Shown here: piece by piece, positions 1 through 64,000 of the stretch
Position numbering within the stretch: the stretch's first letter is position 1
Layout: every line of letters begins with the position of its first letter
Source: Fidelibacterota bacterium
Lineage (GTDB): Bacteria > Fidelibacterota > Marinisomatia > Marinisomatales > TCS55
Reading direction: 5' to 3'
Assembly (NCBI GenBank): GCA_002724735.1
Contig: PBPT01000082.1
Span: forward strand, 41,016 to 105,015
Length of the DNA stretch: 64,000 bases
Notes under the pieces: generated by a model
Database searches by the model: none
Told to the model about the DNA's origin: nothing
Seen by the model: the letters and a program-made list of their open reading frames with translations, nothing else
Program-made: the position numbers and the translations under genes

Positions 1-1635
1 TTTGATTTGATCACGTGTAATCTTATCATTTGGCTCAAACAAATATGGTTTAGCAAGTAGCTCAAGCTGTCCACGTAAGTATACAACTAGTCTAGCAACA
101 TTGATTCTATCTAATGCACTTGCATTTTTAGCACGAGTCTTTTGACCAAATACAACTAATCCTGCTCCGCTCATAAACGTAATTGGATTAATCTTATTTG
201 AGTACAATGTATCACGCTGTCCTGTGTTTAATGCAACTGCTTTAAATTCGCCTTCGCTAGTAATAAAACCACTTGAAGTTGCGTTCGATACTCCACCACG
301 TCTTGTTCCAGCTGGTGCAAACCAGGGGAACGCCACTTGGTCGTTTAGTACTATTGTACGTAGTGCCATATGACTTGCTGGAACAACAATGTTGTTGCCT
401 GCATTATCGCTTGTAAATCCTGCTGGATAGTACATTCCAAGATACTCATCAAAGCTTACTGCTCCGTTGTCATTATCTTCTAGTGCAGTTCTAACATTAG
501 TTGCCCACTCATTAAGCGATGTTGCATCTGGTGTTAATCTAAATGGTGTGTCGCCTACAACAAATGCTGTTAAGCGTCTGTCAGTATTTAAAGTAATCAT
601 TTCACCAATTAGTTCTGGATAACCTGGGCAAGCTAGCAAGTTAAACTGACGTGATTCTTCGTCACGTATGTCAGTGTTGCTATTGACCATTGCTTGTAAA
701 GCCTGTACTACAGATTTACGTTGTGCATGACGCCCAAATGTTCCTGAACCATCTTCAGCATTTCCTGAATCAGTTACCCAACGATGTGGATAGTAAGCCG
801 CCATTGAAGCATCACCTTGTCTAGTGTTAAGTGCAGTTACATCAATTGCATTTCTTACAAATTTCTTAACGTTAAATCCGCTTCTACGTAGATTCCAAAG
901 AATCATACCTTGTGGATATAATGCTGGATCAGGTGCATCTGGATCTAAGAAATCACTAGTAAGCAGTTCAGCTATTGTGCTTGAAGGAGCATTACTAGTT
1001 GTTCCCCCTGTTGCACCAAATCTTGCATCTGCAAAAAGTACACCATTTTCTGTAGTTTGATCTGCTTTATCTAACAGTACCCATTTAGAAGTAGTACCGT
1101 TCCATCTGTAAATTCCTGGATAATCTTCAACACTAGCTGTGCTAATCCAAATATCTCCATCAACTAAAGCTGTTAAGTCTGATTGTGTAGTAGGCTCTTT
1201 TGCCGCTACAATCGGACCTGCTGGATCACAGTTTGCATATGCTCCACTGTAATTATGATAACCAACCCATGTAGTTCCGTTATGAATCATAAGGTCTACT
1301 TCGTCTACAACTGAACTATACCATAATGTACCATTTTCAGTTAAGCTAGTTGGTGCAGTGCTTGAAGCTGTGTAAGTTAATTCTTTCCAGTTTGAAGCTA
1401 CCCAATCACTTGCAGTATCGCCTGTTGGTGCAGTATATAAATTAGCTGTACCAGTACCGTTTGCAAAATTATAAACAGCAAAGCCAATTAGTGCTAATCC
1501 ACCATCTGTGTCTTTGATTCTAATTTCGCCACCTAGTTTGTGGGAAATTTGTATTTTGTTACTTGAGTCAACTATTGCTGTAATGTTTTGGAAACCTGCG
1601 GCATTAATTGCTCCTGCAATTACATCTGCATCACT
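1..1635 (-). CDS. gp18: Tail sheath protein, C-terminal part (partial, continues past window start); in frame with 1636..3066 but downstream of an in-frame TGA
   Basis: Manual codon-by-codon check: the minus-strand frame shared with 1636..3066 has no stop in all 545 codons from 1635 down to 1. It is missing from the ORF track only because it runs off the window. It ends ..SALDRINVARLVVYLRGQLELLAKPYLFEPNDKITRDQIK, like the T4 gp18 C-terminal region (..FDRINVRRLFNMLK..). Confidence 0.8.
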
Positions 1636-3066
1636 TCATGCGCCTGTAGCAGTAACACTAATAGTTTTCATAGCGTCTAAAGCTTGTTGATTTGCTTTTG
1701 ACTCTTGCATATTAAATGCATATGCTTGACTACTTAATTGTGTGGTTACTGCACTAGAAGTAATTTTAGTTGCTCCAGTAGCCGCTCTTTGGAAAATTTT
1801 GCTATTAGCAATAATCGGGCTTACTTCTTCAACATTTGTATTAACATACAAATCACCTAATGCGATACCTGCTCCGCCACCTGATTTATCAAGTGCAAAT
1901 AGTGCGGCATGGTTTGTATCATAAATTGGTGCTGTAATTGTTGACCAAAGTTGCGTAGAAGTGGCATACTTCTTTACTTTGTAATTTGCGCCACCGTTTG
2001 GAGTAGTTGTTTTAATCCAAAGGCTTCCTGTTGGTGCAGGTTCTGAATCACCTGACTTATACTGAGGTACACTTGTATGCGGTGCAATAGTAAGCTTAGG
2101 TGCTTCATAAGTTGCCGCAGATACACCAGTATCTGTAAGTATAGTTCCTGTACCGTTAGCAATAACAACATCTGCACCAGTTGAATAAATTTCTAGTGCT
2201 CCGTCTACTGCCGCCGCTGTAATTCCTGCAATAGATGCAGTATTAATATCTGAAGCCAAAGCTGTAACTGTAGTACCAGCTAATGTAACAGTAGTAGCAT
2301 TAATTACCACTGTATTTCCGTTACTTAATGTAGGATTAGAAGCTGTGCCTGTCACTACTGGATGGCTAGCTGACCAGTTGGTCGATCCAACTTCAACCCA
2401 TGCTCCTGCCGCTACACCTGCTCCAGAATTTCCTTTTGACTTAAAATAAAATTTGTTAGTTGTAGTTGTTGCAACAACTGCATAATCACCAATTGCTCCT
2501 ACAGAAGCTTTTGGTATGCCAGATGCTATGTTGCCAACTAAGTCTGTTAACTTAGTAATTACTTTTGGTGTTTGTGAAGAAAAGCTTTGGCCGCCTGTTG
2601 TAGTGATTGCCGCCGCATTCCATTCTAAAATACCAAACAAGCTATTAAGTGTATCAAACCAATGTGCGCCATCTGCTGGCTCACCGCCTGGTGCTGTTGC
2701 ACTTGCTTGTAGTTTGCCTAAATCTAGGTCTGCTCTAACAACATATGCTCTGTTTGTTACGCCTAGTAAAGAGTATGCTGTTTGTAGTCCATACTCGTTT
2801 AACTCTCCGCCATGTATCATATTGCCGTTTGAGTCTGAATAAAATTTTGGATCGCCGAATGTTTCACCAAGCTCTCTTTGGCTGGTGATCAAATAAGGCT
2901 TACCAGCGTTTGCTTTTAGTGTTCCCGCTGCCGTTCCTGCGCCTGAACTGCTTGTCTTGTTAGAAGCAGTAGCGACAAAAATCATTGGTACCGTACCAGC
3001 CGCCGCTGGGGTGTAGAATGATTCGTCAATTACTTTGACTTCTACGCCTGGTGAAGTTAATGCCAT
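1636..3066 (-). CDS. gp18: Tail sheath protein, N-terminal part, terminated by TGA at 1636..1638
   Basis: 476-aa ORF. N-terminus MALTSPGVEVKVIDESFYTP resembles T4 gp18 MTLLSPGIELKETT. GGAG SD upstream. The stop is followed in the same frame by the conserved sheath C-terminal half. Confidence 0.8.
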   Translation of the reverse strand: MALTSPGVEVKVIDESFYTPAAAGTVPMIFVATASNKTSSSGAGTAAGTLKANAGKPYLITSQRELGETFGDPKFYSDSNGNMIHGGELNEYGLQTAYSLLGVTNRAYVVRADLDLGKLQASATAPGGEPADGAHWFDTLNSLFGILEWNAAAITTTGGQSFSSQTPKVITKLTDLVGNIASGIPKASVGAIGDYAVVATTTTNKFYFKSKGNSGAGVAAGAWVEVGSTNWSASHPVVTGTASNPTLSNGNTVVINATTVTLAGTTVTALASDINTASIAGITAAAVDGALEIYSTGADVVIANGTGTILTDTGVSAATYEAPKLTIAPHTSVPQYKSGDSEPAPTGSLWIKTTTPNGGANYKVKKYATSTQLWSTITAPIYDTNHAALFALDKSGGGAGIALGDLYVNTNVEEVSPIIANSKIFQRAATGATKITSSAVTTQLSSQAYAFNMQESKANQQALDAMKTISVTATGA

Positions 3067-3101
3067 TTTAGTTCTCCTGTTGGATATCGTTTTACTAACT
3101 G

Positions 3102-3109
3102 TATTTATG
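3102..3109 (-). promoter_or_regulatory. T4-type late promoter box (CATAAATA on minus strand) upstream of sheath gene
   Basis: Plus-strand tatttatg = minus CATAAATA, about 36 nt upstream of the ATG at 3066. The same NATAAATA box recurs in front of many structural genes, and a gp55-like sigma factor is encoded in the window. Confidence 0.5.
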
Positions 3110-3176
3110 TCTATAGATTAATTTCACCCTATATATTAGCATAAAAAAGGGACCAAAAAGGTGAGCTAAATACAGT

Positions 3177-3512
3177 ATGCGTCCTTTATGCAAATGTAAG
3201 CAACGGCCTGCGGCCATAAACTATTATAAAGATGGTAAACCCTACTATAGAAAGCTGTGCGAAAAATGTTTACGCAATGGTCTTAATCATGGAGTGCCTA
3301 AGTGGCAACAATATGGTTATGAAAAAAAAGAAGTTTGTGAAAAATGTAACTATAAAAGCAAACACTCAGAAGTATTTAATGTTTTCCACATAGACGGGGA
3401 TTTAAATAATTGTAGACCTACAAATTTAAAAACAATTTGTGCTAACTGCCAGCGTATTGTACAGAAGCAAGGGGTTCGCTGGAAACAAGGTGACCTTCGA
3501 CCTGACTTTTAA
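3177..3512 (+). CDS. HNH-motif endonuclease-like protein (free-standing homing endonuclease candidate)
   Basis: 111 aa. ..FHIDGDLNNCRPTNLKTICANCQ.. fits the HNH (beta-beta-alpha-Me) pattern, with flanking CxxC pairs (CEKC, CANC). Lone plus-strand gene between two minus-strand genes. Its last 71 nt overlap the convergent ORF 3442..4092. Confidence 0.55.
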   Translation: MRPLCKCKQRPAAINYYKDGKPYYRKLCEKCLRNGLNHGVPKWQQYGYEKKEVCEKCNYKSKHSEVFNVFHIDGDLNNCRPTNLKTICANCQRIVQKQGVRWKQGDLRPDF

Positions 3513-4092
3513 GATCTTGTATAGTCCCATCATTATACAAAATTGCATCAAAATGGTTATTAGTATCAATCCATTTATATTCACTAGCATGTATATCATA
3601 TGCAGACATTAAATCACTTCCTGTTTGGTTATCTAATATTGCTTGACCAAACCATTCAGGATCTGTACCACGTTTTACTTGCCAAATTTCTCCGCCAAGA
3701 TCTCTAATAACATTTTGTTCATTTCGAAATCTCACATCAGGAATAACAAATTCTTTAGTAGGATTGTTAATTATTTTTTGTTTTACCATGCTTACCCATA
3801 TACCATCGTAAAAGCCATTACGCATACAATCAGTGCCAAACTCTTGTAAAACTAACCTAGGTGTAATTTCACGGCCTGTTTCCTGTGTCCAAAACTGGTC
3901 AACTTGTTCTCTCCATTGCCTAGATATATGACTATCACCTTCTAGCATATCCCTATCCCAACTGAATAGTTCAGCTACTGCATCTTTTAGTTTATCTGCA
4001 AATGATATTTTTTCAAAACCGTACTCGTCTACAAGATAGTCACTTACTGTACCTTTACCGGAACCAATAAGTCCACAGATACCAATAATCAT
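3442..4092 (-). CDS. gp1: Deoxynucleoside monophosphate kinase (T4 gp1-like)
   Basis: 216 aa. P-loop GLIGSGKGT. ..VIPDVRFRNEQNVIRDLGGEIWQVKR.. and ..YNDGTIQDLKSQV.. parallel T4 gp1 ..IVPDTRQDHEMDAARAMGATVIHVVRPG.. and ..TNDGSLEELFSKI.. (from memory). Confidence 0.7.
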   Translation of the reverse strand: MIIGICGLIGSGKGTVSDYLVDEYGFEKISFADKLKDAVAELFSWDRDMLEGDSHISRQWREQVDQFWTQETGREITPRLVLQEFGTDCMRNGFYDGIWVSMVKQKIINNPTKEFVIPDVRFRNEQNVIRDLGGEIWQVKRGTDPEWFGQAILDNQTGSDLMSAYDIHASEYKWIDTNNHFDAILYNDGTIQDLKSQVEGHLVSSEPLASVQYAGS

Positions 4093-4119
4093 AAAATGTC
4101 TCCTAAGTTTATAGTAGTT

Positions 4120-4148
4120 ATTATATGATAATTTTAGCTTGTTGTCAA
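4120..4148 (-). promoter_or_regulatory. Sigma70-type early promoter, perfect consensus TTGACA-N17-TATAAT
   Basis: Minus strand reads TTGACA (4148..4143), a 17-nt spacer, then TATAAT (4125..4120). 27 nt follow, including AGGAG, before the ATG at 4092. Confidence 0.7.
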
Positions 4149-4155
4149 GTGGTTT

Positions 4156-4914
4156 TTAGCCGATTAAAAAGCCATAGCCTTGTCCGCCTGCTACTGCGGT
4201 GCTTACTTCTTGCTCTAACTTTTCCATTTCAGCTTGTGCTTCTGATTTAAGTGCATCACCGTTCAAAGTACTTCCGCCCCCAGGACCAGCTATAGTAGCA
4301 AATTTACTCCTTGCTTCTCCTAACATGTACTTACATGATGCTAAAGTGTAGTCTTTAATCCATTGCTTTGCAAGATAGTCTGATAGTAATTGTGTGTCTG
4401 GTCTGTAGTTATATGCATAAAGCAATAGATCTTCTTCTGCACGTGGACGTTGTAGCAACGTAAGTTTCTTAGTAGTTGTATTCCATTTAAATTCAATAAA
4501 ACTACCAAACATACGTCCTACTAGCTCTTGATGTTGTGCAAATAAATCATATGTTGCTAATCCGCCTAACTTAGAGCCTGATAGCAAATATGTATTTGTA
4601 TAGGCCATGTTAAATGGTTCAAACAACGAGCCTCCGTCTGTACCTCCAGTCCTAGAACCTATTGACCTTCTAAATAGCTTTCTTATTTCAATTACTTCAT
4701 CAGGTAGTATATATTCGTTTTGATCTACTACTGTAGTCAAAAACAAGTATGATTCTTCAACACTATTATCTGATCTTTGTCTAAATTTACTTAAAGCTTT
4801 GCTAAGTGCGGTTTCGTAATGAACAGGGTCTAATTCTACATCAATCATGCCACCACCTAAGGACGCATTTACGTAGTCATATACCTCTTGTTTCATTGTT
4901 GCTAGCTCAGACAT
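4156..4914 (-). CDS. gp13: Neck protein (T4 gp13-like)
   Basis: 252 aa. ..GGGMIDVELDPVHYETALSKALSKF.. matches T4 gp13 ..[25 protein letters not shown]... C-terminus ..QWIKDYTLASCKYMLGEARSKF..GYGFLIG matches T4 gp13 ..[29 protein letters not shown] (from memory). Confidence 0.7.
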   Translation of the reverse strand: MSELATMKQEVYDYVNASLGGGMIDVELDPVHYETALSKALSKFRQRSDNSVEESYLFLTTVVDQNEYILPDEVIEIRKLFRRSIGSRTGGTDGGSLFEPFNMAYTNTYLLSGSKLGGLATYDLFAQHQELVGRMFGSFIEFKWNTTTKKLTLLQRPRAEEDLLLYAYNYRPDTQLLSDYLAKQWIKDYTLASCKYMLGEARSKFATIAGPGGGSTLNGDALKSEAQAEMEKLEQEVSTAVAGGQGYGFLIG

Positions 4915-4932
4915 TCTCTACTCTCCATATAG

Positions 4933-4953
4933 TATTTATCGTTACGATAAATA
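4933..4953. promoter_or_regulatory. Back-to-back late promoter boxes (GATAAATA on each strand)
   Basis: tatttatc at 4933..4940 (minus GATAAATA, serving gene 4156..4914) and gataaata at 4946..4953 (plus). The plus box ends 5 nt before the ATG at 4959, which predicts a leaderless or near-leaderless late mRNA. Confidence 0.45.
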
Positions 4954-4958
4954 TACAT

Positions 4959-6119
4959 ATGCCAAGACTGTCTTTATATAAACCAGAACGCGGTAACGAT
5001 TTTCATTTTCTTGACAAGCAAATTCAGGAAATGTTCACTGTTGGCGGTACTGATATCAATGTTCACAAGTATTTAGGTGCTAGGAACCCATCATCTGCAG
5101 AATCAACGTCTGATCAACCAAGATATGATGCTGTAAAAGAAACTAATATACAAGATCTATTATTTTTAGAAAATAGAGATAGAAAATATGATCCAGACGT
5201 ATATACAATGCGAGCAGTATACAATGTACAGGATATAGATTTTGATCTAAGCCAATTTGGTTTATTTTTAAGTAATGATACATTGTTTATGACCATACAT
5301 ATTAATAGTTCTGTGAAAACATTAGGCAGAAAAATTATGAGTGGTGATGTAATAGAATTACCACACTTAACAGACGAATACGCTTTAAATGATTATGATG
5401 TAGCCCTAAAGAGATTTTATGTTGTAGAAGATGTAAACAGAGCCGCAGAAGGCTTTAGTCAAACATGGTATCCTCATTTATACAGGCTTAAATTAAAGCA
5501 GATATACGATACTCAAGAATACAAAGAAATATTAGATTTACCTGCAAGCGAAAACTCAAGCAATACATTAAGAGATGTACTTTCTACGTATGAGAAAGAA
5601 ATGCAAATTAATAGAGCAGTAGTAGCACAAGCTGAACAAGACGCACCTAAGAGTGGGTTCGACATAAGTCATTTTTACTCTATTGCAACAAATGACGACG
5701 GTTCAGTGGCACTACAAACTGCTGACGAAACAGATTTAGATGCTTCTATGATCAATACTACAGCAGACGAAATAGCTGATAGACCAGACAGAGAAGGATA
5801 TACAGGTTACTTAGTAGGTACAGGTGATGCCGCTCCAAACGGTGCTCCTTTTGGATTTGGAATAGCATTTCCAAAAGATAATAGGAATGGAGACTACTTT
5901 CTACGCACTGACTTTTTGCCTAACAGAATGTTTAAGTTTGATGGCAACAGGTGGGTTAAACAAAATGATGATATTAGAATGACACTAAGTAACACATTAG
6001 AAAAACAAACACAGAAGGCAAGCTTTATTAATAATACAGCGTCAAGTACAATTAATGGTGAAGTTGTACCAGAAAGACAAAGCTTATCTAAAGCACTTCG
6101 TCCAAAAAAGGATAACTAA
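4959..6119 (+). CDS. Virion protein in the gp14 (neck) position; function not verified
   Basis: 386 aa from ATG 4959 (MPRLSLYKPERGNDFHFLD..). The track ORF starts at 4806, but that extension overlaps the opposite-strand gene 4156..4914. It overlaps the gp15-like gene by TAATG, which is the gp14 position in the T4 13-14-15 order. Confidence 0.6.
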   Translation: MPRLSLYKPERGNDFHFLDKQIQEMFTVGGTDINVHKYLGARNPSSAESTSDQPRYDAVKETNIQDLLFLENRDRKYDPDVYTMRAVYNVQDIDFDLSQFGLFLSNDTLFMTIHINSSVKTLGRKIMSGDVIELPHLTDEYALNDYDVALKRFYVVEDVNRAAEGFSQTWYPHLYRLKLKQIYDTQEYKEILDLPASENSSNTLRDVLSTYEKEMQINRAVVAQAEQDAPKSGFDISHFYSIATNDDGSVALQTADETDLDASMINTTADEIADRPDREGYTGYLVGTGDAAPNGAPFGFGIAFPKDNRNGDYFLRTDFLPNRMFKFDGNRWVKQNDDIRMTLSNTLEKQTQKASFINNTASSTINGEVVPERQSLSKALRPKKDN

Positions 6120-7543
6120 TGCAACATTTTTATGACGGACAGATTAGACGCTATACAACACAAATGATGCGTATTCTAAGTAATTTTCCTGTTATAGACG
6201 GAGACGGGCAAACTAAAGAAGTACCTGTAATGTATGGTGACCTTACTAGGCAAGTTGCAAATATTATAAGAGAAAATAGTGAAAATAAACTACCTAGTGC
6301 TCCGCGAATAAGTGTTTATATAACAGGATTAGAACTAGATAAAGATAGGTTAACAGATTCAACTTACACTAGAAAAACTAATATACGTGAACGAGCATAT
6401 GATGAAACTGCAAAAGAATATGTCAACACAGAAGGCAAAGCATATACAGTGGAAAGACTTATTCCTACTCCTTACTTAATGAGGTGTAATGCAGACATAT
6501 GGGCAAGTAACACTGATCAAAAATTACAATTACTTGAACAAATTTTAGTATTGTTTAATCCTAGTTTAGAAATGCAAACAACAGATAATTTTATTGACTG
6601 GACAAGTATTACAGTTGTACATTTAGAAAATGTTCAATGGAGTAGTAGAAGTGTGCCAGTTGGCGTAGACACAGAGATAGATATTGCTACACTTAGTTTT
6701 AGTATTCCTGTGTATATAAGTCCGCCTACTAAAGTACGTAAGATGGGCGTCATTACAAATATTATTACAAGTATGTTCGATGAGACAAACGGAACAATCG
6801 AAGATGGCATATCTCAACCTCAATTAAATGCATATGACGATACATCATTGCCAGGTAAATCAACTGACTCTAGAGGTTCAAGGGTTGGTTCAACAGCTGG
6901 TGGACATTCAGCTAATGTTAACTTTGCCCAATGGACAGTATATGTAAGTCAAGGAAATGCACAGCTAGTTGCTAACGGTATGGTCGGTGTTAAAAACTGG
7001 AGAGAAATATTCACTGCACTACCTGGTGTTTATGCCGCAGGAGTAAGCAGAATATTCTTAACAAATGATGATAATTCTATGACTGCTACAGGTACTTTTG
7101 CTATTAATCCTCTTGATGAGGGAATGATTGCTATTGATTTTGATACCGATAGTTTCCCTGCAGATACTATTATTACAAGTAGTTCGGGCTCTAGAACATC
7201 AGTAGATTATGTTATTGATCCTACAAATTATGATCCTACTCCTATTAAAGTTTCAGGACTTAGATTGTTACTATTAGATAATGTAGGTGATGCAGATGCA
7301 ACTAATGTTCCAAATGCTTGGGCTAATGCAGATGGTACCGGATTTGTTGCAAAGATAAATGATATTATTGAATGGGACGGCTCCAAATGGAATATTATAT
7401 TTGATGCATCGGCAACTACAACAACCACATATATAACTAACCTACATACACAAACCCAATACAGATTTAAAAACCAAGAATGGTTATTAAGCATAGACGG
7501 AGACTATCCAGTAGGGACCTGGAGGATCGAACTCAGCGGATAA
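6119..7543 (+). CDS. gp15: Tail sheath stabiliser / tail completion protein (T4 gp15-like) with long C-terminal extension
   Basis: 474 aa. MQHFYDGQIRRYTTQMMRILSNFPV matches T4 gp15 MFGYFYNSSFRRYATLMGDLFSNIQI. About 200 aa longer than T4 gp15. Confidence 0.75.
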   Translation: MQHFYDGQIRRYTTQMMRILSNFPVIDGDGQTKEVPVMYGDLTRQVANIIRENSENKLPSAPRISVYITGLELDKDRLTDSTYTRKTNIRERAYDETAKEYVNTEGKAYTVERLIPTPYLMRCNADIWASNTDQKLQLLEQILVLFNPSLEMQTTDNFIDWTSITVVHLENVQWSSRSVPVGVDTEIDIATLSFSIPVYISPPTKVRKMGVITNIITSMFDETNGTIEDGISQPQLNAYDDTSLPGKSTDSRGSRVGSTAGGHSANVNFAQWTVYVSQGNAQLVANGMVGVKNWREIFTALPGVYAAGVSRIFLTNDDNSMTATGTFAINPLDEGMIAIDFDTDSFPADTIITSSSGSRTSVDYVIDPTNYDPTPIKVSGLRLLLLDNVGDADATNVPNAWANADGTGFVAKINDIIEWDGSKWNIIFDASATTTTTYITNLHTQTQYRFKNQEWLLSIDGDYPVGTWRIELSG

Positions 7544-7551
7544 TTACTTGT

Positions 7552-7992
7552 ATGAGTGCAAGTATTATATGTAGTGGAGCTTTATTCTATACTCTAAACA
7601 CGAATCGCTTTTTATTTTTACATCGTAGTAATGGTAAAAAATCTGATGTTTGGGGGTTAGTAGGTGGCACAAATGAAGCAAAAGAAACTCCATGGGAAGG
7701 TCTCAAAAGAGAAATAATTGAAGAAATTGGTGAACTTCCTCCTCTAAAGAAAACGTTGCCACTTGAAAGTTTTTTAAGTAATGATAAAAAATTCTTATTC
7801 CACACTTATCTTTGTATTGTAGAAGAAGAATTTATTCCGCAACTTAACAAAGAACATGACGGTTTTGCTTGGTGTAGTTTTACTAAATGGCCAAAACCCT
7901 TACATCATGGACTACGTAACACACTACAAAGTAAAATTAATCTTACAAAACTTGAAACTGTTTTTCAAACCATTAATTTACTTGACAAATAA
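7552..7992 (+). CDS. Nudix hydrolase
   Basis: Nudix box GGTNEAKETPWEGLKREIIEEIGE (GX5EX7REUXEEXGU). Start set at ATG 7552, 8 nt after the gp15 stop, instead of track start 7480, which overlaps gp15. Confidence 0.8.
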   Translation: MSASIICSGALFYTLNTNRFLFLHRSNGKKSDVWGLVGGTNEAKETPWEGLKREIIEEIGELPPLKKTLPLESFLSNDKKFLFHTYLCIVEEEFIPQLNKEHDGFAWCSFTKWPKPLHHGLRNTLQSKINLTKLETVFQTINLLDK

Positions 7993-8010
7993 GGCAAATA
8001 ATAGTATAAT
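7982..8010 (+). promoter_or_regulatory. Sigma70-type early promoter, perfect consensus, for the heptose operon
   Basis: ttgaca at 7982..7987, a 17-nt spacer, tataat at 8005..8010. Only 6 nt (agttat, no SD) lie between the -10 and the hldE ATG at 8017. Confidence 0.7.
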
Positions 8011-8016
8011 AGTTAT

Positions 8017-9156
8017 ATGAAAGTTCTAGTTCTTGGAGATATAATTACTGACAAATACATCTACGGTACTTCTACACGTATTAGTCCTGAGGCTCCTGTG
8101 CCAATAGTGAATCTTACAGATGTTAAAACTTCATTAGGTGGCGCTGGTCTTGTAAGTAGCAATTTAAAAAATTTAGGTGTAGATGTAACATTAGTATCTA
8201 ATGAACAACCAAAAAGTGTAAAAACTAGAATTATAGCTGATGGACACTACATTACAAGACTAGATGAAGATCAAAAAGCAGACGGAAAAGCTGTATTAAA
8301 AAATATTCTCAAAAGTGATTTTTCTTCATTTGATTATGCTATACTAAGTGATTATAACAAAGGTGTATTAGATCACTGTAATGAAATTATAGACCATATT
8401 AATAGTTATGGCTGTAAAGTTATTGTAGATCCAAAACGTAATTATACACATTACAAAAATGCATGGCTTGTAAAACCAAATGCAAAAGAATATAAAGAAT
8501 TTCAGTTTGATAAGCACGAAGGAAATATTATTGTTACAAATGCATCTGGTGCTATTAGAGCAGAGTTTGATGGCGAGCAACATTTTATTATACCTGAACA
8601 GGTTGAGGTTAGTGATGTTACTGGAGCAGGAGATTGTTTCTTAGCGGCATTTGTATATGGTCTTACAAAAGGTAAAAACATAAAAGATAGCTTAGAACTT
8701 GCATCTAAAGGAGCAACCGAAAGTGTTAAGCACTTAGGAACGTACACGCTTTCATTAGATGATATTGAAGAAACCACTGTGTTTACTAACGGTGTTTTTG
8801 ATATATTGCACAAAGGACATTTGCATTTACTTCAAGAAGCTAGTAAACTAGGAAGTCGTCTTGTTGTAGCAATTAATTCAGATGATAGTGTAAAAAGATT
8901 AAAGGGTAATGATCGCCCTATTAATGATGTAAAAAAACGCACTGAACAATTAGCAATGTTACCTTGGGTTGACGAGGTACATGTTTTTGATTATGATACT
9001 CCTTATGAACTTATAAAACATATAATGCCAAGTATAATTGTAAAAGGAGGCGATTATACTACAGATACAGTTGTAGGTAATGACTTAGCAGAAGTGAAAA
9101 TTATTCCTACGTTAGAAGGTTATTCTACAACAAAAATAATAGAGGATATTAAATGA
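8017..9156 (+). CDS. hldE: Bifunctional D-beta-D-heptose 7-phosphate kinase / D-beta-D-heptose 1-phosphate adenylyltransferase
   Basis: 379 aa. GDIITDKYIYGTSTRISPEAPVPIV and DVTGAGDCF match the E. coli HldE kinase domain. TNGVFDILHKGHLHLLQEASKLGSRLVVAINSDDSVKRLKG..VKGGDY matches the adenylyltransferase domain. Confidence 0.9.
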   Translation: MKVLVLGDIITDKYIYGTSTRISPEAPVPIVNLTDVKTSLGGAGLVSSNLKNLGVDVTLVSNEQPKSVKTRIIADGHYITRLDEDQKADGKAVLKNILKSDFSSFDYAILSDYNKGVLDHCNEIIDHINSYGCKVIVDPKRNYTHYKNAWLVKPNAKEYKEFQFDKHEGNIIVTNASGAIRAEFDGEQHFIIPEQVEVSDVTGAGDCFLAAFVYGLTKGKNIKDSLELASKGATESVKHLGTYTLSLDDIEETTVFTNGVFDILHKGHLHLLQEASKLGSRLVVAINSDDSVKRLKGNDRPINDVKKRTEQLAMLPWVDEVHVFDYDTPYELIKHIMPSIIVKGGDYTTDTVVGNDLAEVKIIPTLEGYSTTKIIEDIK

Positions 9157-9761
9157 CAAAAAAGGTAGTAATTGATAATGCTGTGCCAAAAGAAGTGTTT
9201 AAAAAAATCCAAGAACATATGTTAAGTTTACAATACAATTGGCATTATGGAGAAGGTGTAGCAGATAAAGGCGATGTTGGTAACTTTCAATTTGTCCATA
9301 CAATACATGAAGGTTATTATATGGATCGACCAAATGACTATCAGGTAATATATCCTGTCATGGATGTGTTGGGTCCTCAATTACTAATAAGGGTAAAGGC
9401 AAACTTACTTACAAAAACAGATACAAATGAAGTACATGGCATGCATAATGACACAGTTATTCCAGGTGCATTAACTGCGGTATACTATTTAAATACTAAT
9501 AATGGATACACTATTTTCGAAGATGGAGACAAAGTCGAAAGTGTTGAGAATACATTGGTTATTTTTCCTGCAAAAATTAGACATAGTGGTGCTAGTTGTA
9601 CAGACAAACTTAGAAGAGTAGTAATTAATTTTAATTTTATACCTTGGAGAGATGATCCTAAATGGCATGCACTAATGGATGACGAAGATATAAGATATCG
9701 GAATCATTGGGAAAAGGACATGCAATTACCTTATGATAACAACGGAGTGCCGTGTAAATGA
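9153..9761 (+). CDS. Putative 2OG-Fe(II) oxygenase-fold protein
   Basis: 202 aa. Candidate HxD..H triad (MHNDT ... IRHSG) followed by RRVVINFNF, as in P4H-type double-stranded beta-helix oxygenases. ATGA overlaps on both sides. Confidence 0.45.
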   Translation: MTKKVVIDNAVPKEVFKKIQEHMLSLQYNWHYGEGVADKGDVGNFQFVHTIHEGYYMDRPNDYQVIYPVMDVLGPQLLIRVKANLLTKTDTNEVHGMHNDTVIPGALTAVYYLNTNNGYTIFEDGDKVESVENTLVIFPAKIRHSGASCTDKLRRVVINFNFIPWRDDPKWHALMDDEDIRYRNHWEKDMQLPYDNNGVPCK

Positions 9762-10579
9762 GAATACTAGTAACTGGATATAAAGGATTTATCGGAAAAA
9801 ATTTATCTAACTATTTGCTTACCCAAGGACATGATGTGGAGGGTTGGGAGTATATAGATAATACTGTGCCAGATCCTAGTTCATATGATTGGGTCATTCA
9901 TCTTGGTGCTATTACAAGCACTACATATACAGATGTAGATCAAATAATTGAACAAAACTTTGAAAATAGTATGCGTATGTTGCAGGTTTGTGAAAATTAT
10001 GGAACTAATTTTCAATATGCTTCTAGTGCTAGTGTTTATGGTCCTACTACACATTTTACAGAAAATGGACCTTTACTTCCTCAATCTCCGTATGCATGGT
10101 CAAAATATTTATTTGACCGATTTGTAATTAAACATATTGAAGAATTTACTGTGCTTGTACAAGGATTTAGATATTTTAACGTATATGGTCCTGGCGAAAA
10201 TGATAAAGGAAGCCAAGCATCTCCTTGGACTAAGTTTAGATTACAAGCGTTAGATGAAGGAAAGATTGATGTATTTGAAGGTAGCAGTGAGTACAAACGT
10301 GACTTTGTCTGTGTTGAAGATGTTTGTAAAGTACATCAAAAAATGTTGACTGTCGATGCAAGCGGCATCTACAATGTTGGAACAGGAAATCCAGAAAGCT
10401 TTGAAAACGTAGCTAGAGAAATTGCAAAAAAATACGATGCTACAATTAATTATATTCCAATTCCAGATAATATTAAGCCTCAGTACCAAAAATATACTTG
10501 TGCAAATCTAGACAAATTAAATACTGTGATTGAAATGGATTGGAAAGGTATAAAGGAATATATTAATGCTACAGAATAA
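9758..10579 (+). CDS. hldD: ADP-L-glycero-D-manno-heptose 6-epimerase
   Basis: 273 aa. GYKGFIGKN Rossmann motif. VQGFRYFNVYGPGENDKGSQAS..FEGSSEYKRDFVCVEDV..NVGTGNPESF..YIPIPDNIKPQYQKYTCANLDKL closely parallels E. coli RfaD/HldD. Confidence 0.85.
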   Translation: MRILVTGYKGFIGKNLSNYLLTQGHDVEGWEYIDNTVPDPSSYDWVIHLGAITSTTYTDVDQIIEQNFENSMRMLQVCENYGTNFQYASSASVYGPTTHFTENGPLLPQSPYAWSKYLFDRFVIKHIEEFTVLVQGFRYFNVYGPGENDKGSQASPWTKFRLQALDEGKIDVFEGSSEYKRDFVCVEDVCKVHQKMLTVDASGIYNVGTGNPESFENVAREIAKKYDATINYIPIPDNIKPQYQKYTCANLDKLNTVIEMDWKGIKEYINATE

Positions 10580-11258
10580 CGGAGATCATAATATACTTTG
10601 TCCGTTTGGACCTATGATTTATGAAAGTAAAATAAGTGAGGAAGATATAAAATTTGTAAAAAGTTTTGCAGAAATAAATAGAGATTCTGCATCGCAAGGG
10701 TCTGCTTTATCAGGAAATATAAAAGAACAACGAGGTAATGAAAAAGCTGATCCAAAAATGCTATCTACTATGATGGAAGTACTACGTCCGCATATTATAA
10801 ATTGGATAATTGCTGATGACCAAAGAAAGTTAATTAATGCAGGTGCTTCTAGCGAAGAAAAAATTATGATAGAAACAGTTGACTATGACAGCATGAAATG
10901 GCATTTAGGAAATGGTGTATGGTTTAATTTTATGAAGCAACACGAATTTAATCCTTTGCATTGCCATACAGGTACGTTAAGCGGTATTATAATGGTTGAA
11001 GTTCCGGAAGTAATAGCTACTGAACCCGATATATTTCCTATGGATTCTAATGCAAGATGCCCTGGACAATTAGAATTTGTGCATGGTAGTTATGGCGCAG
11101 GCGCACATAGGATTATTCCTAAAACTGGACAAATTTTTGTATTCCCAGCAGAACTAAGGCATCAGGTTTATCCATTTCAAAGTGATGTAGAAAGAATTAC
11201 TATGAGCTGGAATGTTTTTGATATTTCGTTTGATAAGAAAAAGGATATGTGGAACTAA
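10566..11258 (+). CDS. Putative 2OG-Fe(II) oxygenase (marine phage/bacterial TIGR02466-like pattern)
   Basis: 230 aa. ..NPLHCHTGTLSGIIMVEVPE.. and ..GQIFVFPAELRHQVYPF.. resemble the conserved blocks of that family (from memory). Confidence 0.4.
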   Translation: MLQNNGDHNILCPFGPMIYESKISEEDIKFVKSFAEINRDSASQGSALSGNIKEQRGNEKADPKMLSTMMEVLRPHIINWIIADDQRKLINAGASSEEKIMIETVDYDSMKWHLGNGVWFNFMKQHEFNPLHCHTGTLSGIIMVEVPEVIATEPDIFPMDSNARCPGQLEFVHGSYGAGAHRIIPKTGQIFVFPAELRHQVYPFQSDVERITMSWNVFDISFDKKKDMWN

Positions 11259-11650
11259 TGAAAGAACCTACAAGATTAGAAGGACATGTACCCAAAGGTT
11301 GGGGCTATGAATTAATATGGGCAACTAACGACAAGTACTGTGGTAAGATAATGGTATTTGAAAAAGTAGGTGCAAAGTTTAGTATGCATTTTCACAAAGA
11401 AAAAGAAGAAACATGGTTTGTTAATAGCGGAAAATTTATCGTAAGATGGATTGATACTTCTAATGCTACGTTACACGAGAAAGAATTAAAAGAAGGTGAT
11501 GTTTGGCATAATCCTCCTTTACAACCTCATCAGTTAGAATGTTTAGAACCTATGAGTTCAGTAACTGAAGTTAGTACAGCTGATTCAGTAGAAGATAATT
11601 ACAGACTTATTCCAGGCGACAGTCAAAGTAAAGAAACAGAAAATGGTTGA
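11249..11650 (+). CDS. Cupin-fold protein, phosphomannose-isomerase type II C-terminal-like
   Basis: 133 aa. PKGWGYELIWATNDKYCGKIMVFEKVGAKFSMHFHKEKEETWFVNSGKF follows the WG..Y..K.i.v..G..lS.Q.H..r.E.W.v..G pattern of PMI-type cupins. Confidence 0.55.
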   Translation: MELMKEPTRLEGHVPKGWGYELIWATNDKYCGKIMVFEKVGAKFSMHFHKEKEETWFVNSGKFIVRWIDTSNATLHEKELKEGDVWHNPPLQPHQLECLEPMSSVTEVSTADSVEDNYRLIPGDSQSKETENG

Positions 11651-12254
11651 AATAAGTTGGAGTGACGACTATGATCCTAGTCCTAATTATATCGCACCTA
11701 AGTGTGTAGTAGGATTAGATAGAGATGGTGTAATCAACAAAGATCTAGGCACATATTGTTACAAAATAAAAGACTTTGAACCTATTCCTGGTAGCATAGA
11801 AGCTATTGCTAAACTACGCAGATTAGGTCATAAGATTACAATTATCACAAATCAAGGTGGTATTGAAAAAGGATTATTTACGCAAGAAGATGTAGATAAC
11901 GTACATAAGCATTTGTTTGAATTACTAGGTAAAGCTGGTTGCACTAGTATAGACGGAATCTACTATAGTGCTAGTAGCAGAAAAAATGATATGTACGCGA
12001 AGCCTAATATAGGAATGTTCAAACGATGTGAAAAAGAAATACCACACGTAAAGTTTGCACAAGGTTTTTATGTTGGTGACAAAATTACTGATTTAAAGGC
12101 CGCAATGAAAATAGGTGCTATTCCTATCTTAGTACGCACCGGATATGGTGAAGAAACAGAAAAATTATTAAATAGATTTACTTACAAAGCAATAAAAAAG
12201 CGTACCAAAGTTTTTGATACGCTTTCTGACTTTGTAAAAAGTTTAGAAAATTAA
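11643..12254 (+). CDS. gmhB: D-glycero-D-manno-heptose 1,7-bisphosphate phosphatase-like HAD-IIIA phosphatase
   Basis: 203 aa. VGLDRDGVINKD (DxDG motif), ITNQGGIEKGLFT, KPNIGMF and YVGDKITDLKAAMKIGA..LVRTGYG parallel E. coli GmhB. The Zn-binding CxH..C.C insert appears to be absent. Confidence 0.75.
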   Translation: MVEISWSDDYDPSPNYIAPKCVVGLDRDGVINKDLGTYCYKIKDFEPIPGSIEAIAKLRRLGHKITIITNQGGIEKGLFTQEDVDNVHKHLFELLGKAGCTSIDGIYYSASSRKNDMYAKPNIGMFKRCEKEIPHVKFAQGFYVGDKITDLKAAMKIGAIPILVRTGYGEETEKLLNRFTYKAIKKRTKVFDTLSDFVKSLEN

Positions 12255-15200
12255 GCTTGAGCTTCACCCCATTTAATAATAATATTCGAATTAATATCTG
12301 AGCCAGTCACTTTATACACATTAATAGCTAAAACGTCAGGTCCATTAGGAAATGTTCCTCTGCCACCTAATGGCGTATTTGTTAACTCTTTCAACTGAGC
12401 AAGATCTAGTGTAGATCTCTCTCCAGGCACAGCAATAAATGAGAACACAGTTTCTCCAGGCTGAGCAAACGGTGGTTGTTCAAATGTTGCTTCAATTGTT
12501 CCTGATCCTAGTGCAAGTGTTCCAGTGAATGCGTTATTAAATGATATTTCATAAAAAGTATAACTTGCCCACGTAGTTGATGTAATATTACTTACATAAG
12601 TGTTAGCAGGGAACGTACCTCCACCGCTTATTCCTGTAATAGCAGTACCAACTACTGTACCCGCACTATCTACACTTGCTGTAGTTAAGTAAGCATAGTT
12701 TTTATTAACAAGTGCCGCGTTGTAAGCAATAGTATAGTGATCAATTGATCCTCCTGGTATACTACCTGTTGTATTTTTAGAAAGTCTAAAGTATCCCCAG
12801 TTATTACTGGATGGAATATATCCATCTACAATAGTTGTATTAGCTGGTATATGTGTACCTGTAATAGATTTACCTAGTACAAAATTTATATCATTACTAC
12901 CAAATACCGCTCTATAGTCTGATCCACTAACCTCTACATATCTACTACCAGGCCAGTTAGAATATGTACCGCTGTTTACTTGTGCAGTAAGAGCAGCCAC
13001 AGATGTCATATTAGCAGTTGTAGCTGATTCACCTGTTGTCCAAGTAACACCACCACCTGATGCTATCTGAGCAAAACTAGGTTGTCCACCTTGTGCAACT
13101 CCACTCAATCCTGACCAATTTACATCTGAGGGGTTAAGTGGATAATTTTGAGGATTAAGCACACCTTCAACAACAATACCACCGCTTCCTGATTCTGATG
13201 TAACTTCAAGACCCATCAGCAATAGCTGAGCACGATTAAGTAGTTCTCTTTCTCCTAAATCACCTGTAATAGCATTAGAAACACTAGGTGCTAAACGCAT
13301 CATAAATGCAGTCTGTTTTGTAGTACTAACAGCAATACCAGTTTCAGCATAACTAAAAATATATCCACGATCTTCATCAAATCCACCGTCTGTTAGGAAC
13401 GCACTACCCCAATGACTAATTAATGGAGTAATTGTTTGTGATATAATTATTACACCGGTCCTTGCATCGTGTGTAGTAGCAGGACCTCCTGTATAACTAC
13501 GTTCTGCTCCTGCTTGGAATGTAAGTAAGCTAGCATTTCTAGTAACTCCAGTCAATGTATTTGTTGCCTTATTATTAGCTGTGTATGTCATTACTTCGTT
13601 ATCAATATACACTGTGGCTTGATATGGAAAGAAGCTACTATCTTCTAGTTCGATAGTTGTTTGATTGTTTGTCATTGCTGTCTTAAGTTTACCTGGAGGA
13701 CCTTCGTTTGTTACTTCGTACCTAACAGGCAAGTTACCTGAACGCATAAATGCTTCTGTGTTTACGTTTGAATTACGCATTCTATGTGCAAAAACAAAGT
13801 TACCGTCTGCACCTCTAACCATCCAATCAATAAATCCAGCACCATACCAAGTATATTGTATTCCAATCATTTGCATTTTAGCTATATCCATATGATAGCC
13901 ACTTGGTCCTGTGCCGTCTAATTTATCTAAATTAAACTCACTTTGTTTTGCTTTTTTATCTCTTACTAGTGCTACTTTAGCTCCTGTAATATCAATTACG
14001 CCGCGCCAGTCTGGTGTTATTGTGCAACTAGTATCGTTGGTAACATTTGTAACTACATGTGTCATACCTTTAATAATAATTCTATCGCCAGCTGTTAATT
14101 GATCTCTAAATCTTGTATTTGTACCTGTTACTAGGTTTGAATCTTGGCTAAGTGCTATTGTTCCGGCAATCTGTTTTGTACCAGTACGCTGTACTGCACT
14201 AATTTGTGTACCATCAAATTCCCATAAAATTCCGTTTTGGTCATCAAATATTCCTGAACGCACAGTTGCACCGTGCCAACTTACAACACTCATTTGTGCT
14301 CCAAAGCCTAATACTGCTGTTGTAGCACCCAGCCTTCTTTTCGATCTAACTTTAAAAGTTCTTTCGTCTACAACAGATACAACAGTGTAATCAAATTCTT
14401 CACCAACTGCTGTGTCAGGTCCACTGTTATAACCTTCTGTTTCAATACCTAATAAACGTATTACGCCGCCTACTTGTACCCCATGATCATTGTCATCAGT
14501 GACCACTGTAATTAAACTATCAACTTCAATATCCTCAGCTACTACACTTTGTAGATCATAGCTTGGTGCAAACAATGCACCTGTGGTATACATAATACCT
14601 TTACCTGACTGATATCTAATATATTTTTTACTTTGACGTATTGCTTGAGCACCATGTTGTGGGCCTCCTGTCCCAAGTTGCACACCTCCATCATACGGTC
14701 TATGTACAAAGAAACTGTCTGGTCTTGGGTAAACTATACCACTAACAGGAGAAACTGATACATCAATTGCACCTGTAGTACGTGCTTGATATCTTAGTGT
14801 ATTTGATGTGGGAACTTCTGTTGCAAAGAAAGAACCTCCAGCTAAAGCATGATTGTTTGATCCACCATCATCAGATGTGATACTAACAATAAATGTATCT
14901 CCAGGCACTAGTCCATGTGCATTAGGAAATGATACATTTAATGTTGCCAAGGCCGCATAACTTACTGTTTGATTGACAGCTATAGTTCCTGTTGTAGCTT
15001 CTGACATTGTTACCGTAGATATAATATCTATGTTAGTTCCTGGGTTAGCAATAGTATACGTACCTGTTACTGCTGTTATTATATCTCCACCGACAGCATC
15101 CACATATAGTTCTAAATCGTGTAAAGGACTGGCTCCATCAAGTGTTGTGCCAGGAATATTAATTCTGTCTCCAACCTTATAACCACTTCCTCCGTTGAAT

Positions 15201-18200
15201 ACTGTTATGTTATCATATGAACTAAAGTTTCTTCTTATATTAAATGTAGCATTAGTGCCTGTGTTTGGAACATTAGTACCTGCTACACTATTATATGGTC
15301 CTGTTGGTTGTGAGGCTGTACCTGCAATGGTTATAGCAGTTATCGCTCCAGCGGCTTCATTACTTACTTGTGTAATAGTAATTGTTGCATCATTAGCAGG
15401 ACTTGCGCCTCTTAAATTTGAACCTGGTATTACTAACTGTTGTCCAACAGCATATCCTGAACCTGGAGTTTGTATACCATCTGTAAGGTCAACAGTATAG
15501 TCTCCTTCTCCAAGTTCAACTCTAAATGTAGCACCTGTTCCTTGTCTATTTGAGCCTACAACTCCTAATGCTGTCCTTCCATTCACTGCTGTACCAGTAG
15601 TAGTATATGTTAAGATTGCACCATTTGCATCAACACTAGCTATGGTACCTGTAATATCGTTTATTGGAGAACTTCCACCTAAACCAGTGGCATTACCTGC
15701 AATAGTAAATGTTTCTCCTACAAGATAGTTTAATCCGCCGCCACCTGTAACCTGATAGCTTGCTCCTGTGACTTGTACTGTAAATGTAGCATTTCCGTCA
15801 CCTCCTGCGGTATTAGAAGTAAATGCAACATTTGTAAATGTTTCGTCTCTTTGCGGAGCATTTGTTGTAGTAAATGCAATGCCAGTAATCCTTCCAGCTA
15901 ATCCCACAGAACCAACATCGAATGTTATAGCACTTGCTCCACCGTTACCTAAAACACTATCTGCAATAGTCACAGTTGATCCCTGAGCATTACCTAATCC
16001 AGGAGTAGCTATAGTAATATCTTCTAAATCAATATCTCCTGCTGTTGATATAGTGCCTACGTCCATTGTAAAAGCGGCTGCACCGCCACCTCCTAGCGAA
16101 CTATCTTGAATTGTAATTGTGTCGCTTACTGAGTGTCCTGATCCTATTGTTTTTACTACTACGCTAAGAACAGCACCAATAGCGTTGACCGTGATGTCAA
16201 ATGTTCCAACTACTCCTGATCCAGTACTTGTACCGCTAACATTAGTATATGTGCCAGCCGTTCTTGATGCATCACTAGCACCAAAGTTAGTCATAGTTTT
16301 ATGGCCGCCTGCTGGCTGTACTATAATGTCAAATGTTGCTCCACCTCCGCCTGAAGAGGCAGTAACACCTGAGTATGTACCTGGAGTTCTATTTGTAGGT
16401 GTTTGTGTTAAGTTAGTTAAACTTAGGATTTCACCTCCTGAGCTAACTGTATTAACTGTAACATAGTTGTTATGTGTTGCACTACCTCCTGTAGGTTGAA
16501 TTACATCACCTCCTAATACTATGCTATCACCAACGACATATCCTGATCCGCCATTATTTATAGTAACACCAGTATAAGTTGTGTTTAAATATTCAACATT
16601 AAAGCTTGCATTTGTGCCTGCATTACCATACGGATTATGAGAAAGTGGTGTTAATATAGCAAATCCATTAAAGCTTAATCCGCTTATTGTTGCTGTATTA
16701 ATGTCACCGTCACTATTAACAGAAGTTACAAATATTGTTGCATCATTAGCTGGTGTTTCTCCGCCTAGCAAATTACCTAGGACTTTAATAGTATCTCCTG
16801 CTACATAACCGTATCCGCCATTTGCTACACTATTCAATACGTAAGTGTTACTTGAATCTCCTGAAGGAGATATATTAAAAGTAGCATCTGCTCCATTAGC
16901 TGATACATTTGAACCGCTTATTTCAGTATAGTTTACAACATTACCAATTCTTGTATTAACAAAATTACCGCTGAACTGTACTCCTAGTCCTGAAGCACCA
17001 GTACCTATTGTTTGCACATATATTGCTGTACCGTCTCCTCTATCAACAGCCATATTTGCAGCCAAACCTGCTGTGTCTGTAACTTGCAAAGTATCAGTGT
17101 TTGGTGCCGCATTTGCTGTTGTAGTCAAAGTTAAAAATGTTCCGCCGCCTGCACTTGTATCAATAATTTGTGTTACTTGTGAACCAGCAGGGATACTAGC
17201 TTGTGTTAATGGAGAACCTACTTCTGGTGCCGCGCCGTCAAACGGTAAAATAGTGCTTCCACTTGCTACAGCTAATTGTGTCGTAAAACTTCCCGATGAA
17301 CCATTACTAGCTATAGTAAATGTTGGCTGACTTATTGATGCTCCAGTATAAAATCCAGCTTTGCGTAATTGACAGTATGTTGTAACTAAAACTTCACCGT
17401 TATTTGTTCCTACTTTGGCCTTTGCATAATAGTTAAAAGTTTTATCACCCGTTACGCTATTAATTACAAATGAGCCTTCTGCTCTAGCGGCTCCAACAAC
17501 ACTATCTTCTAATGCTTTAATTGTAATAGGTTGTCCGTCTTCAAATCCGTGTGCAACTACTGTAGTGACAGTAATTAAACTAGCACCTATGCCTCCAGTA
17601 CCTGTACTTGCGTCAGTCGTTACATTTTGTACTGCTGTATTTGTTGCAGGTATTTCATAAACACTTGGATACCCTCTAAGTGTACCTATAGCTGACCATT
17701 TAGTAGGCTGTAACCCATATTCGAAGTCAGCGTCAAGCATACTAAGAGGATGGGCAATACGCATACGCTCAATTGCATCAGTACCAAAATCATATGGTCT
17801 TACTTGTACAACACTTTTCCCATTTTCTACTTTTTCTACAAAAACTTGTAGATGATCAGTTGCGTCATGAGAGGTAGTATTGTAATTAAAATATATTCTT
17901 GTAATTGCATCAGTTGTTTGTAAGTATGTTCCAAAATCAGAATCATAACCTTTGGTAATTAATTTTGCTGTACCACCGTTTTCTGCATTAGAAAAGTTAT
18001 ATATGATTTCATTTTTTGTTGTGTTAGTAACAAGTAATAATTCGTCTAAACCCCAACGACCTTGGACTTTAATATTTCCTACTCCTGTATCTACTAAAAC
18101 AGGGAGCTGATCTAATCCTAAATTTATTACATTTATGACTATTCCAGCAAGTTCGTTTATCCTAACTATAGCACCAGCTTCTGCATTGTCGCCAGTTGTA

Positions 18201-18628
18201 TCTGTAGTTTGTATTACCTGTGTTTGATTACCAGAATATGCACTATTTGTAAATAAAAAGTCTCTAATTATATCTCTAATTTTTTCATATGTTTTTACTT
18301 CAGCTTGTCTATCACCATCGAATTGCGATACAGTACCTTCCCAAAAATCACTAGCGACTTTCCTTGTTTCTTCATTTCCGCCATATCTTAAGTCCCATGC
18401 CCAAGCATCGATAACTTTTCCTATTTCTGTTTCCCACTGTGTTACACTATAAGTATATCCTGAAAATCCTGTGGCTCCTGCTGTAACTTGCGCCTCTATC
18501 CATGCAACCGCTTCTTTTTGTAAGTAATATTTGTTCCCCCAAAGCAAAGCATATGCATTTGGATATACGTATCCTGTTGCACTCATTCCTGGCTTAAATA
18601 CGTAATTTTTTATTTGTGTCTTTGCCAT
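12251..18628 (-). CDS. Giant virion (baseplate/fibre-associated) structural protein with internal repeat modules
   Basis: 2125 aa, rich in G/T/S/A/N. At least 7 modules of type GG(S/Y)GY.VGD.I.I.G..L.G..P.ND.T (e.g. NGGSGYVVGDSIVLGG, NGGYGYVAGDTIKVLGNLLGGETPANDATIFV, NGGSGYKVGDRINIPGTTLDGASP). Lies in a late-gene block. Confidence 0.6.
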   Translation of the reverse strand: MAKTQIKNYVFKPGMSATGYVYPNAYALLWGNKYYLQKEAVAWIEAQVTAGATGFSGYTYSVTQWETEIGKVIDAWAWDLRYGGNEETRKVASDFWEGTVSQFDGDRQAEVKTYEKIRDIIRDFLFTNSAYSGNQTQVIQTTDTTGDNAEAGAIVRINELAGIVINVINLGLDQLPVLVDTGVGNIKVQGRWGLDELLLVTNTTKNEIIYNFSNAENGGTAKLITKGYDSDFGTYLQTTDAITRIYFNYNTTSHDATDHLQVFVEKVENGKSVVQVRPYDFGTDAIERMRIAHPLSMLDADFEYGLQPTKWSAIGTLRGYPSVYEIPATNTAVQNVTTDASTGTGGIGASLITVTTVVAHGFEDGQPITIKALEDSVVGAARAEGSFVINSVTGDKTFNYYAKAKVGTNNGEVLVTTYCQLRKAGFYTGASISQPTFTIASNGSSGSFTTQLAVASGSTILPFDGAAPEVGSPLTQASIPAGSQVTQIIDTSAGGGTFLTLTTTANAAPNTDTLQVTDTAGLAANMAVDRGDGTAIYVQTIGTGASGLGVQFSGNFVNTRIGNVVNYTEISGSNVSANGADATFNISPSGDSSNTYVLNSVANGGYGYVAGDTIKVLGNLLGGETPANDATIFVTSVNSDGDINTATISGLSFNGFAILTPLSHNPYGNAGTNASFNVEYLNTTYTGVTINNGGSGYVVGDSIVLGGDVIQPTGGSATHNNYVTVNTVSSGGEILSLTNLTQTPTNRTPGTYSGVTASSGGGGATFDIIVQPAGGHKTMTNFGASDASRTAGTYTNVSGTSTGSGVVGTFDITVNAIGAVLSVVVKTIGSGHSVSDTITIQDSSLGGGGAAAFTMDVGTISTAGDIDLEDITIATPGLGNAQGSTVTIADSVLGNGGASAITFDVGSVGLAGRITGIAFTTTNAPQRDETFTNVAFTSNTAGGDGNATFTVQVTGASYQVTGGGGLNYLVGETFTIAGNATGLGGSSPINDITGTIASVDANGAILTYTTTGTAVNGRTALGVVGSNRQGTGATFRVELGEGDYTVDLTDGIQTPGSGYAVGQQLVIPGSNLRGASPANDATITITQVSNEAAGAITAITIAGTASQPTGPYNSVAGTNVPNTGTNATFNIRRNFSSYDNITVFNGGSGYKVGDRINIPGTTLDGASPLHDLELYVDAVGGDIITAVTGTYTIANPGTNIDIISTVTMSEATTGTIAVNQTVSYAALATLNVSFPNAHGLVPGDTFIVSITSDDGGSNNHALAGGSFFATEVPTSNTLRYQARTTGAIDVSVSPVSGIVYPRPDSFFVHRPYDGGVQLGTGGPQHGAQAIRQSKKYIRYQSGKGIMYTTGALFAPSYDLQSVVAEDIEVDSLITVVTDDNDHGVQVGGVIRLLGIETEGYNSGPDTAVGEEFDYTVVSVVDERTFKVRSKRRLGATTAVLGFGAQMSVVSWHGATVRSGIFDDQNGILWEFDGTQISAVQRTGTKQIAGTIALSQDSNLVTGTNTRFRDQLTAGDRIIIKGMTHVVTNVTNDTSCTITPDWRGVIDITGAKVALVRDKKAKQSEFNLDKLDGTGPSGYHMDIAKMQMIGIQYTWYGAGFIDWMVRGADGNFVFAHRMRNSNVNTEAFMRSGNLPVRYEVTNEGPPGKLKTAMTNNQTTIELEDSSFFPYQATVYIDNEVMTYTANNKATNTLTGVTRNASLLTFQAGAERSYTGGPATTHDARTGVIIISQTITPLISHWGSAFLTDGGFDEDRGYIFSYAETGIAVSTTKQTAFMMRLAPSVSNAITGDLGERELLNRAQLLLMGLEVTSESGSGGIVVEGVLNPQNYPLNPSDVNWSGLSGVAQGGQPSFAQIASGGGVTWTTGESATTANMTSVAALTAQVNSGTYSNWPGSRYVEVSGSDYRAVFGSNDINFVLGKSITGTHIPANTTIVDGYIPSSNNWGYFRLSKNTTGSIPGGSIDHYTIAYNAALVNKNYAYLTTASVDSAGTVVGTAITGISGGGTFPANTYVSNITSTTWASYTFYEISFNNAFTGTLALGSGTIEATFEQPPFAQPGETVFSFIAVPGERSTLDLAQLKELTNTPLGGRGTFPNGPDVLAINVYKVTGSDINSNIIIKWGEAQA

Positions 18629-18634
18629 ATTCTT

Positions 18635-19507
18635 TTAAATCCCAAATGCTATCGCAAACGCTGTTGATGTTTCATCTACATATTTTTTGTTTGGCACTGC
18701 TGTTACTCCTGATACTGCGCCACTTAGTGTTGCGGTTGTAAAAGATGCTGTTGATGGTGTAGTTGCACCTATTGTTGTATTATCAATTGTACTGTTATTT
18801 ATAGGTCCTACTATTCTTCCGTTTACACTATCGACTAACAAAGTACTGTTATCTGAATATACAGAGCCATTAAGATCTCCTGTTACTCCGCCAGTAGCTG
18901 ATATCATACTAGCAACACTCATTGTACCGCCAATATTTGCATTTCCTACTACGCCCAAACCTCCGGATACTTTTAAAGCACCAGTTGAAACACTTGTACT
19001 TTGTGTAGTATTTGTGATACTAACTTCACTAAAGTTTCTTGCTTGATCTAAAACTGTAATTACACCATACACTGTACCATCTACATTACCATAATACAAT
19101 GTATCTGGTGCAGATAAAGGAATAGTCCATGTTAGTCTTCCTGAGCTTTTTCCTTGTGCAGAGTCTCCAACTGTACTATCACTGTGCCTTAAACCACTAC
19201 TATAAACTGCTGTTGATCCAGGTGTAACACTACTAAAGATTTTAAAAACTAAAGTTGTAAATGCTAAATCTATTGTAGATGTTTGATTTCTATATACGGT
19301 TATGCCAGGTTGATTATTTAATTGGCCATCAAATCTGAAATTGCCTGCGGCTTCCACAAAGTCGTAATCTGCCGCTAATCCTGCTTCAGAATTATCTACA
19401 GATAAAGTTAAAGTACTAGCAGATATATTTCCGTTAGCGTCTACTGTAAAATTAGGGCTCTTGAACCCGTATTCTGATCTAAAAGGCGTATTAACTGTCG
19501 TTGGCAT
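18635..19507 (-). CDS. Tail-fibre-like structural protein
   Basis: 290 aa, S/T/G/N-rich. C-terminal ..VTAVPNKKYVDETSTAF.. carries the xKKYVD motif that is also present in the 320-aa fibre-like ORF (LTNKKYVDDAITNAF). Confidence 0.45.
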   Translation of the reverse strand: MPTTVNTPFRSEYGFKSPNFTVDANGNISASTLTLSVDNSEAGLAADYDFVEAAGNFRFDGQLNNQPGITVYRNQTSTIDLAFTTLVFKIFSSVTPGSTAVYSSGLRHSDSTVGDSAQGKSSGRLTWTIPLSAPDTLYYGNVDGTVYGVITVLDQARNFSEVSITNTTQSTSVSTGALKVSGGLGVVGNANIGGTMSVASMISATGGVTGDLNGSVYSDNSTLLVDSVNGRIVGPINNSTIDNTTIGATTPSTASFTTATLSGAVSGVTAVPNKKYVDETSTAFAIAFGI

Positions 19508-19546
19508 TCTTTACTCCATATAGTATATTTAGCCTAGTTATGAATG

Positions 19547-19948
19547 TCAACTAGTTAATGGATTTTGGTTTTGAAAGTAATTTGCAGTGTAAATAAACTT
19601 CGCACCTTCATATCCTGTTTTAGCTGTTATAAGTAAGTCAACATATGATTGATTTACTGTGACTGACAGGTCTACAAGATCGTTGCCTAAATTGCTACGA
19701 GAAAATGCATTTAGATTAGCATAGTCTACACCTACTGCAACAATACACTTGATTATTTCTTTATTAGCATTGTTATAGTCTATTGAGATTGTAAATTCTG
19801 CTGTGCTAAATTCACCTGCATGCCAGCGTTCTACTTGTGTATTTGTATAAGCTTGTTTCCATGGACCATTATGAGAGGTAGCACCATTATTGCGAAGAAG
19901 TAATGTTTTTTTAATTCCGTCTTTAAAGTAATTTGCAATGTTAAACAT
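19547..19948 (-). CDS. Hypothetical protein (fibre module)
   Basis: 133-aa ORF with a late-type box (GATAAATA) and SD-like AAAGGA upstream. No recognisable motif. Confidence 0.4.
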   Translation of the reverse strand: MFNIANYFKDGIKKTLLLRNNGATSHNGPWKQAYTNTQVERWHAGEFSTAEFTISIDYNNANKEIIKCIVAVGVDYANLNAFSRSNLGNDLVDLSVTVNQSYVDLLITAKTGYEGAKFIYTANYFQNQNPLTS

Positions 19949-19972
19949 AATGATCCTTTGTCATTATATTTA

Positions 19973-21778
19973 TCAGTTATTTACTATGATTAGTTTTCCA
20001 AATTCTGGCAAGTATAGATACTCAATATCACTGGTAGCAAGTGTGCGTATTGCATCATCAAGGGTTTCTACTAATGGTTCACCGCCTAAGTTAAAACTTG
20101 TGTTAAAAATAATTGGAACGTTTGTTTTATCTTTAAATGCTTTAATAATATCGTAATAATGTGGATTTTGATCTCTACTTACAGTTTGAATGCGACAAGT
20201 TCCGTCTACATGGATAATTGCAGGAATTTTTTCTTCTACACCTTCTTGACAATTTACAGCATACATCATTGTAGGACTGCTATCCATTCCTCGTAAATCA
20301 AACCAATCATGTGCATCTTCTTCTAGTATACTGCCAGCAAAAGGCCTGAAATATTCTCTACGTTTTACTGCATTTACAAAATCTTTTCCGTCTTTATAAG
20401 TAGGGTCAAACATCAAGCTTCTATTACCTAATGCACGTGGTCCATTTTCTGATCGCCCTTGAAAACAAGCAACAATATTTTTTGTAGTCATAAGTTCGAC
20501 TACATCTTCATGATTTGCATCTTTAATTTCAGCATCATATTTTTCAACTGTGCTATAAATTTCTTGTTCTGAATATTCATATTTAGGACCTAAAAATACG
20601 TTATCTGCTCTTGCATTAACTTTTGTATCTTGGGATACTTTATAATGCTGAAGTAATGCCGCACCCATTGCTGTGCCTGCATCATTAGAAATAGGCTCTA
20701 CATAAATTTCAATGCCTTCATCTTTTAAAGCTTCTAAGTAATGATAATTAGCTACACAGTTTAAACCGTATCCTCCGCTTATCACAACTTTTTTACATCT
20801 TGATTTTTCAACAGCATGTCTAATTAGCTTTACTACTGCTTCTTGTGTTTCTTGTTGTACAGCATATGCTAAGTCTCTTCTATTTTCTAAGTAAGTAACA
20901 TCTTCCTGATCAAATGCTAATTCTTCATTATCTAACTCTGCATACATTCCTTTGTTAACAACAGCTCCATTAGGATATCTTGGTACTATTAAACTTCTAC
21001 TAGTTGTTGGAATTGGTAGTGTTACTTCGTTATCCATAATAGCAGGAATATTATCGTTAGGTTTACCGTAGGGTGAAAGGCCCATAGTTTTACCTGCTTC
21101 AATAGCTTGAAAGCCACAGTATTCAGTAACAGCTTCATATGCTTTAACAATTCCTGCACGATCATGAATAAAAGCAGTATAATTTGTATTAGGCTCGCCC
21201 CAATTAGTGGCATCCCAATTATCAACTACTGCACCTGGTATAGCTTCTCTTGCACCTATACTTTTGTGTAGAGTTTTAAATTTATCAGGATACTGACATT
21301 TGTAAATACTTTCTGTTTCCCAAATAGTCATACTATTGCCCTCGTGGGTCAATGGAAAAAACGTACCAGCTCCATCAACAATAACCGCTACAGCTTCGTC
21401 AAATCCTGATCTATAAAAAGCCATTGCCGCATGCATTTTGTGATGATACATTGCTACATCAATTACTTCTGCTCTGCTTGATGGATCTTGTGTATGCAAT
21501 AAACCTATTTTTCTAGCTAAACCTGTGTAAACATCTTCACCAGAGTAATCTAATTTACCAGCAGTTTCTTCTAATCCAGTAGTATGTGCAATTACTAAGT
21601 AATCTAATCTGTCAGTATATTCTTTTATTTTAAGAATACTAGCCAATGGTCCGCCATCGTATTTTAATCTAGTAAGTCTTTCTTCTTCGATACTAAAAAC
21701 AATTTTGCCATCTTTTAACAAACATACACCTGCGTTATGTCCTCTAGCTATTCCTGCGATCCATATTGGTTTAGTCAT
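19973..21778 (-). CDS. Carbamoyltransferase, NodU/CmcH family
   Basis: 601 aa. N-terminal ASKHA-like region (IAGIARGHNAGVCLLKDGKIVFSIEEERLTRLK, ISGGYGLNCVAN). C-terminal blocks GPRALGNRSLMFDP, REYFRPFAGSILEE, HVDGTCRIQTV and FNTSFNLGGEPLV are typical of the family. Confidence 0.85.
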   Translation of the reverse strand: MTKPIWIAGIARGHNAGVCLLKDGKIVFSIEEERLTRLKYDGGPLASILKIKEYTDRLDYLVIAHTTGLEETAGKLDYSGEDVYTGLARKIGLLHTQDPSSRAEVIDVAMYHHKMHAAMAFYRSGFDEAVAVIVDGAGTFFPLTHEGNSMTIWETESIYKCQYPDKFKTLHKSIGAREAIPGAVVDNWDATNWGEPNTNYTAFIHDRAGIVKAYEAVTEYCGFQAIEAGKTMGLSPYGKPNDNIPAIMDNEVTLPIPTTSRSLIVPRYPNGAVVNKGMYAELDNEELAFDQEDVTYLENRRDLAYAVQQETQEAVVKLIRHAVEKSRCKKVVISGGYGLNCVANYHYLEALKDEGIEIYVEPISNDAGTAMGAALLQHYKVSQDTKVNARADNVFLGPKYEYSEQEIYSTVEKYDAEIKDANHEDVVELMTTKNIVACFQGRSENGPRALGNRSLMFDPTYKDGKDFVNAVKRREYFRPFAGSILEEDAHDWFDLRGMDSSPTMMYAVNCQEGVEEKIPAIIHVDGTCRIQTVSRDQNPHYYDIIKAFKDKTNVPIIFNTSFNLGGEPLVETLDDAIRTLATSDIEYLYLPEFGKLIIVNN

Positions 21779-22747
21779 TTAATATCCTGTTGTTTCCATT
21801 AAGTTTATATCATTTTCAAAACAATAATTTCTTACTTGCTCTCTAAAGGTAAACAAATCTATGTCCGGCACTGATTTATAAATGCTGTTTATGCCTTTGA
21901 TTATACTACTTTGTTTATCATTAAATTTAATATTTTTCTTCAAAGCTGGCAACAATATTTCCAATAGCCACGAAGCCGCGCCGTCTGTAGAAGGATGAGG
22001 ATCCCACCAATAAGGTTGCTGTTTCTTTGTAGAAGCATTTGTGTTACCAAACTTGTATACACGATTAGAGTCGGTTAAGAATTGTTCCTTTCCTAATTTT
22101 TGTCCTTCCCAAACATGATTACCAATAGGTTTTAACCAATACTCTTTATTATCATTCCATATCATGTTTACATAATGTTCAAATTCAGGATATCTTTCTA
22201 GTAGATTACCTTCTGCATCAGTTGATTCTCCGTCGCCATTAAAATTTAAAAAATCTGCACCTAATTTTTGAAAATCTCCTATACTAGTCATAAACCATGT
22301 ACAGCCTACAGATTTTAAAAGTGCTTGAGCAAGTGTTATTGCATTTAGTGAATACATAACGTATGTCTGCTCACTAAAAAAATGATCTAACCATACTCTG
22401 TTATATATAGATGTATTATGCATGTTAAACATAGAACCTTTAGTTAACCAAGCCGATTCTTTATTTTTTTCCGGAAGTCCAGAATCTATCCAAGTCTTAC
22501 TAGTTTTTTTGAATAAGTGATAATCATTTCTTAAATGGGAAGACCATTGTACAATTATTGTATCGTCTTTTGTAAATTTGTTTTTTGAATGGCATTCAGC
22601 TAATCTCTGTGCAATACCAAGATTGCCTATACCAGGAAGCCCCCAGTTTTCTGCCTTGTCATAATCTGTATCGTAGCATAGTATTGTTGCCCACGTCGGC
22701 CAATCAACTAGAGAGAAACTACAACCGAATGTGAAAAGTCTAGCCAA
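21779..22747 (-). CDS. SGNH/GDSL-like hydrolase-fold protein (tentative)
   Basis: 322 aa. N-terminal FTFGCSFS resembles block I (GDS), GIGNLG resembles block III, and WWDPHPSTDGAASW resembles block V (DxxHP). Confidence 0.4.
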   Translation of the reverse strand: MARLFTFGCSFSLVDWPTWATILCYDTDYDKAENWGLPGIGNLGIAQRLAECHSKNKFTKDDTIIVQWSSHLRNDYHLFKKTSKTWIDSGLPEKNKESAWLTKGSMFNMHNTSIYNRVWLDHFFSEQTYVMYSLNAITLAQALLKSVGCTWFMTSIGDFQKLGADFLNFNGDGESTDAEGNLLERYPEFEHYVNMIWNDNKEYWLKPIGNHVWEGQKLGKEQFLTDSNRVYKFGNTNASTKKQQPYWWDPHPSTDGAASWLLEILLPALKKNIKFNDKQSSIIKGINSIYKSVPDIDLFTFREQVRNYCFENDINLMETTGY

Positions 22748-22749
22748 GA

Positions 22750-23685
22750 TTACTCGCCTAAATGCTTATCGATTTCTTCTACAATATGGGTTTCTATTTT
22801 GTCATTCATTTGCATAATGCCTTCGTTTACTCTGTCTGAAAATTCATCTACAGTCACTCTAATCGGGCTGTATACTCTTGAAAGTTCGCCCATGTCCATT
22901 ATATTAAATGATTCACAATTTGGATAGGAAGTATTAATAGGAAATGTACTTCCAATGACAACCGTGGACGGAATACCTGTTGCATAAGCAAGATGTTGTC
23001 CTACACTATCACAGCCCACAAAGTAATCAGCTTCGGCTATTAATGCTGTCCAAGTTCTCAAATCAGTTCCTTTAGGTACAGCAATTGGTCTGTCTACACC
23101 ATGTTCTTTAAAGTCAATAGCTATTTCTCCCATAAAAATTATACCATAGTTTTTAGAAAGTGCCTTAACCATGTTGACTAAATTTGTAGGCTCAATACTT
23201 CTACCGCTAAAATCTGTTAGCATGCCGCCTTCTTCAATAATACCTTTACCAAAAGGTTGAATAACAATTATTTTTTCTCTTTCGGTTTTTTCTCTTACTT
23301 CTTTTATTACTGTAGAAGCCCGCATAAGTTCACCTTTACTAAGCTTAATAGTGGGCTTAGGTAAGTCTCTTACACCTTGATTGTTGATTGCAATATCATA
23401 TGCTTGTGATAAACTGCATTTTTGATTATAGTATTCCCAAACCCTGTATGGTTCTGGACTAAGCATATTCATATCTTTGAGCTTATCTTCGAATAAATTT
23501 TTGTGCCAATGATCATATGCTTTTGCATGTAGCACAGGATGTCCTTTAAAAAAATCAGAACCTCCCTCACATACAACTAAAAAGTTGTCATCTGGATTTT
23601 CTTCGTGAAACTTTTCAAGTGCAGGAATCGAGCAAACAACTCTTCCTGCTCCACCATTAATAAAAATTGCAGTGCTTCTTGCCAT
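22750..23685 (-). CDS. Glycosyltransferase family 9 (heptosyltransferase-like)
   Basis: 311 aa. FINGGAGRVVCSIPALEKFHEENPDDNFLVVCEGG and ALIAEADYFVGCDSVGQHLAYATGIPSTVVIGSTFP parallel WaaC/WaaF blocks (..SMGDVLHTLPAL.., ..FVVSVDTGLSHLTAALDRPNITVYGPTDP..). Confidence 0.7.
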   Translation of the reverse strand: MARSTAIFINGGAGRVVCSIPALEKFHEENPDDNFLVVCEGGSDFFKGHPVLHAKAYDHWHKNLFEDKLKDMNMLSPEPYRVWEYYNQKCSLSQAYDIAINNQGVRDLPKPTIKLSKGELMRASTVIKEVREKTEREKIIVIQPFGKGIIEEGGMLTDFSGRSIEPTNLVNMVKALSKNYGIIFMGEIAIDFKEHGVDRPIAVPKGTDLRTWTALIAEADYFVGCDSVGQHLAYATGIPSTVVIGSTFPINTSYPNCESFNIMDMGELSRVYSPIRVTVDEFSDRVNEGIMQMNDKIETHIVEEIDKHLGE

Positions 23686-23775
23686 ATTTATAGATCCTAT
23701 CGTTAGTAAACATAGTAGTTAATTGCTACTATGAATATTTAGCGACCAAAGATTTATAAATTAGATAAAGTGACT

Positions 23776-24819
23776 TTATTCTACTGCTGTTGATAATGCT
23801 GGATTATAAGTTTTTTCAGCTTCTTCAAATGCATGTGCATCTTCTGTATCTGTTGCTACACTATTAGCTTTAGTAACTTTTTTCCAGCTTGTAGGTCTTG
23901 TAAACAATGGTGATTCTCTCCATTTTACTTTCCAAGGATCAACTTGTTTAACTTTAGTAAGAGTAACTTTTGCTCCTGTTCCGCTTCCGTTTGTTACAAA
24001 GAAACATTCTGTGTAAACTGCGGCTTCTGGATGATATAATGCTCTCTTATTTTCAACACTAAACTCTGTAATTGCTCCTGAACCACTTACTTTAGTAACA
24101 GTAAGTTTCACTTCGTCAACTACTTGTGTGTTTTTATATTTAGGATCTTGTACTAATAACACATCTCCGACACTATAACCAGAACCACCTGTTGGCACTG
24201 TAGCTGTCCATGCAACACCAACTGTTTCAGTAATATCTCTTAGATATGTTCTATATTCTTGTATTTTTGTAATTAATCCTGAAGGCAAATCTTCACTGTA
24301 AAGTCTATCACTGTTCTGTAACTGGTTGTCTCTAAAAGCAACTTTCTCTTCCCATGTCATAATAGGTTTTCTCCAAGGTAACGGAGTTACCCATTGCTCT
24401 GCTTGAGGAGAATACTCAATTTCTGTAATTTCGTAAGTATGATTAGGTACGGGATACTTATCTCTTACATATGGTGTATCTTGTCCTGGTACATCTTCTT
24501 CTATGTCAGGAATTGAATGGGGATCAACGCCTTCAAATAAGCCAGCTATAATACATTCAGTATTAGAATCTTCAGGTCTTACTTCTACCATATAATGATC
24601 ACCTTGTGGAAATGGTATCTCGCCATTAAATAATTGCTGACCTACTTCTCCTCCTGATTCACAACGTATAAGTTTATTTGTAATACTATCAACCCATACA
24701 TATACTTTATCAGGACCTTTGTAAATTACTCTTGCTTTTTTACCTAGGTCGTTAGTTTGGTGATATATATCATCAGGTAAATCGTAAGTAAATTCTTTTG
24801 TTATTTCATTTATAGCCAT
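23776..24819 (-). CDS. Tail-fibre-assembly-chaperone-like protein with one GSGY module (paralog of 26391..27062)
   Basis: 347 aa. Shares ..YKGPDKVYVWVD.. and ..FRDNQLQNSDRLYSEDLP....IQEYRTYLRDITE.. with the 223-aa ORF. The second block matches the R..LL..sD......w..YRq.LRD pattern of phage tail assembly chaperone domains. Also contains TGGSGYSVGDVLLV. Confidence 0.5.
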   Translation of the reverse strand: MAINEITKEFTYDLPDDIYHQTNDLGKKARVIYKGPDKVYVWVDSITNKLIRCESGGEVGQQLFNGEIPFPQGDHYMVEVRPEDSNTECIIAGLFEGVDPHSIPDIEEDVPGQDTPYVRDKYPVPNHTYEITEIEYSPQAEQWVTPLPWRKPIMTWEEKVAFRDNQLQNSDRLYSEDLPSGLITKIQEYRTYLRDITETVGVAWTATVPTGGSGYSVGDVLLVQDPKYKNTQVVDEVKLTVTKVSGSGAITEFSVENKRALYHPEAAVYTECFFVTNGSGTGAKVTLTKVKQVDPWKVKWRESPLFTRPTSWKKVTKANSVATDTEDAHAFEEAEKTYNPALSTAVE

Positions 24820-24828
24820 AATTATTCC

Positions 24829-25629
24829 CTACCAGTATACCACATAAATCATTCCGCCGCCACCAACGCCGCCACATCTACATGTACCGTCATTAGTCCA
24901 GCCTGTCATTCCTCCACCGCCTGGGTGCATGCCCATCATCATACATGCTTGTCCACAACAACTAGAGTATGATCCACAAATGCCACCATGGCAACTGTTA
25001 CAGCATGTTGAAGTACCTTGTGGTCTAGGTCCTGGTGTACCGTATGCACTACCTACATGTTGCCAACCTGCTTCGATACAAAATTGGCTACTACGATATG
25101 CACCTGTTACACTAGTTTGACATTCTAATGTGGTTATTCCTGAACCACTTATATAATTGTTTGAACAACATGCACACATAGAACAACAAGAATAACAGTT
25201 TGTAGCTAAATGACACCTTGTATATCTAGCAGAGCATAATCCGCCTTCTACGCACATACACCAAGTTCCGTCACCATTACAAACATATGACGAACATCCG
25301 TGGAATCCTGCACAACAACTCATATTAGCACCAGATGTACCAGCTGAACACATTCTAATTTGATCGCCTGCAGAAACATCAGTTTCGACCATCATATAGC
25401 CGCCACCGCCGCCACCGCCGCCTTGTGTACAACAACAGCTATAGCCACCGCCTGCACCGCCGCTCCATACTTCAAATACTGCCTTTGTTACACCTGCTGG
25501 CACTGTCCAAAGATAACAACATCCTCCGTTGTGTGGTAACCATTTATTTGTATTTTGTATATAAAATTCTTGTGGTTTGATAACACCGCCTGTTTCGTAA
25601 CCGTATATTAAATTTGTTAATTGACTCAT
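24829..25629 (-). CDS. Cys/Gly-rich protein C (glycine-rich fibre-tip-like domain)
   Basis: 266 aa with 31 Cys (my count), including CC/CCC clusters and a G8 run. Shares HNGGCCYLWTVPAGVTKAVFEVWSGGAGGG..CCC, ..QIRMCSAG.. and C-terminal GGGGMIYVVYW with its two paralogs. Confidence 0.7.
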   Translation of the reverse strand: MSQLTNLIYGYETGGVIKPQEFYIQNTNKWLPHNGGCCYLWTVPAGVTKAVFEVWSGGAGGGYSCCCTQGGGGGGGGYMMVETDVSAGDQIRMCSAGTSGANMSCCAGFHGCSSYVCNGDGTWCMCVEGGLCSARYTRCHLATNCYSCCSMCACCSNNYISGSGITTLECQTSVTGAYRSSQFCIEAGWQHVGSAYGTPGPRPQGTSTCCNSCHGGICGSYSSCCGQACMMMGMHPGGGGMTGWTNDGTCRCGGVGGGGMIYVVYW

Positions 25630-25639
25630 GTTCTATTCC

Positions 25640-26389
25640 TTACGATGCTACGTGCCATTCTACTATAATTAAACCTCCGGCTCCTGCCGCACCACAACCG
25701 CAATAGCTGTTATGACTTGACGCCGTTCCGCCACCGCTGCCTGGCCAATAAGCATATCCTTGTTGTCCACAACCACAGCAATAACCTGAACATGCGTCTC
25801 TTGCTGGACGGAAAAAATCTCCTGTAAATGGTGCTTGTGGTGCCCAGTTCCATGCTGTTCCTGAACAAAATGCTGTACCTTTAAAAGCACCGGACATTCC
25901 GCATATTCCAAATCCGCCACACCATGAGCCGCATTCATATGCTGAACAACCCATATAGCTGTTTCCAATTGGACCCCAGCAATAATTACATCCTACTTTA
26001 CCTGCACTTGCACAAATAACATTAGCGGCTTCTGTTACACCATAAGCATAACTAGGATATCCTGGACATCCAGTGTTTGTATTTGCACAAGTAGTTGAAC
26101 CGCCTGCACAAAATCTGTACTGCTGTCCTGCTACAGTGTTAATAATTTTTCTTGCATAGCTTCCTGCTCCGCCTGGAATACCAAAGAAACAGCAACAGTT
26201 ACCTGCGCCGCCTCCGCCGCCGCCCCACATTTCCACTGCAAACCATGTAACGCCAGTTGGTACTGTCCATAAACAACAGCATCCGCCATTTTCCATATTG
26301 TCTACACTTGTGTGATAGACTACCATTGAATCAACAGCTACGGTGCCGCCACCGCCTCCATATTGTAACATTGTTTTCAGTGCTGACAT
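25640..26389 (-). CDS. Cys/Gly-rich protein B
   Basis: 249 aa with 23 Cys. ENGGCCCLWTVPTGVTWFAVEMWGGGGGGAGNCCC, QYRFCAGGS, and C-terminal GAGGLIIVEW. Confidence 0.7.
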   Translation of the reverse strand: MSALKTMLQYGGGGGTVAVDSMVVYHTSVDNMENGGCCCLWTVPTGVTWFAVEMWGGGGGGAGNCCCFFGIPGGAGSYARKIINTVAGQQYRFCAGGSTTCANTNTGCPGYPSYAYGVTEAANVICASAGKVGCNYCWGPIGNSYMGCSAYECGSWCGGFGICGMSGAFKGTAFCSGTAWNWAPQAPFTGDFFRPARDACSGYCCGCGQQGYAYWPGSGGGTASSHNSYCGCGAAGAGGLIIVEWHVAS

Positions 26390-26390
26390 A

Positions 26391-27062
26391 TTATTCTGCC
26401 TTCGTATCTGGTGCTAACGGAAATTCAACTTTCCAAGCTTCTACTTCGTCTGATTCACCTTTTTTATAAACTGTTGGTAGATCCCTAAGTGCTTGTCTGT
26501 AAGTAACCCATGGTGTTTTTACAGCATCGGGCATATCTGGTGAAATTTTACCGTCGGAAGCTTCTAGCTGTGAATCTCTTTGTAATATAATGTCATCCCA
26601 ATCAACTGGTGAAGTTTTGTAACCTGCTGACCATGTTTTTGCATCTAAATCATAAACACATTCGCTTTCGTCGACGTATGTTTCTCCAATTTCTGGCTTA
26701 CCATTATATTTTATGGTGTAATCACCGTATGTTTCTGTAACTGTTGTTTGATCATTTGTTACAATAGTTGAATCAGCAACTCTAAAAATTGCCATCATTA
26801 AAGGATCATCTGCAAGAGTTACTTCAACTCTTGTAGTACCTACTGGTACAGGAACATCTGCTCCTTCATCTCTTTCTGTTAGTTCTCCTGGACTTCTAAT
26901 TCTTTTGCCCTTGTTGTCACCGTCTGTATCAACAAATACATAAACCTTGTCTGGTCCATTGTATGTAGCAGAAGCTGTTAGTCCATCACTATCACTAGAA
27001 TCAAACATCTTGTTTGGCAATTTGTAATCAAATGTTTTACTAGCTATTGTATTTTCTGGCAT
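26391..27062 (-). CDS. Tail-fibre-assembly-chaperone-like protein (paralog of 23776..24819)
   Basis: 223 aa. ..YNGPDKVYVFVD.. and ..LQRDSQLEASDGKISPDMPDAVKTPWVTYRQALRDLP... Confidence 0.5.
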   Translation of the reverse strand: MPENTIASKTFDYKLPNKMFDSSDSDGLTASATYNGPDKVYVFVDTDGDNKGKRIRSPGELTERDEGADVPVPVGTTRVEVTLADDPLMMAIFRVADSTIVTNDQTTVTETYGDYTIKYNGKPEIGETYVDESECVYDLDAKTWSAGYKTSPVDWDDIILQRDSQLEASDGKISPDMPDAVKTPWVTYRQALRDLPTVYKKGESDEVEAWKVEFPLAPDTKAE

Positions 27063-27081
27063 TTTCTTTCCTCACACATTA

Positions 27082-27888
27082 TTAATTATAGTATACATAC
27101 ACTTGGCCACCGCCACCTGGTTGTCCATCACAGTGTGAACCTCCGCAAGCTATTCCGCTTGTTCCTGGTCCTCCAGGAAATTTATTTCCTGTAAATGGAT
27201 CACCACTTGTACACATTACATATCGTCCTTGTTGATACCAACAAGAACATAAATCTTCGTTCATTTGTCCAGGCTGATTAAATCCTGAATGGGTCCAATA
27301 ATAATACTGCGTATGACAGTATGTATTTCTTGTACCATGCCCACCAATACCTGGCATAATTATTCCTTTGTTAGCATCTGCAACATAACCTTGTGTAGCA
27401 CTAGATGAACCGCCTTGTATTCTTCCAAAACAGCAAGTATATGCATTGTATGGGCTCTGGAACCCTGGCTGTTGTGATCCTTCATCACCTCCACATGCAC
27501 AAATTATAGTTGCGGCCGCTGTTACATCATAAACATATGATGGACAACCATAACAGCTAGTATTTGATTTATTATATGCACAACCAGTTGACGATCCTGC
27601 ACAAATTCTATATTGACAACCTGCTTGGGTATCCATTTGATACCAAACATAAGAACCACTAGTTCCTTGATAAGCTTCAAAACTACAACAACATCCATCA
27701 TTACCTGATGAACCACCGCCCCATAGTTTAAACACAAGACTTGTTATACCTGCAGGCACAGTCCACAAACAACAGCAACCTCCGTTGGCGGCACTTGTAT
27801 GCGATGTATTCCATACTCTAAGTCTTTGAGGTATGTTACCTACGCTTTGTGGTCCTATATCGGCCAGTAGTGTTGTTAAAGCAGTCAT
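27082..27888 (-). CDS. Cys/Gly-rich protein A
   Basis: 268 aa with 21 Cys. ANGGCCCLWTVPAGITSLVFKLWGGGSSGNDGCCC, QYRICAGSS, and C-terminal GGGGQVYVYYN. Confidence 0.7.
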   Translation of the reverse strand: MTALTTLLADIGPQSVGNIPQRLRVWNTSHTSAANGGCCCLWTVPAGITSLVFKLWGGGSSGNDGCCCSFEAYQGTSGSYVWYQMDTQAGCQYRICAGSSTGCAYNKSNTSCYGCPSYVYDVTAAATIICACGGDEGSQQPGFQSPYNAYTCCFGRIQGGSSSATQGYVADANKGIIMPGIGGHGTRNTYCHTQYYYWTHSGFNQPGQMNEDLCSCWYQQGRYVMCTSGDPFTGNKFPGGPGTSGIACGGSHCDGQPGGGGQVYVYYN

Positions 27889-27913
27889 TGACTAACTCCC
27901 TGATTAATCTTAC

Positions 27914-28234
27914 TTATGAGCCACATAATACCCAACCATAAGTAGCCCCAGAATACACTAGTATCGGCGAAGCATTATTAATATCAATAATAAGATCCGA
28001 AGCATCATTTTGAATTTCTTGCCCGTTTCTTGCTACTGTGATATTTGACGATCCAGCTGTTCCAGAAATATCAACTACTTGAATAGTATCATTTTCTGTT
28101 GGACTTGCTGGAAGGGTTACTGTAATGCCACCAGCTGTACATAAAATACGCTGATTAACTGCCGCGTTTACACTAGTACCTGTGACAACATTTGTAGTTG
28201 CGTAGTTAAGTGTGCTTGTTAAATATCTTCCCAT
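27914..28234 (-). CDS. Small hypothetical fibre-module protein
   Basis: 106 aa, beta-rich (..GGITVTLPASPTENDTIQVVDISGTAGSSNITVARNGQEIQ..YGWVL). CATAAATA box at 28252..28259 upstream. Confidence 0.45.
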   Translation of the reverse strand: MGRYLTSTLNYATTNVVTGTSVNAAVNQRILCTAGGITVTLPASPTENDTIQVVDISGTAGSSNITVARNGQEIQNDASDLIIDINNASPILVYSGATYGWVLCGS

Positions 28235-28254
28235 TATATTGTCCTTTTATATAT

Positions 28255-28572
28255 TTATGCCGTTGTCTCAATACCCATAGCTACTACACTTACGTTGCTT
28301 GAGCTAGCGTATGCAACTATTTTCTTACCGGCGTCAACGACTATACCAGTGCGTTCTAATACGTTTTTTGGATTCAGTTCAACATCATACTCAATGTACT
28401 CATCTGCACCTGGAGTGCTTGTATCACAAATTGCTAAACGAAGCAAGACTACGGCGTTGCCTCTATTGACAAAATTAACACTAGCTACTGCATAGGTGCT
28501 TGCCGGACAAGTGTAAATATCAGTATTCGTTGCGCCTGTTAAATCCGCTGTTCCTAATCTTCCTGTGGCCAT
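28255..28572 (-). CDS. Small fibre-adjacent protein, member of a 3-copy paralog family (105/109/121 aa)
   Basis: 105 aa. Shares its layout with 38720..39049 and 42680..43045. Each copy lies directly downstream of a fibre gene. Confidence 0.5.
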   Translation of the reverse strand: MATGRLGTADLTGATNTDIYTCPASTYAVASVNFVNRGNAVVLLRLAICDTSTPGADEYIEYDVELNPKNVLERTGIVVDAGKKIVAYASSSNVSVVAMGIETTA

Positions 28573-28586
28573 TTGTTATATCTCCA

Positions 28587-31500
28587 TTATGCGTTAATAA
28601 ACATATTTAAGGCTACGGGTGATCCACTCACCCCACCTGTATAGTTTACCTGTGCTGTTATATTTATCTCTTGATTGGTTGTATGCGATATTGTCTGACC
28701 AGTTATATTAACTTGACCAGCAGTAATCGAGTTCACATTTAGTTCACCAGCACCGCCACCAATTTGACTTGCTATATAAGTTTTAATAGCTCTCTGTGTT
28801 GGAACAATACTGTCACTGTTGGCTGTAAACGTACCATCAGTTGAAAACTCAGTAATTGTGGCACTAGTACCACCTAAACTTATTTCACCGAGTTGTAATT
28901 CTTGTAATCCACTAACATTAAAGGCATCAGCATTTAGTGTTGCTCTACCTGTAGACTGTTCAACGCTGAATAATTCTCCTACTCTAAAGTTACCGTCCTG
29001 ATCAGTTGAGGTATAAAATACTCTACCACCACCAAAATCTTTAGTCTCGTCTGTTTGATCAGCTGGTGTACTTGGAGTTCCAGGATAGTTTGTAGTTGTT
29101 GTATTACCAGTACCTACGTCTAAGAAATCATGTCCTGTTAATCTAACCTGACTATATCTTCTACGTATAGTTATACCTTCATCATGTTCTGGTGCTTCTG
29201 TTACAGTAATATCTGGACTTACTTGTAGTAATGCTTCATAATTACCCGCACTACCAGTTACTTGTGTTACTCCTACAAGTTTATACCATTTTCCTGCTAT
29301 ACCTGCAATCTCTACATTAGCTCCTTGTACTGGAGTTTCAGTTAAGTTTTTAACTTTGACATATTGTCCAGGTTGATAGTTATCTGCATAACCATTTGCT
29401 GATGCTACTGTAGCTGTAGCAGTTGTATATCCTGTACCTCTGTTACTAAAAGTAGGTTGTCCTAACACACCGCTACCTGTCCTTACTGTATGAGGTACGT
29501 CAACAGTATTATTAGGATCAGTCAGTGTCATTGTTGGTGTACTACTATATCCAGAACCAGGATGCCAAATCTTAATTTGTGTTACTTTTCCATCTTCAAT
29601 TTTTGCTCTAGCTTTAGCAATATCAGCATATGCACTTACGCCGCCGCCGCTAAACACTACTCTAGGTTCAATTATATATTCTGTAGTTGCATCAAGAGCT
29701 GATACAATACCTGCTCCGTATACACTATCCCAACCTGCTGTTCCGTCGCTGTTTTTTAACACTGTTGCGACTTTTGTGCCTGAATCATATGTATTAATAT
29801 ATGCATATTGACCTGCACCTGTGCCGCTTACAATCCAAATAGCCATACCTGCATACATTGCATTTGTTGCGGTATCTGTGTTACTAAGAGTAATTTGTGT
29901 TGCTGTGCCTACTTGTGCATTATTAGTAGCGGTTACGTATCCAGCGCCACCTAAATCGCTTGATGGGTCTGTAAGTCTAACTTGATAAACAGCACCGTTA
30001 TAAACATTTTCTGCACTTATAGCCGCATCATTATTGCCTCCGACTATTGTTGTAGTTGTATCACCATCTGCATAGCTTACTCCTGCATTTAAATATTCAA
30101 AGAATAGTATCTGATTTTTGTCAGTAACTATATTTTCAATTTTAGCTTCTGTTGACTGGTTAGTAACTTTACCTGTCACTGCTGTTTCTGTGCTATCAAT
30201 ACCTTCTGCTACACATCCAAAGTCACCATATGAGCTGTTACCGTTTGTTGCACGTATCTTGCCGCCGTTTTCTGATAGATATCCTATGTGTGCATAATAA
30301 GAGAACACACTAACAAGTTCTGCTCTACCTAAGTTTGTTACCCAAGCACCAATACCATCACTAATAATTTGTGTAAAGTCGTTTGCAACTATTGAGTCAT
30401 TTCCGCCGTCATGTAGGTCTCCGTCAATCTTAAGACCAATACAACCTGTACCAAATGTTGTTACATTTTGTATATATGGGGATCTAGTTAAAATATGTGC
30501 ATCTGTATCTGCTGGACCATATCCTGGATCTAAGCTAATATATGCACCTGCACTTGGTCGTTTAGTACCATAGGAGTTTGCACTACCTAAAGTACCAGAC
30601 AAGCCACTTACTGTACAGTTTCTTAAGCCTGAACCGTTTCTCATAAAGAACATATTTTCTGTACTAGAGCCACTTACAGAGTTGCTATACAACAATGCCG
30701 CATTTATCATTCTCCAGTTTCCTGTATATTCTAAATCATATTTCATTGCGTCAATATATCTGTTAACATCTCTTGTACAAGCCGCTATAGTATATGTGTA
30801 GCTAGGATATTGCACTGCAATATAAGCATGTACTTCTGCAACTAAAAATGTTCTGTTAGCTTCTATAGCTTCTATAGCATATCTATAACCTGTATCATAT
30901 GTAGGTGTATTTGTACCTCTGGTTGTAGGAACTGTGGAATCACCAGTTACTCCATTTACCCTATAATCAATATAGTCTTCAAGTTCTTGGAATAATGCTG
31001 TAGCCGCAGTACCTGCCGCACTTGAACCTGCGGGTCTTGATGTTACTTGTGTTTCAGCATTTCCTGCTGATTTTGTAACTGAACCGTTTGTTACAATATC
31101 ACTTATAATTGCTTTTAATCTTTGTATTGCCGCTATACTTTTTGGCACATCAGTAGCTTGTGTTTGCTGACCTGCTGGTTGTATTTTTGTTGAACGTAAT
31201 TCGTCACCTATCAATGCTGTATTTGCAGGGCATAGTATAGGAAGAGTTTCTTGAAATGTTCCGCTCTTAATATAGAGTGAATTGTTAGGTATCACAGCTG
31301 ATGCCATATTTGTTGTATTACCAGCTGTCACTGCCGCTGTTAAAATATTAGCTAAACTTGTTGCAGTTGATAAATCATCTGACTCTTCTGTGTAATTTGT
31401 ATCTGTTTGCTGTGTAGCTGTTACAGAACCTTGCAAAGTTTGATAATCAGATGCTGGAGCCGCATTGCTTAATACTGCATCTGCAACAACTAATACTCTT

Positions 31501-33359
31501 GCAATCATTGCATTAAATTCTGTTATTTTACCAGTAATAGTTGCATCTGCATGTATAGCTGTAGTTAACTCTCTTGTGCGTACATTGCCTCCGTGACTCA
31601 AATCATAAACAAGTGCATCAACTAATCTACCAACAAATTGCATCCATGTTGCCTTAGTATATGTGAACGAACCTGTATATGGACTTGTGTTATTTGCTAT
31701 TCCGTGATCTACGAATTCAACAGCATCGTGCATTATGTAACTTCTATTAATGTGTAACAGTCTCTTCGCCGCAGGACGCTGTGCTCCGTCCCATAATTGC
31801 TGTGTTGCATATTGTATTGTTTTCCACGGACGATCTAAAGTAAGTCCGTATGCACTCGCTGGACTATCTACTCCAGCAGTAGGATGTACATAATAAACAT
31901 TGTTTAGCCTACCAAAGTAACCCCATTCTGGTGCATTACCAGCGGCATTTACTTTAAGTACTTGTCCTTCAGCACCAATTGGTAATCTTGTAGGACCTGC
32001 ACCACTATAGTAAACTAAATCACCTTGTGTAGTTAAGTTGCCTGATTCTGCACCTGCGACTAATGCATTCCAGTACACACCGCCTGTGTCATTGTCTGGA
32101 CGTTTAGCTGTATCAGATGTGTGAGCTAAAATACAAACATAGCTGTTAACACCATATCTAATAGAATCACCTTTATCATATAGTGTAGCTGTTGCCCATG
32201 CATTTTTCCATTTAAATCCTTCGTTAAGGAGTTCCCAGTATGTTCCGTTAGGTGGTCTTTGTCCTGTATGATCTTGTATACATAGATATGTAAATCCGCC
32301 TAGTCGTACTACATCACCTACTCTATATTCTTCTGCAGAACTATCATCTCCCCAATCTTGGGCATGTTTGAATCCTGTAGTAAATAAAGACCAGTCTGTT
32401 GAATTTGCTGGTGGATGACCTTGACCAACGTTATTTGTTTTAGAAACATATGAATAACCGCCGTAAGTAACAAAGTCGCCTGGTTGATATGTTGTTGTAC
32501 CACTCCAACTATCTTCAAATTCTAAACCTTCAACAAACTGTGACCATTTATTTTCGTCGGCTGCAAAAGTAGATTGGCTTGTGTGATAAGTGATACAAAT
32601 CCATGTGCCGCCGCCATACTTAACAATGTCATTTATTTTGTATCGTGTATTCGTTGACCAGTCTGTTTTGTATTCTAATCCTTTGTTTAGATAGTCCCAT
32701 TTACTTTGATCATTTTCTAAACCTAAACCTACAGAAGCCGCTGACGTGTGTCCTTGATTACAGACATATACTTGTCCGCCATAACGTACTATGTCATTTA
32801 CGACATATCTAGTATTAATGTTCCAATCATTTTTCCAGTAAAATCCTTCAGAAAATATATTCCATTTTGCTTGGTCATTTTCTAGTCCTAAAGTAGTTGT
32901 ACTTGCAGATGTATGAGCAGTTACACAAGTATAAATTGTACCGTTATACTTTACAATATCGTTTACTTTATATCTTGTATTAATACTCCAATCAGCTTTG
33001 TAATCAAAACCTTCAGCAAATAAGTCCCAGCTTCCTTGATTAGCTTCTAATCCTAAAGTAGCAGTAGCGGCAGAAGTATGCTCTGCATTTGCTATATATA
33101 GATATCCTCCATATTTTACTATGTCGTTAATTTTGTAAAGAGTGCTTGTAGACCAGTTACCTTTCCACTCAGTTCCATCGGAAATTTTATTCCAATTAGT
33201 TGCTTGGTTAGTAGAAAATAGTGCTGGAGCAGTATGCCCTTTAATACAAATATATGTATTACCGCCATTTCTAACAATATCATCTTTGTAGTAGGTCGTG
33301 GAAGCTGTCCAATTATTCTTCCATATAAACCTAATTCTACCTAATTTAAATTCAGCCAT
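28587..33359 (-). CDS. Giant tail-fibre / host-recognition protein (paralog of 33393..38318)
   Basis: 1590 aa. Eight N-terminal ~55-aa repeats (W..T.Y..NDIV+YGG..Y.C...HTS). The central block ..TRSPYIQNVTTFGTGCIGLKIDG..ANDFTQIISDGIGAWVTN.. suggests a parallel beta-helix. The C-terminal block YSQVRLTGHDFLDVGTGN..GGRVFYTSTDQDGNFRVGELF is shared with the paralog. Confidence 0.65.
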   Translation of the reverse strand: MAEFKLGRIRFIWKNNWTASTTYYKDDIVRNGGNTYICIKGHTAPALFSTNQATNWNKISDGTEWKGNWSTSTLYKINDIVKYGGYLYIANAEHTSAATATLGLEANQGSWDLFAEGFDYKADWSINTRYKVNDIVKYNGTIYTCVTAHTSASTTTLGLENDQAKWNIFSEGFYWKNDWNINTRYVVNDIVRYGGQVYVCNQGHTSAASVGLGLENDQSKWDYLNKGLEYKTDWSTNTRYKINDIVKYGGGTWICITYHTSQSTFAADENKWSQFVEGLEFEDSWSGTTTYQPGDFVTYGGYSYVSKTNNVGQGHPPANSTDWSLFTTGFKHAQDWGDDSSAEEYRVGDVVRLGGFTYLCIQDHTGQRPPNGTYWELLNEGFKWKNAWATATLYDKGDSIRYGVNSYVCILAHTSDTAKRPDNDTGGVYWNALVAGAESGNLTTQGDLVYYSGAGPTRLPIGAEGQVLKVNAAGNAPEWGYFGRLNNVYYVHPTAGVDSPASAYGLTLDRPWKTIQYATQQLWDGAQRPAAKRLLHINRSYIMHDAVEFVDHGIANNTSPYTGSFTYTKATWMQFVGRLVDALVYDLSHGGNVRTRELTTAIHADATITGKITEFNAMIARVLVVADAVLSNAAPASDYQTLQGSVTATQQTDTNYTEESDDLSTATSLANILTAAVTAGNTTNMASAVIPNNSLYIKSGTFQETLPILCPANTALIGDELRSTKIQPAGQQTQATDVPKSIAAIQRLKAIISDIVTNGSVTKSAGNAETQVTSRPAGSSAAGTAATALFQELEDYIDYRVNGVTGDSTVPTTRGTNTPTYDTGYRYAIEAIEANRTFLVAEVHAYIAVQYPSYTYTIAACTRDVNRYIDAMKYDLEYTGNWRMINAALLYSNSVSGSSTENMFFMRNGSGLRNCTVSGLSGTLGSANSYGTKRPSAGAYISLDPGYGPADTDAHILTRSPYIQNVTTFGTGCIGLKIDGDLHDGGNDSIVANDFTQIISDGIGAWVTNLGRAELVSVFSYYAHIGYLSENGGKIRATNGNSSYGDFGCVAEGIDSTETAVTGKVTNQSTEAKIENIVTDKNQILFFEYLNAGVSYADGDTTTTIVGGNNDAAISAENVYNGAVYQVRLTDPSSDLGGAGYVTATNNAQVGTATQITLSNTDTATNAMYAGMAIWIVSGTGAGQYAYINTYDSGTKVATVLKNSDGTAGWDSVYGAGIVSALDATTEYIIEPRVVFSGGGVSAYADIAKARAKIEDGKVTQIKIWHPGSGYSSTPTMTLTDPNNTVDVPHTVRTGSGVLGQPTFSNRGTGYTTATATVASANGYADNYQPGQYVKVKNLTETPVQGANVEIAGIAGKWYKLVGVTQVTGSAGNYEALLQVSPDITVTEAPEHDEGITIRRRYSQVRLTGHDFLDVGTGNTTTTNYPGTPSTPADQTDETKDFGGGRVFYTSTDQDGNFRVGELFSVEQSTGRATLNADAFNVSGLQELQLGEISLGGTSATITEFSTDGTFTANSDSIVPTQRAIKTYIASQIGGGAGELNVNSITAGQVNITGQTISHTTNQEINITAQVNYTGGVSGSPVALNMFINA
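32025..33330 (-). repeat. Eight tandem ~165-nt coding repeats (approximate bounds)
   Basis: They encode the repeated W-x2-T-x-Y-x3-D-I-V-x-Y-G-G-x-x-Y-x-C-x3-H-T-S units of the 1590-aa protein. The units are divergent copies. Confidence 0.6.
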
Positions 33360-33392
33360 TTAGCACTCCATAAACCTTATATATATTTATCA

Positions 33393-36300
33393 TTATATGT
33401 TTGTCCTATCATTTCCGCTATCAGCACCATGAGTAAAGTATTGCATTGCCGCTATTGATCCTTTAGTAGGTTTATCATGATGTCCTCTAGCAGTTAAATG
33501 TATCATATTACTAGTAGTTGACATAGTGTCTGCTGTAACACTAATTGAACCCGACACAAGTTTGTTAGTGTTTGCATTACTACTACCACCTGATACTCTT
33601 GATTGCAAATATTTTCCTATTGCTCTTTGTGTAGGTACAATAGTATTTGCATTAGCAATAAATGTAGGCTCTTTCGAAAATTCGTTAATTATAACTTGTG
33701 TTCCACCTACTACAATTCCGCCTAGTGTTAGCTGTGTCAATCCAGTTAAAGTAAAGTAAGAAGCATTAAGTGTAATAATACCTGTATCTTGTTCAACTTT
33801 AAATTGTTCACCAACTCTAAAGTTACCGTCTTGGTCTGTCGAAGTATAAAATACTCTACCAGCATTAGCTTCTCTTACTTCGTTTTGTTGTTGTGGATCG
33901 TTTGTAGCATTATAGCCTTCTACATATCTATTAGGATAATCTGTGTCTCCTATGTTACCAGAACCAACATCTAAGAAATCATGTCCTGTCAATCTAACTT
34001 GACTGTACTGTTGACGTATAGTAATAGCAGTATTATGCTCAGGCGATTCTGCTCTACCTAGTGTAGGACTTATAGTCAGTGTTAGATTATAATTTCCTGA
34101 ACTTCCTGATTGTGCATCGATGCTAGAAACTTTATAGTCAACATCGTTTATTCCGCTTATTACTAAGTTATCGCCTGGTCCGGGAACTAAACTTACTCCT
34201 TTTAGTTTTAATGTGCCTCCTATTTGGAAACTATCTGCATGACCAAAACCTGCTATTGTACAAGAAGCAGTAATGTAAGAAGTACCTCTGTTACCAAATA
34301 CTGGTTGAGGAAGAACGCCATCGTTTATTCTTGCTACTTGTACAGAATTAATTGTTGCTTGTGGATCATAAACTGTCACTGTTGGAGCCGAAGCGTAATC
34401 ACTGCCAGGTTCATATACAAAAAACTCGTTAATTTTATCTGACTTAACTACTGCTCTAGCAAACGGTTTCGCTCCCCAACCTGTGACTAGGTTCCAATTA
34501 GCATTATTGTCTGCAATTACTACCCAATTATTTAATGCTGTACTGTATCCTGCTCCTGACCAACTTGCACTTTCTGTTGCAAGGTAATCAGAACTATCAT
34601 CACTTGTAATTCTCCATACAACTCCGTCTTGTGACTTTGCTAATTGATTACCTGTACCTATGGCCATAAATGTTCCGCCACTTGATTTGCCATCTACTAT
34701 ACCTGATTGTCCTTTGTGTCCTTCACTGTAAAAAATTCTTGTAAAGTCAGTAGAGCCCGGTATACTGTATTCATACCAATATATTCCATCAAAACTTATT
34801 GCTGTTTTAGTTTCTGTGCTTACATCACCCGGGTCTATAGCAACAAATCTACCATTACCAAAAATGACGTCAGTGTAACCAACAGGTAATCTTCCTGTTG
34901 CTCCTGCGTCATATTGAGTAGACAAACCTGATGAGAATCTAGTAGTGTTAATTGCAACACCTCCTTTTGAACCTGTGTTTAAATAAACAAATGTTCCATC
35001 TGGACCTCCTACACCTGGACCGTATGCGACCTTAGTATAACTGTATAGTGCCGAATCATTTGATGCATTAGTTGGCGTATGGTATTGATAGCTTCCAAAA
35101 TTATTACCTGAGTACCAAACTCTATAATTACCAAAAGCAAATCCTGTACGCTGATTTGTATCACCTGGTATAATTGCGCCATCTTTTAATTCAACCCCTG
35201 CCATATTTGCAGTATAAGAAGGTAAACTAGTTGCATGTGATTTTGCCGCTACACCGAATTGATATATTGTCCCTGCACCTCCTGAGCCTCCGTTGTCTTC
35301 CGCAAAAATTAATACTTGACTACCCCAAGAATCATATTGCACTGCGACTACATCCTTCCCTGTAAATCTCACTGCTGGAGTACTCCATGTAATTCCGTCT
35401 GCTGAATGTGAAGTATACGTATCTCCAGCACCACCTGCTGTTACAGCTACAAAGCAACTTCCAGCATCGAACCATATTACCTCTTTCCATATTGTACTAC
35501 TTGGTGCAGTAATCTGTGTAGCAGTTAATGGATGATCACTAAATGTAACTCTTGGTTCAATACTGTATCTTGTATTTGTGCCTAGTAATGTTTCAATAGG
35601 CCAACCTGGATTTATATGATCCCATCCTGCTGAACCGTCTGATTCTCTACTTACTTGTGCAACTTTAGATACATCGTTATAACTAGAAATATATCCATAT
35701 TGACCTACACCTACACCAGAATTAATAAAAATTCTCATGCCATTGTATTTTGACGGACTACCGTCTGTATCTGCGGCCGCTAAAGTAATACTTGTTGCAT
35801 CACCGCCTTGAGCATTATTCAATTTATATTGATAATTATTTCCGCCTGCCGCACTTGAATCACCAGGGTCTAGCAATCTAATTTCAGATACTGCGCCATC
35901 TCTAGTTTCTTCGTATGTAGCTGTTGCATTTACACCTTGTCCAGCAAAAGTAACTGTTGAAGCGTTTGATCCGCTTGCTTTATTTTTATAAGTTCTACCT
36001 GCATTTTTATATTCTAATGCTAGTATCATATTTTGATTATCAGTTATAACATTTGCACTTGCTTCTGAAGCTTGGTTATCCACATTTCCTGTTATTGCTG
36101 TTTCAGTTGTATCATATCCTTCTGCTACACTTCCAAATGTTCCATATGAGTTATTACCATTTGTTGCACGTAGTTTTCCACCTTCATCTGCCAAATAACC
36201 TATATGACAATAATATGTGAATACACTTACTAATTCTGATCTACCGTTATTTGTTGCCCAGTACCCTATACCATCGCTTATTATTTGTGTAAAATCATTT

Positions 36301-38318
36301 GCAACAATTGATTTGTAACCTGAATTATGTAATGCTCCATCTATTTTTAATCCTACACATCCTGTGCCAAATGTTGTAATGTTTTGTATGTATGGAGACT
36401 TACTTGTAATATGCGTATTAGTATCACTTATTCCTGTGCCTGGGTCTAGACTTACATATGCTCCTGCATTTGGACGCTTTGTACCGTATGCATTAACTGT
36501 GCCTAAAGTACCAGTCAATCCTTGCAAAGTCATGTTACGCATGCCTGCTCCATTGCTAACGTAAAACATGTTATTTGCTTCACGTCCTGCCGCAGGTTGC
36601 ACTGTAACACTTCTAAGTTCGTCTCCTACTAATGTTGTTTCTTTTGGAATTGATATCGGGGTAAGCTCGTCATAATATCCAGCTGTTACAAATACAGTTG
36701 CTGGAGCCCTATTTGCCCAGTCTGCATTAATATAATCACATGCATATTTTATTGTTCTAAAAGGAGCGTTGACTGTTGTTCCGCTGTTAGCACTATCAAC
36801 ACCAGTTACACCAACGTAATAAACTTTTGATACAGGTCCATAGTCTTGCCATATTGTGTTATTACTTACGGCCTTTAATGTCGCACCTGGAGCACCAATA
36901 GCTAGTCTAGTAGTCTGTGATGCATCTCTTACACGTATATCTCCATCTGTTGTTAAAACGTTCCCGTCAATACCTGCAAGCATTAATTGCCAATAGTTTT
37001 CATGTTCGTTAGCCATGTCAAGATCAGGTCTGTTGTCAGATTCTGTACCAGCATGTCTTGCTATACAATAGTATGCACTTCCGTCATAAGTTACAATATC
37101 TCCTACATAGTATTGTACATTATCAACCCAATCACTTTTCCATTTGTGTCCAGGCACTAATATTTGCCACTTTGCAGAGCTATCTGGATATTCTGATATA
37201 GAATTAGTTACACAAATATACAAATAACCACCGTTTCTAACTACATCACCTGTGTAGTATTGTGTGACATGATTGTACTCACCTTGATGTTTGTAACCTT
37301 CTTTTGTAAGCTCCCAGTCTCCTGTATCTTGTAATTTTCCGTTTACACTAGGTACACTACCTAAATTGTTTTGTAAACAAGTATAAACATAACCGCCATA
37401 TAAAACTATATCGCCTTTTTGATATTCAGTTGCTTGATTCCATAATAGTTCATAACCAAAACCGGGTAACCAAACAGACCAATAACTACTTGCTTCATCA
37501 GTTCTAAACAAAGCACTTGCTGTATGACCTACTAGACATTTCCAAATAGTTTCACCATATTTGACTAAATCATTTTTTCTATACCTAGTGCCTGTTGTCC
37601 ATTCTACTTTATATTCAAATTGATCTAATACTACTTCCCATTTAGGTAGATCTGCTTCAAGTCCTCCACTTTCACCTGCATTAGAAGTATGATATACTGT
37701 ACAACGATATACTATACCATTATACCTAACAACATCGTCTACCATATATCTTGTGTTTACAGTCCAATCTGCACGCCAATTATCTGATCTTGCTACTATT
37801 TCCCAACTTATCTGATCTTGTTCTAAGCCATCGGTTACGTTTGAGGCAGATGTATGTTTTGCTATACAACGATAGGTTATACCATTGTAAATTACTATGT
37901 CTCCTAGATCGTAGAAAAATCCTGTAGTCCAAGTATTTGTCCAATTATCAGTCGTTGCAACAATGGTCCATTTACTATAGTCTGTATGTGGACCTTGTGA
38001 GGTCACTACGTTAGAAGTATGAGCTTCGATACATCTGTAAACATATCCTTCCCATTTTATAATTTCGCCTACACTGTAGTATGTGTTATTGACCCAGTCT
38101 CCTCTCCACATCATGCCGTCAAGCATAAGTTCCCATTTTGGAGTTGCATGATTTAAATCTGTATAAAATCCAGTAGCTACTGCTTGCGAAGTATGTCCTA
38201 CAAGACAAACATATGATTTGCCTTGATAGATTACTATATCATCTTTTCTATATACTGTAGAAATTGCCCAGATATTTTTCCATCTAAACCTAATTCTATC
38301 AATATTAAATTCTGCCAT
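33393..38318 (-). CDS. Giant tail-fibre / host-recognition protein (paralog of 28587..33359)
   Basis: 1641 aa with the same architecture: 8 N-terminal repeats, the shared blocks ..SKSPYIQNITTFGTGCVGLKIDG..ANDFTQIISDGIGYWATN.. and YSQVRLTGHDFLDVGSGN..AGRVFYTSTDQDGNFRVGEQF, and a different central insert. Confidence 0.65.
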   Translation of the reverse strand: MAEFNIDRIRFRWKNIWAISTVYRKDDIVIYQGKSYVCLVGHTSQAVATGFYTDLNHATPKWELMLDGMMWRGDWVNNTYYSVGEIIKWEGYVYRCIEAHTSNVVTSQGPHTDYSKWTIVATTDNWTNTWTTGFFYDLGDIVIYNGITYRCIAKHTSASNVTDGLEQDQISWEIVARSDNWRADWTVNTRYMVDDVVRYNGIVYRCTVYHTSNAGESGGLEADLPKWEVVLDQFEYKVEWTTGTRYRKNDLVKYGETIWKCLVGHTASALFRTDEASSYWSVWLPGFGYELLWNQATEYQKGDIVLYGGYVYTCLQNNLGSVPSVNGKLQDTGDWELTKEGYKHQGEYNHVTQYYTGDVVRNGGYLYICVTNSISEYPDSSAKWQILVPGHKWKSDWVDNVQYYVGDIVTYDGSAYYCIARHAGTESDNRPDLDMANEHENYWQLMLAGIDGNVLTTDGDIRVRDASQTTRLAIGAPGATLKAVSNNTIWQDYGPVSKVYYVGVTGVDSANSGTTVNAPFRTIKYACDYINADWANRAPATVFVTAGYYDELTPISIPKETTLVGDELRSVTVQPAAGREANNMFYVSNGAGMRNMTLQGLTGTLGTVNAYGTKRPNAGAYVSLDPGTGISDTNTHITSKSPYIQNITTFGTGCVGLKIDGALHNSGYKSIVANDFTQIISDGIGYWATNNGRSELVSVFTYYCHIGYLADEGGKLRATNGNNSYGTFGSVAEGYDTTETAITGNVDNQASEASANVITDNQNMILALEYKNAGRTYKNKASGSNASTVTFAGQGVNATATYEETRDGAVSEIRLLDPGDSSAAGGNNYQYKLNNAQGGDATSITLAAADTDGSPSKYNGMRIFINSGVGVGQYGYISSYNDVSKVAQVSRESDGSAGWDHINPGWPIETLLGTNTRYSIEPRVTFSDHPLTATQITAPSSTIWKEVIWFDAGSCFVAVTAGGAGDTYTSHSADGITWSTPAVRFTGKDVVAVQYDSWGSQVLIFAEDNGGSGGAGTIYQFGVAAKSHATSLPSYTANMAGVELKDGAIIPGDTNQRTGFAFGNYRVWYSGNNFGSYQYHTPTNASNDSALYSYTKVAYGPGVGGPDGTFVYLNTGSKGGVAINTTRFSSGLSTQYDAGATGRLPVGYTDVIFGNGRFVAIDPGDVSTETKTAISFDGIYWYEYSIPGSTDFTRIFYSEGHKGQSGIVDGKSSGGTFMAIGTGNQLAKSQDGVVWRITSDDSSDYLATESASWSGAGYSTALNNWVVIADNNANWNLVTGWGAKPFARAVVKSDKINEFFVYEPGSDYASAPTVTVYDPQATINSVQVARINDGVLPQPVFGNRGTSYITASCTIAGFGHADSFQIGGTLKLKGVSLVPGPGDNLVISGINDVDYKVSSIDAQSGSSGNYNLTLTISPTLGRAESPEHNTAITIRQQYSQVRLTGHDFLDVGSGNIGDTDYPNRYVEGYNATNDPQQQNEVREANAGRVFYTSTDQDGNFRVGEQFKVEQDTGIITLNASYFTLTGLTQLTLGGIVVGGTQVIINEFSKEPTFIANANTIVPTQRAIGKYLQSRVSGGSSNANTNKLVSGSISVTADTMSTTSNMIHLTARGHHDKPTKGSIAAMQYFTHGADSGNDRTNI
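36970..38290 (-). repeat. Eight tandem ~165-nt coding repeats (approximate bounds)
   Basis: They encode repeats such as DNWRADWTVNTRYMVDDVVRYNGIVYRCTVYHTSNAG in the 1641-aa protein. Confidence 0.6.
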
Positions 38319-38331
38319 TAGCTTTTCCTAC

Positions 38332-38709
38332 CTAGTATGTTATCTCACCGCTAGATGATGCACCATCATCGTATGTGTGATCTTCGTTTACTCTTACACA
38401 AAGTTCTCCTTCAGCATTAATATAATACCAAATATCTCTGTCATCGTGTTTAAATTGTTCATAATTTAAATTTTCATATACTAAATTATGATTATAATCT
38501 CTTCCTTCAAAAAATTCTTGCCCTTCTTCAAAATTAGGATAGTTATCTGTTGGGTCTCCAATTTTGTTTATTTGTACTACATCATCTTGTCCAAGCTGAT
38601 CTACTTTAGCTAAAAATAATTCTCCGTTATCAGTCCTACGCAATCCGTAAAAAAATCTTTTATCGCTTTGTGCGTAGTATTGTTCTTGTGAAGCTCCTAT
38701 ATATGCCAT
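38332..38709 (-). CDS. Hypothetical acidic protein
   Basis: 125-aa ORF, D/E/Y/N-rich, tightly packed between fibre genes. Confidence 0.4.
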   Translation of the reverse strand: MAYIGASQEQYYAQSDKRFFYGLRRTDNGELFLAKVDQLGQDDVVQINKIGDPTDNYPNFEEGQEFFEGRDYNHNLVYENLNYEQFKHDDRDIWYYINAEGELCVRVNEDHTYDDGASSSGEITY

Positions 38710-38719
38710 TTATTTTTCC

Positions 38720-39049
38720 TTATACAATATCCACATAACTTAAAACAGCATCAACTGAATTACTTTTATTTGACTGTAATAACAATGTATTGTTAGGAGC
38801 CAAGATTAATTTTTCAGCAGGGCCTAATGGTTTAAGTGTAGACTTTGGTGGTACTAATACATCTTTTAAGTAATAACCCTCACTACTTGCATCATCACCA
38901 ATTAAAACGCTTACGCTTACTGCACCAGTAGTAGTATTTGCAAGACTTATACCAATTATAGTCGAACGTGTACTAGCATTAGTTTCTATTGCTACTATCT
39001 TCATTGTTCCTATGTCTTTTACTACTTTATTTTTAAACGTTGTTGCCAT
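38720..39049 (-). CDS. Small fibre-adjacent protein (paralog family 105/109/121 aa)
   Basis: 109 aa. ..LKDVLVPPKSTLKPLGPAEKLILAPNNTLLL.. aligns with ..LHDLNLPAKETFTFDSEKIVLDQGDKIVL.. of the 121-aa copy. Confidence 0.5.
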   Translation of the reverse strand: MATTFKNKVVKDIGTMKIVAIETNASTRSTIIGISLANTTTGAVSVSVLIGDDASSEGYYLKDVLVPPKSTLKPLGPAEKLILAPNNTLLLQSNKSNSVDAVLSYVDIV

Positions 39050-39053
39050 TATA

Positions 39054-40520
39054 TTATCCTAAACTTATGACCAATTCTAATGCAATATTTTCAGCATCAC
39101 CTAATGATATACCTGCACCTGCACCTGCAACTGAACTCCAGCTACCGTCATAAACTTCAACTCTTGATTCTGCTGTATTATATCTTACCATTCCGATTTC
39201 AGGTGCTCCAGGCCTTTGTCCTGATGTACCTACTGGTAAAACAAATCCGCCTGTACCTCCAAATTTTACATATCCTGTGCCTGTTTGTAAGAATTCAGTT
39301 ACACCGCCATTTGTTAAATTTGTAATTGTGTTGTCTTTAATTGCAAGTGTACCATCAAATACAACACTACCTGTTCCATTAGCATCTAGATTTAAATCTG
39401 TATTAGTTGCGGAAGTACTAACTGTAGAACCATCTATAGTAATATCATCTACTACAACTTTAGGAGCATTTAATCTAGTGCTGTTAATATCAACTACTGT
39501 GCTTCCTGACACATTAAATCTAATAGTATTATCATTTGCACCTGGTGTTAATTCAGCTGTAATATTTGTATTTCCGTCTAAATCTTGAACACCGTTTAAT
39601 ATAATCCAATTAGAGCCGTTATATCCTTCAAAATTGTTATTATCTGTGTTGTATCTTATTTTTCCTACAGCAGGAGTAGGTCTTTGTGCAGTGGTGCCTG
39701 AAGGAATCTTAAAGGATCCTGTACCTGTAATGTTAATGTTTCCGCTACCTGGTGCAAAGGTTAAATCTGTTGTGCTTGATATAGTTGAATCTTTAAAAGT
39801 AAGATCATCTATTACTACGCTACCTGTTCCGTTTGCTCTAAGTTCTAAATCAGCATTTGATACACTTGTTTGTATTACACTTCCTGCAATATTTACATCG
39901 CCTATATTTGCTTGATTTGATTGAACATCATTTACATATGCATTATTCCATTTCTTTGTGCTTGAACCTATATTATATGTATTAGTAGCATCAGGAATAA
40001 TATTACTAGCAATATCAGCATTGAAAGTTACATTATCTGTATCTGCATCACCAATTGTAATATTGCCATTAGCTGTGATATTACCTGTAGCTGTAATATT
40101 GCCTTGTACGTTAGTATCTCCTATTATTTCTACAGTACCTACACCATTAGGAACAAACTCTATGTTTGCGTTAGACTCATTAGTAGATATAATATTATCT
40201 CTTATATCAATCGAATCTATTGTTAATCTCTTGTTGTAAACAACATTATCAGCTGTACCTAATACAAGAGTAGGACTCGTAGAGCTAATAGTATTGCCAT
40301 TAAATTGCACTGTGCCAATACTGCTTGCACCGCTTACGTTAATTGTTGGAGCTCTTGTAGTTCCGCCTACATCTAGATCGTACTGAGGGTTTGCGTTGTT
40401 TATTCCTACGCGGCTGTTATTTACATCTAAGTAAAGTAAATTCGTCTCAAAAGCTAAGTTAACCCCATTTCTAAGTAGGTTAGCTTTTAAGAGCGGACCA
40501 CTTATGCGACCAATAGCCAT
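39054..40520 (-). CDS. Tail fibre protein (paralog of 40658..42127)
   Basis: 488 aa. N-terminus MAIGRISGPLLKANLLRNGVNLAFE..LYLDVNNSRVGINN parallels MSQLGRIGGGVLKDNLLRDGSNLNFK..IHLDVVNGRVGINT. Contains two copies of the G(T/S)(T/S)(A/G)QRP....G..RYNT....E.Y.G..W motif. Confidence 0.65.
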   Translation of the reverse strand: MAIGRISGPLLKANLLRNGVNLAFETNLLYLDVNNSRVGINNANPQYDLDVGGTTRAPTINVSGASSIGTVQFNGNTISSTSPTLVLGTADNVVYNKRLTIDSIDIRDNIISTNESNANIEFVPNGVGTVEIIGDTNVQGNITATGNITANGNITIGDADTDNVTFNADIASNIIPDATNTYNIGSSTKKWNNAYVNDVQSNQANIGDVNIAGSVIQTSVSNADLELRANGTGSVVIDDLTFKDSTISSTTDLTFAPGSGNINITGTGSFKIPSGTTAQRPTPAVGKIRYNTDNNNFEGYNGSNWIILNGVQDLDGNTNITAELTPGANDNTIRFNVSGSTVVDINSTRLNAPKVVVDDITIDGSTVSTSATNTDLNLDANGTGSVVFDGTLAIKDNTITNLTNGGVTEFLQTGTGYVKFGGTGGFVLPVGTSGQRPGAPEIGMVRYNTAESRVEVYDGSWSSVAGAGAGISLGDAENIALELVISLG

Positions 40521-40635
40521 CTCTTCTCCTCAATACGGGGATCCTGTCCCTCTAGCCTAGTTTTCATCCTTTCGGCTCTTTGCCGGCTAACCACAGTTTG
40601 ACCCTGCAAGTATTGGTCATACGTTGCATTAATAG

Positions 40636-40643
40636 TATTTAGC
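40636..40643 (-). promoter_or_regulatory. Late-type promoter box (GCTAAATA) followed by ~115-nt G+C-richer leader
   Basis: Plus-strand tatttagc. The leader 40521..40635 contains hairpins (GGC-AAAGA-GCC, GGGA-CAGGA-UCCC) and shares a motif with the leader at 44491..44577. Confidence 0.4.
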
Positions 40644-40657
40644 GATTTTCTGGATAA

Positions 40658-42127
40658 TTAGCCTAGTATTATAGTATATTGTAAAGAAAGTTCATTCATA
40701 TACTCTTCTGATACAGTACCGCCTTGTCCTGCAGATAAAACATATTGTACACCATCCCAGCTTTCTAATGTACTAGTATCTGTATTCCATCGTGTGTCTC
40801 CTATAGCAGGATTTGGAATTCTGTTTGCAGTTGTACCGTATGGTATCACCATACCTCCAGTACCACCTGATTTGAAGTAGCCTTGTCCAGTAGGTATAAA
40901 TTCTAAAGCGCCATTGGTTGTATTGGTAATATTTCCTTGCTCAAATTTTATACTGTCTATTACAACACTTCCTGTTCCGTTAGGAGTAAAATTTAAATTT
41001 GTGTTACCACTATCTGTTGTAATAGTATTAGCATTTGCACTTACACTATCTACTAGCAAGCCTGTCAAATTAATACCTTGAGAATCTATAGAGCCAGATG
41101 CAATGTTATTTGCCCTAAATAAAATTGTATCGTTTGTCGGGTGAGCAGTAACATTTGTAGCCGCATCATCAGAATATACACCCCCAAAAGAAACATAACC
41201 TGTGGGAGCTCTACCTTCATACAATCCTGTATCTGTATTATATCTTAAACCTCCTGCATTAGTTGGTCTTTGAGCACTTGTGCCTGCAGGAAGGAGTACT
41301 GCTGTAGTAGAATTAAAAATAAGTTCTCCTGCTGTTACAACATCAATGTCTGTTGCACTAGAAGATATAGTGTCATTAAGCACATCAACTGAATCTAATC
41401 TAACTTTTCTGCTAGCGTCTGTATGATTTAAAGTTAAATTTCCATCAGTTTGATTTATTTTAATTACATTTGTATCTATAGTTAAACTAGCTGATGATAA
41501 TGAAGCAGAATTAAGTACATTAGTATGTGTTTGATTCCAATACTTTGTTGTAGAACCAAGCTCTGATACATCGTTGACATCTGGTAGTAAATGACTGTTG
41601 ACATCACTTTGAAATGTAATAGAGTCATCATCACTATCACCTAAAGTTAAATCTCCTCCAAATGTGATGTTTCCGGTAGAATGTAAATTGCCTGTAATAT
41701 TCCAATCTGAATATATTTCAACAGATCCTGTGCCGCTAGGATCTAGTATTATATTTTCGTTCGATTGGTTAGAACGTATACTGTTAAAATTAATAGTAAG
41801 ATTGTCAGTTTGCAATCCTGCAAGAAAAATATTGTTAGTAGCATCTAAATTAATATCGCCACTATTTTGATAAATTCTATTTGTGTCAATAGTAAAATTT
41901 TGTATATTTAAGTAATCAGCATTAACGCCAGTTGTTCTAATAGCACTTGGTACATCTAATGCATATGTTGCCGCAGGTGATTCTGTATTAATACCTACTC
42001 TGCCGTTAACAACATCAAGATGAATTAATGCTGTAGAACCGCTTGTATTTTTAAAATTTAAATTTGATCCGTCACGTAAAAGATTGTCTTTTAGTACTCC
42101 GCCACCGATTCTACCTAATTGAGACAC
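40658..42127 (-). CDS. Tail fibre protein (paralog of 39054..40520)
   Basis: 489 aa with a GTG start (cac at 42125..42127). GGAG SD and a perfect late box upstream. Contains LPAGTSAQRPTNAGGLRYNTDTGLYEG and IPYGTTANRIPNPAIGDTRWNTDTSTLESW. Confidence 0.65.
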   Translation of the reverse strand: MSQLGRIGGGVLKDNLLRDGSNLNFKNTSGSTALIHLDVVNGRVGINTESPAATYALDVPSAIRTTGVNADYLNIQNFTIDTNRIYQNSGDINLDATNNIFLAGLQTDNLTINFNSIRSNQSNENIILDPSGTGSVEIYSDWNITGNLHSTGNITFGGDLTLGDSDDDSITFQSDVNSHLLPDVNDVSELGSTTKYWNQTHTNVLNSASLSSASLTIDTNVIKINQTDGNLTLNHTDASRKVRLDSVDVLNDTISSSATDIDVVTAGELIFNSTTAVLLPAGTSAQRPTNAGGLRYNTDTGLYEGRAPTGYVSFGGVYSDDAATNVTAHPTNDTILFRANNIASGSIDSQGINLTGLLVDSVSANANTITTDSGNTNLNFTPNGTGSVVIDSIKFEQGNITNTTNGALEFIPTGQGYFKSGGTGGMVIPYGTTANRIPNPAIGDTRWNTDTSTLESWDGVQYVLSAGQGGTVSEEYMNELSLQYTIILG

Positions 42128-42144
42128 GTATTTCTCCTATACTG

Positions 42145-42152
42145 TATTTATA
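42145..42152 (-). promoter_or_regulatory. T4-type late promoter, perfect TATAAATA
   Basis: Minus strand reads CCTATAAATACAGTATAGGAGAAATACGTG: the box, then 8 nt, then GGAG, then the GTG start. Confidence 0.6.
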
Positions 42153-42156
42153 GGAT

Positions 42157-42678
42157 CTACTTGTCGAAATTGTGTAGTACTGTTACTGGTTTACCTGCGG
42201 GTACTGGAGTACCAAATACTATATACCATCCTGCGGCATAAGGTGTATTTGGGCCTGAAGAAGGATTTTGTACTAAAGTGTAGTTAGTTGTTGCAACTTG
42301 CAAAACATTTTCAACAAGTACAAGCACACTTGCGGCACTTGCTGGTACAGGATAATCTGTATCTCCTGAATTAAGTACGCCAAATGTTGTTTCTGTGCCG
42401 TCTCCTGTGCCTAAGTTTTGTTGGACTATTCCAACTGGGTTGGGTTCGTTATATCTTAGATTCTTCCATGCACCATTTTCATAAACTTCAAACTCATTGT
42501 TGTCTGTGTTGTATCTTAATTGTCCGTTAGCAGATGAGCTTGGACGTTGTGCAGTAGTTCCTATAGGAACCACTAACGCCGCTGTACCATCAATTACGCC
42601 TAGTCCAGCTGTGCTAAATTTAACACTTGCACCTTGTAGGTTTCTGGTATTCAGAGTTTGTTGCTTCAAAAAACGCAT
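42157..42678 (-). CDS. Short fibre-like protein carrying one QRP motif
   Basis: 173 aa. VPIGTTAQRPSSSANGQLRYNTDNNEFEVYENGAWKNL. Confidence 0.5.
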   Translation of the reverse strand: MRFLKQQTLNTRNLQGASVKFSTAGLGVIDGTAALVVPIGTTAQRPSSSANGQLRYNTDNNEFEVYENGAWKNLRYNEPNPVGIVQQNLGTGDGTETTFGVLNSGDTDYPVPASAASVLVLVENVLQVATTNYTLVQNPSSGPNTPYAAGWYIVFGTPVPAGKPVTVLHNFDK

Positions 42679-42679
42679 A

Positions 42680-43045
42680 TTAGACTTCCAAAAAGCTTAC
42701 TGTAGCAGATAAAGTTGTTAAACCTGATCCTGCATCTGGGCTACCAATAAGAACAATTTTGTCTCCTTGATCTAAAACTATTTTTTCAGAATCAAATGTA
42801 AATGTTTCTTTTGCTGGTAGGTTCAAATCATGCAAAACTCTAGTTACTGCATTTGATAAAGCAGAACCTGACTTAACTAAATGCATATCTACAGTAGCGG
42901 CTGTAGTTGTACTATTATTACAAATTAAAATATTTGTAATTGCATAAGTTTTTCCAGTAGGTACAGCACCTGCTGGCGATCCTACGCCTGTTGGATCTAA
43001 TATCTCTGTATTTGTTGTTTTTACTTGTGCTGATATAATTGCCAT
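42680..43045 (-). CDS. Small fibre-adjacent protein (paralog family 105/109/121 aa)
   Basis: 121 aa, directly downstream of the 320-aa fibre-like gene. Confidence 0.5.
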   Translation of the reverse strand: MAIISAQVKTTNTEILDPTGVGSPAGAVPTGKTYAITNILICNNSTTTAATVDMHLVKSGSALSNAVTRVLHDLNLPAKETFTFDSEKIVLDQGDKIVLIGSPDAGSGLTTLSATVSFLEV

Positions 43046-43053
43046 GTCTTTTC

Positions 43054-44016
43054 CTAAAATAGCATACTAAAAAGTATGCTTCTATTTTTACTTATCAGTT
43101 CGTCTCTAGTACCTTGTGCGTTAACGAAAAATACTCCGGACTTACCGTGCGATTGTGTCTGCATATATAACATATTACCGTCTGCAGGTTGCGTTGGTAC
43201 AGATACTGCTTGCCTTACATGCAAAGTATCATCGACTTGCACTACACCAGTACCTGGAGAACTTATTACTAAGTCAGTGTTACTTACTGTAGTTTCAAGG
43301 ATAGAACCTACAATCCTAACTTCAGGAAGTTCTAATCTATCTTCAAACAGTCTTGTATTAATATTGCCATCAATTGAAAAGTTTACAACACTAGGTTGGC
43401 CAGTTACGTCTGTATCTGCAATAGCTATAGCAGTTTGTGTTCCTACATTACCTTGACCAATTGTTGAAATATTAACAGTACCAAATGCATTAGTAATTGC
43501 ATCATCTACATATTTTTTATTTGTAAGGTCGTCGTCATCTGTAACTTGTAATTCATAATTATTTGTACCTGTTACACTTACTGTACCTGTACCAGAATTA
43601 ATTAAGTATAAATCTCCGCCGCCTGTATTAATATTATTTGTTCTTATACCTATTAGTGCATTATTTGCATCTTTAAATACAAATCCGCCTGTCTTAGTGG
43701 TATCAGTTACAGGATCAGACCATGTTATATTTTCATTAAATGTAAACAACACATTAGTAAATGTGCCACGATCCATTTCTAAACCAGAATCATCAAGAGT
43801 TATTCCTGCTCCTGTTTCTCCTTTGTTTAACGTAATAATATTATCTTTAACATCTAAGTTTTGAGACGTGACAGTAGTAGAAGATCCTTGCACAGTTAAA
43901 TTTCCTGTGACAATTACTTCTCCTACCTGATTACCTGTATCAAGAGTTATAGTCCCACTGTCTTGGACAGCAAGACTATAATTTCCTGTTGGTATACTTA
44001 CATATTTCCCGGCCAT
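43054..44016 (-). CDS. Tail-fibre-like structural protein
   Basis: 320 aa, T/G/N/V-rich. Contains LTNKKYVDDAITNAF. Confidence 0.5.
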   Translation of the reverse strand: MAGKYVSIPTGNYSLAVQDSGTITLDTGNQVGEVIVTGNLTVQGSSTTVTSQNLDVKDNIITLNKGETGAGITLDDSGLEMDRGTFTNVLFTFNENITWSDPVTDTTKTGGFVFKDANNALIGIRTNNINTGGGDLYLINSGTGTVSVTGTNNYELQVTDDDDLTNKKYVDDAITNAFGTVNISTIGQGNVGTQTAIAIADTDVTGQPSVVNFSIDGNINTRLFEDRLELPEVRIVGSILETTVSNTDLVISSPGTGVVQVDDTLHVRQAVSVPTQPADGNMLYMQTQSHGKSGVFFVNAQGTRDELISKNRSILFSMLF

Positions 44017-44040
44017 TAATAATAATCCCTATTATTAATA

Positions 44041-44490
44041 CTATGCGTCTTCAGTGAAATCTGTATCGTCAGTACCTGCCTTAGTATCATCATCACCAGC
44101 TTCTTCAACTTGAACAGCACCGTCTGCTCCTGCAACCGTAAAGTTCCAAGAAATACTAGTACCGTCTAGTGCGTTTGAACCAGTAGCAGATGGTTGCTTT
44201 ACAGTAACTTTTCTGCCTGCGATTTTTGATACACCATATGTTTCATCGTCATCACCTTTAACAGAAATAGTCATTTCTGTACCAGTTAATGCGGCTGGTA
44301 ATTTACCAGTTACAAGTGTGCGATCATAGCTACCGCCGTCTTCTGTTGCACGTACTCTAAACTTCTTGCTACCAAGTTGTTTTACAATATGCCCTTCAAC
44401 GACTGCTGATCCATCATGAAAGTTAACTTTTATTTCATTTCCGGAAGCTGTTGGCGTTCCAAAAAATGTTTTGTTTAGTGGTCTTCCCAT
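44041..44490 (-). CDS. Hypothetical virion protein with acidic C-terminal tail
   Basis: 149 aa with its own late-type box, an ~87-nt leader and an AAGGAG SD. The C-terminus is ..EEAGDDDTKAGTDDTDFTEDA. Confidence 0.5.
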   Translation of the reverse strand: MGRPLNKTFFGTPTASGNEIKVNFHDGSAVVEGHIVKQLGSKKFRVRATEDGGSYDRTLVTGKLPAALTGTEMTISVKGDDDETYGVSKIAGRKVTVKQPSATGSNALDGTSISWNFTVAGADGAVQVEEAGDDDTKAGTDDTDFTEDA

Positions 44491-44577
44491 TTGTTTTCTC
44501 CTTAATAAGTTGACGTTCTAGGTCTACGGGGTTGGATCCCCATAAGTCCTCATCTAGAGGCTCTCCTCTTGACATAG

Positions 44578-44585
44578 TATTTATC
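44578..44585 (-). promoter_or_regulatory. Late-type promoter box (GATAAATA) for 44041..44490
   Basis: Plus-strand tatttatc, just downstream (minus sense) of the terminator at 44595..44623. Confidence 0.4.
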
Positions 44586-44594
44586 ATTAGATAC

Positions 44595-44623
44595 AAAAGA
44601 AAAAGGCCCGCTTGAGGCGAGCC
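44595..44623 (-). terminator. Intrinsic terminator ending the candidate ncRNA
   Basis: Minus strand GGCUCGC-CUCAA-GCGGGCC (7 bp, one G-U pair) followed by UUUUUCUUUU. Confidence 0.65.
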
Positions 44624-44848
44624 TTTTAAGATAAGCAAAGTAGGGAGGACTCGGTTATACCTCCAACCCCTCGACCGAGATGCCATTCTCAAATCCAGGG
44701 AACCTATTTCCGCTCGGTAGAGCGATGTGACTCAGCGTATTTCTACTACCAAGCCTGGGTACCACCCCTAAACAGTCAAGTTCGACGCTCTGGTAAACGC
44801 CTCTTCCTTGCACTACAAACATCGACTAGCTAAGTCTTTGTTGCTTAT
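44596..44848 (-). ncRNA. Candidate ~250-nt structured RNA with its own sigma70 promoter and terminator
   Basis: Visibly richer in G+C than its flanks. The predicted 5' end AUAAGCAACAAAG (44848..44836) pairs with CUUUGCUUAU (44640..44631) immediately before the terminator. Internal interleaved helices CUCGGU/ACCGAG and GGAGG/CCUCC suggest a pseudoknot. The only ORF is a 55-aa frame without an SD. Confidence 0.4.
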
Positions 44849-44854
44849 GTTACT

Positions 44855-44882
44855 AATATAACATCTTTATAATAAATGTCAA
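44855..44882 (-). promoter_or_regulatory. Sigma70-type promoter TTGACA-N16-TATATT
   Basis: Plus-strand tgtcaa at 44877..44882 and aatata at 44855..44860. It lies right after the MCP terminator and points into the non-coding region. Confidence 0.55.
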
Positions 44883-44903
44883 CCTCTTTTTTAAAAAAAA
44901 GTC

Positions 44904-44935
44904 AAAAAAATAGGTCCTATAAAAGGACCTATTTT
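44904..44935 (-). terminator. Intrinsic terminator downstream of the major capsid protein gene
   Basis: Minus strand UAGGUCC-loop-GGACCUA followed by a U7 tract. Begins about 25 nt after the MCP stop. Confidence 0.7.
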
Positions 44936-44960
44936 AATCTCGTATATTACGACAGTAATA

Positions 44961-46136
44961 TTAGCTAAAGCTAACGTTACCAGAAGTAATAGCTACTGCG
45001 CCGAGGTAATCAGCCGCGTTACCAAGAGACGAAGCAGTATTTGATAATTCAATATACCCGTATCTTGTCATAAAGCTAACTGTTGGCTCAAATGTGGACG
45101 GATCCAACACAACGCCTGAGCTCATTAGCGGAATATATGGGCAATAGAATGCTGCCGCATCAGACTCGCTTGCGCCTTTATAACCAACAAGTACGTTAGC
45201 ATTGTCAGCCGCATATGTGTTTACATATACTTTCATAGCGTTGTTTAAAGTACCAACCATCTTAGTGTTAGTTGGAGCTTCGAATGAACCTTCAGTTGTT
45301 CTTGCGAACGCTGAAGTAGTTGCACTTTGTAGAATTGTAAGTGCAAATGGACTTACAACAGCCCAGTTACCTGCGCCTCTACGTGTACGCTGAGCGATTT
45401 GGTTTGACACTCTGTTGATTTGAACAGCTAATGCCGCATGCTCATCACCAACGAAAGTAGCAGTACCAGATACCGCCGCTTGGTCATATGTTTGACCAGC
45501 TGAACCTGCAAGAGTATTCAAGCTAGCAATAACCTCTTGGTCAATTTCAGCGGTAATTTCTTGTGCAAGAGCAGCCATAATTTCTGCTTCTACATCAATA
45601 CCGTGCATTGACTGAGCGTCTTGAGCCGCTTCAAAAGTCCAGCGAGCTGATAGCTTTCTGGTTTTTGCTTCGACTGTTTGCTTCAAGATTTGGATTGATA
45701 GCTTGCTTCCACCAGCGCCTTCAAGCGTTGATGTATTATCAGCTTTGCCTGTTGTAGCATTACCGGAATAAGCTTCCGCAATCTTGAATGGTGAAAGTGC
45801 TTCTTCACCTGCTGTAGCACCGGACGCACCTGAGCCTACAGTTTCTGCGTATCTTACACGCAATGTGTGGATTTGACCCACTGGACCAGTCATCGGTTGA
45901 ACACCAACAAGTTCGTTAGCAATAACGGTTGGCATTACACGTCTGATGACGGGTAAGATAACTCTGTTAAGAGTTGCGACATTACCGGCGGATGTTGTAC
46001 CTGCAACAGCTGTCTCAGACAAATACTTGCGAGTATTTTCTAAGGTAGCACCCATTACAGCTTTCTTATTGCCTTGTAGGCCTTCCAAAAGTGCAGTTTT
46101 GGTATCCTGCCAGCGACTTTCTAATAGTTCTGACAT
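44961..46136 (-). CDS. gp23: Major capsid protein (T4 gp23-like)
   Basis: 391 aa. NRVILPVIRRVMPTVIANELVGVQPMTGPVGQIHTLRVRY matches T4 gp23 ..MVRRAIPNLIAFDICGVQPMNSPTGQVFALRAVY. TVEAKTRKLSARWTFEAAQDAQSMHGIDVEAEI matches VIEAKSRQLKAAYSIELAQDLRAVHGMDADAEL. Confidence 0.9.
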   Translation of the reverse strand: MSELLESRWQDTKTALLEGLQGNKKAVMGATLENTRKYLSETAVAGTTSAGNVATLNRVILPVIRRVMPTVIANELVGVQPMTGPVGQIHTLRVRYAETVGSGASGATAGEEALSPFKIAEAYSGNATTGKADNTSTLEGAGGSKLSIQILKQTVEAKTRKLSARWTFEAAQDAQSMHGIDVEAEIMAALAQEITAEIDQEVIASLNTLAGSAGQTYDQAAVSGTATFVGDEHAALAVQINRVSNQIAQRTRRGAGNWAVVSPFALTILQSATTSAFARTTEGSFEAPTNTKMVGTLNNAMKVYVNTYAADNANVLVGYKGASESDAAAFYCPYIPLMSSGVVLDPSTFEPTVSFMTRYGYIELSNTASSLGNAADYLGAVAITSGNVSFS

Positions 46137-46146
46137 AATTATCTCC

Positions 46147-47247
46147 TTAATTTAATCCAGCCAAACGTTTAATGTCAATAACATTGTTATTTACATCTGC
46201 TTGCTGTTGTGAACTAACGTTAGTTTCTTCTCTGTTGCCTGTGATTTCTGTGCCTTCTGTAAGTACTGCCTTCTTAGCTGGAGTATTACCGTCGATAACC
46301 GCTGGTAGATACTTATCAAACTGAGACTTTAGTCTATTAGTCTGAACTGATTCCAGTAAATCAATCATAATTTCTTGTTGATCTTTAGCCAAAGGCTTAA
46401 TCAACTCGTTAATTACTTCTTTTCTTTGCGTTGACTCAACAATCTTCTGTTTTTCAGTAGCTGTTGCTTCTGCAATTTCTTTCGCTTTCTTTGCAAACTC
46501 CTTAGCTTCTGCAAGTTGCTTATTTTTCATGTCTACAACTTTTAGAAGTTTTGCAGTTTCTGATTTTTCGTTAAGGTAACTAGTACCATACTCAGATGCA
46601 AAGCTTTCGAAAATCTTACGACCGAAGTCGTTTTTACGTGCAGTGTCAATATCTTCTTTAAGCTGACTAATCTCTGACTTAAGAGCTTTTTCAACTGTTT
46701 CGGATACTGCTTTTGCACCTCTTTCGACAAAGTCAGCTTTGACTTTAGCGAAGTGTTTTTTAGCTTCACGTACTAAACGTACTTTTGTTTCAGCTAAATC
46801 TTTTTTGTCTTCTTGGAATTCGGATATTTCTTTAGCCAAGGCTTCTACAACAAATTCTTCTAACTTAGCAATATTTTCTGCTTGTAGTTTTTTATCTGTA
46901 TGTAGGTCTTTGATTTCAGTAGCTAATTGCTCAGCAACAAAACCTTTGAGTAAGTCTGCATTTTTACGCTGTGCTACAGCAAATTTTGCTTTTGCTTCAG
47001 CTAATTGCTTGCGATCTTCTGCAAACTCTGCAATCTCAGCTTGAAGACGCTCAGAAAGCATGTTATCAATGGCATCAACCATTGTATTTTTATCATGCTC
47101 GTACTTTTGTGCAAATTCTTCACGTAATTCAGCAGTTACCTGCATTTTATTTTCTTGAATTTTTGCATTCCATGCTTCTTCAATCTCAGCCTTAATTTCG
47201 GATGATACCACGTCATTTTCAAAAAGTGTTTTTAGTGCATCTATCAT
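46147..47247 (-). CDS. gp22: Prohead scaffold protein (gp22 position)
   Basis: 366 aa, E/K/A-rich with predicted coiled coil. Lies between the gp21-like and gp23-like genes. Confidence 0.65.
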   Translation of the reverse strand: MIDALKTLFENDVVSSEIKAEIEEAWNAKIQENKMQVTAELREEFAQKYEHDKNTMVDAIDNMLSERLQAEIAEFAEDRKQLAEAKAKFAVAQRKNADLLKGFVAEQLATEIKDLHTDKKLQAENIAKLEEFVVEALAKEISEFQEDKKDLAETKVRLVREAKKHFAKVKADFVERGAKAVSETVEKALKSEISQLKEDIDTARKNDFGRKIFESFASEYGTSYLNEKSETAKLLKVVDMKNKQLAEAKEFAKKAKEIAEATATEKQKIVESTQRKEVINELIKPLAKDQQEIMIDLLESVQTNRLKSQFDKYLPAVIDGNTPAKKAVLTEGTEITGNREETNVSSQQQADVNNNVIDIKRLAGLN

Positions 47248-47261
47248 ACCATTCTCCTAGT

Positions 47262-47894
47262 TTATTGGAGTTTACTAATCAGATTGATTAGTGATTCCTT
47301 AAGATACTTTTGTGCCTTTGGATCGTGTTTAGTTGCCTGTGCTAATTCGTATGCCTTCATTCCTCCACGTGCATTCATTAGATGCTCGTATATTGGTGTT
47401 GGATATGCACCAGGGGCGCTTGGCTGTGCCACAACGTCCACGGTGATTATTTCAAAGTCGGAAACTTCTCCGCTTCCATCTTCCATAACATTGCCCGAAC
47501 CCCTTGATGAGACTCCTAATTTTACTCCGCTTTCAAGCATTGTTTTAACTAGTTGTCCCATCGGGGTTGGTAATACTTTTAGTTTACCGTAACCATTTGC
47601 ATCGTCCATCCACATTTCTGTGATCATGTGTGATACACGGTCAAGGTTGATGTTAAGTCCTTCTGGATGATCTACTTCTCCGAGAACTGAATATCCTCCA
47701 GTAATTTGATCGTTGAGAGTTTTGACAGCCCTGCCTATTTCGGATACAGGATACACTCGCTGATTGGCATTTCTTATACCGCCTTGGATAACAATACCTT
47801 TCATATAAAGGTCTTTGCCACCACTATCGTTGTCGGCAGTTTCAATAACCATTTTAGCCTGGTCAAATGTCAAGTTCTCTCGTAAGTTAATCAT
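47262..47894 (-). CDS. gp21: Prohead core protease (T4 gp21-like)
   Basis: 210 aa. LYMKGIVIQGGIRNANQRVYPVSEI..LGEVDHPEG..MWMDDANGYGKLKVL..GVKLGVSSRGSG parallels T4 gp21 LYIEGIFMQAEVVNRNKRLYPKRIL..LGELNHPPR..MWWKGNDVYGRARVI..GWIPGVSSRGLG. Confidence 0.85.
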   Translation of the reverse strand: MINLRENLTFDQAKMVIETADNDSGGKDLYMKGIVIQGGIRNANQRVYPVSEIGRAVKTLNDQITGGYSVLGEVDHPEGLNINLDRVSHMITEMWMDDANGYGKLKVLPTPMGQLVKTMLESGVKLGVSSRGSGNVMEDGSGEVSDFEIITVDVVAQPSAPGAYPTPIYEHLMNARGGMKAYELAQATKHDPKAQKYLKESLINLISKLQ

Positions 47895-47909
47895 TCAAAT
47901 TTCCTTAAC

Positions 47910-48911
47910 TTAACCGCCAACAACAGGTTTTTTGTTATCAGCGTCTTCTGGCTTGCTTTTCTTCTCTGCACCATGTCCTGGTTGTGCTTTTAATGACTTA
48001 GAAGCTTTACCACCTGGTACATTTACATTGCCGCCGTCTTGGTCTTTTGGACTTGCGTCTCCTAGACCAGCATGCTCGCCACCGCTTTCTTCAGCACCTT
48101 GTGCTATGTTACTTGCTGTGCCTCCCATGTTATTTGGGCTTGCGACTGTGCTTTTTGCATTAGCACCATTGTCTCCGCCTATTTTTTGAGCGTCTAAACC
48201 GCCGCCGGATACTTTTTCTACGTACTCACGCATTTCTTCTCCAGCAGTTTTTGGAGTTTTAGACTCCTCAACTTCTTCATCAGTAGCTTCTTCTACTTCA
48301 TCAGTAGCTTCTTCTACTTCTTCGTCTGATGCTTCTTCTACTTCATCTTCTGAAGCTTCAAAAGCTGATGCTTCTTCAGGCTCTTCATCACCTGGCTCTT
48401 CATCGCCACCTTCATCGCCTGCCATCATTTTTTCAAATTCTGCTTTAAGATCTTCAAGTGCATCTTCTAGATCTTCAACACGATCTTCAACGTCACCTTC
48501 TGGCTCATCGTCGCCGCCTTCGTCGTCGTCGCCGCCTTCGTCGTCCATTCCAAGATCTGACATCATATCATCTGTTGGATCTGCTTCTACAGCTACGGCT
48601 GTAGGATCAGCTTCAACTTCAAATTCGTCTAAGTCAAAGTTTTCTTCAACTTCGTCATCTTTTGCTTCGTCGACTTCTTCATCTGACGCTTCGTCTACTT
48701 CTTCATCAGAAGCTTCATCAACTTCCTCATCTGAAGCTTCATCTACAGCTTCATCAGTAGCTTCGTCAACGTCTTTATCGTCTTCTAGAAGTCCTTCGTA
48801 AATATCTCTGGATTTTTCCACTACAATCTCGTGGAATAGTTTTTCTGCCGCCTCTTTGTCTTCATTGACAAGGAGTTCTAGCATTTGTTCAAATTTATTG
48901 CGATCTGCCAT
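47910..48911 (-). CDS. Highly acidic prohead core-like protein (gp67/gp68-like N-terminus) with tandem D/E repeats
   Basis: 333 aa. The N-terminus ..EDKEAAEKLFHEIVVEKSRDIYE.. resembles T4 small core proteins. Long DE-rich arrays (ASDEEVDE x3 and others). Basic/Gly-rich C-terminus. Confidence 0.45.
   Translation of the reverse strand: MADRNKFEQMLELLVNEDKEAAEKLFHEIVVEKSRDIYEGLLEDDKDVDEATDEAVDEASDEEVDEASDEEVDEASDEEVDEAKDDEVEENFDLDEFEVEADPTAVAVEADPTDDMMSDLGMDDEGGDDDEGGDDEPEGDVEDRVEDLEDALEDLKAEFEKMMAGDEGGDEEPGDEEPEEASAFEASEDEVEEASDEEVEEATDEVEEATDEEVEESKTPKTAGEEMREYVEKVSGGGLDAQKIGGDNGANAKSTVASPNNMGGTASNIAQGAEESGGEHAGLGDASPKDQDGGNVNVPGGKASKSLKAQPGHGAEKKSKPEDADNKKPVVGG
48642..48770 (-). repeat. Tandem 24-nt coding repeats (xxDEEVDE units); a second array lies at about 48264..48356
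   Basis: Encodes DEATDEAVDEASDEEVDEASDEEVDEASDEEVDEAKDDEVEE. The second block encodes EASEDEVEEASDEEVEEATDEVEEATDEEVEE. Confidence 0.7.
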
Positions 48912-49030
48912 TTTACTCTCCTATAATGTATTATGCATACCGAATCGGTATGGGCTGTCATAATATATTTACTTTTTTTGCAGAAAACTACGTAGATATA
49001 GGCTCAAAACGAGCCATTTTGACTAGTTTG

Positions 49031-49744
49031 TCAGATTTTAAAGGAATTTTTGAAATCCCTTATGTGAATATTCTCCACATTTTCTAATTTTGTCAGCTCA
49101 GGAGGAGTAAAAAATGCTTCTCCTAACACTCTTATATATCTCTTTTTTGGAAAATTTTGGCAAGTAATTGTAGTTTGTTTAAGCCAATTTCCAAAATATG
49201 TTGCTTTTTCAGTGGGACTTTTGTAGTTAGGAGTACCTGCATATATGTTGTTTACAAGCTGTCCGGTGCCTTCGAAATCAAATCCTAAGATGTAGATAGT
49301 ATCATATTCAGTCATATCTGAAGCAAACCATAATGCTGTTGGTCCACTACTCCATCCCTTAGACGGTTGAAAAAAGTTAAATCCTGTCATATTAGCATAT
49401 GCTCTATTAGGATTAGTCCATGTTTCTACTTTATGCTGTATACCTTCTCTATTAATTTCTAATATCATTTTAGTATCAACAGCTACAAGATAATCTGGAA
49501 TAAAATCTCTATAAAGAGCATTACATCCGTATATTTTACCAAATGGACGCAAAGTTTCTAAATTTATAGGAGATCTACTAGTGCCATTACCTATTACAAA
49601 TGCAATTTTATTATTCGTTGGTGCATTAACAATTTGATTCTGAATATGTTCAGAATTATTAGATAGGCTTTGTTTTTTGGCTTTGGCTAAGTTTTTCCGA
49701 GCTTTACGTTGCTCTTTGGTCTCGCCAGGAATATATTTTTTCAT
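49031..49744 (-). CDS. MptE-like / DUF115 (Maf-type) domain protein, tentative
   Basis: 237 aa. ..KIAFVIGNGTSRSPINLETLRPFGKIYGCNALYRDFIPDYLVAVDTKM.. follows the ..ivG.GPSl......l......i.a......L...gi.PDy.v..D.. pattern I recall for PF01973. Confidence 0.4.
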   Translation of the reverse strand: MKKYIPGETKEQRKARKNLAKAKKQSLSNNSEHIQNQIVNAPTNNKIAFVIGNGTSRSPINLETLRPFGKIYGCNALYRDFIPDYLVAVDTKMILEINREGIQHKVETWTNPNRAYANMTGFNFFQPSKGWSSGPTALWFASDMTEYDTIYILGFDFEGTGQLVNNIYAGTPNYKSPTEKATYFGNWLKQTTITCQNFPKKRYIRVLGEAFFTPPELTKLENVENIHIRDFKNSFKI

Positions 49745-49755
49745 TCATCTTACTT

Positions 49756-49998
49756 TTATGCAGTTTCTGCGTTAGCCGCAATACCATACATTTGCTTTAC
49801 AAATTGTAACTCTTTAAGTTTTTCTTCTGTATGCAGTTCAGATGCTTTACGTATTCTATTGATTTGAAAAAGTTTTAGTCTTGATTTACGTGTATCGTCT
49901 TTTTCAACAGGAGTGTCATCGTATTCAGCTTGGTAGCGTTTATCTTCTACTGGCTCAATAGTTTCTCTGTCAAAATAAAATAATTCACGTAGTATCAT
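49756..49998 (-). CDS. Small hypothetical head-module protein
   Basis: 80-aa ORF directly downstream of the portal gene, which is the position of small core proteins in T4. I could not verify any sequence similarity. Confidence 0.4.
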   Translation of the reverse strand: MILRELFYFDRETIEPVEDKRYQAEYDDTPVEKDDTRKSRLKLFQINRIRKASELHTEEKLKELQFVKQMYGIAANAETA

Positions 49999-50006
49999 GT
50001 TAGTAT

Positions 50007-51758
50007 TTATACCGTTTGGTCTGTTGTTGCTGGAGCCGGCGCGGCATCTCCTCCAGTTGCAGTTTCGGGTGCATCACCTGCTCCTCCATCAATCGGAGCC
50101 GCTTCGTCACCTTGGACTTCGTCTTCCATGTTTCCAAGATCGTCACCTATAGTTGCTGGACTAATACCAGCATCTCTCATTTCTGCAGAAGCTTCACCCG
50201 GAATAGGATCTAAGTTTTCTTCGTTTTCTTCTCTCCATAGTCTTTCATTCTCAGCAAGTTCTTCATCTGACATACCTAAGAAGCGTTTTAGTGCAAATCT
50301 ATTAGACATATATGGTATAGCCGCCATTTGAGTATATGTAGGCACCCTTGCATTATCAATTTCTGCTTGTCTATAGCTTGCAAAGTTTTGTGGTGGTTGA
50401 AACTTTAGATCAAACATTGAAGTATCAACGTTTAATCCTTTTTCTAATAAGTATCTTTTAAATTCTTGATCAAACTCTTCAACGAGTAAGTTTTGTAAAC
50501 GTTCACAATATGTGTTAAATCTTAACTCTTGTATGTAAGCAGTTCCGACTCTACCATCGTTGTATTGAGAAGCACTGTCGTCAGCGCCTGTGGGTAAATA
50601 TGAACTCGGGATTCGTAAACCGCGTACAAGCTTATTAGTAAAATATCTAAGGTCATCTATTTCTCCTAAGTTTGTACCGCCTGGAAGTGTTTCAACTTTT
50701 GATCCTCGTCCTTCAGCTGTTTGTGGAAAAAAGTAATCTTCGTTGATTGACAAAGGATTGTATGAACTGTCTATGACATTAGTTCCGCCCCCAGTCTGCG
50801 ATGGTATACGTCTTTGATGTATTTCCGTCTTTACACGCTCTACAAATTGCATAGCAAGGTGTGATGGCATGTTGCCCACATCAACATAAAAAACTCTTCT
50901 TTCAGGAGCACGTTGTACTCTGTAAATTATAATAGCATCTTCTAGTAATTCTTTTTGTTTATAAACTTTAAATATTGTTTCTAATAAAGAATTACCAAAA
51001 GGATAGTTATTATCTAAACCTTCACTCAAACTTAAATGCACTACATGTTTTGCATCTACAGTTACTTCGCCGTCATCAGTAGTAAATCTACTTCCGCTCA
51101 TGCTTGATTGAGGTTGTCCTACCATTCCTCTTGCGCCACCAATTCCATTATACTGTTGACTTCCACTAGTTATATTTCCAGTAGTATGATAAGGAGTAGT
51201 AGCAATACCGTCTTTAAAATTAAAGTTGATATTTTTTATTACATATTGTTCTGGAAGTTTTCCTTCACTTTCATTTACAATAATACGTGTTACATTAGCT
51301 GGATCAACATGAAACCATCTTTTTGTTTCTGGATCTCTTACAAAAAATTGATCACCATACTTAAAGCTATTACGTACTGTACGAAACATTTTTGTTTCAA
51401 AATTTTGTAGCTTACACCATTGCCTTAAATATTGTCCAATAATATTAACTTCGTTATTTGTTGCTTTATTTTTATAATCTACCATAAAAGGTGTATTATT
51501 TGCTTTATTTTTTTGTGTGCAAAATTCAGCAAGAATATCCAAAGCCGCATTTACTTCTGAGTCTTGGTCCATAGTGTTGTATTGTGCATATCTCTCAACA
51601 CGATTTGGACTACCTACATATACATCAGGAAGATAGCTTGAATAATTTGATCTAGCGGGACCAGCTAGGTTTCCACTGCTACGAGCAGTAAATGGACTAT
51701 AGCTCCCGTTTGAATTGTCACCTGTTGGTATAGGTGTAAAATATTTCTTCCAACTCAA
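50007..51758 (-). CDS. gp20: Portal vertex protein (T4 gp20-like)
   Basis: 583 aa. KELLEDAIIIYRVQRAPERRVFYVDVGNMPSHLAMQFVERVK matches T4 gp20 [42 protein letters not shown]. Confidence 0.9.
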   Translation of the reverse strand: MSWKKYFTPIPTGDNSNGSYSPFTARSSGNLAGPARSNYSSYLPDVYVGSPNRVERYAQYNTMDQDSEVNAALDILAEFCTQKNKANNTPFMVDYKNKATNNEVNIIGQYLRQWCKLQNFETKMFRTVRNSFKYGDQFFVRDPETKRWFHVDPANVTRIIVNESEGKLPEQYVIKNINFNFKDGIATTPYHTTGNITSGSQQYNGIGGARGMVGQPQSSMSGSRFTTDDGEVTVDAKHVVHLSLSEGLDNNYPFGNSLLETIFKVYKQKELLEDAIIIYRVQRAPERRVFYVDVGNMPSHLAMQFVERVKTEIHQRRIPSQTGGGTNVIDSSYNPLSINEDYFFPQTAEGRGSKVETLPGGTNLGEIDDLRYFTNKLVRGLRIPSSYLPTGADDSASQYNDGRVGTAYIQELRFNTYCERLQNLLVEEFDQEFKRYLLEKGLNVDTSMFDLKFQPPQNFASYRQAEIDNARVPTYTQMAAIPYMSNRFALKRFLGMSDEELAENERLWREENEENLDPIPGEASAEMRDAGISPATIGDDLGNMEDEVQGDEAAPIDGGAGDAPETATGGDAAPAPATTDQTV

Positions 51759-54682
51759 TTTAATCTCTCCGCTAAATTAAATATACTTCCGCTTGTTTTC
51801 TTAGTATTGCTAGCTGTCATTTCCTCTTGTACTAATATTCTAGCTAAAATTTCTTCTATTCTCTGCATTGTAGTATTTAACTGATCTTGTCCTGAATTGC
51901 TACCTAAACCGGCTATGATGCTTCCAGCACTAGTATCTCCACCATCAGTGTTATTTCCAGTTCTAGCATTGTTTCTTCCTGATCTGCTTTGACGATTTAC
52001 TTCTTTCATTGCATCTGCTAGATCTTCCATTGCTTCAGCTAGATCTTCTACATTTCTATAATTTTTGCCAAGATCTCCTAGTTCACCTAGTGTTGCTGAC
52101 AAGTTTGGAATAGAAGTAATACTTGCTAGCGAGGTAGATACTCCTGACAATCCTTCGCTGTCTACAGTTGCAAGTTCTTTCATGTTACTTACAAAGTTTT
52201 TATGTAAAGACAAAGTTCCTAATTCATCACTAGGCATAGAGCTAAGTGCATTTCCAAATGCAACTAATGCTTCTGAATTAGCTTTTACTTTTTCTGCATT
52301 TAGATCCATGTTGCCAAAATTAGTCAATTGTTCAAATGGAGTTTGTGCTCCAAAAAATCCTGCAATAGCTTGACCAAAAGCGGCAAATACACCGGATCCT
52401 GGCATTGTAGTTGGGAGTGACATCATTGCATTTCCAAATGCTACCATTGCTTCTGCGTTTGTTTTTACTTTTGCACCATCTATGTTTGCATCTGCAAACT
52501 TTTGTATCCTTGTTATAGGATCATCAGCACCAAATAGTTGCCCAATTCCTTCTGAAATACTTCCTACTAGTGTTCCTAATCCTGCTACTGCTGTTCCTGC
52601 TCCAAATGCTGCCATACCCAATGATAAAGAAACCATTGCATCTCCAGCGGCTCCAATTTTTGCTCCGTCAAGGTCCTCAAAAGATTTTAGTCCGTCTACA
52701 AATGTAGGTAACGCTTTGCCTAGTATCCATGATGCACCTGCAATACCTGCACCTATTGCTACAATGGCAGCACCTAGTGCCGCCGCGCCTACTGGTACCA
52801 TTGGATGAGCAAAAGCTCTTAAACCAGCCGCCGCACCTTTCATAACACCTTCACCTAGTCCACCTACAAAGCCTCCTACGGATTTACCTATTTTAGCTCC
52901 GCCAGTGGTGGCGCCTGGCTTGCCACCAGGTAATGATTTACCTCCGCCACCGCCGCCAAACATTCCACCGATACCGCTTACTAATGCTCCGCTTACTGCT
53001 TTAAGTGCAAACAAGGCCGCAAACGCTCCTGCTATTCCTAGTATAACTTTTGGATTTGTAATTGCACTTACAAACGCATCGCCTAGTACTGATCCTAATC
53101 CTGATACTGCTCTATCAAATACAGCTTTAAATCCACCTTCTTTGAACAGATCAATAAACTCTTTTGTTTTAGATGCAAATGCTTCTGCTAATTCTTCTAC
53201 ACGTTTTTTAAATTCTGCACTGCCAAATACTTCACTAAGTCCTCCCATTGCATCGCCTAATGCATCAAACAATCCACTATCAATTAATGCAGTTTGTATT
53301 GTTGCTCTTAATGATTTAATTGCGTCATCAAAAGTCGTCATGTTTTGTGTATTTTGATCAATCTTTTTCTGATCTTCACGTACTTGTTTTAAATTAATTT
53401 GACCAGCTTCTGCCATCTTTGTTGAAGCATCTAAGAAATCAGCAATCTCTGGCTGTGTTTTTCTTAATTGAGCAATAAATGCCGCTCTAGCTTTTGCATC
53501 AGCAATTTTATCGCCTGTATCTATTTGAGCAAACTTTTCAAGCTCTCCTCCTGCTCTTGAAAATGCATCCAATAATACTTGTGGGTCTGCTCCGGCGCCT
53601 ACAGCTTCTAATGCTTTTTTAACTTCGTCTGCGCCTGGACCTAATGCCGCTAAAAATTTTGCAGTCCTGTCATCTTGAACTACACCATCTAGTAGGTCTT
53701 TTAGTGCATAACTTGCTTCCCCACCATATGTGTCTATAAGTGACAATGATGCTTGTAAGTTTTCAAATTCTTTTGTACCTTCACCAAGAGCATTTAACAA
53801 TCCTCTGATACCAGCATCAGTTGCTTGTGCCGCCAATTGTGCTTCTACTTCTTTACGTGACTTACCTGTTGCTCTAGCTAATAAGTCTATTTGTTTAAGA
53901 TAAGCCGCGGAACCTTTAGCTAAATCGGCGTTGCTTTTACCTTCAAGTCTACCTAAATTTCTCTGTAAACTTATATAATCAACCATTCCTTCATTAAGTT
54001 CCATAACAGTGAAACCTAAATTTTTCAAAGCGGCAAAGTCTCCGGTTGCTTTGAGGCTTTTGTTCATAGCGGCAAATCTAATTTGACCTGCGGCTACATT
54101 GCCTCCTAGCATTCTCATTGCTTCGGAACTTTGCATTATTAGCCCAGCATACTCTCCCATATTCAATTCTAAGTTAGCCGCCGCTCTGCGTACTTCCGTT
54201 ATACTATTTCCTAAAGTACCACCAACTGTTGACAGTTGTCTATAACTTTCTACAGTATTGTCAATTAAAGATGCTAAAGGTGCAATAGCGTTGCCAAGAA
54301 TAGGAATATGCTTTGTAAAATCTCCAAATTGTTCTCCGCCTTGGAGTAGTTCATTACTAAAACCTTTGATTGCTCCAAGTGTAGCACCAACTGCACCAAG
54401 CATAGCGCCAGCCATTGCTCTACCTAGATTACTAGTAGCTTTAGTTGTTTCTTTAGTAGCCTTTACATTATCTTTAAGGGCATCTCTATTTTTAGTGCTT
54501 ACAGTAATACCGCTTTTAACAGCTTCGTTATGTAATTTTTGTAGTTTTGCGGCTTCTGCTTTAGGGTCTATGCCCATTTTCTTAGCCATAGCCTCTATTG
54601 AGGTCGTTAGGCGAGCAAGGGTAGCTTCACTAGCTACTCCGTTTTGTCCGCCAACATTACCAATATCTACTTCTTCAGCCAA
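51755..54682 (-). CDS. Tape-measure-like / gp29-like large virion protein with Gly/Ala-rich hydrophobic segments
   Basis: 975 aa with an alpha-helical A/L/K/E-rich composition. Hydrophobic glycine-zipper-like stretches (..GAAALGAAIVAIGAGIAGASWILG.., ..AMVSLSLGMAAFGAGTAVAGLGTLVG..). Its start is served by a late box. Confidence 0.4.
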   Translation of the reverse strand: MAEEVDIGNVGGQNGVASEATLARLTTSIEAMAKKMGIDPKAEAAKLQKLHNEAVKSGITVSTKNRDALKDNVKATKETTKATSNLGRAMAGAMLGAVGATLGAIKGFSNELLQGGEQFGDFTKHIPILGNAIAPLASLIDNTVESYRQLSTVGGTLGNSITEVRRAAANLELNMGEYAGLIMQSSEAMRMLGGNVAAGQIRFAAMNKSLKATGDFAALKNLGFTVMELNEGMVDYISLQRNLGRLEGKSNADLAKGSAAYLKQIDLLARATGKSRKEVEAQLAAQATDAGIRGLLNALGEGTKEFENLQASLSLIDTYGGEASYALKDLLDGVVQDDRTAKFLAALGPGADEVKKALEAVGAGADPQVLLDAFSRAGGELEKFAQIDTGDKIADAKARAAFIAQLRKTQPEIADFLDASTKMAEAGQINLKQVREDQKKIDQNTQNMTTFDDAIKSLRATIQTALIDSGLFDALGDAMGGLSEVFGSAEFKKRVEELAEAFASKTKEFIDLFKEGGFKAVFDRAVSGLGSVLGDAFVSAITNPKVILGIAGAFAALFALKAVSGALVSGIGGMFGGGGGGKSLPGGKPGATTGGAKIGKSVGGFVGGLGEGVMKGAAAGLRAFAHPMVPVGAAALGAAIVAIGAGIAGASWILGKALPTFVDGLKSFEDLDGAKIGAAGDAMVSLSLGMAAFGAGTAVAGLGTLVGSISEGIGQLFGADDPITRIQKFADANIDGAKVKTNAEAMVAFGNAMMSLPTTMPGSGVFAAFGQAIAGFFGAQTPFEQLTNFGNMDLNAEKVKANSEALVAFGNALSSMPSDELGTLSLHKNFVSNMKELATVDSEGLSGVSTSLASITSIPNLSATLGELGDLGKNYRNVEDLAEAMEDLADAMKEVNRQSRSGRNNARTGNNTDGGDTSAGSIIAGLGSNSGQDQLNTTMQRIEEILARILVQEEMTASNTKKTSGSIFNLAERLN

Positions 54683-54708
54683 GATTCTTCTTCCGAGTTA
54701 TATACGCA

Positions 54709-54722
54709 TATAAATATTTATG
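54709..54722. promoter_or_regulatory. Overlapping divergent late promoter boxes
   Basis: tataaata at 54709..54716 (plus strand, for 54760..55662) overlaps tatttatg at 54715..54722 (minus CATAAATA, for 51755..54682). Confidence 0.5.
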
Positions 54723-54759
54723 ATATATATTTACGTAATGTATTTATCAGGAGAAAAAT

Positions 54760-55662
54760 ATGGCAGAATTTAACCCAGATGATGCTAACGAAAATTTGCG
54801 ATCGTTGGCCCAAGTATCAGAGCAAAACCCACTAAAGAAATACTTTAGGCAACCTAAAGTTTATATTACACTACCAAGTAAAGGAAGATTCTATAATCCT
54901 GACGCTATAGACATGCCCGAATCTCAAGAATTGCCAGTATTTGCCATGACTGCAAGAGATGAGCTTACTATGCAAACTCCTGATGCTTTACTCAATGGAC
55001 AAGCTACAGTAGACCTTATTAAAAGTTGCATGCCAAACATTTTAGATCCTTGGCAAATGCCATCTATTGATTTAGATGCAAGCTTAATTGCAATTAGGAT
55101 TGCTACTTATGGCGAACAGATGGATCTTACAACAAAAGAACCTGGTACAGGTGAAGAGAAAACGTTCGCTGTAGATTTACGTCAATTACTTAATAAATTA
55201 GTTACTGTAGAATATGAAACAACAATTAATATCCAAGATATGACTGTTACTATTAGACCACTAACTTATAGAGAGTTTACTGAAAGTAGTTTAAAAACAT
55301 TTGAAGAACAGAGAATTTTTAACCTTGTAAACGATGAAGAAATAGATGATGAAGAAAAATTAGCAAGATTTAATACAAGTTTTGCAAAGCTAACTGATCT
55401 TACAGTGTCAGTATTATCAAAAAGTATTCATCAAATACAAATTGGTGACACTGTTGTAACCGACCAAGGTCATATCGATGAGTTTATTAAAAATACAGAC
55501 AAAGAATTCTTTAAGGAAGTTACAGATCATTTAGAAGGTCAAAGAGCAAAGTTTACATTAGAACCAATTAAGGTTACTTCTACTCCAGAAGATATTGAAA
55601 AAGGTGCTCCTGAAAATTGGGAGATTCCAATCACCTTTGACCAATCAAATTTTTTCGCATAA
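54760..55662 (+). CDS. Baseplate hub subunit-like protein (T4 gp26-like, tentative)
   Basis: 300 aa. ..ITLPSKGRFYNPDAIDMPESQELPVFAMTARDELTMQTPDALLNGQATVDLIKSCMPNILDPW..DLDASLIAIRIATYGEQM.. matches the pattern I recall for the T4 baseplate hub family. Confidence 0.45.
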   Translation: MAEFNPDDANENLRSLAQVSEQNPLKKYFRQPKVYITLPSKGRFYNPDAIDMPESQELPVFAMTARDELTMQTPDALLNGQATVDLIKSCMPNILDPWQMPSIDLDASLIAIRIATYGEQMDLTTKEPGTGEEKTFAVDLRQLLNKLVTVEYETTINIQDMTVTIRPLTYREFTESSLKTFEEQRIFNLVNDEEIDDEEKLARFNTSFAKLTDLTVSVLSKSIHQIQIGDTVVTDQGHIDEFIKNTDKEFFKEVTDHLEGQRAKFTLEPIKVTSTPEDIEKGAPENWEIPITFDQSNFFA

Positions 55663-55679
55663 GGATCTTAGCCTGGTCG

Positions 55680-55886
55680 GTGACTGAGATCCTAGAAGAA
55701 GTGAAAAAAATGGAAAACCAACAAAAACAAACAAGATCAGAAGTAATGAAGTTATGTTGGTATATGCGTGGCGGTATGACTCTAGACGAAGGCTTTGCTT
55801 CATCTTATGAAGACAGATTACTACTTGCTGACATTGTCAAAGAAAATTTAGAAATAACAAAGAAAAGCGGAATGCCTTTCTTTTAA
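55680..55886 (+). CDS. Small hypothetical protein (start uncertain: GTG 55680 or ATG 55710)
   Basis: 68-aa ORF following the hub-like gene. No motif recognised. Confidence 0.35.
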   Translation: MTEILEEVKKMENQQKQTRSEVMKLCWYMRGGMTLDEGFASSYEDRLLLADIVKENLEITKKSGMPFF

Positions 55887-58120
55887 TGTAAGACCCTATC
55901 AAGTTCTTTAATTAAATCATTCACATCATTGTCGATGCTTGCGGCCATCTTGGTATTCTTTGGTGCTACCTTTGGCTTAGGTTTACGATTTGTCCTTGCC
56001 GCCACTTTTAAGTTTGGTTTTGTTTTTGGTACAGGATTTGCTTTAACGTCTGCTTGTAATTGAGCAATTACTGCTTGTACTACTTCAGGACCAGCTTTTT
56101 TAATTTCGCCTGCTAAATTGTCAAGTGTTGGATTACCTAACTCAGCGGCTACAGCTCTTGTTGCCATCTTACCTGTAGCATTGCTTACCCATTGTTGTCC
56201 TGCCCATACATAGTCTTGACCGTCTTGTGCTTTAGCCATTTGCCCAGCACCTGGTGCAACTTTAATTTTAGGATTAGGTTTAGCAGTTTTACCAGCGGCA
56301 GGTTTTTCTTTACCGCCTGCTTGTGGTTCTGCTTGTGGTTCTTGCTGTCCACCCGCTTGTGGTTCTTGTTGTCCACCCGCTTGTGGTTCTGCTTGTCCTG
56401 TTGCAGGTGTTGCAGGTTCTGCTTGACCTTGTTTGGCTTGACCTGCTTGAGTTGGCTCTAATTTTACATTTGCTTGCTGTCCTACTTGACCTATTTGATC
56501 GTTAGTCATGCCAGCATCTCTCATAATGTTCATTATAGATCCAGTGTCTAATGGTTCGCCCGCATCTTTCCATGCTTTTGTAAGTTTGTTTGCTGTAACT
56601 TTGTTACCTAAATCTTTTGCACCTTGCTTTACTGCTCCTGCGGCTTTTCCTGCGGCACCTTTGACAGCGCCTCCTATTCTACCTGCTAAATTTCCTAAGC
56701 CACGTTTTGCTTTTGCTCCAAGTGTGTTAGGATTATCTAAAGGTAATTCACCTTGATCTGGATCTTTTTCTGCAAGATATAATTCTAATCTTTCTTGCAT
56801 TGAAATAGACTCAGTACCTCTTACAGCTACTCTGTCATCTGCAGGTTCGTTTTCTCCACCTTTTAGATCTAATTCAAGTTGTTTCTTTTCTGCAGGATCA
56901 ATTGGCTTTGCAGTTTGTGCTTTTTCAGCGTTGTCGTCTGCTGTTGCTAGAGCGCCTTGTACAACTGCTCCTAGTCCGCCGCCTGCATTCTTAATAGTTG
57001 CTATTAATTCATCACCATCTGCGGCATTTGCTAGTAATTCTCTTAAATTGCCTGCTGTCAAACTATCTTTAGGTATGTCTTTAATTGCATCAAAGGCCGC
57101 TGTGAGATTTTTTGCTTCAGGGCTATTTTGTATAACTCCCATTAAGTCGTGATACTTTGCCGCCGCTTCATAATATTCCGGACTAAAGGTTTTTGCACCA
57201 TTCATTGCATTCTCTATTGCATTAAGTGCTCCTAGCTGATCTTTTGGAATAACAGTATCATAACTGTAATAGAATCTATTTAAATTACCATTTACAGTAA
57301 CTTTGTATGTACCTTCTAGTGCATCAGGTGCTACTCCTAGTTCTCCCATAGCATCTGCTCGCATAGCTAGATAATTTTCTTTCTTCATGGCGGCTTCCAT
57401 AGCGTCCCACTCAGCATTTTCAGCTGTTGCTATGTTGTCAACCATATTATCTGTAAGTTCTTTAAATGCCATACCAGCAAGAGCACCATAAGCCGCTACT
57501 TTCAATGATTTACCAACTGCTGTTGAAAGTTTTTCACCTTGCAGTAAATCTTTAGAAGCACGTAGTACCAAACCAGCGGCAGCACCACCAGCAGGACCAC
57601 CTGCGAAAGCTGCCACAGTAGTTAAAATACCTACTGCAATACTTGCTTTGCCTGGATTTTCTTTTGCCCAATCACTTACTTTCTTAATGCCTTGTACAAT
57701 TTTACTGTCTGAATTCTCTGCTTCGATTTTCTTTTTGAGTTCATCAAACTTTTGATCCATATTTTTTACAGGACCAGCTTGTTGTGCTAGTCTACCTAGC
57801 TCATTTATTTTTGCGTCTACTGCTTTAGCAATGTCTACTGGCAATTTAGCCGCCGCTAGTGCTCCTGCACCAACTTTACCAGCAAGTGTTTTATTATCAC
57901 CACTTGCCATTGCGGTTTCTTCAGCACCTTTAAATAGATCTATAACTTGATCTCTAGTAAGTGTTGCTTCTGAAAGTTTTTGATATTCTTCTAGTAGTGG
58001 CCAAAGTTCTTTTTCCCAACGTCCTACATACTTTTGTTGAGATTCTGTAAGATCATGCCAGCCTTCTTGTAAAATTCTATGTGATTTGTTTTCGTATAGT
58101 GTAACTTCGTTTATTTTCAT
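55883..58120 (-). CDS. Large low-complexity protein with T4 capsid-targeting-sequence-like N-terminus (internal head protein candidate)
   Basis: 745 aa. MKINEVTLYE-N.. resembles the T4 IP capsid-targeting sequence MKTYQEFIAE, with LxE at residues 8-10. A/G/K-rich, with the tandem array AEPQAGGQQEPQAGGQQEPQAEPQAGG. Confidence 0.45.
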   Translation of the reverse strand: MKINEVTLYENKSHRILQEGWHDLTESQQKYVGRWEKELWPLLEEYQKLSEATLTRDQVIDLFKGAEETAMASGDNKTLAGKVGAGALAAAKLPVDIAKAVDAKINELGRLAQQAGPVKNMDQKFDELKKKIEAENSDSKIVQGIKKVSDWAKENPGKASIAVGILTTVAAFAGGPAGGAAAGLVLRASKDLLQGEKLSTAVGKSLKVAAYGALAGMAFKELTDNMVDNIATAENAEWDAMEAAMKKENYLAMRADAMGELGVAPDALEGTYKVTVNGNLNRFYYSYDTVIPKDQLGALNAIENAMNGAKTFSPEYYEAAAKYHDLMGVIQNSPEAKNLTAAFDAIKDIPKDSLTAGNLRELLANAADGDELIATIKNAGGGLGAVVQGALATADDNAEKAQTAKPIDPAEKKQLELDLKGGENEPADDRVAVRGTESISMQERLELYLAEKDPDQGELPLDNPNTLGAKAKRGLGNLAGRIGGAVKGAAGKAAGAVKQGAKDLGNKVTANKLTKAWKDAGEPLDTGSIMNIMRDAGMTNDQIGQVGQQANVKLEPTQAGQAKQGQAEPATPATGQAEPQAGGQQEPQAGGQQEPQAEPQAGGKEKPAAGKTAKPNPKIKVAPGAGQMAKAQDGQDYVWAGQQWVSNATGKMATRAVAAELGNPTLDNLAGEIKKAGPEVVQAVIAQLQADVKANPVPKTKPNLKVAARTNRKPKPKVAPKNTKMAASIDNDVNDLIKELDRVLH
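56317..56398 (-). repeat. Tandem 24-nt coding repeats
   Basis: gcttgtggttcttg(c/t)tgtccaccc occurs twice (56331..56378) plus partial flanking copies. Encodes (Q)EPQAGGQ units. Confidence 0.7.
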
Positions 58121-58683
58121 TGTAGCATTCCTGCAAGCTGTTGTTTTTTAGCTGAACTTAAACCGCTAAGTTGTTTAGAAATATTGTTTGGTATCTTTAC
58201 AGGAGCTTTTGGTTGAGCTGTACCTCCAGATGGTGCTGTAGGTTTTGCAGTTTGTTTACCTTTTCCGCCTTTTGCCGGAGCAGTTGCCTTACCGGCGCCT
58301 TTAGGCGCTCCGCCTTTGCCTGCTAAGGCTTCTTTAGAAGCGGAAACCAATAAATCATCTAATTGTTTCTTTTGTAACACACCACTAGGTATTTCAGCAC
58401 TAGTTTTATGCCCTTTTGATTGTAGAAATGCTTGAAAATCTTCGCCTGTAGCGGCTTTCATGTTCTTTCCCTGAGTACCAAGGTATGTATTAAATTCTTT
58501 GTGCAAATTATTTGCAGTATCACCTAAGTCGGCTTTGCCTGCAAGGTTTCCTGCTTTTGATTTTGCAGTAGCGCCAGGTAATTTGTTTAATATTTTAGAT
58601 CCAGCTTTACGTGCAAACTGTGTTAATCCACCTGCGGGTACTTCATCTAGTTTATCAGAGTTTGTTATTTCATCAATCTTCAT
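58117..58683 (-). CDS. Basic Lys/Ala/Gly-rich protein with capsid-targeting-sequence-like N-terminus (internal head protein candidate)
   Basis: 188 aa. MKIDEITNSDKLDE-V.. has LxE at residues 12-14. Contains ..GKGGAPKGAGKATAPAKGGKGKQTAKPTAP... Overlaps the next gene by ATGA. Confidence 0.45.
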   Translation of the reverse strand: MKIDEITNSDKLDEVPAGGLTQFARKAGSKILNKLPGATAKSKAGNLAGKADLGDTANNLHKEFNTYLGTQGKNMKAATGEDFQAFLQSKGHKTSAEIPSGVLQKKQLDDLLVSASKEALAGKGGAPKGAGKATAPAKGGKGKQTAKPTAPSGGTAQPKAPVKIPNNISKQLSGLSSAKKQQLAGMLQ

Positions 58684-58702
58684 GGCTTATCCTTTTACAG
58701 TG

Positions 58703-58710
58703 TATTTATG
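58703..58710 (-). promoter_or_regulatory. Late-type promoter box (CATAAATA)
   Basis: Plus-strand tatttatg, 19 nt upstream of the ATG at 58683, with AAAGGA in between. Confidence 0.45.
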
Positions 58711-58770
58711 TATTTGTTTATCAACTTCGTTGATAAATGTTTTCGCTATCGCTCAAACAATTTCATTTAT

Positions 58771-58803
58771 TTGATTTAAAAGCAATATTACGAAGTAATA
58801 TTG
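58771..58803 (-). terminator. Hairpin plus U-rich tract (weak intrinsic terminator)
   Basis: Perfect 9-bp stem CAAUAUUAC-UUC-GUAAUAUUG on the minus strand, followed by CUUUUAAAU. Confidence 0.4.
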
Positions 58804-59137
58804 TTGTAACTTCATGTAGATTGTTTCAGTCAGACGGAACCTTACACTAGGCTCCATCATCTCGAAAACTTCATGTGAGTTCGTCACAGCCGAGATCGGA
58901 AGTAGGTATTTGACTATGCTACTGGGCTCTGACCTTTCCCAACCTACGTCGACATCACGAAAAAATTTGCAAAACCGCTTTACCGCTTCGCGGATTTCTT
59001 CGCTATCCCCCGCTTCGTTCCAATGCGTGGGGTTTTTGTAGCATACAGCCTATTGGACTACACCAGAATCTGAACATATGCGAATATGTCCTCAAGGTGA
59101 ATCAAGCAATCTTGATTAAACAGTGTCCTTGTTTTGC
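58804..59137 (-). other. Hairpin-rich, G+C-richer non-coding region downstream of the GIY-YIG gene (structured RNA candidate)
   Basis: No ORF of 60 aa or more. Stems at 59100..59117 (7 bp), 59072..59091 (8 bp) and 58902..58947 (GUAGGU..ACCUAC enclosing UGGG..CCCA). Direct repeat aacttcatgt at 58808 and 58867. AAGCGG repeated 3 times around 58975..59015. Confidence 0.3.
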
Positions 59138-59563
59138 CTATAAAATGTTTTTTAATGCTTCTTTAAGAATTTTTGAACTGCCTACTCGCACATTAATGAT
59201 ACCATTGTAGTACTCATCTGTTTCTAATACCCTGCGATCAAACTGTTCTTTTGCCTCTAGGTAACTTAACACGCCTCTGCTGGGACAATAGTGTAAAATT
59301 TCTCTAGTAAATTTGTCTTTGCCTAATTTTAAAACATCTGCATTCAAATGATCTGAAGATCCCCAATAGTCTCTCCAGTCACTTTCTTTGTGTCCACGTC
59401 TGCGATTTACTTTTCCCTTTAGCGGAGGTTTGCTTGTTTTAAATCTTGCTAGTTTTTTGCCTATATATTTTTTATTATTGGTAAGATTTGTAATTAGATA
59501 TACAAAGCCCTCGCAATCTTGAGGTAATGTGTCTACTGTCTGTCCTTTGTATGTCCATTGCAT
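59138..59563 (-). CDS. GIY-YIG domain protein (Seg-like free-standing homing endonuclease candidate, short)
   Basis: 141 aa. ..EGFVYLITNLTNNKKYIGKK.. matches the GIY-(10-11 aa)-YIG motif, followed by an Arg-rich block NRRRGHKESDW. Confidence 0.6.
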   Translation of the reverse strand: MQWTYKGQTVDTLPQDCEGFVYLITNLTNNKKYIGKKLARFKTSKPPLKGKVNRRRGHKESDWRDYWGSSDHLNADVLKLGKDKFTREILHYCPSRGVLSYLEAKEQFDRRVLETDEYYNGIINVRVGSSKILKEALKNIL

Positions 59564-59581
59564 CCTAGTACTTACCGATGC

Positions 59582-59800
59582 CTAAATATTTTCTTCGCCT
59601 TTTTGAGTTATACGTGTAGTTTGGTGTTTTTCGTGTATTTCATCTGCTCTCATTTTGGCAAAAGTCCTAATATCACGTAGTGCTTTCCTTACAGATCGAT
59701 GTGTGCGTACAGAGTTACGTGCTTCAAACTTTTCATTTTCTGAAAAATAGGCTAGATAAGCTTTTACCAATCTATCATGTATATCATCGTGTGCGGTCAT
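59582..59800 (-). CDS. Small basic hypothetical protein
   Basis: 72 aa. Its start overlaps the gp46-like stop by 4 nt, which suggests translational coupling. Confidence 0.45.
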   Translation of the reverse strand: MTAHDDIHDRLVKAYLAYFSENEKFEARNSVRTHRSVRKALRDIRTFAKMRADEIHEKHQTTRITQKGEENI

Positions 59801-61569
59801 TCTACTACATCTATATCGTTTGCGTAACTAGTGTAACCATTTTCTTTTACTACTCTAAGAACATGATTAACCCTGCCAATTAATTCGTCTTTGTGTGATA
59901 TCAAGTAAATATTTTTATCTCGTTCTCTACCCATCTTTTTCAAGATAGCCAAACTATTCTCAACTCCTGCTGTATCCATTCCGCTATCTATAAGCTCATC
60001 GATAAACAATAAATTTACATTTTGATATAAACTTTCCCATACATCTCTAAAAGCAAAACTTAAACCAAGAATTAACCTATTACGTTCGCCTCTACTTAGA
60101 TTATCAAAGTCTAAATCTTGTCCTAACTGTGTAATTTCAACAGTTAAATCGTTTTGGAACACAACTTGGTGTGGTAAACCAATCTTATCTAAGTAATATG
60201 TAAGTCTATTGTTTAGATAAGCTAAGTTTTGATCAATAATTTTCTTACGAATGAAACTATCTTTGTTTGTTAATAGTTTAAATAAAAATTCTTGGTGATC
60301 TTTATAGCTTGTTAGCTCATTTACGGCATCCCAGTTTACTTCTTGTATAGCTGTAGCTTTTAAATCATCAATTTGTTCCTGATAGGGATTATTTTCTGAT
60401 TGTGTTCTAGCTAAAGACTCTTTTAAGTTTTCAACATTACTTCGATGTTCATATGCTTCTTTTGCTGTGTCATAAAATGTTTTAGGTTTACCATTTATAT
60501 CGCCTATTTCGTCAAGTGAGTCTACAACGTCAGTGCATTTGGTACTAATTTCTGTTTGATATGCAACGGCATCTTCTAATTCTTTTGTTTTTGTGGCTAG
60601 TATTTCTTGTTTTTTATCTTCATTTAAGGGCTGATTACATGCATAACATATAGCATTATCAAGTCCTGCGATGTCTAAAGTGACTTTTTCTACAGACTTA
60701 TCTGCACGTACTAATGCAGGTTCTAATGTACTTAATTCCTTTTTAAGAGCCAAAATAGTGTTGTTATGCTCCGTCCAATTAGATAATTTTTCATGACAAT
60801 CTAGTTCAGTATCAATATCTAGTTTATCTAATTCATCAATAGCTTTAGTAAGATTTTCACAGTCTTTTTTATGTTTTGCAGACCAAGCTCGCTGTCTTTG
60901 AGCTAGTTGTTCTATACTTGCTTTTATTTTTTCGTTAGAAGTTTCAATAGCTTCTATCTTTAATGTTTCTTGTGTAATTGCATCTTTTGTATCTTTAATT
61001 TTTTCTTTTAGTGCATTAGATTTATCAGTTAAAATTGTAATTCCAAGTAGTTGTTCGATAATTGCACGTTGATCATTCTGTCGCATAGACAGAAAAGGTT
61101 CAGTATAAGTGTTTAGTGCTACAATATGTTTGAACATATCGTGACTCATACCTAATAAGTCATTAATTGTTTCTTGTGTTTTACGTGAATCGCCTTGTGA
61201 TTCGTCAATTAGTTCTTGTTCTTGATCATTTATATAAAATTTAAGCAAATTAGGGCCTCTGCCACGCTCGACCCTATAATCTACGCCGTCCTTTTCAAAA
61301 TGCAAGGTTACTAACATACCTTTGCCGTTAGTTTTATTAATTAGGTTGTTTCTTTTAATATTTGTAAGAGCCATACCGTATAATGCATAGCTAAGTGCAT
61401 TAATTATGGTAGTTTTACCTGTACCATTTCGCGAACCACTATCGTCGCCACCTTGATCTAAGTTTTCTCCAAGCACAAGTGTAAGTTGTTGTTGATCAAA
61501 ATCAACAGCCTGAGTCTGATTACCTACACTCATAAAGTTTTTTACAGTTAAATCTTTAATTTTTATCAT
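59797..61569 (-). CDS. gp46: Recombination endonuclease subunit, SbcC/Rad50-like ATPase (T4 gp46-like)
   Basis: 590 aa. N-terminus IKDLTVKNFMSVGNQ...SRNGTGKTTIINALSYALYG (Walker A), a long coiled-coil middle, and C-terminal SRGERNRLILGLSFAF (signature) and LLFIDELIDSGMD (Walker B). Confidence 0.85.
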   Translation of the reverse strand: MIKIKDLTVKNFMSVGNQTQAVDFDQQQLTLVLGENLDQGGDDSGSRNGTGKTTIINALSYALYGMALTNIKRNNLINKTNGKGMLVTLHFEKDGVDYRVERGRGPNLLKFYINDQEQELIDESQGDSRKTQETINDLLGMSHDMFKHIVALNTYTEPFLSMRQNDQRAIIEQLLGITILTDKSNALKEKIKDTKDAITQETLKIEAIETSNEKIKASIEQLAQRQRAWSAKHKKDCENLTKAIDELDKLDIDTELDCHEKLSNWTEHNNTILALKKELSTLEPALVRADKSVEKVTLDIAGLDNAICYACNQPLNEDKKQEILATKTKELEDAVAYQTEISTKCTDVVDSLDEIGDINGKPKTFYDTAKEAYEHRSNVENLKESLARTQSENNPYQEQIDDLKATAIQEVNWDAVNELTSYKDHQEFLFKLLTNKDSFIRKKIIDQNLAYLNNRLTYYLDKIGLPHQVVFQNDLTVEITQLGQDLDFDNLSRGERNRLILGLSFAFRDVWESLYQNVNLLFIDELIDSGMDTAGVENSLAILKKMGRERDKNIYLISHKDELIGRVNHVLRVVKENGYTSYANDIDVVE

Positions 61570-62579
61570 TCTAAGCCGTTGTAAATATCCATTAGTGTTA
61601 CTTTGTCAAAATCTACAGTATCTAACTCTGCAATTTCACCTGCTACAATTTGATCTACACTTACAAATTGTGATATATCTAAATCTGTTGATATTTCGTC
61701 AATTTGTTTTTGTGGTATTAGCGTTAATTCTCTACAGTTGTAATCTTTAACAAATGTTTCTTTTATAAAGCTTGCCTCTTCATAAGATATTGGAACATCA
61801 ATAGTTACACGAAGATACATTTTTGGTTTTATTAGCTTATCAGTATTTTCAAGAAGTTGTCTCAAACCATATGTACGATATTTTGGACAATCAAGCCAAT
61901 TTATGTATTCTGGCTCTTTATTATTTTCTCGATCTAAAATCATCATGCCTCTTTCATCATCTCCTGCATCTGCATAATTGTGCGGAAAGGCATTTCCGAT
62001 ATAATTAATTTTTCCTTGGTGTTGTCTTTTATGAAAATGTCCACTAAAAACATATTCTTGATGTTTAAAATGTTCTACTTTAAGATCTCCGTGATCTGGC
62101 ATTTTGACAAGTGCATTCATATAAAAACTAGGAAGCTCAAAATGTCCAAAAAGATATTTTGCTTTAATGTTGCTTATTTTTTTGTATTCGTCTTCAACTA
62201 ACCAAGGCACAAGTGCAACATCTTCAACTACAGTAATTTTATCTACAAATGTTATTCCAGGAATATGCTTTGCAAATGCTGTACTGTTAACATCTCGTTT
62301 ATCTTTGTAATATAAATCGTGATTACCGTCAAAAAAGAAAAATTGTTCAAATGCTTTACCCAATTTTTCCATTGAACGTATAGTTGCGTCCATGGTTGTT
62401 AAATTTAATGAATTTCTATTATGGTGCCAGTCGCCACAAAAAATTCCAGTCTCACAACCGTTTTCTTTTGCAGTTTGAATGTACCAGTCTATAAAATCTT
62501 CACAATCGTCGTTATGTACACGACTATTCCCTTTTAAGCCAAAGTGAATGTCTGTGAAGACTGCGGCTTTCTTAAACAA
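61566..62579 (-). CDS. gp47: Recombination endonuclease subunit, SbcD/Mre11-like phosphoesterase (T4 gp47-like)
   Basis: 337 aa. Metallophosphoesterase motifs FTDIHFG, CGDWHHNRN, DGNHD, GHFE and SGHFHKRQ. TTG start with GGAG 9 nt upstream. Confidence 0.85.
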   Translation of the reverse strand: MFKKAAVFTDIHFGLKGNSRVHNDDCEDFIDWYIQTAKENGCETGIFCGDWHHNRNSLNLTTMDATIRSMEKLGKAFEQFFFFDGNHDLYYKDKRDVNSTAFAKHIPGITFVDKITVVEDVALVPWLVEDEYKKISNIKAKYLFGHFELPSFYMNALVKMPDHGDLKVEHFKHQEYVFSGHFHKRQHQGKINYIGNAFPHNYADAGDDERGMMILDRENNKEPEYINWLDCPKYRTYGLRQLLENTDKLIKPKMYLRVTIDVPISYEEASFIKETFVKDYNCRELTLIPQKQIDEISTDLDISQFVSVDQIVAGEIAELDTVDFDKVTLMDIYNGLE

Positions 62580-62606
62580 ATTTAGTATACTCCAATCTAC
62601 AGTAAC

Positions 62607-62635
62607 ATTATATAGTATTTTTGTACGGCTGTCAA
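62607..62635 (-). promoter_or_regulatory. Sigma70-type early promoter, perfect consensus TTGACA-N17-TATAAT
   Basis: Plus-strand tgtcaa at 62630..62635 and attata at 62607..62612, between the gp55 stop and the gp47 start. Confidence 0.7.
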
Positions 62636-62638
62636 CCT

Positions 62639-63493
62639 CTATTTTGAAGTTTTATCTGTGAAAACACTAGTACCTGCTTCTTCATTTCTTTTTACACTAG
62701 CTTCCCACTCTCCTTGGTGCTGTCTAGTATAGCTAGGATTTAGATCATTCATTTCAAGAATATCGTCTCTAATGTTTTGATTCCTTTTTTCTATATTAAT
62801 AACACGTACAAACGAATTTGTAACTGCCGCTGTATAATATGCAAAAGGATTTTGGCTTTTTGATTCATCAAATTGCAATCCAATTTGAGTTAATTGTAAA
62901 ATTGCTTGACCTTTCATTTCGTCATTATATGTGTAACCTCTAACATTTCCTCTTGTAGCATATCTATCTACAAGTTTCATCCACATCATAGCTAAATGAT
63001 CAGTTGCCTTTCCGTGTGATTTGGAAAAATATCCATTCTCCATGCCTCCAACCCAATGACTTTTTCCTACTAGTTGTAGTTCATCGTTATCGTTAAATTT
63101 ATAATGAACAAAAGGTGGAAAATTAAGCTTTTCTTTAGTATCTGCTATTGTTTTTGGATTTTTTTTGCGTCCAGCTTCATCTGGTATGTGATCAAATGTC
63201 ATTACCCTAAAAATAAGCTCTTCTTTGGTTATTTTTTGGTAAGGAACTTCACACTCTGCCTGTTTTACTTTTTCTCCAGCTAATTTTCTGCGTTCGTACT
63301 CAGCTTGACTAAGCTTTTTTGCTTTATTTCTTTTAGCTTCAGCAATAGTCCTTATATTAATCTTTTCAACATCAGGCAAGATAATATCGTAATTTGCATA
63401 CTCCGGGTCTGTATAGCTGTTAAAGGTATTTTTTGATTTGTGGATCTGCGTCAATATATCTTTGTTGTTTAAATAGTTCTTTTTTCGCATCAT
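62639..63493 (-). CDS. gp55: Late-transcription sigma factor (T4 gp55-like) with large internal insertion
   Basis: KKNYLNNKDILTQI matches T4 gp55 KYNYVNNKELLQAI. GQAILQLTQIGLQFDESKSQNPFAYYTAAVTNSFVRVINIEKRNQ matches [44 protein letters not shown]. Start set at ATG 63493 (MMRKKN), because the track's TTG start at 63544 is the -35 box of a promoter. Confidence 0.75.
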   Translation of the reverse strand: MMRKKNYLNNKDILTQIHKSKNTFNSYTDPEYANYDIILPDVEKINIRTIAEAKRNKAKKLSQAEYERRKLAGEKVKQAECEVPYQKITKEELIFRVMTFDHIPDEAGRKKNPKTIADTKEKLNFPPFVHYKFNDNDELQLVGKSHWVGGMENGYFSKSHGKATDHLAMMWMKLVDRYATRGNVRGYTYNDEMKGQAILQLTQIGLQFDESKSQNPFAYYTAAVTNSFVRVINIEKRNQNIRDDILEMNDLNPSYTRQHQGEWEASVKRNEEAGTSVFTDKTSK

Positions 63494-63515
63494 TACTCCA
63501 GTTGATTTACTATTT

Positions 63516-63544
63516 ATTATAATATACTCTGTTAACTTTGTCAA
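63516..63544 (-). promoter_or_regulatory. Sigma70-type promoter, perfect consensus TTGACA-N17-TATAAT, for gp55
   Basis: Minus strand: TTGACA (63544..63539), a 17-nt spacer, TATAAT (63521..63516), then ..CTGGAGTAATGATG. Confidence 0.7.
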
Positions 63545-63551
63545 CTAAATA
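63544..63551 (+). promoter_or_regulatory. Late-type promoter box (ACTAAATA) for the plus-strand gene starting at 63572
   Basis: The box is followed by GTGGAG and then the ATG at 63572. Confidence 0.35.
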
Positions 63552-63571
63552 CTAGTGGAGATTTAAAATAA

Positions 63572-64000
63572 ATGGCAATAAGTGGATTTAATCAACTAGC
63601 AAATAGAATAGCATCTACAGCAGATACCATTTCTACAACCGCACAAACTATAAACGCTTTTAATAGAGGCTTAGGAAGTGGTGGTAATCTGATGAATACA
63701 GTTGCAAGTATAGGTAGGGGAGCTCAAACAGTTTCCAATACAGTAACAGCCGCCCAAGCTTTTTTAGGCGGATCTACTAGAGGTAACTTAGGAAGTTCAA
63801 TACGCATGTTCGGTAATGCATCGCAAGGTGTAAGATTTAATGCGGCACCACCTGATCCTATGGTAAAACGTGCTATTGTATCAAATAGTGTGAATCCTAA
63901 TTTCGACGGAGGCGACTGGCGAGTTTCTATTAGTGTGCCACCAGAAATACAAGGAGGACCTATTCTTGCTCCTTTAACAATGGAAGGTGGAAACTCAAAA
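63572..64000 (+). CDS. Partial ORF (N-terminal 143 codons), possible baseplate/tail-tube-associated protein
   Basis: Manual translation MAISGFNQLANRIAST...GGDWRVSISVPPEIQGGPILAPLTMEGGNSK is open to the window end. SD GGAG lies 11 nt upstream. Absent from the ORF track because no stop falls in the window. Any gp48-like assignment is a guess. Confidence 0.5.
   Translation, partial: MAISGFNQLANRIASTADTISTTAQTINAFNRGLGSGGNLMNTVASIGRGAQTVSNTVTAAQAFLGGSTRGNLGSSIRMFGNASQGVRFNAAPPDPMVKRAIVSNSVNPNFDGGDWRVSISVPPEIQGGPILAPLTMEGGNSK

Follow-up and report, generated by a model that had tools for sequence, protein, structure and literature searches.

A six-gene phage operon predicted to make ADP-heptose and its place in a possible glycosylation cassette

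What does a tightly packed sugar operon in a phage genome make, and on what is the product spent? The operon lies in a 64-kb stretch of DNA (the window) that was examined within the ~339-kb genome of an uncultured marine jumbo myophage, whose virion genes resemble those of Atu_ph07, PA5oct and SCTP-2 and do not match the T4-like cyanophage type. Our best explanation is that the operon would form one half of a phage glycosylation cassette, the half that supplies the donor. Taken in full, i.e., including a cupin, a GT9-type transferase, carbamoylation of the sugar and a division into early and late expression, we give this explanation an even chance of being right.

The operon and its promoter

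Six overlapping ORFs occupy positions 8017-12254 of the plus strand, and Pfam, NCBIfam and PHROGs agree with a first-pass annotation on their order: HldE (8017-9156), an oxygenase-like gene (9153-9761), HldD (9758-10579), an oxygenase (10566-11258), a cupin (11249-11650) and GmhB (11643-12254). The tight coupling described there was confirmed in the gene layout and junction sequences, with ATGA at 9153 and 9758 and subsequent overlaps of 14, 10 and 8 nt. The 10-nt one presupposes a GTG start of the cupin gene at 11249; if translation began at the in-frame ATG (11258), the overlap would shrink to 1 nt (TAATG). The annotation had also described a plus-strand metabolic block between virion genes. 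This is correct for the operon, but not for the start of the block, which comprises nine genes from ~4806; it opens with a gene for a 437-aa structural protein, one for a gp15-like protein (both virion genes) and a NUDIX gene, and the operon is the block's metabolic tail.

Judged by alignment, the HldE-, HldD- and GmhB-like proteins are 32-36% identical to their E. coli counterparts, whose catalytic motifs are retained; the canonical bacterial pathway comprises GmhA, HldE, GmhB and HldD. The 379-aa HldE-like protein is a predicted fusion of heptose-7-P kinase (PfkB) and heptose-1-P adenylyltransferase (PF00294, PF01467) that matches the HldE model NF008454 (2e-86; 290 bits, under the 521 cut-off). 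It aligns end to end with E. coli HldE (32% identity, E 4e-71) and keeps DVTGAGD and NGVFDILHxGH, with ~100 residues fewer; the linker between the domains and two insertions in the kinase domain are among those missing. The 273-aa HldD-like protein, a predicted ADP-glyceromanno-heptose 6-epimerase of the SDR type (TIGR02197, 5.6e-66; 223 bits, under the 274.6 cut-off), is 36% identical to E. coli RfaD (E 1e-46), and its GFRYFNVYGP and YxxSK motifs are present. The 203-aa GmhB-like protein, a predicted HAD-IIIA heptose-1,7-bisphosphate 7-phosphatase (NF006506, 4e-39; TIGR01662, 88.5 bits, over 44.6), is 34% identical to E. coli GmhB (E 4e-24) and keeps LDRDGxIN, TNQxGI and VGDKxxD, without the Zn-binding Cys/His loop. 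The enzyme models are all under the NCBIfam equivalog cut-offs. With these identities, the earlier claim that four of the five canonical steps to ADP-L,D-heptose are encoded holds, and the product of the operon is very probably the nucleotide sugar ADP-heptose, made by a route that would lead from sedoheptulose-7-P to ADP-L-glycero-beta-D-manno-heptose.

The first-pass annotation proposed looking for the same operon in related phages. Conservation was counted in the 49 loci with enough sequence among 83 related loci. The heptose genes are widely kept: the cupin in 49 of 49, HldD in 47 (both misses have HldD upstream of HldE, beyond the counted range) and GmhB in 41, being missing from 8. The oxygenases are not kept, as detailed below.

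The promoter, TTGACA-17-TATAAT at 7982-8010 (+), was called perfect, and it does score 12/12 against the sigma-70 consensus. The window contains five such matches with at most one mismatch (four of them perfect), where 1.27 would be expected, and the count stayed below five in all 100 shuffles. An alignment of five relatives shows no change in the -35 and -10 elements but a variable spacer; among 43 distinct upstream sequences the promoter is perfect in 23, every time 5-6 nt from the ATG. Since the -10 element in the window ends only 6 nt ahead of the HldE ATG, the operon mRNA is probably leaderless, and there is no Shine-Dalgarno sequence. The other three perfect promoters in the window precede genes for a dNMP kinase, an SbcD-like nuclease and a gp55-like late sigma factor, which are early/middle-class genes. 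A conserved consensus promoter of this kind implies early transcription by the host polymerase, and the earlier proposal of early expression thus gains support from both the relatives and the other promoters.

The cupin and the isomerase step

In bacteria, the ketose-to-aldose step is performed by SIS-type GmhA. No such protein was found among the 1688 ORFs of the window and the 83 related loci. With E. coli GmhA as the query, tblastn against a phage collection gave no match to a cyanophage record, so cassette-bearing cyanophage genomes appear to be without SIS-type GmhA. One cyanophage gene is annotated 'phosphoheptose isomerase', but its product is a mini-HAD protein. A GmhA may still be encoded elsewhere in the ~339-kb genome, or by the host, and would count against our proposal.

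Unlike the canonical pathway, the operon has a 133-aa metal-binding cupin (Cupin_2, 3e-7) in the place of GmhA. No other partner of the heptose genes is as well conserved as the cupin, which always adjoins them in 35 cyanophage/marine phage records, and its HxH...E...H motif and KGWGYE are invariant. The first-pass reading of it as a PMI-type cupin is reasonable: a relative matches the PMI C-terminal family PF01050 at 1.4e-7, passing the threshold, and the cupin can be aligned to the C-terminus of E. coli CpsB (hhalign E 5.8e-4, with a probability of only 29%). Based on its resemblance to type II phosphomannose isomerase, we infer that the cupin is the likeliest GmhA substitute, i.e., a sedoheptulose-7-P isomerase that would perform the ketose-to-aldose step. 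That annotation included neither the cupin as a likely fifth step, nor the transferase and carbamoyltransferase as consumers, nor the homology to the cyanophage 'LPS' cluster.

It is also conceivable, though we think it rather unlikely, that heptose-7-P comes from a GmhA of the host or of a distant part of the phage genome, and that the cupin acts later with the SDR as a CapF-like or RmlC-like epimerase/ketoisomerase, yielding a heptose other than L-glycero-D-manno. The examined stretch is part of the genome, a fact that leaves room for this idea, and a fold search with Foldseek was non-discriminating: similar scores went to OxdC, KdgF, lyxose isomerase and the cupin of CapF, a nucleotide-sugar C3-epimerase domain that thereby ranks level with the sugar isomerases. 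There is also a weak match to the WbuC family (3.7e-4). However, the His/His/Glu/His metal site is intact in a PMI-type II motif pattern, and both the relative that passes the PF01050 threshold and the cyanophage records without a match to E. coli GmhA argue for an isomerase. So do clusters in Patescibacteria (e.g., L113), in which genes for GT9 (PF01075, 2e-30), cupin, PfkB kinase, NT-HAD and SDR epimerase follow one another co-directionally, without GmhA, and the cupin is ~40% identical to that of the phage. These loci differ from ours in being cellular, in fusing NT and HAD rather than kinase and NT, in having no carbamoyltransferase and in having an extra PMT_2 membrane transferase.

Where the heptose may be spent

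Two candidate consumers are encoded 8-11 kb downstream of the operon, on the other strand. The first, at 22750-23685 (-), is a 311-aa protein whose AF2 model (pLDDT 78, pTM 0.80) has a GT-B fold of the GT9 (heptosyltransferase) type. Its best Foldseek matches in the PDB are all GT9 (3tov at 3e-10; TibC, WaaC and WaaF at ~1e-7), and matches in BFVD carry the labels RfaF, Aah/TibC or GT9, while PF01075 gives only 20.9 bits, under the cut-off of 22. The second is a 601-aa NodU/NolO-type O-carbamoyltransferase at 19973-21778 (-), with matches to PF16861 (6e-58), PF02543 (1e-29), phrog_1601 (3e-167) and NodU (5.9e-41). They are orthologues of PSSM2_307 (6.8e-88) and PSSM2_308 (2.4e-170), respectively, of phage P-SSM2. 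The GT9-like protein is the probable consumer of ADP-heptose, and the carbamoyltransferase would then probably tailor the transferred heptose by O-carbamoylation. A 322-aa lineage-specific protein (21779-22747, -) lies between the two; it has no Pfam, NCBIfam or PHROG match and no homologue in the 83 related loci.

The carbamoyltransferase adjoins GT9 in every related locus that reaches that far, and the pair is near the operon in all of these loci. In 20 of 36 loci, a virion protein of one type is encoded between operon and carbamoyltransferase; in the other 16 it is missing there and the pair directly abuts the operon. In one locus (L065), GT9, carbamoyltransferase and HldE follow co-directionally, and another (L067) starts at the carbamoyltransferase, with HldE next. 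The window's copy of the intervening protein (12251-18628, -, convergent with the operon) has 2125 aa and is rich in Thr (12.7%), Gly (12.5%) and Ser (7.8%).

From 33359 down to 19973, the window is collinear with the fibre / Gly-rich / chaperone / GT / carbamoyltransferase block of P-SSM2. The pair is part of a tail-fibre module and stands behind a late-type motif: CTAAATAT at 23735-23742 (-), 57 nt 5' of the GT9 start. Among NTAAATAY motifs, 15 of 40 are 8-70 nt 5' of same-strand starts, as compared to ~1 expected, and these mostly precede structural genes. The distance of 57 nt is farther out than the usual 24-42 nt; in relatives, TATAAATAT occurs at -34 to -46 of GT9. Given an early donor operon and a late-type motif at the consumers, the donor pool may be built early and spent late.

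We favour the phage's own fibre or other virion proteins as the acceptor, by comparison with TibC and AAH, which act on autotransporters. The 2125-aa protein may be one such acceptor. TibC and AAH have the GT9-type GT-B fold of the phage enzyme, use ADP-heptose, as it probably does, and are encoded beside a large repetitive protein that is their substrate. However, sequence identity is 11-12%, and the invariant Cys residues of the phage family are only C18, C39 and C225, so the four-Cys iron-finger cluster of the TibC/AAH type is not seen. In the account of Freeman et al. 2023 given in PMC12619734, phage-encoded transferases of mycobacteriophages were shown experimentally to decorate capsid/tail proteins; the systems in that account use other transferase families and other sugars, and no comparable phage-encoded nucleotide-sugar pathway is described there.

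The standard, published view of such 'LPS genes' in cyanophages and pelagiphages is different (PMC3037559, PMC7029224, PMC7824862): during infection, the host's LPS core, or a different glycan of its surface, would receive heptose or carbamoyl-heptose, and, if so, superinfection would be blocked or progeny kept off doomed cells. We regard this as a serious but less probable reading. GT9 enzymes act mostly on LPS, and the model is matched equally well by TibC and by WaaC and WaaF, which are LPS core heptosyltransferases. A donor pathway that is expressed early also suits early surface remodelling. In Pseudomonas, carbamoyl-heptose belongs to the LPS core, and the same three chemistries occur there: an ADP-heptose donor, GT9 transferases (WaaC/WaaF) and a NodU/CmcH-family 7-O-carbamoyltransferase, WapO, which is encoded beside the heptosyltransferases and modifies inner-core HepII (PMC8005017). 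That cellular LPS-core line, however, includes kinases and many further transferases, whereas here a single transferase accompanies the pathway. In each of two distant phage lineages, it shares a tail-fibre module with the carbamoyltransferase, and the late-type motif would be late for a protective surface change. In addition, the LPS of marine picocyanobacteria is reported to lack heptose. Fibre proteins remain our favoured acceptor.

The oxygenases and the kind of cassette

The first-pass annotation took the two interleaved oxygenases as a sign that the final sugar is further modified, and proposed profile searches of each ORF. These searches were clear for the second, of 230 aa (PF13759, 5.4e-14, 52.8 bits, over the cut-off of 27; phrog_81, 3.4e-28). 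For the first, of 202 aa, the call is weaker (phrog_274, 1.5e-45; phrog_81, 6e-9; Pfam 2OG-FeII_Oxy_5, only 0.011), although an H98-x-D...H153...R motif is visible and jackhmmer connects it with clear oxygenases. A fixed role in the pathway is not supported by comparison: 32 of the 49 related loci have HldE-HldD-cupin(-GmhB) without any oxygenase, the first slot is filled in only 10 and the second in only 3, and the oxygenases that do occur are of several subfamilies at no fewer than five different junctions.

That they are working members of the pathway, hydroxylating or oxidising the heptose or its nucleotide to a modified ADP-heptose, is therefore doubtful, more so than the readings weighed above. 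In its favour, the only two oxygenase genes in the window are both inside the operon with the coupling overlaps preserved, the P-SSM2 oxygenase adjoins the epimerase, and Iyer et al. place 2OGFeDO enzymes in the cyanophage carbamoyltransferase cluster. Oxygenases are also ~11-fold enriched in sugar zones of the 83 loci (34 in 351 kb, versus 6 in 678 kb of flanks), but the loci are phylogenetically related, so this statistic overstates independence, and the flanks are long structural genes, which are unlikely to take insertions. Moreover, marine phages carry 2OG oxygenases in several copies at scattered sites (PMC3037559), and a protein acceptor is an equally possible target of hydroxylation. 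Given their absence from many loci, their varied junctions and their enrichment around sugar genes, the oxygenases look like optional, lineage-variable accessories that may have a tailoring role, not core steps.

Very improbable, finally, is a transfer of heptose to phage DNA bases, which GT-B enzymes are known to glycosylate, or to a small secreted or secondary metabolite: a dNMP kinase is encoded 4 kb upstream, but the window showed no gene of the base-hydroxymethylase or TET/JBP type, the oxygenases are PF13759 and PF13640 rather than Tet_JBP, and it is fibre genes, not those of replication, that accompany the cassette. Iyer et al. do propose a secondary-metabolite role for the carbamoyltransferase/2OGFeDO/cupin/HAD cluster.

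The closest known system is the cyanophage 'LPS gene' cassette (PSSM2_307-314 in P-SSM2, T4-GC 303-308, and also S-SSM7, S-SM2, S-CAM1 and P-TIM68). It has a homologous kinase, nucleotidyltransferase, HAD phosphatase, cupin, HldD-like epimerase, carbamoyltransferase and GT9-like protein, adjoined by homologous fibre, Gly-rich and chaperone genes. In our phage, by contrast, kinase and nucleotidyltransferase are fused, GmhB is full length (203 aa, versus a 114-aa mini-HAD), and the donor genes stand apart as an early operon, on the strand opposite to the transferase and carbamoyltransferase. The cassette is thus a good example of a known cyanophage kind, rather than a new system.

Gene content and setting of the operon

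The six genes of the operon lie on the plus strand at 8017-9156 (HldE), 9153-9761 (ORF2, oxygenase-like), 9758-10579 (HldD), 10566-11258 (oxygenase), 11249-11650 (cupin) and 11643-12254 (GmhB). The ORF table and junction sequences agree with the first-pass annotation, which described these genes as fused by ATGA overlaps at 9153 and 9758, then by overlaps of 14, 10 and 8 nt. The 10-nt overlap requires that the cupin start at the GTG at 11249; if translation began instead at the ATG at 11258, which is in frame, the junction would be TAATG. The plus-strand block begins at about 4806, and a virion protein, a gp15-like tail-sheath stabiliser and a NUDIX hydrolase precede the operon, so that its genes form the metabolic end of a block of nine. 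At the other end, GmhB overlaps a convergent gene (12251-18628, minus strand) by 4 nt, leaving no intergenic space, and a long terminator-like hairpin (minus strand, 12227-12195) lies within the 3' end of the GmhB coding sequence. The convergent gene encodes a 2125-aa protein rich in Thr, Gly and Ser (12.7%, 12.5% and 7.8%), which matches no Pfam family and contains repeats of the form GGxGYxxGD...GG.SPxND, e.g., at residues 604-629, 964-991 and 1146-1171.

The identities proposed earlier for HldE, HldD and GmhB are upheld by Pfam and NCBIfam matches and by comparison with the E. coli proteins. HldE (379 aa) matches both the PfkB (PF00294) and cytidylyltransferase (PF01467) domains, and its residues 3-379 align to residues 13-472 of E. 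coli HldE (32% identity, E 4e-71) with about 100 fewer residues. It keeps DVTGAGD and NGVFDILHKGH, corresponding to the general DxTGAGD anion-hole and (T/H)xGH motifs. Its best NCBIfam model, NF008454, scores 290.5 bits (E 2e-86) against an equivalog cut-off of 521; HldE is thus a divergent, compact form, whose orthology of function is predicted rather than certified. The HldD-like short-chain dehydrogenase/reductase (SDR; 273 aa) matches TIGR02197 at 5.6e-66 (222.9 bits, cut-off 274.6), while the next SDR family reaches only 2e-21; it is 36% identical to RfaD and has the GFRYFNVYGP block and the GxxGxxG and YxxxK motifs of extended SDRs. The GmhB-like HAD-IIIA protein (203 aa) exceeds the cut-offs of TIGR01662 (88.5 bits, above 44.6) and TIGR01656 (88.6 bits, above 84.15) and scores 134 bits with NF006506, under the cut-off of 178. 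Its identity to E. coli GmhB is 34%, and every HAD motif is there (LDRDGxIN, TNQxGI, VGDKxxD); the Zn loop is missing. All three proteins fall below NCBIfam equivalog cut-offs, and we infer their functions from strong but divergent homology.

An identical HldE sequence occurs on a 338,594-bp contig, and relatives are found on marine metagenome contigs of up to 345 kb (ENA, JGI, TARA); many marine metagenome assemblies, and 249 IMG/VR stretches, contain close relatives of this HldE. For the gp15-like protein, the nearest matches are in the jumbo phages Phosso, Atu_ph07, PA5oct and SCTP-2 (31-34% identity), and these matches led us to reject the idea that the phage is a cyanophage, which its cyanophage-like sugar genes might suggest. 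PA5oct-type phages have gp15, NUDIX and a structural gene in this order, without sugar or heptose genes. We therefore regard the operon as an insertion into a jumbo-myophage backbone, and for the same reason the NUDIX hydrolase was rejected as a cassette member. A megablast search of positions 7400-12400 against 50,697 phage records found no DNA-level match, so relatives had to be sought at the protein level. The resulting comparative set consists of 80 IMG/VR loci and three ENA/NCBI metagenome loci (L001, L010 and L012), annotated against the window proteins.

Some features elsewhere in the window are also worth recording. No tRNAs were found in it. The Rfam cis-regulatory RNA motif 'freshwater-2' occurs at 44488-44562 on the minus strand (55 bits, gathering score 49.9), at the downstream end of a 470-nt gap, and overlaps by 3 nt the start of a 149-aa gene (44041-44490). 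A small ORF at 59138-59563 (minus strand) matches phrog_447 ('NAD synthetase') and several homing-endonuclease PHROGs, is bordered by large intergenic gaps (58684-59137 and 59564-59796), and may be a mobile endonuclease insertion.

The cupin and the missing isomerase

Conservation was counted over the 49 loci with at least 3 kb following HldE. The cupin is present in all 49, HldD follows HldE in 47 (it precedes HldE in the other two), and GmhB is present in 41. L012, L068, L069, L071 and L089 are among the relatives in which HldE, HldD and cupin stand ahead of the giant gene with no GmhB. From gene content, the phosphatase step appears to be dispensable or supplied elsewhere, while the cupin is never lost. 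E. coli GmhA, used as a query, gave nothing at E ≤ 10 among 1688 ORFs of the window and the 83 related loci, and only noise in a tblastn search of the window; against the phage collection it matched 13 records, none of them cyanophages.

The protein at 11249-11650 is a small metal cupin, in which the HxH...E...H site is invariant. Although the phage protein itself has no direct match to PF01050, a Chloroflexota homologue does (32.1 bits, above 23.6). An hhalign comparison of the cupin family profile with the phosphomannose isomerase (PMI)-like C-terminus of E. coli CpsB gave E 5.8e-4 with a probability of only 29%; in this alignment the RPWG/KGWG and HxH-E-W motifs match. The family occurs in 35 phage records, all of them marine, and always adjoins heptose genes, and relatives carry the JGI label 'mannose-6-phosphate isomerase-like'. 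In Patescibacteria, a homologous cupin lies in the order GT9, cupin, PfkB kinase, fusion of nucleotidyltransferase and HAD, epimerase, without GmhA. In one Patescibacteria MAG locus (L113, 6950-13815; also L108 and L112), the SDR epimerase is followed by a PMT_2-like membrane transferase and a further SDR, again without GmhA. A GmhA-independent heptose pathway in CPR bacteria, which have no LPS, is possible on the basis of this gene order.

The PMI reaction has its seven-carbon counterpart in the conversion of sedoheptulose-7-P to D-glycero-D-manno-heptose-7-P, and this is established chemistry. Given this analogy and the pathway context of the cupin, we infer that the cupin is the best candidate for the fifth step, i.e., for a sedoheptulose-7-P isomerase acting in place of GmhA. 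The cupin might instead have a CapF-like epimerase role: sequence and fold searches return generic metal cupins, with oxalate decarboxylase first, and so do not separate isomerase from epimerase or discriminate against this alternative. Our literature search found no paper that connects a cupin with GmhA or ADP-heptose.

The same enzymes recur in the 'LPS gene' cassette of cyanophages (the P-SSM2-type sugar gene cluster, T4-GC 303-308). Homologues of all seven cassette genes (kinase, nucleotidyltransferase, HAD, cupin, epimerase, carbamoyltransferase and PSSM2_307) lie within 8017-23685 of the window. The cyanophage gene annotated as 'phosphoheptose isomerase' (T4-GC 306, phrog_1238) encodes a mini-HAD of 112-114 aa with DxDGT, not a SIS isomerase, e.g., at 9113-9457 of the P-SSM2 locus (PSSM2_311) and 10272-10610 of the P-TIM68 locus. 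The cyanophage cassette therefore shares the operon's five functions, namely kinase, transferase, phosphatase, cupin and epimerase. Two further labels look wrong: 'cysteine dioxygenase' for the cupin (phrog_7851) and 'DNA endonuclease V' for the ORF2 family (phrog_274, 'denV' in P-SSM2). Phage 'LPS genes' have been known in cyanophage genomes since P-SSM2, and we know of no demonstrated function for them. Such gene sets in cyanophages, with PfkB kinases, nucleotidyltransferases, cupin 'sugar isomerases', epimerases, carbamoyltransferases, 2OG oxygenases and HAD phosphatases, were already described by Iyer et al. 2021 and Sullivan et al. 2010. Our locus is a further example of this gene set in a different, abundant lineage of jumbo phages.

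The interleaved oxygenases

The ORF at 10566-11258 is clearly a 2OG-Fe(II) oxygenase by its profile match to PF13759 (52.8 bits, above 27) and its iron triad, H132-x-H134...H208. The grounds are weaker for ORF2 (9153-9761), which we call oxygenase-like: its Pfam oxygenase score is 16.5 bits (below 27; 0.011), its match to phrog_81 is at 6e-9, H98-N-D100...H153 is present, and jackhmmer links it to clear oxygenases. It has no match to T4 endonuclease V, although its PHROG family, phrog_274, is so labelled.

The first-pass annotation took the interleaved oxygenases as a sign that the final sugar is further modified. What stands of this idea is that their placement around sugar genes is not random. 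Both oxygenases detectable in the 64-kb window are inside the operon, and across 1.03 Mb of related loci oxygenases are about 11 times as dense in sugar zones (34 in 351 kb, versus 6 in 678 kb), a figure counted over loci that share ancestry and thus are not independent, and with giant structural genes of low insertability in the comparison. What does not stand is membership in the core pathway. Among the 49 loci, 32 have no oxygenase, six have one and 11 have two. Their positions vary, lying between HldE and HldD (10 loci), GmhB and the carbamoyltransferase gene (10), cupin and GmhB (4), HldD and cupin (3) or at other junctions (2), and the exact gene order of our operon was found again in only two loci, L013 and L018. 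On these counts they do not belong to the core, and we read them as recurrent, optional accessory genes, which may tailor the sugar, hydroxylate the acceptor or merely accumulate in a plastic region.

The junctions themselves show a further regularity. ATGA stop/start overlaps flank the oxygenase between HldE and HldD on both sides, and in relatives without an inserted oxygenase the HldE/HldD junction has a single ATGA (examples are 9153-9156 and 9758-9761 of the window, and 11137-11140 of the metagenome locus L001). It seems that accessory genes are swapped exactly where coupled genes meet.

Timing, transfer and destination of the heptose

The perfect sigma-70 promoter reported ahead of HldE (TTGACA-17-TATAAT, 7982-8010) is confirmed, with a score of 12/12. 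Five sigma-70 sites with at most one mismatch, four of them perfect, occur in the window, compared to 1.27 expected, and none of 100 shuffles reached five. In aligned relatives the spacer and flanks differ, but both hexamers ahead of HldE (-35 and -10) are unchanged. The promoter is perfect in 23 of 43 distinct upstream sequences, with 20 different spacer sequences. Wherever a relative's promoter is perfect, 5-6 nt separate the end of the -10 hexamer from the HldE ATG, and no Shine-Dalgarno sequence is present (window 8005-8019; L001-L092), while most other window genes have GGAG-type Shine-Dalgarno sites. This arrangement suggests a leaderless first cistron, and the operon mRNA likely has a conserved leaderless start.

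The other three perfect promoters are on the minus strand, upstream of a dNMP kinase (promoter 4120-4148, gene 3442-4092), an SbcD-like nuclease (62607-62635, gene 61566-62579) and a gp55-like late sigma factor (63516-63544, gene 62639-63544, whose true start is probably near 63496). In T4-like phages, these gene classes are early or middle. These promoters look like the phage's early/middle promoter class, and the early expression proposed for the operon gains support from this as well as from the conservation of its promoter in relatives. A second motif, [ACT]TAAATA[CT] (NTAAATAY), is located 8-70 nt upstream of same-strand starts in 15 of its 40 occurrences, compared to about one expected, mostly before structural genes (e.g., minus strand, 3101-3108, 4932-4939, 19525-19532, 33383-33390 and 42144-42151); the distances to these starts run from 11 to 65 nt. 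It likely serves the gp55-like sigma factor as a late promoter. The exact T4 motif, TATAAATA, shows no enrichment (6 in the window versus 10 expected). Among the 15 genes preceded by NTAAATAY is, with the motif at -57, the GT9-like gene, which encodes a heptosyltransferase-type protein (22750-23685, minus strand), and in relatives TATAAATAT is found at -34 to -46 of GT9. Based on these promoter motifs, the donor pathway looks early and the transferase late.

The GT9-like protein (311 aa) gave a fair structural model (pLDDT 78, pTM 0.80), for which 30 of the top 31 Foldseek matches in PDB are GT9 structures (3tov, TibC, WaaC, WaaF; E 3e-10 to 4e-6, TM 0.46-0.67). Its viral structure neighbours are labelled RfaF, Aah/TibC or GT9. 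PF01075 scores 20.9 bits against a cut-off of 22, in the C-terminal nucleotide-binding part only, and hhalign against a bona fide GT9 gave E 1.4e-4. Sequence and profile searches of PDB yielded only chance matches to adenovirus-type 'Fiber' (E 0.09-0.4), so that the fold search alone was informative there, and the likeness to the protein heptosyltransferases TibC and AAH is a global fold match only. Cys 18, 39 and 225 are invariant in the family. Profile searches identify the gene at 19973-21778 (minus strand) as a NodU/NolO-type O-carbamoyltransferase (CarbT). CarbT adjoins GT9 in every related locus that reaches GT9, and in 16 of the 36 loci that extend at least 6 kb downstream it lies immediately next to the operon; in one of the related loci (L065), GT9, CarbT and HldE are consecutive and co-directional. 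Between CarbT and the GT9-like gene, the window has a 322-aa ORF (21779-22747, minus strand) with no homologues in the 83 related loci, where the two genes are directly adjacent; this ORF, like a 133-aa and a 290-aa ORF, has no informative family match.

From 33359 down to 19973, the window is collinear with P-SSM2 genes 301-308 (fibre, small, Gly-rich, chaperone, GT9-like, CarbT), with E values of 6.8e-88 for the GT9-like protein and 2.4e-170 for CarbT; in P-SSM2 the heptose genes directly follow CarbT. Two giant fibre-like proteins (28587-33359 and 33393-38318, minus strand; 1590 and 1641 aa) each have 7-8 CBM_5_12 repeats (chitin/carbohydrate-binding; E ~1e-45) and have a relative in PSSM2_301, a tail fibre protein of P-SSM2. 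At 24829-27888 (minus strand), three paralogous Gly_rich_2-type proteins (266, 249 and 268 aa) are interleaved with tail-assembly-chaperone-domain proteins (223 and 347 aa), and this set is also beside the GT9-like gene in P-SSM2 and several related loci.

The model that we propose has, in our estimation, about an even chance of being correct. The predicted operon enzymes would build ADP-heptose from sedoheptulose-7-P, with the cupin taking over GmhA's isomerase step; the GT9-like enzyme would move the heptose onto an acceptor late in infection, and CarbT would then decorate the transferred heptose. Our preferred acceptors are phage fibre or virion proteins, because the cassette is found together with fibre genes in two distant lineages, a late-type motif precedes the transferase, there is only one transferase, and the fold match to TibC is equally good. 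A strong alternative, already published (PMC3037559, PMC7029224, PMC7824862), is that host LPS or capsule is remodelled to exclude other phages. The carbamoyl-heptose of the Pseudomonas LPS core offers a precedent for it (PMC8005017), and we consider it possible but somewhat less likely. DNA or a secondary metabolite as the target is unlikely. Returning to virion heptosylation, a broader form of this reading is doubtful, but worth stating: both marine phage lineages, this jumbo lineage and T4-like cyanophages, would use a GmhA-independent route to ADP-heptose with the small PMI-like metal cupin as sedoheptulose-7-P isomerase, O-heptosylate virion or tail-fibre proteins late in infection via GT9, and then carbamoylate them. 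If virion O-heptosylation is true, it would be a phage counterpart of TibC/AAH autotransporter heptosylation, and the oxygenases would be optional modules for tailoring or acceptor hydroxylation.

What is new here is the split between core and accessory genes, the GmhA-replacement hypothesis with its support from cellular genomes, the early/late divide between donor and transferase genes, the likely leaderless start and the annotation corrections. The analysis shows that the heptose part of the 'LPS gene' system also exists in another marine phage lineage, which is very abundant and unrelated to the first. Its layout is clean, with a donor operon predicted to be early and, next to fibre genes, a transferase/CarbT pair predicted to be late. 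This raises the questions of whether the cupin is a non-orthologous replacement of GmhA, and whether the heptose ends up on the virion or on the host surface. The answers would correct the propagated annotations 'phosphoheptose isomerase', 'cysteine dioxygenase' and 'endonuclease V', and either answer would affect how these widespread auxiliary genes are read in ocean viromes.

Follow-up and report, generated by a model that had tools for sequence, protein, structure and literature searches.

What is a set of sugar-tailoring enzymes doing in the middle of a phage tail-fibre block? The window that we analysed, a 64,000-nucleotide stretch of contig PBPT01000082.1, carries on its minus strand, at 19973-23685, three open reading frames back to back, with gaps of 2 nt and 0 nt. 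The first-pass annotation placed a glycan-tailoring trio here, embedded in the tail-fibre block; the reading frames lie at exactly those coordinates, and the flanking genes encode tail-fibre, chaperone or structural proteins. The genes of this block, in the direction of transcription, are:

27082..27888, minus strand: Gly/Cys-rich protein, paralog 3 (PHROG 4205, E 7e-20)
26391..27062, minus strand: p223, tail fibre assembly chaperone-like (Phage_tail_APC E 2e-8, above cutoff; PHROG 4912, E 2e-10)
25640..26389, minus strand: Gly/Cys-rich protein, paralog 2
24829..25629, minus strand: Gly/Cys-rich protein, paralog 1, adhesin-like, a candidate acceptor or partner
23776..24819, minus strand: p347, tail-fibre-assembly-chaperone-like (Phage_tail_APC E 2e-4, sub-threshold; PHROG 9740, 4912)
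22750..23685, minus strand: trio gene 1, GT9-fold glycosyltransferase-like protein, 311 aa (PHROG 8954)
21779..22747, minus strand: SGNH-fold hydrolase or acyltransferase-like protein, 322 aa, with a helical C-terminal extension
19973..21778, minus strand: NodU/CmcH/TobZ-family O-carbamoyltransferase (CT), 601 aa
19547..19948, minus strand: p133, gene 1 of the downstream fibre operon
18635..19507, minus strand: p290, fibre-connector-like (PHROG 677, E 6e-7)
12251..18628, minus strand: S/T/G-rich fibre or structural protein, 2125 aa, with repeated GGSGYxVGD modules

The S-CAM1 homolog of the 2125-aa protein is annotated as a “virion structural protein”. The genome backbone is not cyanophage-like, a point absent from the first-pass annotation. 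The capsid in the window resembles those of jumbo phages, not cyanophages.

The carbamoyltransferase call is secured by Pfam (Carbam_trans_N, E 1e-29; Carbam_trans_C, E 6e-58; both above threshold) and by the PDB relatives 7xb6, NovN, GdmN and TobZ (E 1e-42 to 3e-59). The protein shares the two-domain Kae1-like/YrdC-like architecture and the HHxxH motif (residues 111-115) with the natural-product O-carbamoyltransferases TobZ, NovN, GdmN, NodU and CmcH. Unlike these, it is encoded by a phage, in a tail-fibre module where it constantly accompanies the GT9-like gene. The SGNH protein has no match in Pfam, PHROG or NCBIfam and is recognised by fold only: its AF2 model (pLDDT 91) matches SGNH hydrolases (1deo, 8e-5; TesA). 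Among 73 homologs, S10, G39/G41 and H251 never vary, N74 is found in 58 and an acid at position 249 in all 73; acid and His are spaced as D-x-H instead of D-x-x-H. Its TTG start agrees with the family N-terminus. The GT9 call stood at the level of the fold and not beyond it. The match to PF01075 lies just below threshold (20.9 bits, cutoff 22) and covers 47 residues only, and the top PDB matches of the AF2 model (pLDDT 83) are 3tov (6e-11), WaaF (2e-8), WaaC (3e-8) and TibC (4rap, 3e-7).

None of the three proteins has transmembrane or signal segments, in support of the proposal that the GT9-like enzyme would act as a soluble protein in the cytoplasm. We found no promoter motifs of their own upstream of the CT (0/73) or SGNH (0/44) genes; hence, the three genes form one operon, a single transcription unit that is usually late.

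How constant is this arrangement? Every informative related locus shows it again, far above chance. However, the loci, though many, are not independent, since a single vertically inherited module accounts for much of the synteny. The conserved core is the GT9+CT pair and not the trio, which the first-pass annotation did not say. The pair is almost invariant in at least 567 viral contigs. The two genes are adjacent in 79 of 83 GT9-centred loci (the exceptions lie on truncated contigs), in 73/73 informative loci centred on the Gly-rich genes, and in 10/10 MAG contigs. The SGNH gene is an optional insert between them: ~58 of 93 loci have it, ~49 as a single copy and 9 as two copies, and cultured phages lack it. 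The slot of the pair is always in the fibre/adhesin block, and is kept when the trio is inverted as a unit; p347, directly upstream, is syntenic in 73 of 83 loci. There is also strict co-occurrence of the GT9+CT unit with the Gly/Cys-rich adhesin-like proteins; the cultured phages that encode these proteins all carry the GT9-like gene as well (9/9 records). In Vibrio and Aeromonas phages the GT9-like gene stands alone among structural genes, with neither CT nor heptose genes. Distant homologs show the fibre association again, independently, in unrelated phages: the gene lies directly upstream of a Phage_Tail_Tip protein in Vibrio K479 and in L090, and comes after a fibre-like protein in Aeromonas HJ05. 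In L089 it adjoins a DGR and the DGR target.

Linkage to fibre genes would be equally expected of a receptor-masking enzyme: mask and receptor specificity must match, so mask genes travel with fibre genes. Modification of the host surface was the alternative raised by the first-pass annotation; it is weakened by our analysis and is a live rival, though an unlikely one. A carbamoylated, acyl-tailored heptose would be added at the cytoplasmic face to an envelope glycan precursor, whether of LPS, O-antigen or another lipid-linked glycan. The receptor would be masked, preventing superinfection and the loss of progeny on debris. This is the published reading of cyanophage “LPS genes”, and JGI labels homologs as ADP-heptose:LPS heptosyltransferase. 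The distant homologs count against it, since they still adjoin tail-tip genes in the absence of CT and heptose genes.

Which sugar might be transferred? A plus-strand operon converges on the fibre genes:

7982..8010, plus strand: perfect sigma70-type promoter TTGACA-17-TATAAT, ending 6 nt before the HldE ATG
8017..9156, plus strand: HldE-like bifunctional heptose-7-P kinase / heptose-1-P adenylyltransferase (NF008454, E 2e-86; PfkB and CTP_transf_like domains)
9153..9761, plus strand: 202-aa protein with a weak 2OG-Fe(II) oxygenase-like match (PF13759, E 0.011)
9758..10579, plus strand: HldD-like SDR, related to ADP-glyceromanno-heptose 6-epimerase (TIGR02197, E 6e-66, below the equivalog cutoff)
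10566..11258, plus strand: 2OG-Fe(II) oxygenase (PF13759, E 5e-14)
11249..11650, plus strand: small cupin protein, annotated “cysteine dioxygenase” in cyanophages
11643..12254, plus strand: GmhB-like HAD phosphatase, heptose 1,7-bisphosphate 7-phosphatase (NF006506, E 4e-39)
12195..12227, minus strand: hairpin (15-bp stem, then a T-run) where the heptose and fibre operons converge

Across 80 HldE loci, the HldD-like gene is present in 73, the cupin gene in 62 and the 202-aa oxygenase-like protein, a variable member, in 12. GmhA was looked for and not found. A sugar-tailoring or isomerase role is possible for the cupin. The suggestion that the trio is linked to the phage ADP-heptose operon (8.0-12.3 kb) is borne out by S-CAM1, P-SSM2 and S-SSM7, in which the GT9-like gene, CT and heptose genes form one contiguous cassette, and by the 80 HldE-centred loci, each of which, given enough flank, leads into CT/GT9 or the fibre block. 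In these loci the heptose operon is convergent with and adjacent to CT-GT9, or only fibre genes lie between. Nonetheless, ADP-heptose is not certain as the donor, because 11 loci have the trio with no heptose operon in the usual slot. The expectation that the heptose may also be carbamoylated has a precedent in the Pseudomonas LPS core, where the NodU-type carbamoyltransferase WapO (PA5005) carbamoylates heptose to give 7-O-carbamoyl-heptose. WapO works with GT9 enzymes, and the phage unit pairs the same families. The same combination also speaks for a product on the host surface.

Promoter classes bear on timing. The window contains four perfect sigma70 sites where 0.05 would be expected. A sigma70 consensus with at most one mismatch lies at a fixed distance in 39 of 51 distinct HldE upstream regions, and NATAAATA in none of the 51; the conserved promoter upholds the “early” label given to the heptose operon. 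Before GT9, the late-type (T4-late) motif NATAAATA occurs in 26 of 69 lineages and a sigma70-like promoter in 6 of 69. In relatives, NATAAATA is also found 17-25 nt upstream of p133 (39/54). A clean late motif is lacking ahead of the window's own GT9 gene, where TATAAATA overlaps the start codon ATG and TATAAATC sits near -68. Late expression would be late for exclusion and so argues against host-surface remodelling, whereas the six lineages with a sigma70-type promoter argue for it. Together, the late motif, the slot fixed even under inversion and the distant homologs favour the fibre-related role first suggested for the trio.

Is the GT9-like protein an LPS heptosyltransferase? It shares with WaaC and WaaF the GT-B fold (GT9 structures are its best PDB matches), the donor-side D-[ST]-x-x-x-H motif and genetic coupling to ADP-heptose synthesis, and all characterised GT9 enzymes outside the BAHT group work on LPS. 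Its signature is [D/N]GGxGR15 ... E78-P-Y ... QPxG ... RS ... D226-S-x-x-x-H231. E78-P-Y, N101, D158, R162-S163, D226 and H231 are near-invariant across 516 representative clusters, and the donor motif is retained in at least 138 of 142 representatives. However, the GT9 catalytic Asp (D13 in WaaC) is Arg in 109 of 113 representatives. The N-domain is ~50-60 aa shorter than in WaaC/WaaF and its median charge is -0.2, against +6 to +10 in WaaC, WaaF and WaaU. NCBIfam equivalogs for LPS heptosyltransferases score ~17 bits against cutoffs of 170-467. We therefore reject membership of WaaC/WaaF, and each of these differences, the missing Asp included, weighs against LPS as the target. HMMER profiles reached the 516 representative clusters only, with no PDB matches, and did not connect the protein with the LPS-enzyme clades. 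The protein belongs to a compact clade that is encoded by phages only, in tail-fibre modules.

The LPS of marine Synechococcus WH8102, which the carrier phage Sf-FS3 infects, lacks both heptose and Kdo, as does that of the hosts of several cyanophage carriers, and this disfavours a heptosylated LPS product; for the window phage's own host, LPS with heptose is conceivable. The Gly-rich beta1-alpha1 loop and Arg15 could bind a phosphate-bearing, lipid-linked acceptor.

A relation to the bacterial autotransporter heptosyltransferases (BAHT; TibC, AAH) had also been suggested. There are real likenesses: the GT9-related fold, the soluble, cytoplasmic state that is predicted for the phage protein, and the ADP-heptose donor that it would use. 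A BAHT gene adjoins the large repetitive surface or adhesion protein that is its substrate, and the phage gene adjoins a similar protein. However, the phage protein lacks the ~95-aa N-terminal extension of BAHT and has no counterpart of the Cys-rich iron-finger insertion of TibC (HGCYGC...C...C). Asp110 is not conserved, Arg standing in place of the catalytic Asp. Its neighbours are fibres or adhesins, not autotransporters, and in the marine phage clade it is always accompanied by a carbamoyltransferase. The relation thus fails beyond the fold, and the BAHT versus WaaC/WaaF comparison recommended in the first-pass annotation places the protein in neither group.

What does loss of the catalytic Asp mean? 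It could indicate other chemistry, a phosphate-bearing non-protein acceptor, or a non-catalytic role. The last would fit a reading with no macromolecular transferase, which we consider improbable: either a pseudoenzyme, acting as a fibre assembly factor or minor virion component that binds nucleotide sugar, or a soluble carbamoylated heptose metabolite. Loss of the canonical base across the whole clade is in its favour, as are the Vibrio and Aeromonas phages with a solitary GT9-like gene. The nearest solved CT relatives (NovN, GdmN and TobZ) act on small molecules, and in some lineages the cassette also takes in a halogenase gene and several 2OG oxygenase genes and then resembles a natural-product cluster. 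Nonetheless, an active enzyme whose acceptor is conserved would be expected to show just such a near-invariant donor motif and polar N-domain residues. The dedicated donor pathway and the strict pairing with a CT that itself looks active also argue for catalysis, and a small-molecule product leaves the fixed fibre-block slot without a reason.

Could the acceptor be phage DNA? DNA-glycosylating phage GT-B enzymes are well known from reviews, and a contact with phosphate is conceivable for Arg15 and the Gly-rich loop. The sugar, added in the manner of T4 glucosyltransferases, would then be carbamoylated to evade restriction. We regard this as highly improbable. The fold matches are to GT9 and not to DNA glucosyltransferases, and the unit has no linked genes for hydroxymethyl-pyrimidines or related base modifications. 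It is confined to the fibre block, frequently downstream of a late motif, and does not occur in modules for replication or nucleotide metabolism.

We return to modification of the virion. Phage glycosyltransferases are known to glycosylate virions in mycobacteriophages (Freeman 2023); these systems act on the capsid and tail tube, and their genes lie among structural genes, as here. The unit described here, a putative virion-glycosylation system, differs from mycobacteriophage and giant-virus systems in its GT families and sugars, and its neighbours are host-recognition proteins, not capsid or tube proteins. Glycosylation of giant-virus fibrils combines virus-encoded nucleotide-sugar synthesis with glycosyltransferases. 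To our knowledge, heptose or carbamoyl decoration has not been described for virions of either group.

The best-supported reading, which we hold tentatively and a little short of even confidence, is that the unit modifies a virion fibre or adhesin with a modified sugar. We infer the following order of steps. The early, sigma70-driven operon (HldE, GmhB, HldD-like protein, cupin and 2OG oxygenases) would supply a pool of ADP-heptose or tailored heptose. Later, the GT9-like enzyme, soluble in the cytoplasm, would place heptose there on a virion protein that recognises the host. The identity of this acceptor is the most tentative part: it may be a tail-fibre protein or the neighbouring Gly/Cys-rich, adhesin-like proteins, and we found no virion proteomes of phages carrying the GT9-like gene. 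The CT would then O-carbamoylate the sugar, consuming carbamoyl phosphate and ATP, and the SGNH enzyme would provide an optional third tailoring in which an acyl group is added or removed.

Three consecutive minus-strand genes lie among the tail-fibre-type genes of the window, at exactly the coordinates called in the first-pass annotation:

22750-23685, minus strand, GT9-like protein, 311 aa
21779-22747, minus strand, SGNH-fold protein, 322 aa, TTG start
19973-21778, minus strand, carbamoyltransferase (CT), 601 aa

The intergenic gaps are 2 nt and 0 nt. All three enzyme families named in that annotation hold, those of the GT9-like and SGNH proteins at the level of fold only. Sequence comparison places the 601-aa protein firmly among O-carbamoyltransferases of the NodU/CmcH/TobZ type: it scores 104.5 bits against Pfam Carbam_trans_N (cutoff 24) and 195.5 bits against Carbam_trans_C (cutoff 27), matches PHROG 1601 (E 3e-167) and the solved relatives 7xb6 (3e-59), NovN (6e-52), GdmN (1e-47) and TobZ (1.5e-42), and has the HHxxH metal motif (“yHHkmH”, residues 110-115). 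For the other two proteins, phmmer and hmmsearch comparisons of sequences and profiles with PDB sequences gave only noise, and hence a fold search was needed.

The SGNH protein has zero matches in Pfam, NCBIfam, PHROG and PDB sequences, and tblastn against cultured phages found no match; it has 360 metagenomic homologs. Its AF2 model (pLDDT 91) predicts an SGNH alpha/beta fold. Foldseek matches in the PDB include 1deo (rhamnogalacturonan acetylesterase, 8e-5), TesA and 3bzw, and those in BFVD are many uncharacterised phage SGNH-domain proteins (best 1.5e-15). Among 73 homologs, S10 (within F-G-C-S), G39, G41 and H251 are invariant, and position 74 is Asn in 58 and His in 14. All 73 have an acidic residue (D/E) at position 249, but in this sequence alignment its spacing to the His is D-x-H and not D-x-x-H. 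The gene is tandemly duplicated in the comparison loci L052 (10943-12777), L060, L064, L070, L072 and L073, where the paralogs are ~38% identical and both retain the F-G-C-S block.

The AF2 model of the GT9-like protein (pLDDT 83) predicts a GT-B fold closest to GT9 structures. The top Foldseek matches in the PDB are all GT9: 3tov (6e-11), WaaF (1psw, 2e-8), WaaC (2gt1, 3e-8) and TibC (4rap, 3e-7). The match to Pfam PF01075 is 20.9 bits (cutoff 22) and covers only the 47 residues from 207 to 253, and the family profile recovered no GT9 structure from the PDB. A profile search run exhaustively over 1.84 billion representatives recovered no more than 516 clusters; thus, HMMER makes no bridge from the phage clade to canonical GT9. 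A search seeded with the Aeromonas phage homolog returned only 15 relatives. We considered whether the longer GT9-like proteins of S-CAM1, P-SSM2 and S-SSM7 have an additional domain in place of SGNH; their extra residues form a low-complexity P/Q/S/K tail.

The N-terminal G-D motif that carries the GT9 catalytic base was not found in the phage family. With both hhalign and MAFFT, the phage segment that starts at residue 11, GGAGRVVCSIPAL, aligns to the WaaC segment that starts at residue 9, SSMGDVLHTLPAL, and the catalytic Asp of WaaC, WaaF, WaaQ, WaaU and TibC (WaaC Asp13, TibC Asp110) aligns to phage Arg15. This position is invariant in A2/A3, is Arg in 109 and Lys in 2 of 113 representatives, and is also Arg in the family members from Vibrio and Aeromonas phages, at 27% identity. 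The donor-binding motif is kept (D226 138/142, S227 138/142, H231 141/141; compare D261...H266 of WaaC), which indicates that the donor site is conserved. The clade signature reads [D/N]-G-G-x-G-R, E78-P-Y (at least 110/113), Q-P-x-G, D158 and R162-S163, followed by D226-S-x-x-x-H231, G-x-T, N251, Y254, R276 and N287. Glu78 is a plausible replacement base, and the Gly-rich loop with its Arg would suit an acceptor that is anionic or differs in some other way. The Asp-to-Arg swap may reflect a different nucleophile, such as a Cys thiolate or a residue hydroxylated by an enzyme, or else an acceptor with negative charge. Alternatively, the GT9-like protein could be a pseudoenzyme or assembly factor, or the cassette could make a small-molecule product; we regard this as quite unlikely.

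Does this clade belong with either known type of heptosyltransferase? LPS heptosyltransferases of the WaaC/WaaF/WaaQ type are expected to have a basic N-terminal domain that accepts anionic Kdo-lipid A, whereas the N-domain of the phage protein is neutral to acidic and, on the acceptor side, ~50-60 aa shorter than that of WaaC. Net N-domain charge, used here only as a sequence proxy, has a median of -0.2 in the phage family (range -6.1 to +1.8), compared with +8.1 for WaaC, +5.8 for WaaF and +10.1 for WaaU. The protein also fails the NCBIfam equivalogs for LPS heptosyltransferases by a wide margin (TIGR02201, 17.2 bits against a cutoff of 170; NF007742, 16.4 against 467). Bacterial autotransporter heptosyltransferases (BAHTs) such as TibC and AAH form dodecamers that O-heptosylate Ser in beta-helix repeats, and the first-pass annotation had drawn an analogy with them. 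As family membership, the analogy fails. In alignment, the phage protein has no counterpart of the extension formed by TibC residues 1-95 and lacks the Cys-rich iron finger (HGCYGC...C...C), as well as the catalytic Asp. Furthermore, the TibC gene adjoins that of its autotransporter substrate, tibA, whereas the phage gene has fibre, chaperone and Gly/Cys-rich proteins as neighbours. The short, non-basic N-domain, Arg15 and the missing TibC features together place the protein in a distinct phage clade that is neither WaaC/WaaF-type nor BAHT-type.

The GT9-like gene is widespread, with relatives in at least 567 IMG/VR contigs and more than 5000 protein clusters at 90% identity. We probed 83 loci with the window's own proteins. 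CT is next to GT9 in 79 of them and is missing only at contig ends; SGNH is present in 60, the fibre-chaperone-like protein p347 in 73, and the giant fibre fib2125 in 72. The canonical order is p223 (fibre-chaperone-like), gly249 and gly266 (Gly/Cys-rich adhesin-like paralogs), p347, GT9, [SGNH], CT, p133 (first gene of the downstream fibre operon), p290 (fibre-connector-like) and fibre. One lineage has the trio inverted en bloc in the same slot, and in the S-CAM1/P-SSM2 type the heptose genes directly follow GT9 and CT, with SGNH absent. Among 93 loci with both genes, the slot between GT9 and CT is empty in 33, and contains one SGNH gene in ~49, two SGNH paralogs in 9, and small 2OG-oxygenase-like genes in a few. 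This variability indicates that the conserved core is the GT9+CT pair and that SGNH is an accessory tailoring gene.

The GT9-like clade is phage-restricted. A scan of 185,579 species-representative genomes in GTDB gave 10 matches, all on short MAG contigs from unrelated phyla. On all 10 contigs (L251-L260) the phage module is present and GT9 adjoins CT, so cellular carriage is ruled out and the matches represent mis-binned phage DNA. Contigs with the module have been binned with Methanobacteriota/MGII archaea, Chitinophagales, Flavobacteriales, Verrucomicrobiales and Gammaproteobacteria. Hence, NCBI names such as “Marinimicrobia” and “Methylophagaceae” are unreliable as host indicators for these proteins.

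The genes around the trio are of the tail-fibre type. They include p223 and p347, both with Phage_tail_APC matches, p290, three Gly/Cys-rich paralogs, a 2125-aa repetitive structural protein and, further on, two ~1600-aa tail-fibre proteins. The features of this region and the capsid gene are:

12251-18628, minus strand, 2125-aa repetitive structural protein (giant fibre)
23776-24819, minus strand, p347
24829-25629, 25640-26389 and 27082-27888, minus strand, Gly/Cys-rich paralogs, ~250-268 aa, with CCC and GGGG runs
44961-46136, minus strand, major capsid protein, 391 aa

A G-G-S/Y-G-Y-x-V-G-D-x-I module occurs in many copies in the 2125-aa protein and once in p347.

The Gly/Cys-rich proteins have a sub-threshold match to Pfam Gly_rich_2, match PHROG 4205, and are flanked by fibre-chaperone-like genes; it is plausible that they are tip adhesins and candidate acceptors. 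A single-sequence scan for their relatives found one locus, and an alignment was used instead. Among 50,697 cultured-phage records, nine matched, and all nine are GT9-like carriers; in viral contigs sampled by the Gly/Cys-rich family, GT9 lies within 10 kb in 73/73 informative loci. This association arises in part because the whole module is inherited together.

Megablast of the region, and tblastn of p133, found no match in cultured phages. Among cultured phages, the GT9-like and CT genes have their closest counterparts in the cyanomyoviruses S-CAM1, S-CAM3, S-SSM7 and P-SSM2 (48-61% identity). These matches suggested a Kyanoviridae cyanophage, an assignment that the capsid search ruled out. 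The capsid protein is closest to those of jumbo myoviruses (64-69% identity; Sinorhizobium Phosso 69%, Vibrio 2.275.O 67%, PA5oct 65%, plus Yersinia, Erwinia and Serratia jumbo phages), with cyanophages below 60%. The window covers a T4-like structural region (gp15, portal, gp46/47, gp55) of a phage from an uncultured marine lineage. A jumbo-like capsid together with a module shared with Kyanoviridae indicates that the fibre/glycan module is common to at least two genome backbones, and implies that it has been exchanged between lineages.

Distant homologs of the GT9-like gene also recur beside host-recognition proteins. Vibrio phage K479 has the homolog flanked by a 1952-aa fibre-like protein on one side and a 1643-aa Phage_Tail_Tip protein on the other; in L090, a 77-kb contig, it is directly upstream of a Phage_Tail_Tip protein; and in Aeromonas phage HJ05 its neighbours are a fibre-like protein before it and the tail sheath gene after it. 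The 150-kb T4-like contig L089 (266-9500) has a diversity-generating retroelement (bAvd, reverse transcriptase and a target with an Lcl_C lectin fold), then a 2OG oxygenase, three GT32-like transferases, the GT9-like homolog, a sulfotransferase and APS kinase, and then, directly downstream, the neck genes gp13, gp14 and gp15. This looks like a sulfated-glycan cluster beside a hypervariable receptor-binding gene. No CT or heptose genes were found near the homolog in K479, L090, HJ05 or L089.

Next to the fibre block, and convergent with it, lies the heptose operon (8017-12254, plus strand). It encodes HldE (E 2e-86; 290 bits, equivalog cutoff 521), an HldD-like SDR (E 6e-66; 223 bits, cutoff 275) and GmhB (E 4e-39; 134 bits, cutoff 178), together with a cupin and two 2OG-Fe(II) oxygenases, one with a clear match and the other with a weak one. 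A SIS-type GmhA was not found within the window, and the operon therefore does not encode the full four-enzyme pathway (GmhA, HldE, GmhB, HldD) to ADP-L-glycero-beta-D-manno-heptose. We considered the operon protein p202 as the missing GmhA; it has only a weak 2OG-oxygenase-like match. The cyanophage “phosphoheptose isomerase” (T4-GC 306; L002:13021-13365) has only weak HAD-like matches. The small cupin (11249-11650, plus strand), annotated in cyanophages as “cysteine dioxygenase”, is conserved, and might act as a ketose-aldose isomerase or a heptose-tailoring epimerase.

The 80 viral loci sampled by HldE alone have the order gp15, NUDIX, HldE, (p202), HldD, (2OG), cupin, GmhB. GmhB is followed by convergent CT-GT9 directly or by fibre-p290-p133-CT, and every locus with enough flank reaches that block. 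Together with the contiguous cassettes of cyanophages, this survey shows that heptose-nucleotide synthesis and the GT9/CT pair are strongly coupled in these genomes. There are exceptions: 11 trio-bearing loci have gp15 and NUDIX without a heptose operon in the slot. ADP-heptose is a candidate donor for the GT9-like enzyme on the basis of genomic linkage to the HldE, GmhB and HldD-like genes only. The NUDIX hydrolase gene (7480-7992, plus strand, in the window) lies between gp15 and HldE in 76 of the 80 loci, and stays beside gp15 in lineages without the operon. Some lineages have flavin-dependent tryptophan-halogenase-like genes (PF04820, E 1e-80 to 2e-90) in or beside the heptose/GT9/CT cassette (L100:11136-12572 and L100:18966-20447; S-SSM7, L003:14164-15651), and these lineages have extra small 2OG-oxygenase-like genes between GT9 and CT.

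The operon and the trio differ in their promoters. Four perfect sigma70 sites occur in the window, where chance would give 0.05, and each immediately precedes a gene:

4120-4148, minus strand, dNMP kinase
7982-8010, plus strand, HldE
62607-62635, minus strand, gp47-like
63516-63544, minus strand, gp55 region

Only 6 nt separate the end of the HldE site (TTGACA-17-TATAAT) from the ATG, so that the transcript may be leaderless or nearly so; the position of the site is conserved in most related loci.

Promoter motifs in distinct upstream sequences (sigma70 consensus allowing at most one mismatch; T4-late-type motif NATAAATA)
HldE: sigma70 39/51, at a fixed 5-6 nt from the ATG; NATAAATA 0/51
GT9: sigma70 6/69; NATAAATA 26/69
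CT: sigma70 1/73, 115 nt upstream; NATAAATA 0/73
SGNH: sigma70 0/44; NATAAATA 0/44
p133 (fibre operon): sigma70 0/54; NATAAATA 39/54, at a fixed 17-25 nt

These counts suggest that donor synthesis is early, and that the trio is one GT9-led transcription unit that is often late. For the window's own GT9 gene, the late evidence is weak: TATAAATC lies at about -68, and the copy of TATAAATA at 23685-23692 is unusable as a promoter because it overlaps the start codon. TATAAATA is not above chance in the window (6 sites, 10 expected). Judged by synteny and by the motif counts across loci, the module combines a glycosyltransferase gene in a structural block with predicted late co-expression, as expected for phage virion glycosylation. 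A hairpin with a 15-bp stem and T-run (12195-12227) lies where the heptose operon (end 12254) overlaps the giant fibre gene (end 12251), and is probably a bidirectional terminator.

What is the function of the module? We propose that the phage operon would synthesise ADP-heptose early in infection and that, late and in the cytoplasm, the GT9-like enzyme would move heptose onto a fibre or adhesin protein, the putative acceptor; CT would then O-carbamoylate the heptose, and SGNH would carry out acyl tailoring. We put the likelihood of this sequence of events a little short of even. In genomic logic, the closest known system is virus-encoded virion glycosylation. The closest chemistry is found in the Pseudomonas inner core, whose synthesis uses GT9 heptosyltransferases together with a carbamoyltransferase. 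WaaC/WaaF plus WapO are a chemical precedent for an alternative explanation, in which a modified sugar masks a host envelope glycan. Masking likewise predicts linkage to fibre genes, and is the published view of these genes. However, LPS of marine Synechococcus WH8102 and CC9311 is described as having neither heptose nor Kdo (Snyder 2009, as cited in PMC4515613), and the carrier phage Sf-FS3 was isolated on WH8102. With such host LPS, it would make sense for a phage to encode a heptose pathway itself, and a canonical inner-core role in these hosts becomes less likely. Overall, we consider masking unlikely, though less so than a pseudoenzyme or small-molecule role; DNA glycosylation is very improbable. 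Published cyanophage virion proteomes (S-SM1, S-PM2, Syn9) are from phages without the GT9-like gene.

A broader and more tentative form of our proposal, which we rate as possible but clearly below an even chance, is that marine myoviruses of at least two unrelated backbones share a dedicated system for heptosylation, then carbamoylation and sometimes acyl tailoring, of the receptor-binding apparatus. The acceptors would be Gly/Cys-rich proteins or giant fibres, the transferase would be a phage-only offshoot of GT9 with an Asp-to-Arg swap, and the early operon would supply the donor to make up for the lack of heptose synthesis in hosts such as marine Synechococcus.

Since 2005, heptose and carbamoyltransferase genes in cyanophages have been described as “LPS genes” of uncertain function, and have even been suggested to be stuffer DNA. 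Our literature search found no paper on the GT9-like/CT pair, the Asp-to-Arg clade, the fixed place in the fibre module, the promoter split or virion heptosylation. Our analysis recasts the “LPS genes” as a discrete, very widespread, phage-only module. Its centre is a GT9-like/CT pair among the host-recognition genes, and its promoters point to early synthesis of the donor and, often, to late expression of the transferase. For glycosyltransferases, the Asp-to-Arg GT9 clade would represent new chemistry. If a fibre or adhesin is the target, glycans on the receptor-binding apparatus would add a new factor to what shapes the host range of marine phages, the stability of their particles and their evasion of recognition by hosts or grazers. 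If dedicated heptosylation of the receptor-binding apparatus is correct, the system, which is abundant in the ocean, would provide the first known case of a heptosylated virion and of tail-fibre glycosylation supplied by a dedicated donor pathway.

Follow-up and report, generated by a model that had tools for sequence, protein, structure and literature searches.

Three cysteine- and glycine-rich paralogs interleaved with putative chaperone genes are candidate distal tail-fibre or adhesin subunits of an uncultured marine T4-related myovirus

In the cyanophage Pam3, the homotrimeric protein gp24 (PMC9608196) is both the virion fibre and the receptor binder, and the downstream gene encodes gp25, a Tfa-like chaperone that is absent from virions (PMC9608196, PMC9942802). 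Disulfides are functional in the attachment of this fibre (PMC9942802). In S16, gp38 caps the tip of trimeric gp37 and binds the receptor through a polyglycine lattice with variable loops, as described in the Pam3 papers (PMC9608196, PMC9942802). The TNF-like plus glycine-rich class, of which Pam3 gp24 is the prototype structure, is collected in the Pfam family PF21722 (Gly_rich_2), whose members include the C-terminal domains of many phage tail fibres as well as Bxb1 gp33/gp29, Syn9 gp36/gp38/gp39, and proteins of bacterial surfaces; the bundle domains of Bxb1 have been identified as gp33/gp29 (PMC13243192). The distal domain in ordinary members of this family is a lattice of extended polyglycine segments. 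We found no paper that describes a cysteine-rich family of this kind, or its three-gene set with two chaperone genes.

The window, i.e. the whole 64,000-nucleotide stretch of DNA analysed here, carries three such genes on the minus strand. These encode protein A (27082..27888; 268 aa, 21 Cys, 45 Gly), protein B (25640..26389; 249 aa, 23 Cys, 52 Gly), and protein C (24829..25629; 266 aa, 31 Cys, 53 Gly). An earlier sequence-only reading had given the same lengths and cysteine counts, which are exact, with matching coordinates, and the CC and CCC clusters and glycine runs it described are present, including the G8 run in protein C. Cysteine makes up 7.8–11.7% of the three proteins, against a mean of 0.54% in all other ORFs of the window that are ≥150 aa long, and many virion proteins of the window have none at all. 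The paralogs are 31–35% identical in pairs, with 49 invariant alignment columns, and have in common the motifs NGGCC(C/Y)LWTVP(A/T)G(I/V)T, W(G/S)GG...CCC, and Q(Y/I)R(I/F/M)C(A/S)AG, as well as an N-terminal M-x-x-L-x-T-L-L segment. While the first three motifs stand as first read, the C-terminal GGGG..(V/I)(Y/I)V claimed for all three occurs in A and C but not in B, which reads GAGGLIIV. Each gene starts with ATG behind a Shine-Dalgarno-like GGAG/AGGA motif, and reading the sequences by eye reveals neither an N-terminal signal peptide nor a membrane segment.

The three ORFs are real genes, because their dN/dS against a ~70%-identical locus is 0.14–0.19 (0.19 for protein A, compared with locus L052) and a family profile finds matches in 1,246 representative clusters. 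A first search had returned 51 homologues; the profile search, which the earlier reading had proposed as a check for relatives elsewhere, thus places the family well outside the window, and nearly all of the 150 best of these 1,246 clusters are cysteine-rich. A protein 99% identical to B occurs in Tara Oceans contigs. We also considered that the ORFs could be frame or annotation artefacts of GGT/TGT-rich DNA, given that other frames of this DNA also contain ORFs of 71 and 99 aa and that the S-SSM7 record annotates one alternative-frame ORF (SSSM7_117). This reading is refuted, with next to no probability left to it, by full-length conservation with motifs kept among the paralogs and among orthologues that are in some cases <30% identical, by dN/dS well below 1, by the Shine-Dalgarno-like motifs, by confident structure prediction, and by profile matches to a curated Pfam family. 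The earlier view that these are true paralogs, and hardly frame artefacts, is therefore borne out.

Proteins A, B, and C are, judging from profile and model comparisons, divergent members of the PF21722 glycine-rich domain family, in its TNF-like plus glycine-rich class. They match PF21722 over the full length of the profile at 22.9 (A; profile positions 7–225 of 226), 23.0 (B), and 18.6 bits (C), which is just under the cut-off of 24.3 bits. Of 50 family members, 47 reach E ≤ 0.01 against the same profile (best E 1e-10). Protein A also matches phrog_4205 (E 7e-20). HHalign pairs alignment A2 with the cysteine-poor alignment A4 at 98.2% probability (E 3e-14, columns 42–129), a similarity limited to the proximal half. 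Residue-by-residue hmmalign agrees with HHalign that the part most conserved with cysteine-poor glycine-rich domains is the proximal half of protein B (26003..26284 (-), residues 36–129; GCCCLWTVP...WGGGGGG...CCC...YRFCAGG...ICAS). AlphaFold2 models were obtained for B (pLDDT 85, pTM 0.82) and C (pLDDT 72.6, pTM 0.76), the latter with low confidence in the cysteine-dense stretches 157–167 and 216–229. The predicted layout is a short N-terminal helix, a TNF-like beta-sandwich starting with the CCCLWTVP strand, and then the distal domain. For B, the top Foldseek matches are the Pam3 fibre (7ypx_A, E 2.8e-7; 7yfw_a), followed by Bxb1 9d93 chains Qa/Qb and the TNF-like plus glycine-rich domains of ALK/LTK; the top matches for C are the same. 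The TM-score to the Pam3 fibre is moderate (0.55 for B and about 0.4 for C). In BFVD, many annotated tail fibres end in this fold, and S-CAM3 A0A1D8KIY1 is the best structural match. The likeness to glycine-rich domains at phage fibre tips that was first noticed in the letters thus holds at the level of profiles and predicted structure.

Between A and B, the interval 24829–27888 holds a fourth gene (26391..27062 (-)), whose 223-aa product, chaperone-like protein 1, has a single Cys and is not cysteine-rich. It is of the Tfa / Phage_tail_APC type, matching PF16778 at 34.4 bits (cut-off 26.6), phrog_9740, and the tail-fibre-assembly family phrog_4912. Its paralog, chaperone-like protein 2 (23776..24819 (-), 347 aa; 30% identity over 195 aa, E 2e-17), matches phrog_9740 at E 1e-26 and PF16778 at 21.4 bits, i.e. 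below the cut-off. It bears extra sequence past the Tfa motif that chaperone 1 lacks, and its length ranges from 201 to 496 aa across loci. By these matches and their mutual homology, the two ORFs interleaved with the paralogs are identified as Tfa-type chaperones, comparable to the gp24–gp25 arrangement of Pam3, which agrees with the chaperone-like partners proposed from the sequence alone.

The genes on the other side of A belong to a tail fibre. The fibre protein itself (28587..33359 (-), 1590 aa) has 8 CBM_5_12 repeats (PF02839, E 4e-46) and matches phrog_9851 (E 7e-219); its C-terminal 400 aa are matched in 75 of 75 IMG/VR loci with upstream sequence, and its N-terminal 400 aa in only 10. 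Directly after it lies a 105-aa ORF (28255..28572 (-); phrog_11338, tail fibre, E 9e-11), which is found in 74 of 75 loci and resembles PSSM2_302 of P-SSM2 when the sequences are read by eye, with no statistic attached. A 106-aa ORF (27914..28234 (-)) between the fibre and the Cys/Gly genes looks like parts of tail-fibre proteins, with PHROG matches in tail and tail-fibre families; it occurs in 75 of 75 loci and has the same sequence in four metagenome alleles. At least three large proteins of fibre-like or virion structural type (1590, 1641, and 2125 aa) are encoded in the window, and the sole match of the 2125-aa ORF is “virion structural protein”.

Downstream of chaperone 2, a GT9-like (heptosyltransferase-like) protein (22750..23685 (-), 311 aa) reaches 20.9 bits against PF01075, whose cut-off is 22 bits. 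Its N-terminal motif is common with SSSM7_120, PSSM2_307, and SfFS3_102 in translations read by eye, with no pairwise statistic, and an HMM built from these four sequences matches a protein in nearly all complete loci, always adjoining the cassette. It is followed by a 322-aa ORF (21779..22747 (-)) that is present in 57 of 75 loci, has no match in Pfam or PHROG, and shows 9 nonsynonymous and 1 synonymous difference from close alleles. The conserved distal neighbour is a NodU/CmcH-type carbamoyltransferase (19973..21778 (-), 601 aa; PF16861, E 6e-58; PF02543, E 1e-29), in the same position in S-SSM7, P-SSM2, Sf-FS3, and the IMG/VR loci. A heptose-pathway gene is also present in the window, and heptose genes follow the homologous cluster of P-SSM2. 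Near the cluster in Syn9, S-SSM7, and Sf-FS3 are genes for halogenases or 2OG-Fe(II) dioxygenases, enzymes proposed to modify co-encoded glycine-rich or tail-collar proteins (PMC2938197).

Many related marine phages carry the same three-gene set together with its two chaperone genes. Nearly all of ~70 complete IMG/VR loci have the order Cys/Gly – chaperone – Cys/Gly – Cys/Gly – chaperone – GT9-like – carbamoyltransferase, with chaperone 1 always between paralogs 1 and 2, and the conserved fibre C-terminus and both ~105-aa ORFs lie upstream of the cassette in 74–75 of 75 loci. This window-type arrangement was observed in uncultured contigs only. Across 55 non-redundant loci, the proteins at the three positions separate cleanly into three orthologous groups with one member each per genome, i.e. 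group 1 (A, the outgroup paralog), group 2 (B), and group 3 (C, sister to group 2), so that the triplet is ancient and fixed and not a recent diversification. Gene-wide dN/dS is 0.14–0.32, indicating purifying selection. The diversifying tips that triplication with divergence had suggested to the sequence-only reading are thus not supported. A, B, and C diverge ~1.6 times as much in amino-acid sequence as the enzymes encoded next to them, as would be expected of proteins at the host interface. Each group has strongly conserved distal patches (e.g. QGYVADANKG in group 1 and CGSYSSCCGQAC in group 3) and not purely hypervariable loops, a pattern as compatible with contacts to subunits or partners as with variable receptor binding, if not more so.

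The cysteine-rich subfamily has about 13 conserved cysteines. In hmmalign comparisons, some of these sit where cysteine-poor relatives have core Ile, Val, or Ala of the sandwich strands, and several replace glycines of the glycine-rich motifs and distal lattice. In the distal half, glycine amounts to 36–45% in cysteine-poor members and about 21% in protein B, where cysteine rises to about 12%; the cysteine-poor members compared (P0109 and P0196) have 0.2% Cys overall and none in the aligned domain segments. Adjacent CC pairs are 2.5-fold over-represented. We weighed whether, on the same fold and at the same fibre tip, these residues serve as ligands of a metal (Zn, Fe, or an Fe-S-like cluster) and not as disulfide partners. 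The CCC at residues 37–39 and 65–67 and other conserved cysteines would then assemble into thiolate clusters around which folding starts in the reducing cytoplasm, and the virion might carry a trace metal. The site of assembly is indeed reducing, cysteine counts show no even-number bias (75 even, 93 odd) around a conserved core of 13, and variable cysteine columns covary only weakly in presence and absence (phi mostly ≤0.47), which is expected if ligands act in groups and not in pairs. Metal ions are also coordinated along the axis of T4 fibre proteins. However, the canonical chelating spacings are not enriched (CxxC 1.13 times and CxC 0.77 times the shuffled expectation), histidine is low (1.7%), no metal-binding module in Pfam, NCBIfam, or PDB sequences is matched, and several conserved cysteines align with buried Ile/Val/Ala strand positions, so that we regard metal binding as unlikely.

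On balance, the three ORFs probably encode small distal tail-fibre or adhesin subunits, as suggested by sequence, model, and analogy together: the nearest relatives with a solved structure are parts of virion fibres, genes for Tfa-type chaperones lie among those of the paralogs, and a fibre gene with a conserved C-terminus lies directly upstream. The chaperones would bring about folding and oligomerisation while the subunits are still in the reducing cytoplasm, as gp25 does for Pam3 gp24, and the common M-x-x-L-x-T-L-L segment may dock them onto the fibre tip or baseplate, as one heterotrimer or three separate homotrimers. After lysis into oxygenated seawater, clustered thiols could become disulfides that staple neighbouring extended strands, with adjacent CC and CCC residues pointing to different neighbours and yielding a rigid receptor-binding tip. 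Several observations weigh against this fibre-tip role, i.e. the missing long helical bundle that trimerises and docks Pam3 gp24, the moderate TM-scores, and the conserved distal patches, and neither the cysteine counts, the 13-cysteine core, nor the covariation lends statistical support to disulfides. Published cyanophage virion proteomes come from phages without these gene clusters, and no link to the family was established for the virion-detected receptor-binding protein of S-SCSM2R. A refinement of the fibre-subunit explanation, compatible with it and which we hold tentatively, makes A, B, and C obligate partners of one hetero-oligomer, e.g. a TNF-like heterotrimer comparable to the A/B/C head of C1q, in which A would depend on chaperone 1, and B and C on chaperone 2. 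Strict 1:1:1 co-occurrence in the 55 loci makes this idea somewhat more attractive, as do the common N-terminal segment, the distal patch peculiar to each group, the trimeric state of Pam3 gp24 (PMC9608196), and tandem triplets in independent lineages (S-SSM7 type, L092, the cysteine-poor L091, and Syn9 gp36/38/39). Distance matrices of A, B, and C also correlate at r = 0.97–0.98 (partial 0.84–0.87 after removing the GT and CT signal), but linkage and shared rate alone can give such correlation. Moreover, gp24 is a homotrimer, P-SSM2 has two paralogs only, and three tips for the three large proteins of the window would be equally simple. Far less probable is that A, B, and C are intracellular or released products outside the virion, which could act as substrates or scaffolds for glycan or peptide modification, or as decoys. 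Such a role would account for the invariant linkage to the GT9-like and carbamoyltransferase genes, and the heptose and halogenase/dioxygenase genes described above point the same way; modification by neighbouring enzymes is, however, compatible with a fibre tip, and the fold, the dedicated chaperones, the invariant position behind the fibre gene, and the lack of any signal peptide or membrane segment evident by eye argue against it.

Among known systems, Pam3 gp24 (PDB 7YPX, 7YFW) is the best structural match for both modelled paralogs, even though HMM searches against PDB sequences detect no sequence similarity. Like them, it is a stand-alone protein of about 250–280 aa in which a TNF-like beta-sandwich runs into a glycine-rich distal domain, it is followed by the gene of a Tfa-type chaperone whose N-terminal domain varies and whose C-terminal motif is conserved, and it uses cysteine, with Cys28 forming disulfides to the baseplate. 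By contrast, its long N-terminal helical bundle is reduced to a predicted 6-residue helix here, its single fibre gene and chaperone correspond to three fixed paralogs and two chaperones, and its distal domain (39% Gly, 12 glycine-rich motifs) has a lattice that is here partly replaced by cysteine-containing segments. PF21722 members are collinear with the window proteins end to end, with the W-T-V-P-x-G-V-T strand, WGGGG, G-x-Y, and the final hydrophobic strand in common, and cysteine-poor tandem paralogs lie behind fibre genes in Syn9 and L091; cysteine content sets them apart (8–12% here, and none in the aligned segments of P0109 and P0196). ALK/LTK (PDB 7LRZ, 7NX1, 7NX3, and others) have the same two-part fold (Foldseek E 1e-4 to 1e-3 for B), but belong to the receptor tyrosine kinases of eukaryotes and have cytokines as ligands, with low TM-scores (about 0.3), no sequence-level relationship or chaperone genes, and no comparable cysteine content seen. 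S16 gp38 is a functional analogue of the proposed role, since it too is small, stands alone, and has its gene behind that of the distal fibre, but it is monomeric, has a beta-helix middle domain instead of a TNF-like one, and lacks both paralog triplet and cysteine enrichment; its structure (6F45) is not among the 50 best Foldseek matches listed for B and C.

Cysteine-rich homologues are already deposited for cultured cyanomyoviruses, i.e. S-SSM7 (SSSM7_114–116), Sf-FS3 (97–99), and P-SSM2 (PSSM2_304/306), all annotated “hypothetical protein”. With 25–36 Cys per protein, these show that a version this rich in cysteine, of which the sequence-only reading knew no example, is not unique to the window. 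They belong to the same family by tblastn and top BFVD matches, and share the neighbourhood of fibre, small ORFs, Tfa-like chaperone, GT9-like gene, and carbamoyltransferase, but fall in clades separate from the window proteins. Their arrangements differ as well: in the S-SSM7 type, three Cys/Gly genes precede one chaperone, while in the P-SSM2 type a chaperone separates two Cys/Gly paralogs, whose longer N-terminal extensions of about 100 aa appear helical when read by eye.

Three paralogous genes on the minus strand of the window encode proteins rich in cysteine and glycine, here called A (27082-27888; 268 aa, 21 Cys, 45 Gly), B (25640-26389; 249 aa, 23 Cys, 52 Gly), and C (24829-25629; 266 aa, 31 Cys, 53 Gly). 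The sequence-only reading had described them as Cys-rich, fibre-tip-like paralogs, and this recognition was correct: our recount agrees with its ORF lengths, cysteine counts, CC/CCC clusters, and glycine runs of up to G8. Pairwise identity in the full-length alignment is 31–35%, and 49 invariant columns include the motifs it reported as common to the three (NGGCC, LWTVP, W-GG, CCC, Q-R-C, and a terminal G-rich strand). Its C-terminal GGGG motif is found in A and C, and not in B, which ends GAGGLIIV. The interval 24829-27888 also contains a fourth gene (26391-27062). Lysine plus arginine total only about 8–10 residues in each protein. Cysteine makes up 7.8–11.7% of A, B, and C compared with a mean of 0.54% in the other window ORFs of at least 150 aa. 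More than 10 virion ORFs (e.g. 39054-44016, 46147-48911, and 51755-58683) have 0.0% Cys, as do most structural proteins, so the three stand out even more sharply; this suggests that the virion of this phage generally avoids cysteine.

Each of the three genes has an ATG and an upstream Shine-Dalgarno-like motif, and the whole locus is nearly identical in four marine metagenome assemblies, one of which is a Tara Oceans contig. In most comparisons with these copies, synonymous changes in A, B, and C equal or outnumber nonsynonymous ones. Relative to a ~70%-identical locus, dN/dS is 0.19 for A, 0.16 for B, and 0.14 for C, and 0.05 and 0.09 for the neighbouring enzymes. The genes are thus real, and the possibility that the ORFs are frame artefacts, which the sequence-only reading had named as fatal to its proposal, is excluded by the homologues and by dN/dS values of 0.14–0.19. 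Alternative-frame ORFs rich in V, H, and Q do lie on the same minus strand inside B (25669-25968; 99 aa) and A (27522-27737; 71 aa), and these are by-products of GGT/TGT-rich DNA. The record of cyanophage S-SSM7 has an analogous overlapping ORF as a gene (SSSM7_117, L001 8401-8730), which is probably spurious.

A search with B returned 51 homologues, and the profile search that had been suggested as a check for relatives elsewhere was run with a 50-sequence profile: 1,246 representative clusters lie within E ≤ 1e-3, and 260 of them also pass E ≤ 1e-10. The best 150 of the 1,246 clusters are nearly all 240–380 aa long with 6–12% Cys. On the Pfam profile PF21722 (Gly_rich_2), A, B, and C score 22.9, 23.0, and 18.6 bits (E 1e-4 to 2e-3), all just short of the gathering threshold of 24.3 bits, and their alignments span profile positions 6/7-225 of 226. 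The same profile is matched at E ≤ 0.01 by 47 of 50 close relatives (best 1.2e-10), while 28 of the 51 homologues carry a precomputed PF21722.5 annotation. The HMM of the Cys-rich family also matches the Cys-poor domain of the bacterial surface protein P0196 (E 3.6e-16), and HHalign aligns the Cys-rich with the Cys-poor proteins over the proximal half with 98.2% probability (E 3e-14). Through these intermediates and profiles, A, B, and C are homologous to bona fide PF21722 members. They further match phrog_4205 (E about 1e-20), to which no function is assigned. None of 50,697 phage records matched the block by megablast, tblastn gave only partial matches in cyanomyoviruses, and NCBIfam yielded nothing relevant. 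The PDB sequences were also searched with HMMs built from 3 and from 50 sequences, and none matched even at E ≤ 10.

AlphaFold2 modelled B from a 50-sequence alignment with pLDDT 85 and pTM 0.82, and C with pLDDT 72.6 and pTM 0.76, the low-confidence parts of C being its Cys-dense stretches. The top Foldseek match of B in the PDB is the tail fibre of cyanophage Pam3 (7ypx_A, E 2.8e-7, TM 0.55; 7yfw_a, E 8e-6), and the top two entries for C are identical. Pam3 gp24 is a virion fibre; its N-terminal helix is followed by a TNF-like sandwich, and 12 glycine-rich motifs make up its lattice. Its Tfa-like chaperone gp25, encoded downstream, is absent from virions (PMC9608196, PMC9942802). The next matches are chains Qa/Qb of Bxb1 9d93, a structure in which the tail-wing brush (gp33) and tail-spike (gp29) domains contain polyproline-II helical bundles (PMC13243192), followed by the TNF-like plus glycine-rich domains of ALK and LTK. 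In BFVD, the best matches are uncharacterised proteins of S-CAM3 and P-SSM2, and then many "glycine-rich domain-containing" C-termini of annotated tail fibres, as well as Syn9 gp38.

The three genes belong to a cassette of fixed order. A scan of IMG/VR yielded 241 relatives, from which 78 loci were fetched and annotated with local HMMs. Almost every complete locus reads Cys/Gly gene, chaperone, two Cys/Gly genes, chaperone, GT9-like gene, carbamoyltransferase, with the last two inverted in a minority; the order of S-SSM7 (three Cys/Gly genes, then one chaperone) occurs in two loci, and the paralogs number two in P-SSM2. The upstream side carries the C-terminal 400 aa of a fibre and two ORFs of ~105 aa in 74–75 of 75 loci, whereas the fibre N-terminus matches in only 10 of 75. 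The adjoining giant fibres of the window (28587-33359, minus, 1590 aa; 33393-38318, minus, 1641 aa) carry 7–8 CBM_5_12 repeats each in their N-terminal parts, and of the two, conservation wherever the cassette occurs is confined to the 400 C-terminal residues of the 1590-aa protein. Cys-poor tandem triplets are also seen behind fibre genes, i.e. gp36/gp38/gp39 in Syn9 (L004 13856-17328) and a Tepidisphaeraceae MAG contig (L091 48-3441); Syn9 gp39, as annotated, resembles a frameshifted tandem duplication of gp38.

Among 55 non-redundant loci, the three cassette positions form three clean orthologous groups, of which groups 2 and 3 are sisters. Identity is 44–48% inside a group and 34–35% across groups, and each group has its own highly conserved distal patch. 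This pattern of orthology and divergence contradicts a recent diversifying duplication and indicates an ancient fixed set instead; the sequence-only reading had named diversifying receptor-binding tips or a hetero-oligomer for the triplet, and the first of these is wrong. The cassette genes diverge ~1.6 times as much as the linked enzymes, and their distance matrices correlate strongly (r = 0.97–0.98; partial r = 0.84–0.87 once the enzyme signal is removed). High mirror-tree correlations are seen for all cassette genes, and they count here as no more than weak evidence.

The two chaperone genes of the window encode Tfa-type paralogs. Chaperone 1 (26391-27062, minus; 223 aa) matches PF16778 (Phage_tail_APC) with 34.4 bits relative to a cut-off of 26.6, and chaperone 2 (23776-24819, minus; 347 aa) scores 21.4 bits, under the cut-off. 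The two share 30% identity over 195 aa across the Tfa motif (E 2e-17), both match phrog_9740 and the tail-fibre-assembly phrog_4912, and both hold their position in ~70 loci. Beyond its Tfa motif, chaperone 2 has additional sequence that weakly resembles Gp18 domain I and head-decoration families, and its total length varies from 201 to 496 aa across the IMG/VR loci. It may be more than a chaperone, for instance by staying on the fibre as the Tfa proteins of Mu and lambda do.

Two enzyme genes always follow the cassette, a GT9-like (heptosyltransferase-like) gene (22750-23685, minus) and a NodU-type carbamoyltransferase (19973-21778, minus), and an HldE-like heptose kinase/adenylyltransferase domain is encoded at 8017-9156 (plus). 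Genes annotated as HldE-like, carbohydrate kinase, and phosphoheptose isomerase occupy the same place in P-SSM2 (L002 11762-16135). These enzymes may modify the fibre tips with heptose or carbamoyl groups, or their target may be host LPS. A 322-aa ORF (21779-22747, minus) matches no Pfam or PHROG family and is present in 57 of 75 related loci. It shows 8–9 nonsynonymous differences versus 1 synonymous difference from the four near-identical metagenome alleles, while its neighbours have no changes or mostly synonymous ones.

The window encodes a T4-type gp23 major capsid protein (44961-46136, minus), portal, and sheath. Its gp23 is closest to those of jumbo phages (Sinorhizobium Phosso, 69%; Vibrio 2.275.O, 67%; Pseudomonas PA5oct, 65%), and a Kyanoviridae cyanophage identity was therefore rejected. 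The only cultured relatives of the cassette are cyanomyoviruses. The cassette is thus common to an uncultured marine T4-related lineage and some cyanomyoviruses, which suggests that the tip module is shared or exchanged between lineages. An attempt to call the host from the genome collection failed, as the six matches are MAG contigs, probably mis-binned phage DNA, scattered over unrelated phyla (Chitinophagales, Flavobacteriales, Actinomycetota, Methanobacteriota, and others). The T4 late-promoter motif TATAAATA occurs 6 times in the window, below the shuffled mean, and never between the fibre gene and A, B, and C; the closest copy abuts the GT9-like start codon (23685-23692). Scans of the window for sigma-70 promoters and terminators performed no better than on shuffles.

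Alignment to Cys-poor repeats shows where the cysteines of B lie. Specifically, C94, C126, and C101 correspond to Ile/Val/Ala/Pro of sandwich strands, C65-67 lie in the loop following the first Gly run, and C148, C153, C157, C200, C204, and C207 replace mostly distal-lattice glycines. Gly runs are retained (WGGGGGG, PGGAG, PGSGGG, and GAAGAGG). The distal segment of B, however, has 21% Gly and 12% Cys, compared with 36–45% Gly and 0% Cys in Cys-poor members. Thirteen cysteines (B 38, 39, 65, 66, 67, 94, 101, 126, 137, 148, 153, 175, and 200) are kept in at least 72% of 168 members. Adjacent CC is found at 2.5 times the shuffled expectation. The number of cysteines is even in 75 members and odd in 93, and presence/absence covariation is weak (38 Cys columns, 231 non-redundant sequences). 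Given these parity, spacing, and covariation results, sequence statistics do not decide between disulfides and metal ligation; they speak mildly against classical chelating motifs and against cystines that are all paired within one chain. Consecutive residues of an extended strand would face different neighbours, and a CC/CCC run could thus cross-link several adjacent strands of a layered lattice.

The analysis shows homology, fold, linkage to the chaperones, conservation, and the mapping of Cys onto Gly, whereas for virion location, oligomeric state, and cysteine chemistry we infer the following. A, B, and C would be distal subunits of a fibre or adhesin; the two Tfa-like chaperones would fold them, they would sit at or close to the conserved C-terminus of the fibre, and their clustered cysteines would cross-link the partly de-glycinated lattice when the virion meets oxic seawater. 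The cysteines might instead form metal-thiolate clusters; however, CxxC (1.13 times the shuffled expectation) and CxC (0.77 times) are not enriched, His amounts to 1.7%, and neither a metal-binding family nor a PDB sequence with such a module was matched by A, B, or C. Another rival gives the three proteins a role outside the virion, tied to the sugar-modifying genes that accompany them. An obligate A:B:C heterotrimer would refine the distal-subunit reading rather than replace it: the conserved cassette is a pattern that fits obligate co-assembly, or else three fixed distinct roles. Its most specific form, which we consider improbable, is a single C1q-head-like heterotrimeric tip in which a Cys-stapled lattice partly replaces polyglycine, i.e. 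a redox- or metal-gated adhesin of marine myoviruses. Such a tip would be assembled with the help of the two dedicated chaperones, its CC/CCC triplets would offer thiols to different adjacent strands, and it would fold reduced in the cell, with oxidation or metal capture in seawater locking or switching its receptor-binding competence; the enzymes always linked to it could possibly add heptose or carbamoyl groups as well. If true, this adhesin would be common to a widespread uncultured marine myovirus lineage and some cyanomyoviruses.

The conserved module of ~10 genes (fibre C-terminus, two small ORFs, three tips, two chaperones, and sugar-modifying enzymes) strongly suggests itself as a candidate for the apparatus of distal host recognition, both in a widespread uncultured lineage and in the cultured S-SSM7, Sf-FS3, and P-SSM2, where it is directly testable. 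In the literature consulted, receptor-binding proteins of marine T4-like phages, including the cyanomyoviruses of Prochlorococcus and Synechococcus, are poorly characterised, and the Pam3 study notes that little is known of how cyanophages infect their hosts (PMC9608196). The sequence-only reading knew of no version this rich in cysteine. This stands for the literature we found, where no paper mentioned PF21722 or Cys-rich fibre tips of cyanophages, but not for the databases, which hold "hypothetical protein" homologues from S-SSM7 (28–30 Cys), Sf-FS3 (25–28 Cys), and P-SSM2 (36 Cys each). A region of P-SSM5 matched by tblastn is likewise annotated "hypothetical protein". In the supplement of Sullivan 2010, the S-SSM7 and P-SSM2 homologues are genome-specific hypothetical clusters, from phages without a virion proteome. 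A 2025 paper reports S-SCSM2R ORF45 as a virion-detected receptor-binding protein with S-SSM7 homologues. Given the deposited homologues and the Pam3 and PF21722 matches, the fold and the family are already known, as is the pairing of a fibre with a chaperone; what is undescribed, as far as we searched, is the Cys-for-Gly variant, how widely it extends, and the cassette with its constant set of three tips and two chaperones. The variant suggests that Cys can stand in for Gly when a polyglycine-lattice domain is rebuilt, a point relevant to protein design and to virion stability in oxic seawater; the idea of heteromeric phage fibre tips can be tested on the fixed triplet.

Of the known systems, T2/S16 gp38 combines attachment helices, a beta-helix, and a polyglycine sandwich. 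The models of B and C did not match this fold, its structure (6F45) being absent among the 50 best Foldseek PDB matches listed for either. The closer likeness is to Pam3 gp24, a virion homotrimer that binds the host. Gp24 has a long N-terminal helix for trimerisation and baseplate docking, while the B and C models have only a 6-residue helix (residues 2-7 or 4-9); the P-SSM2 homologues, by contrast, carry N-terminal extensions of ~100 aa that look helical from their sequence. As in Pam3, the models of B and C have a TNF-like beta-sandwich plus a glycine-rich domain, and Tfa-type chaperone genes adjoin A, B, and C too.
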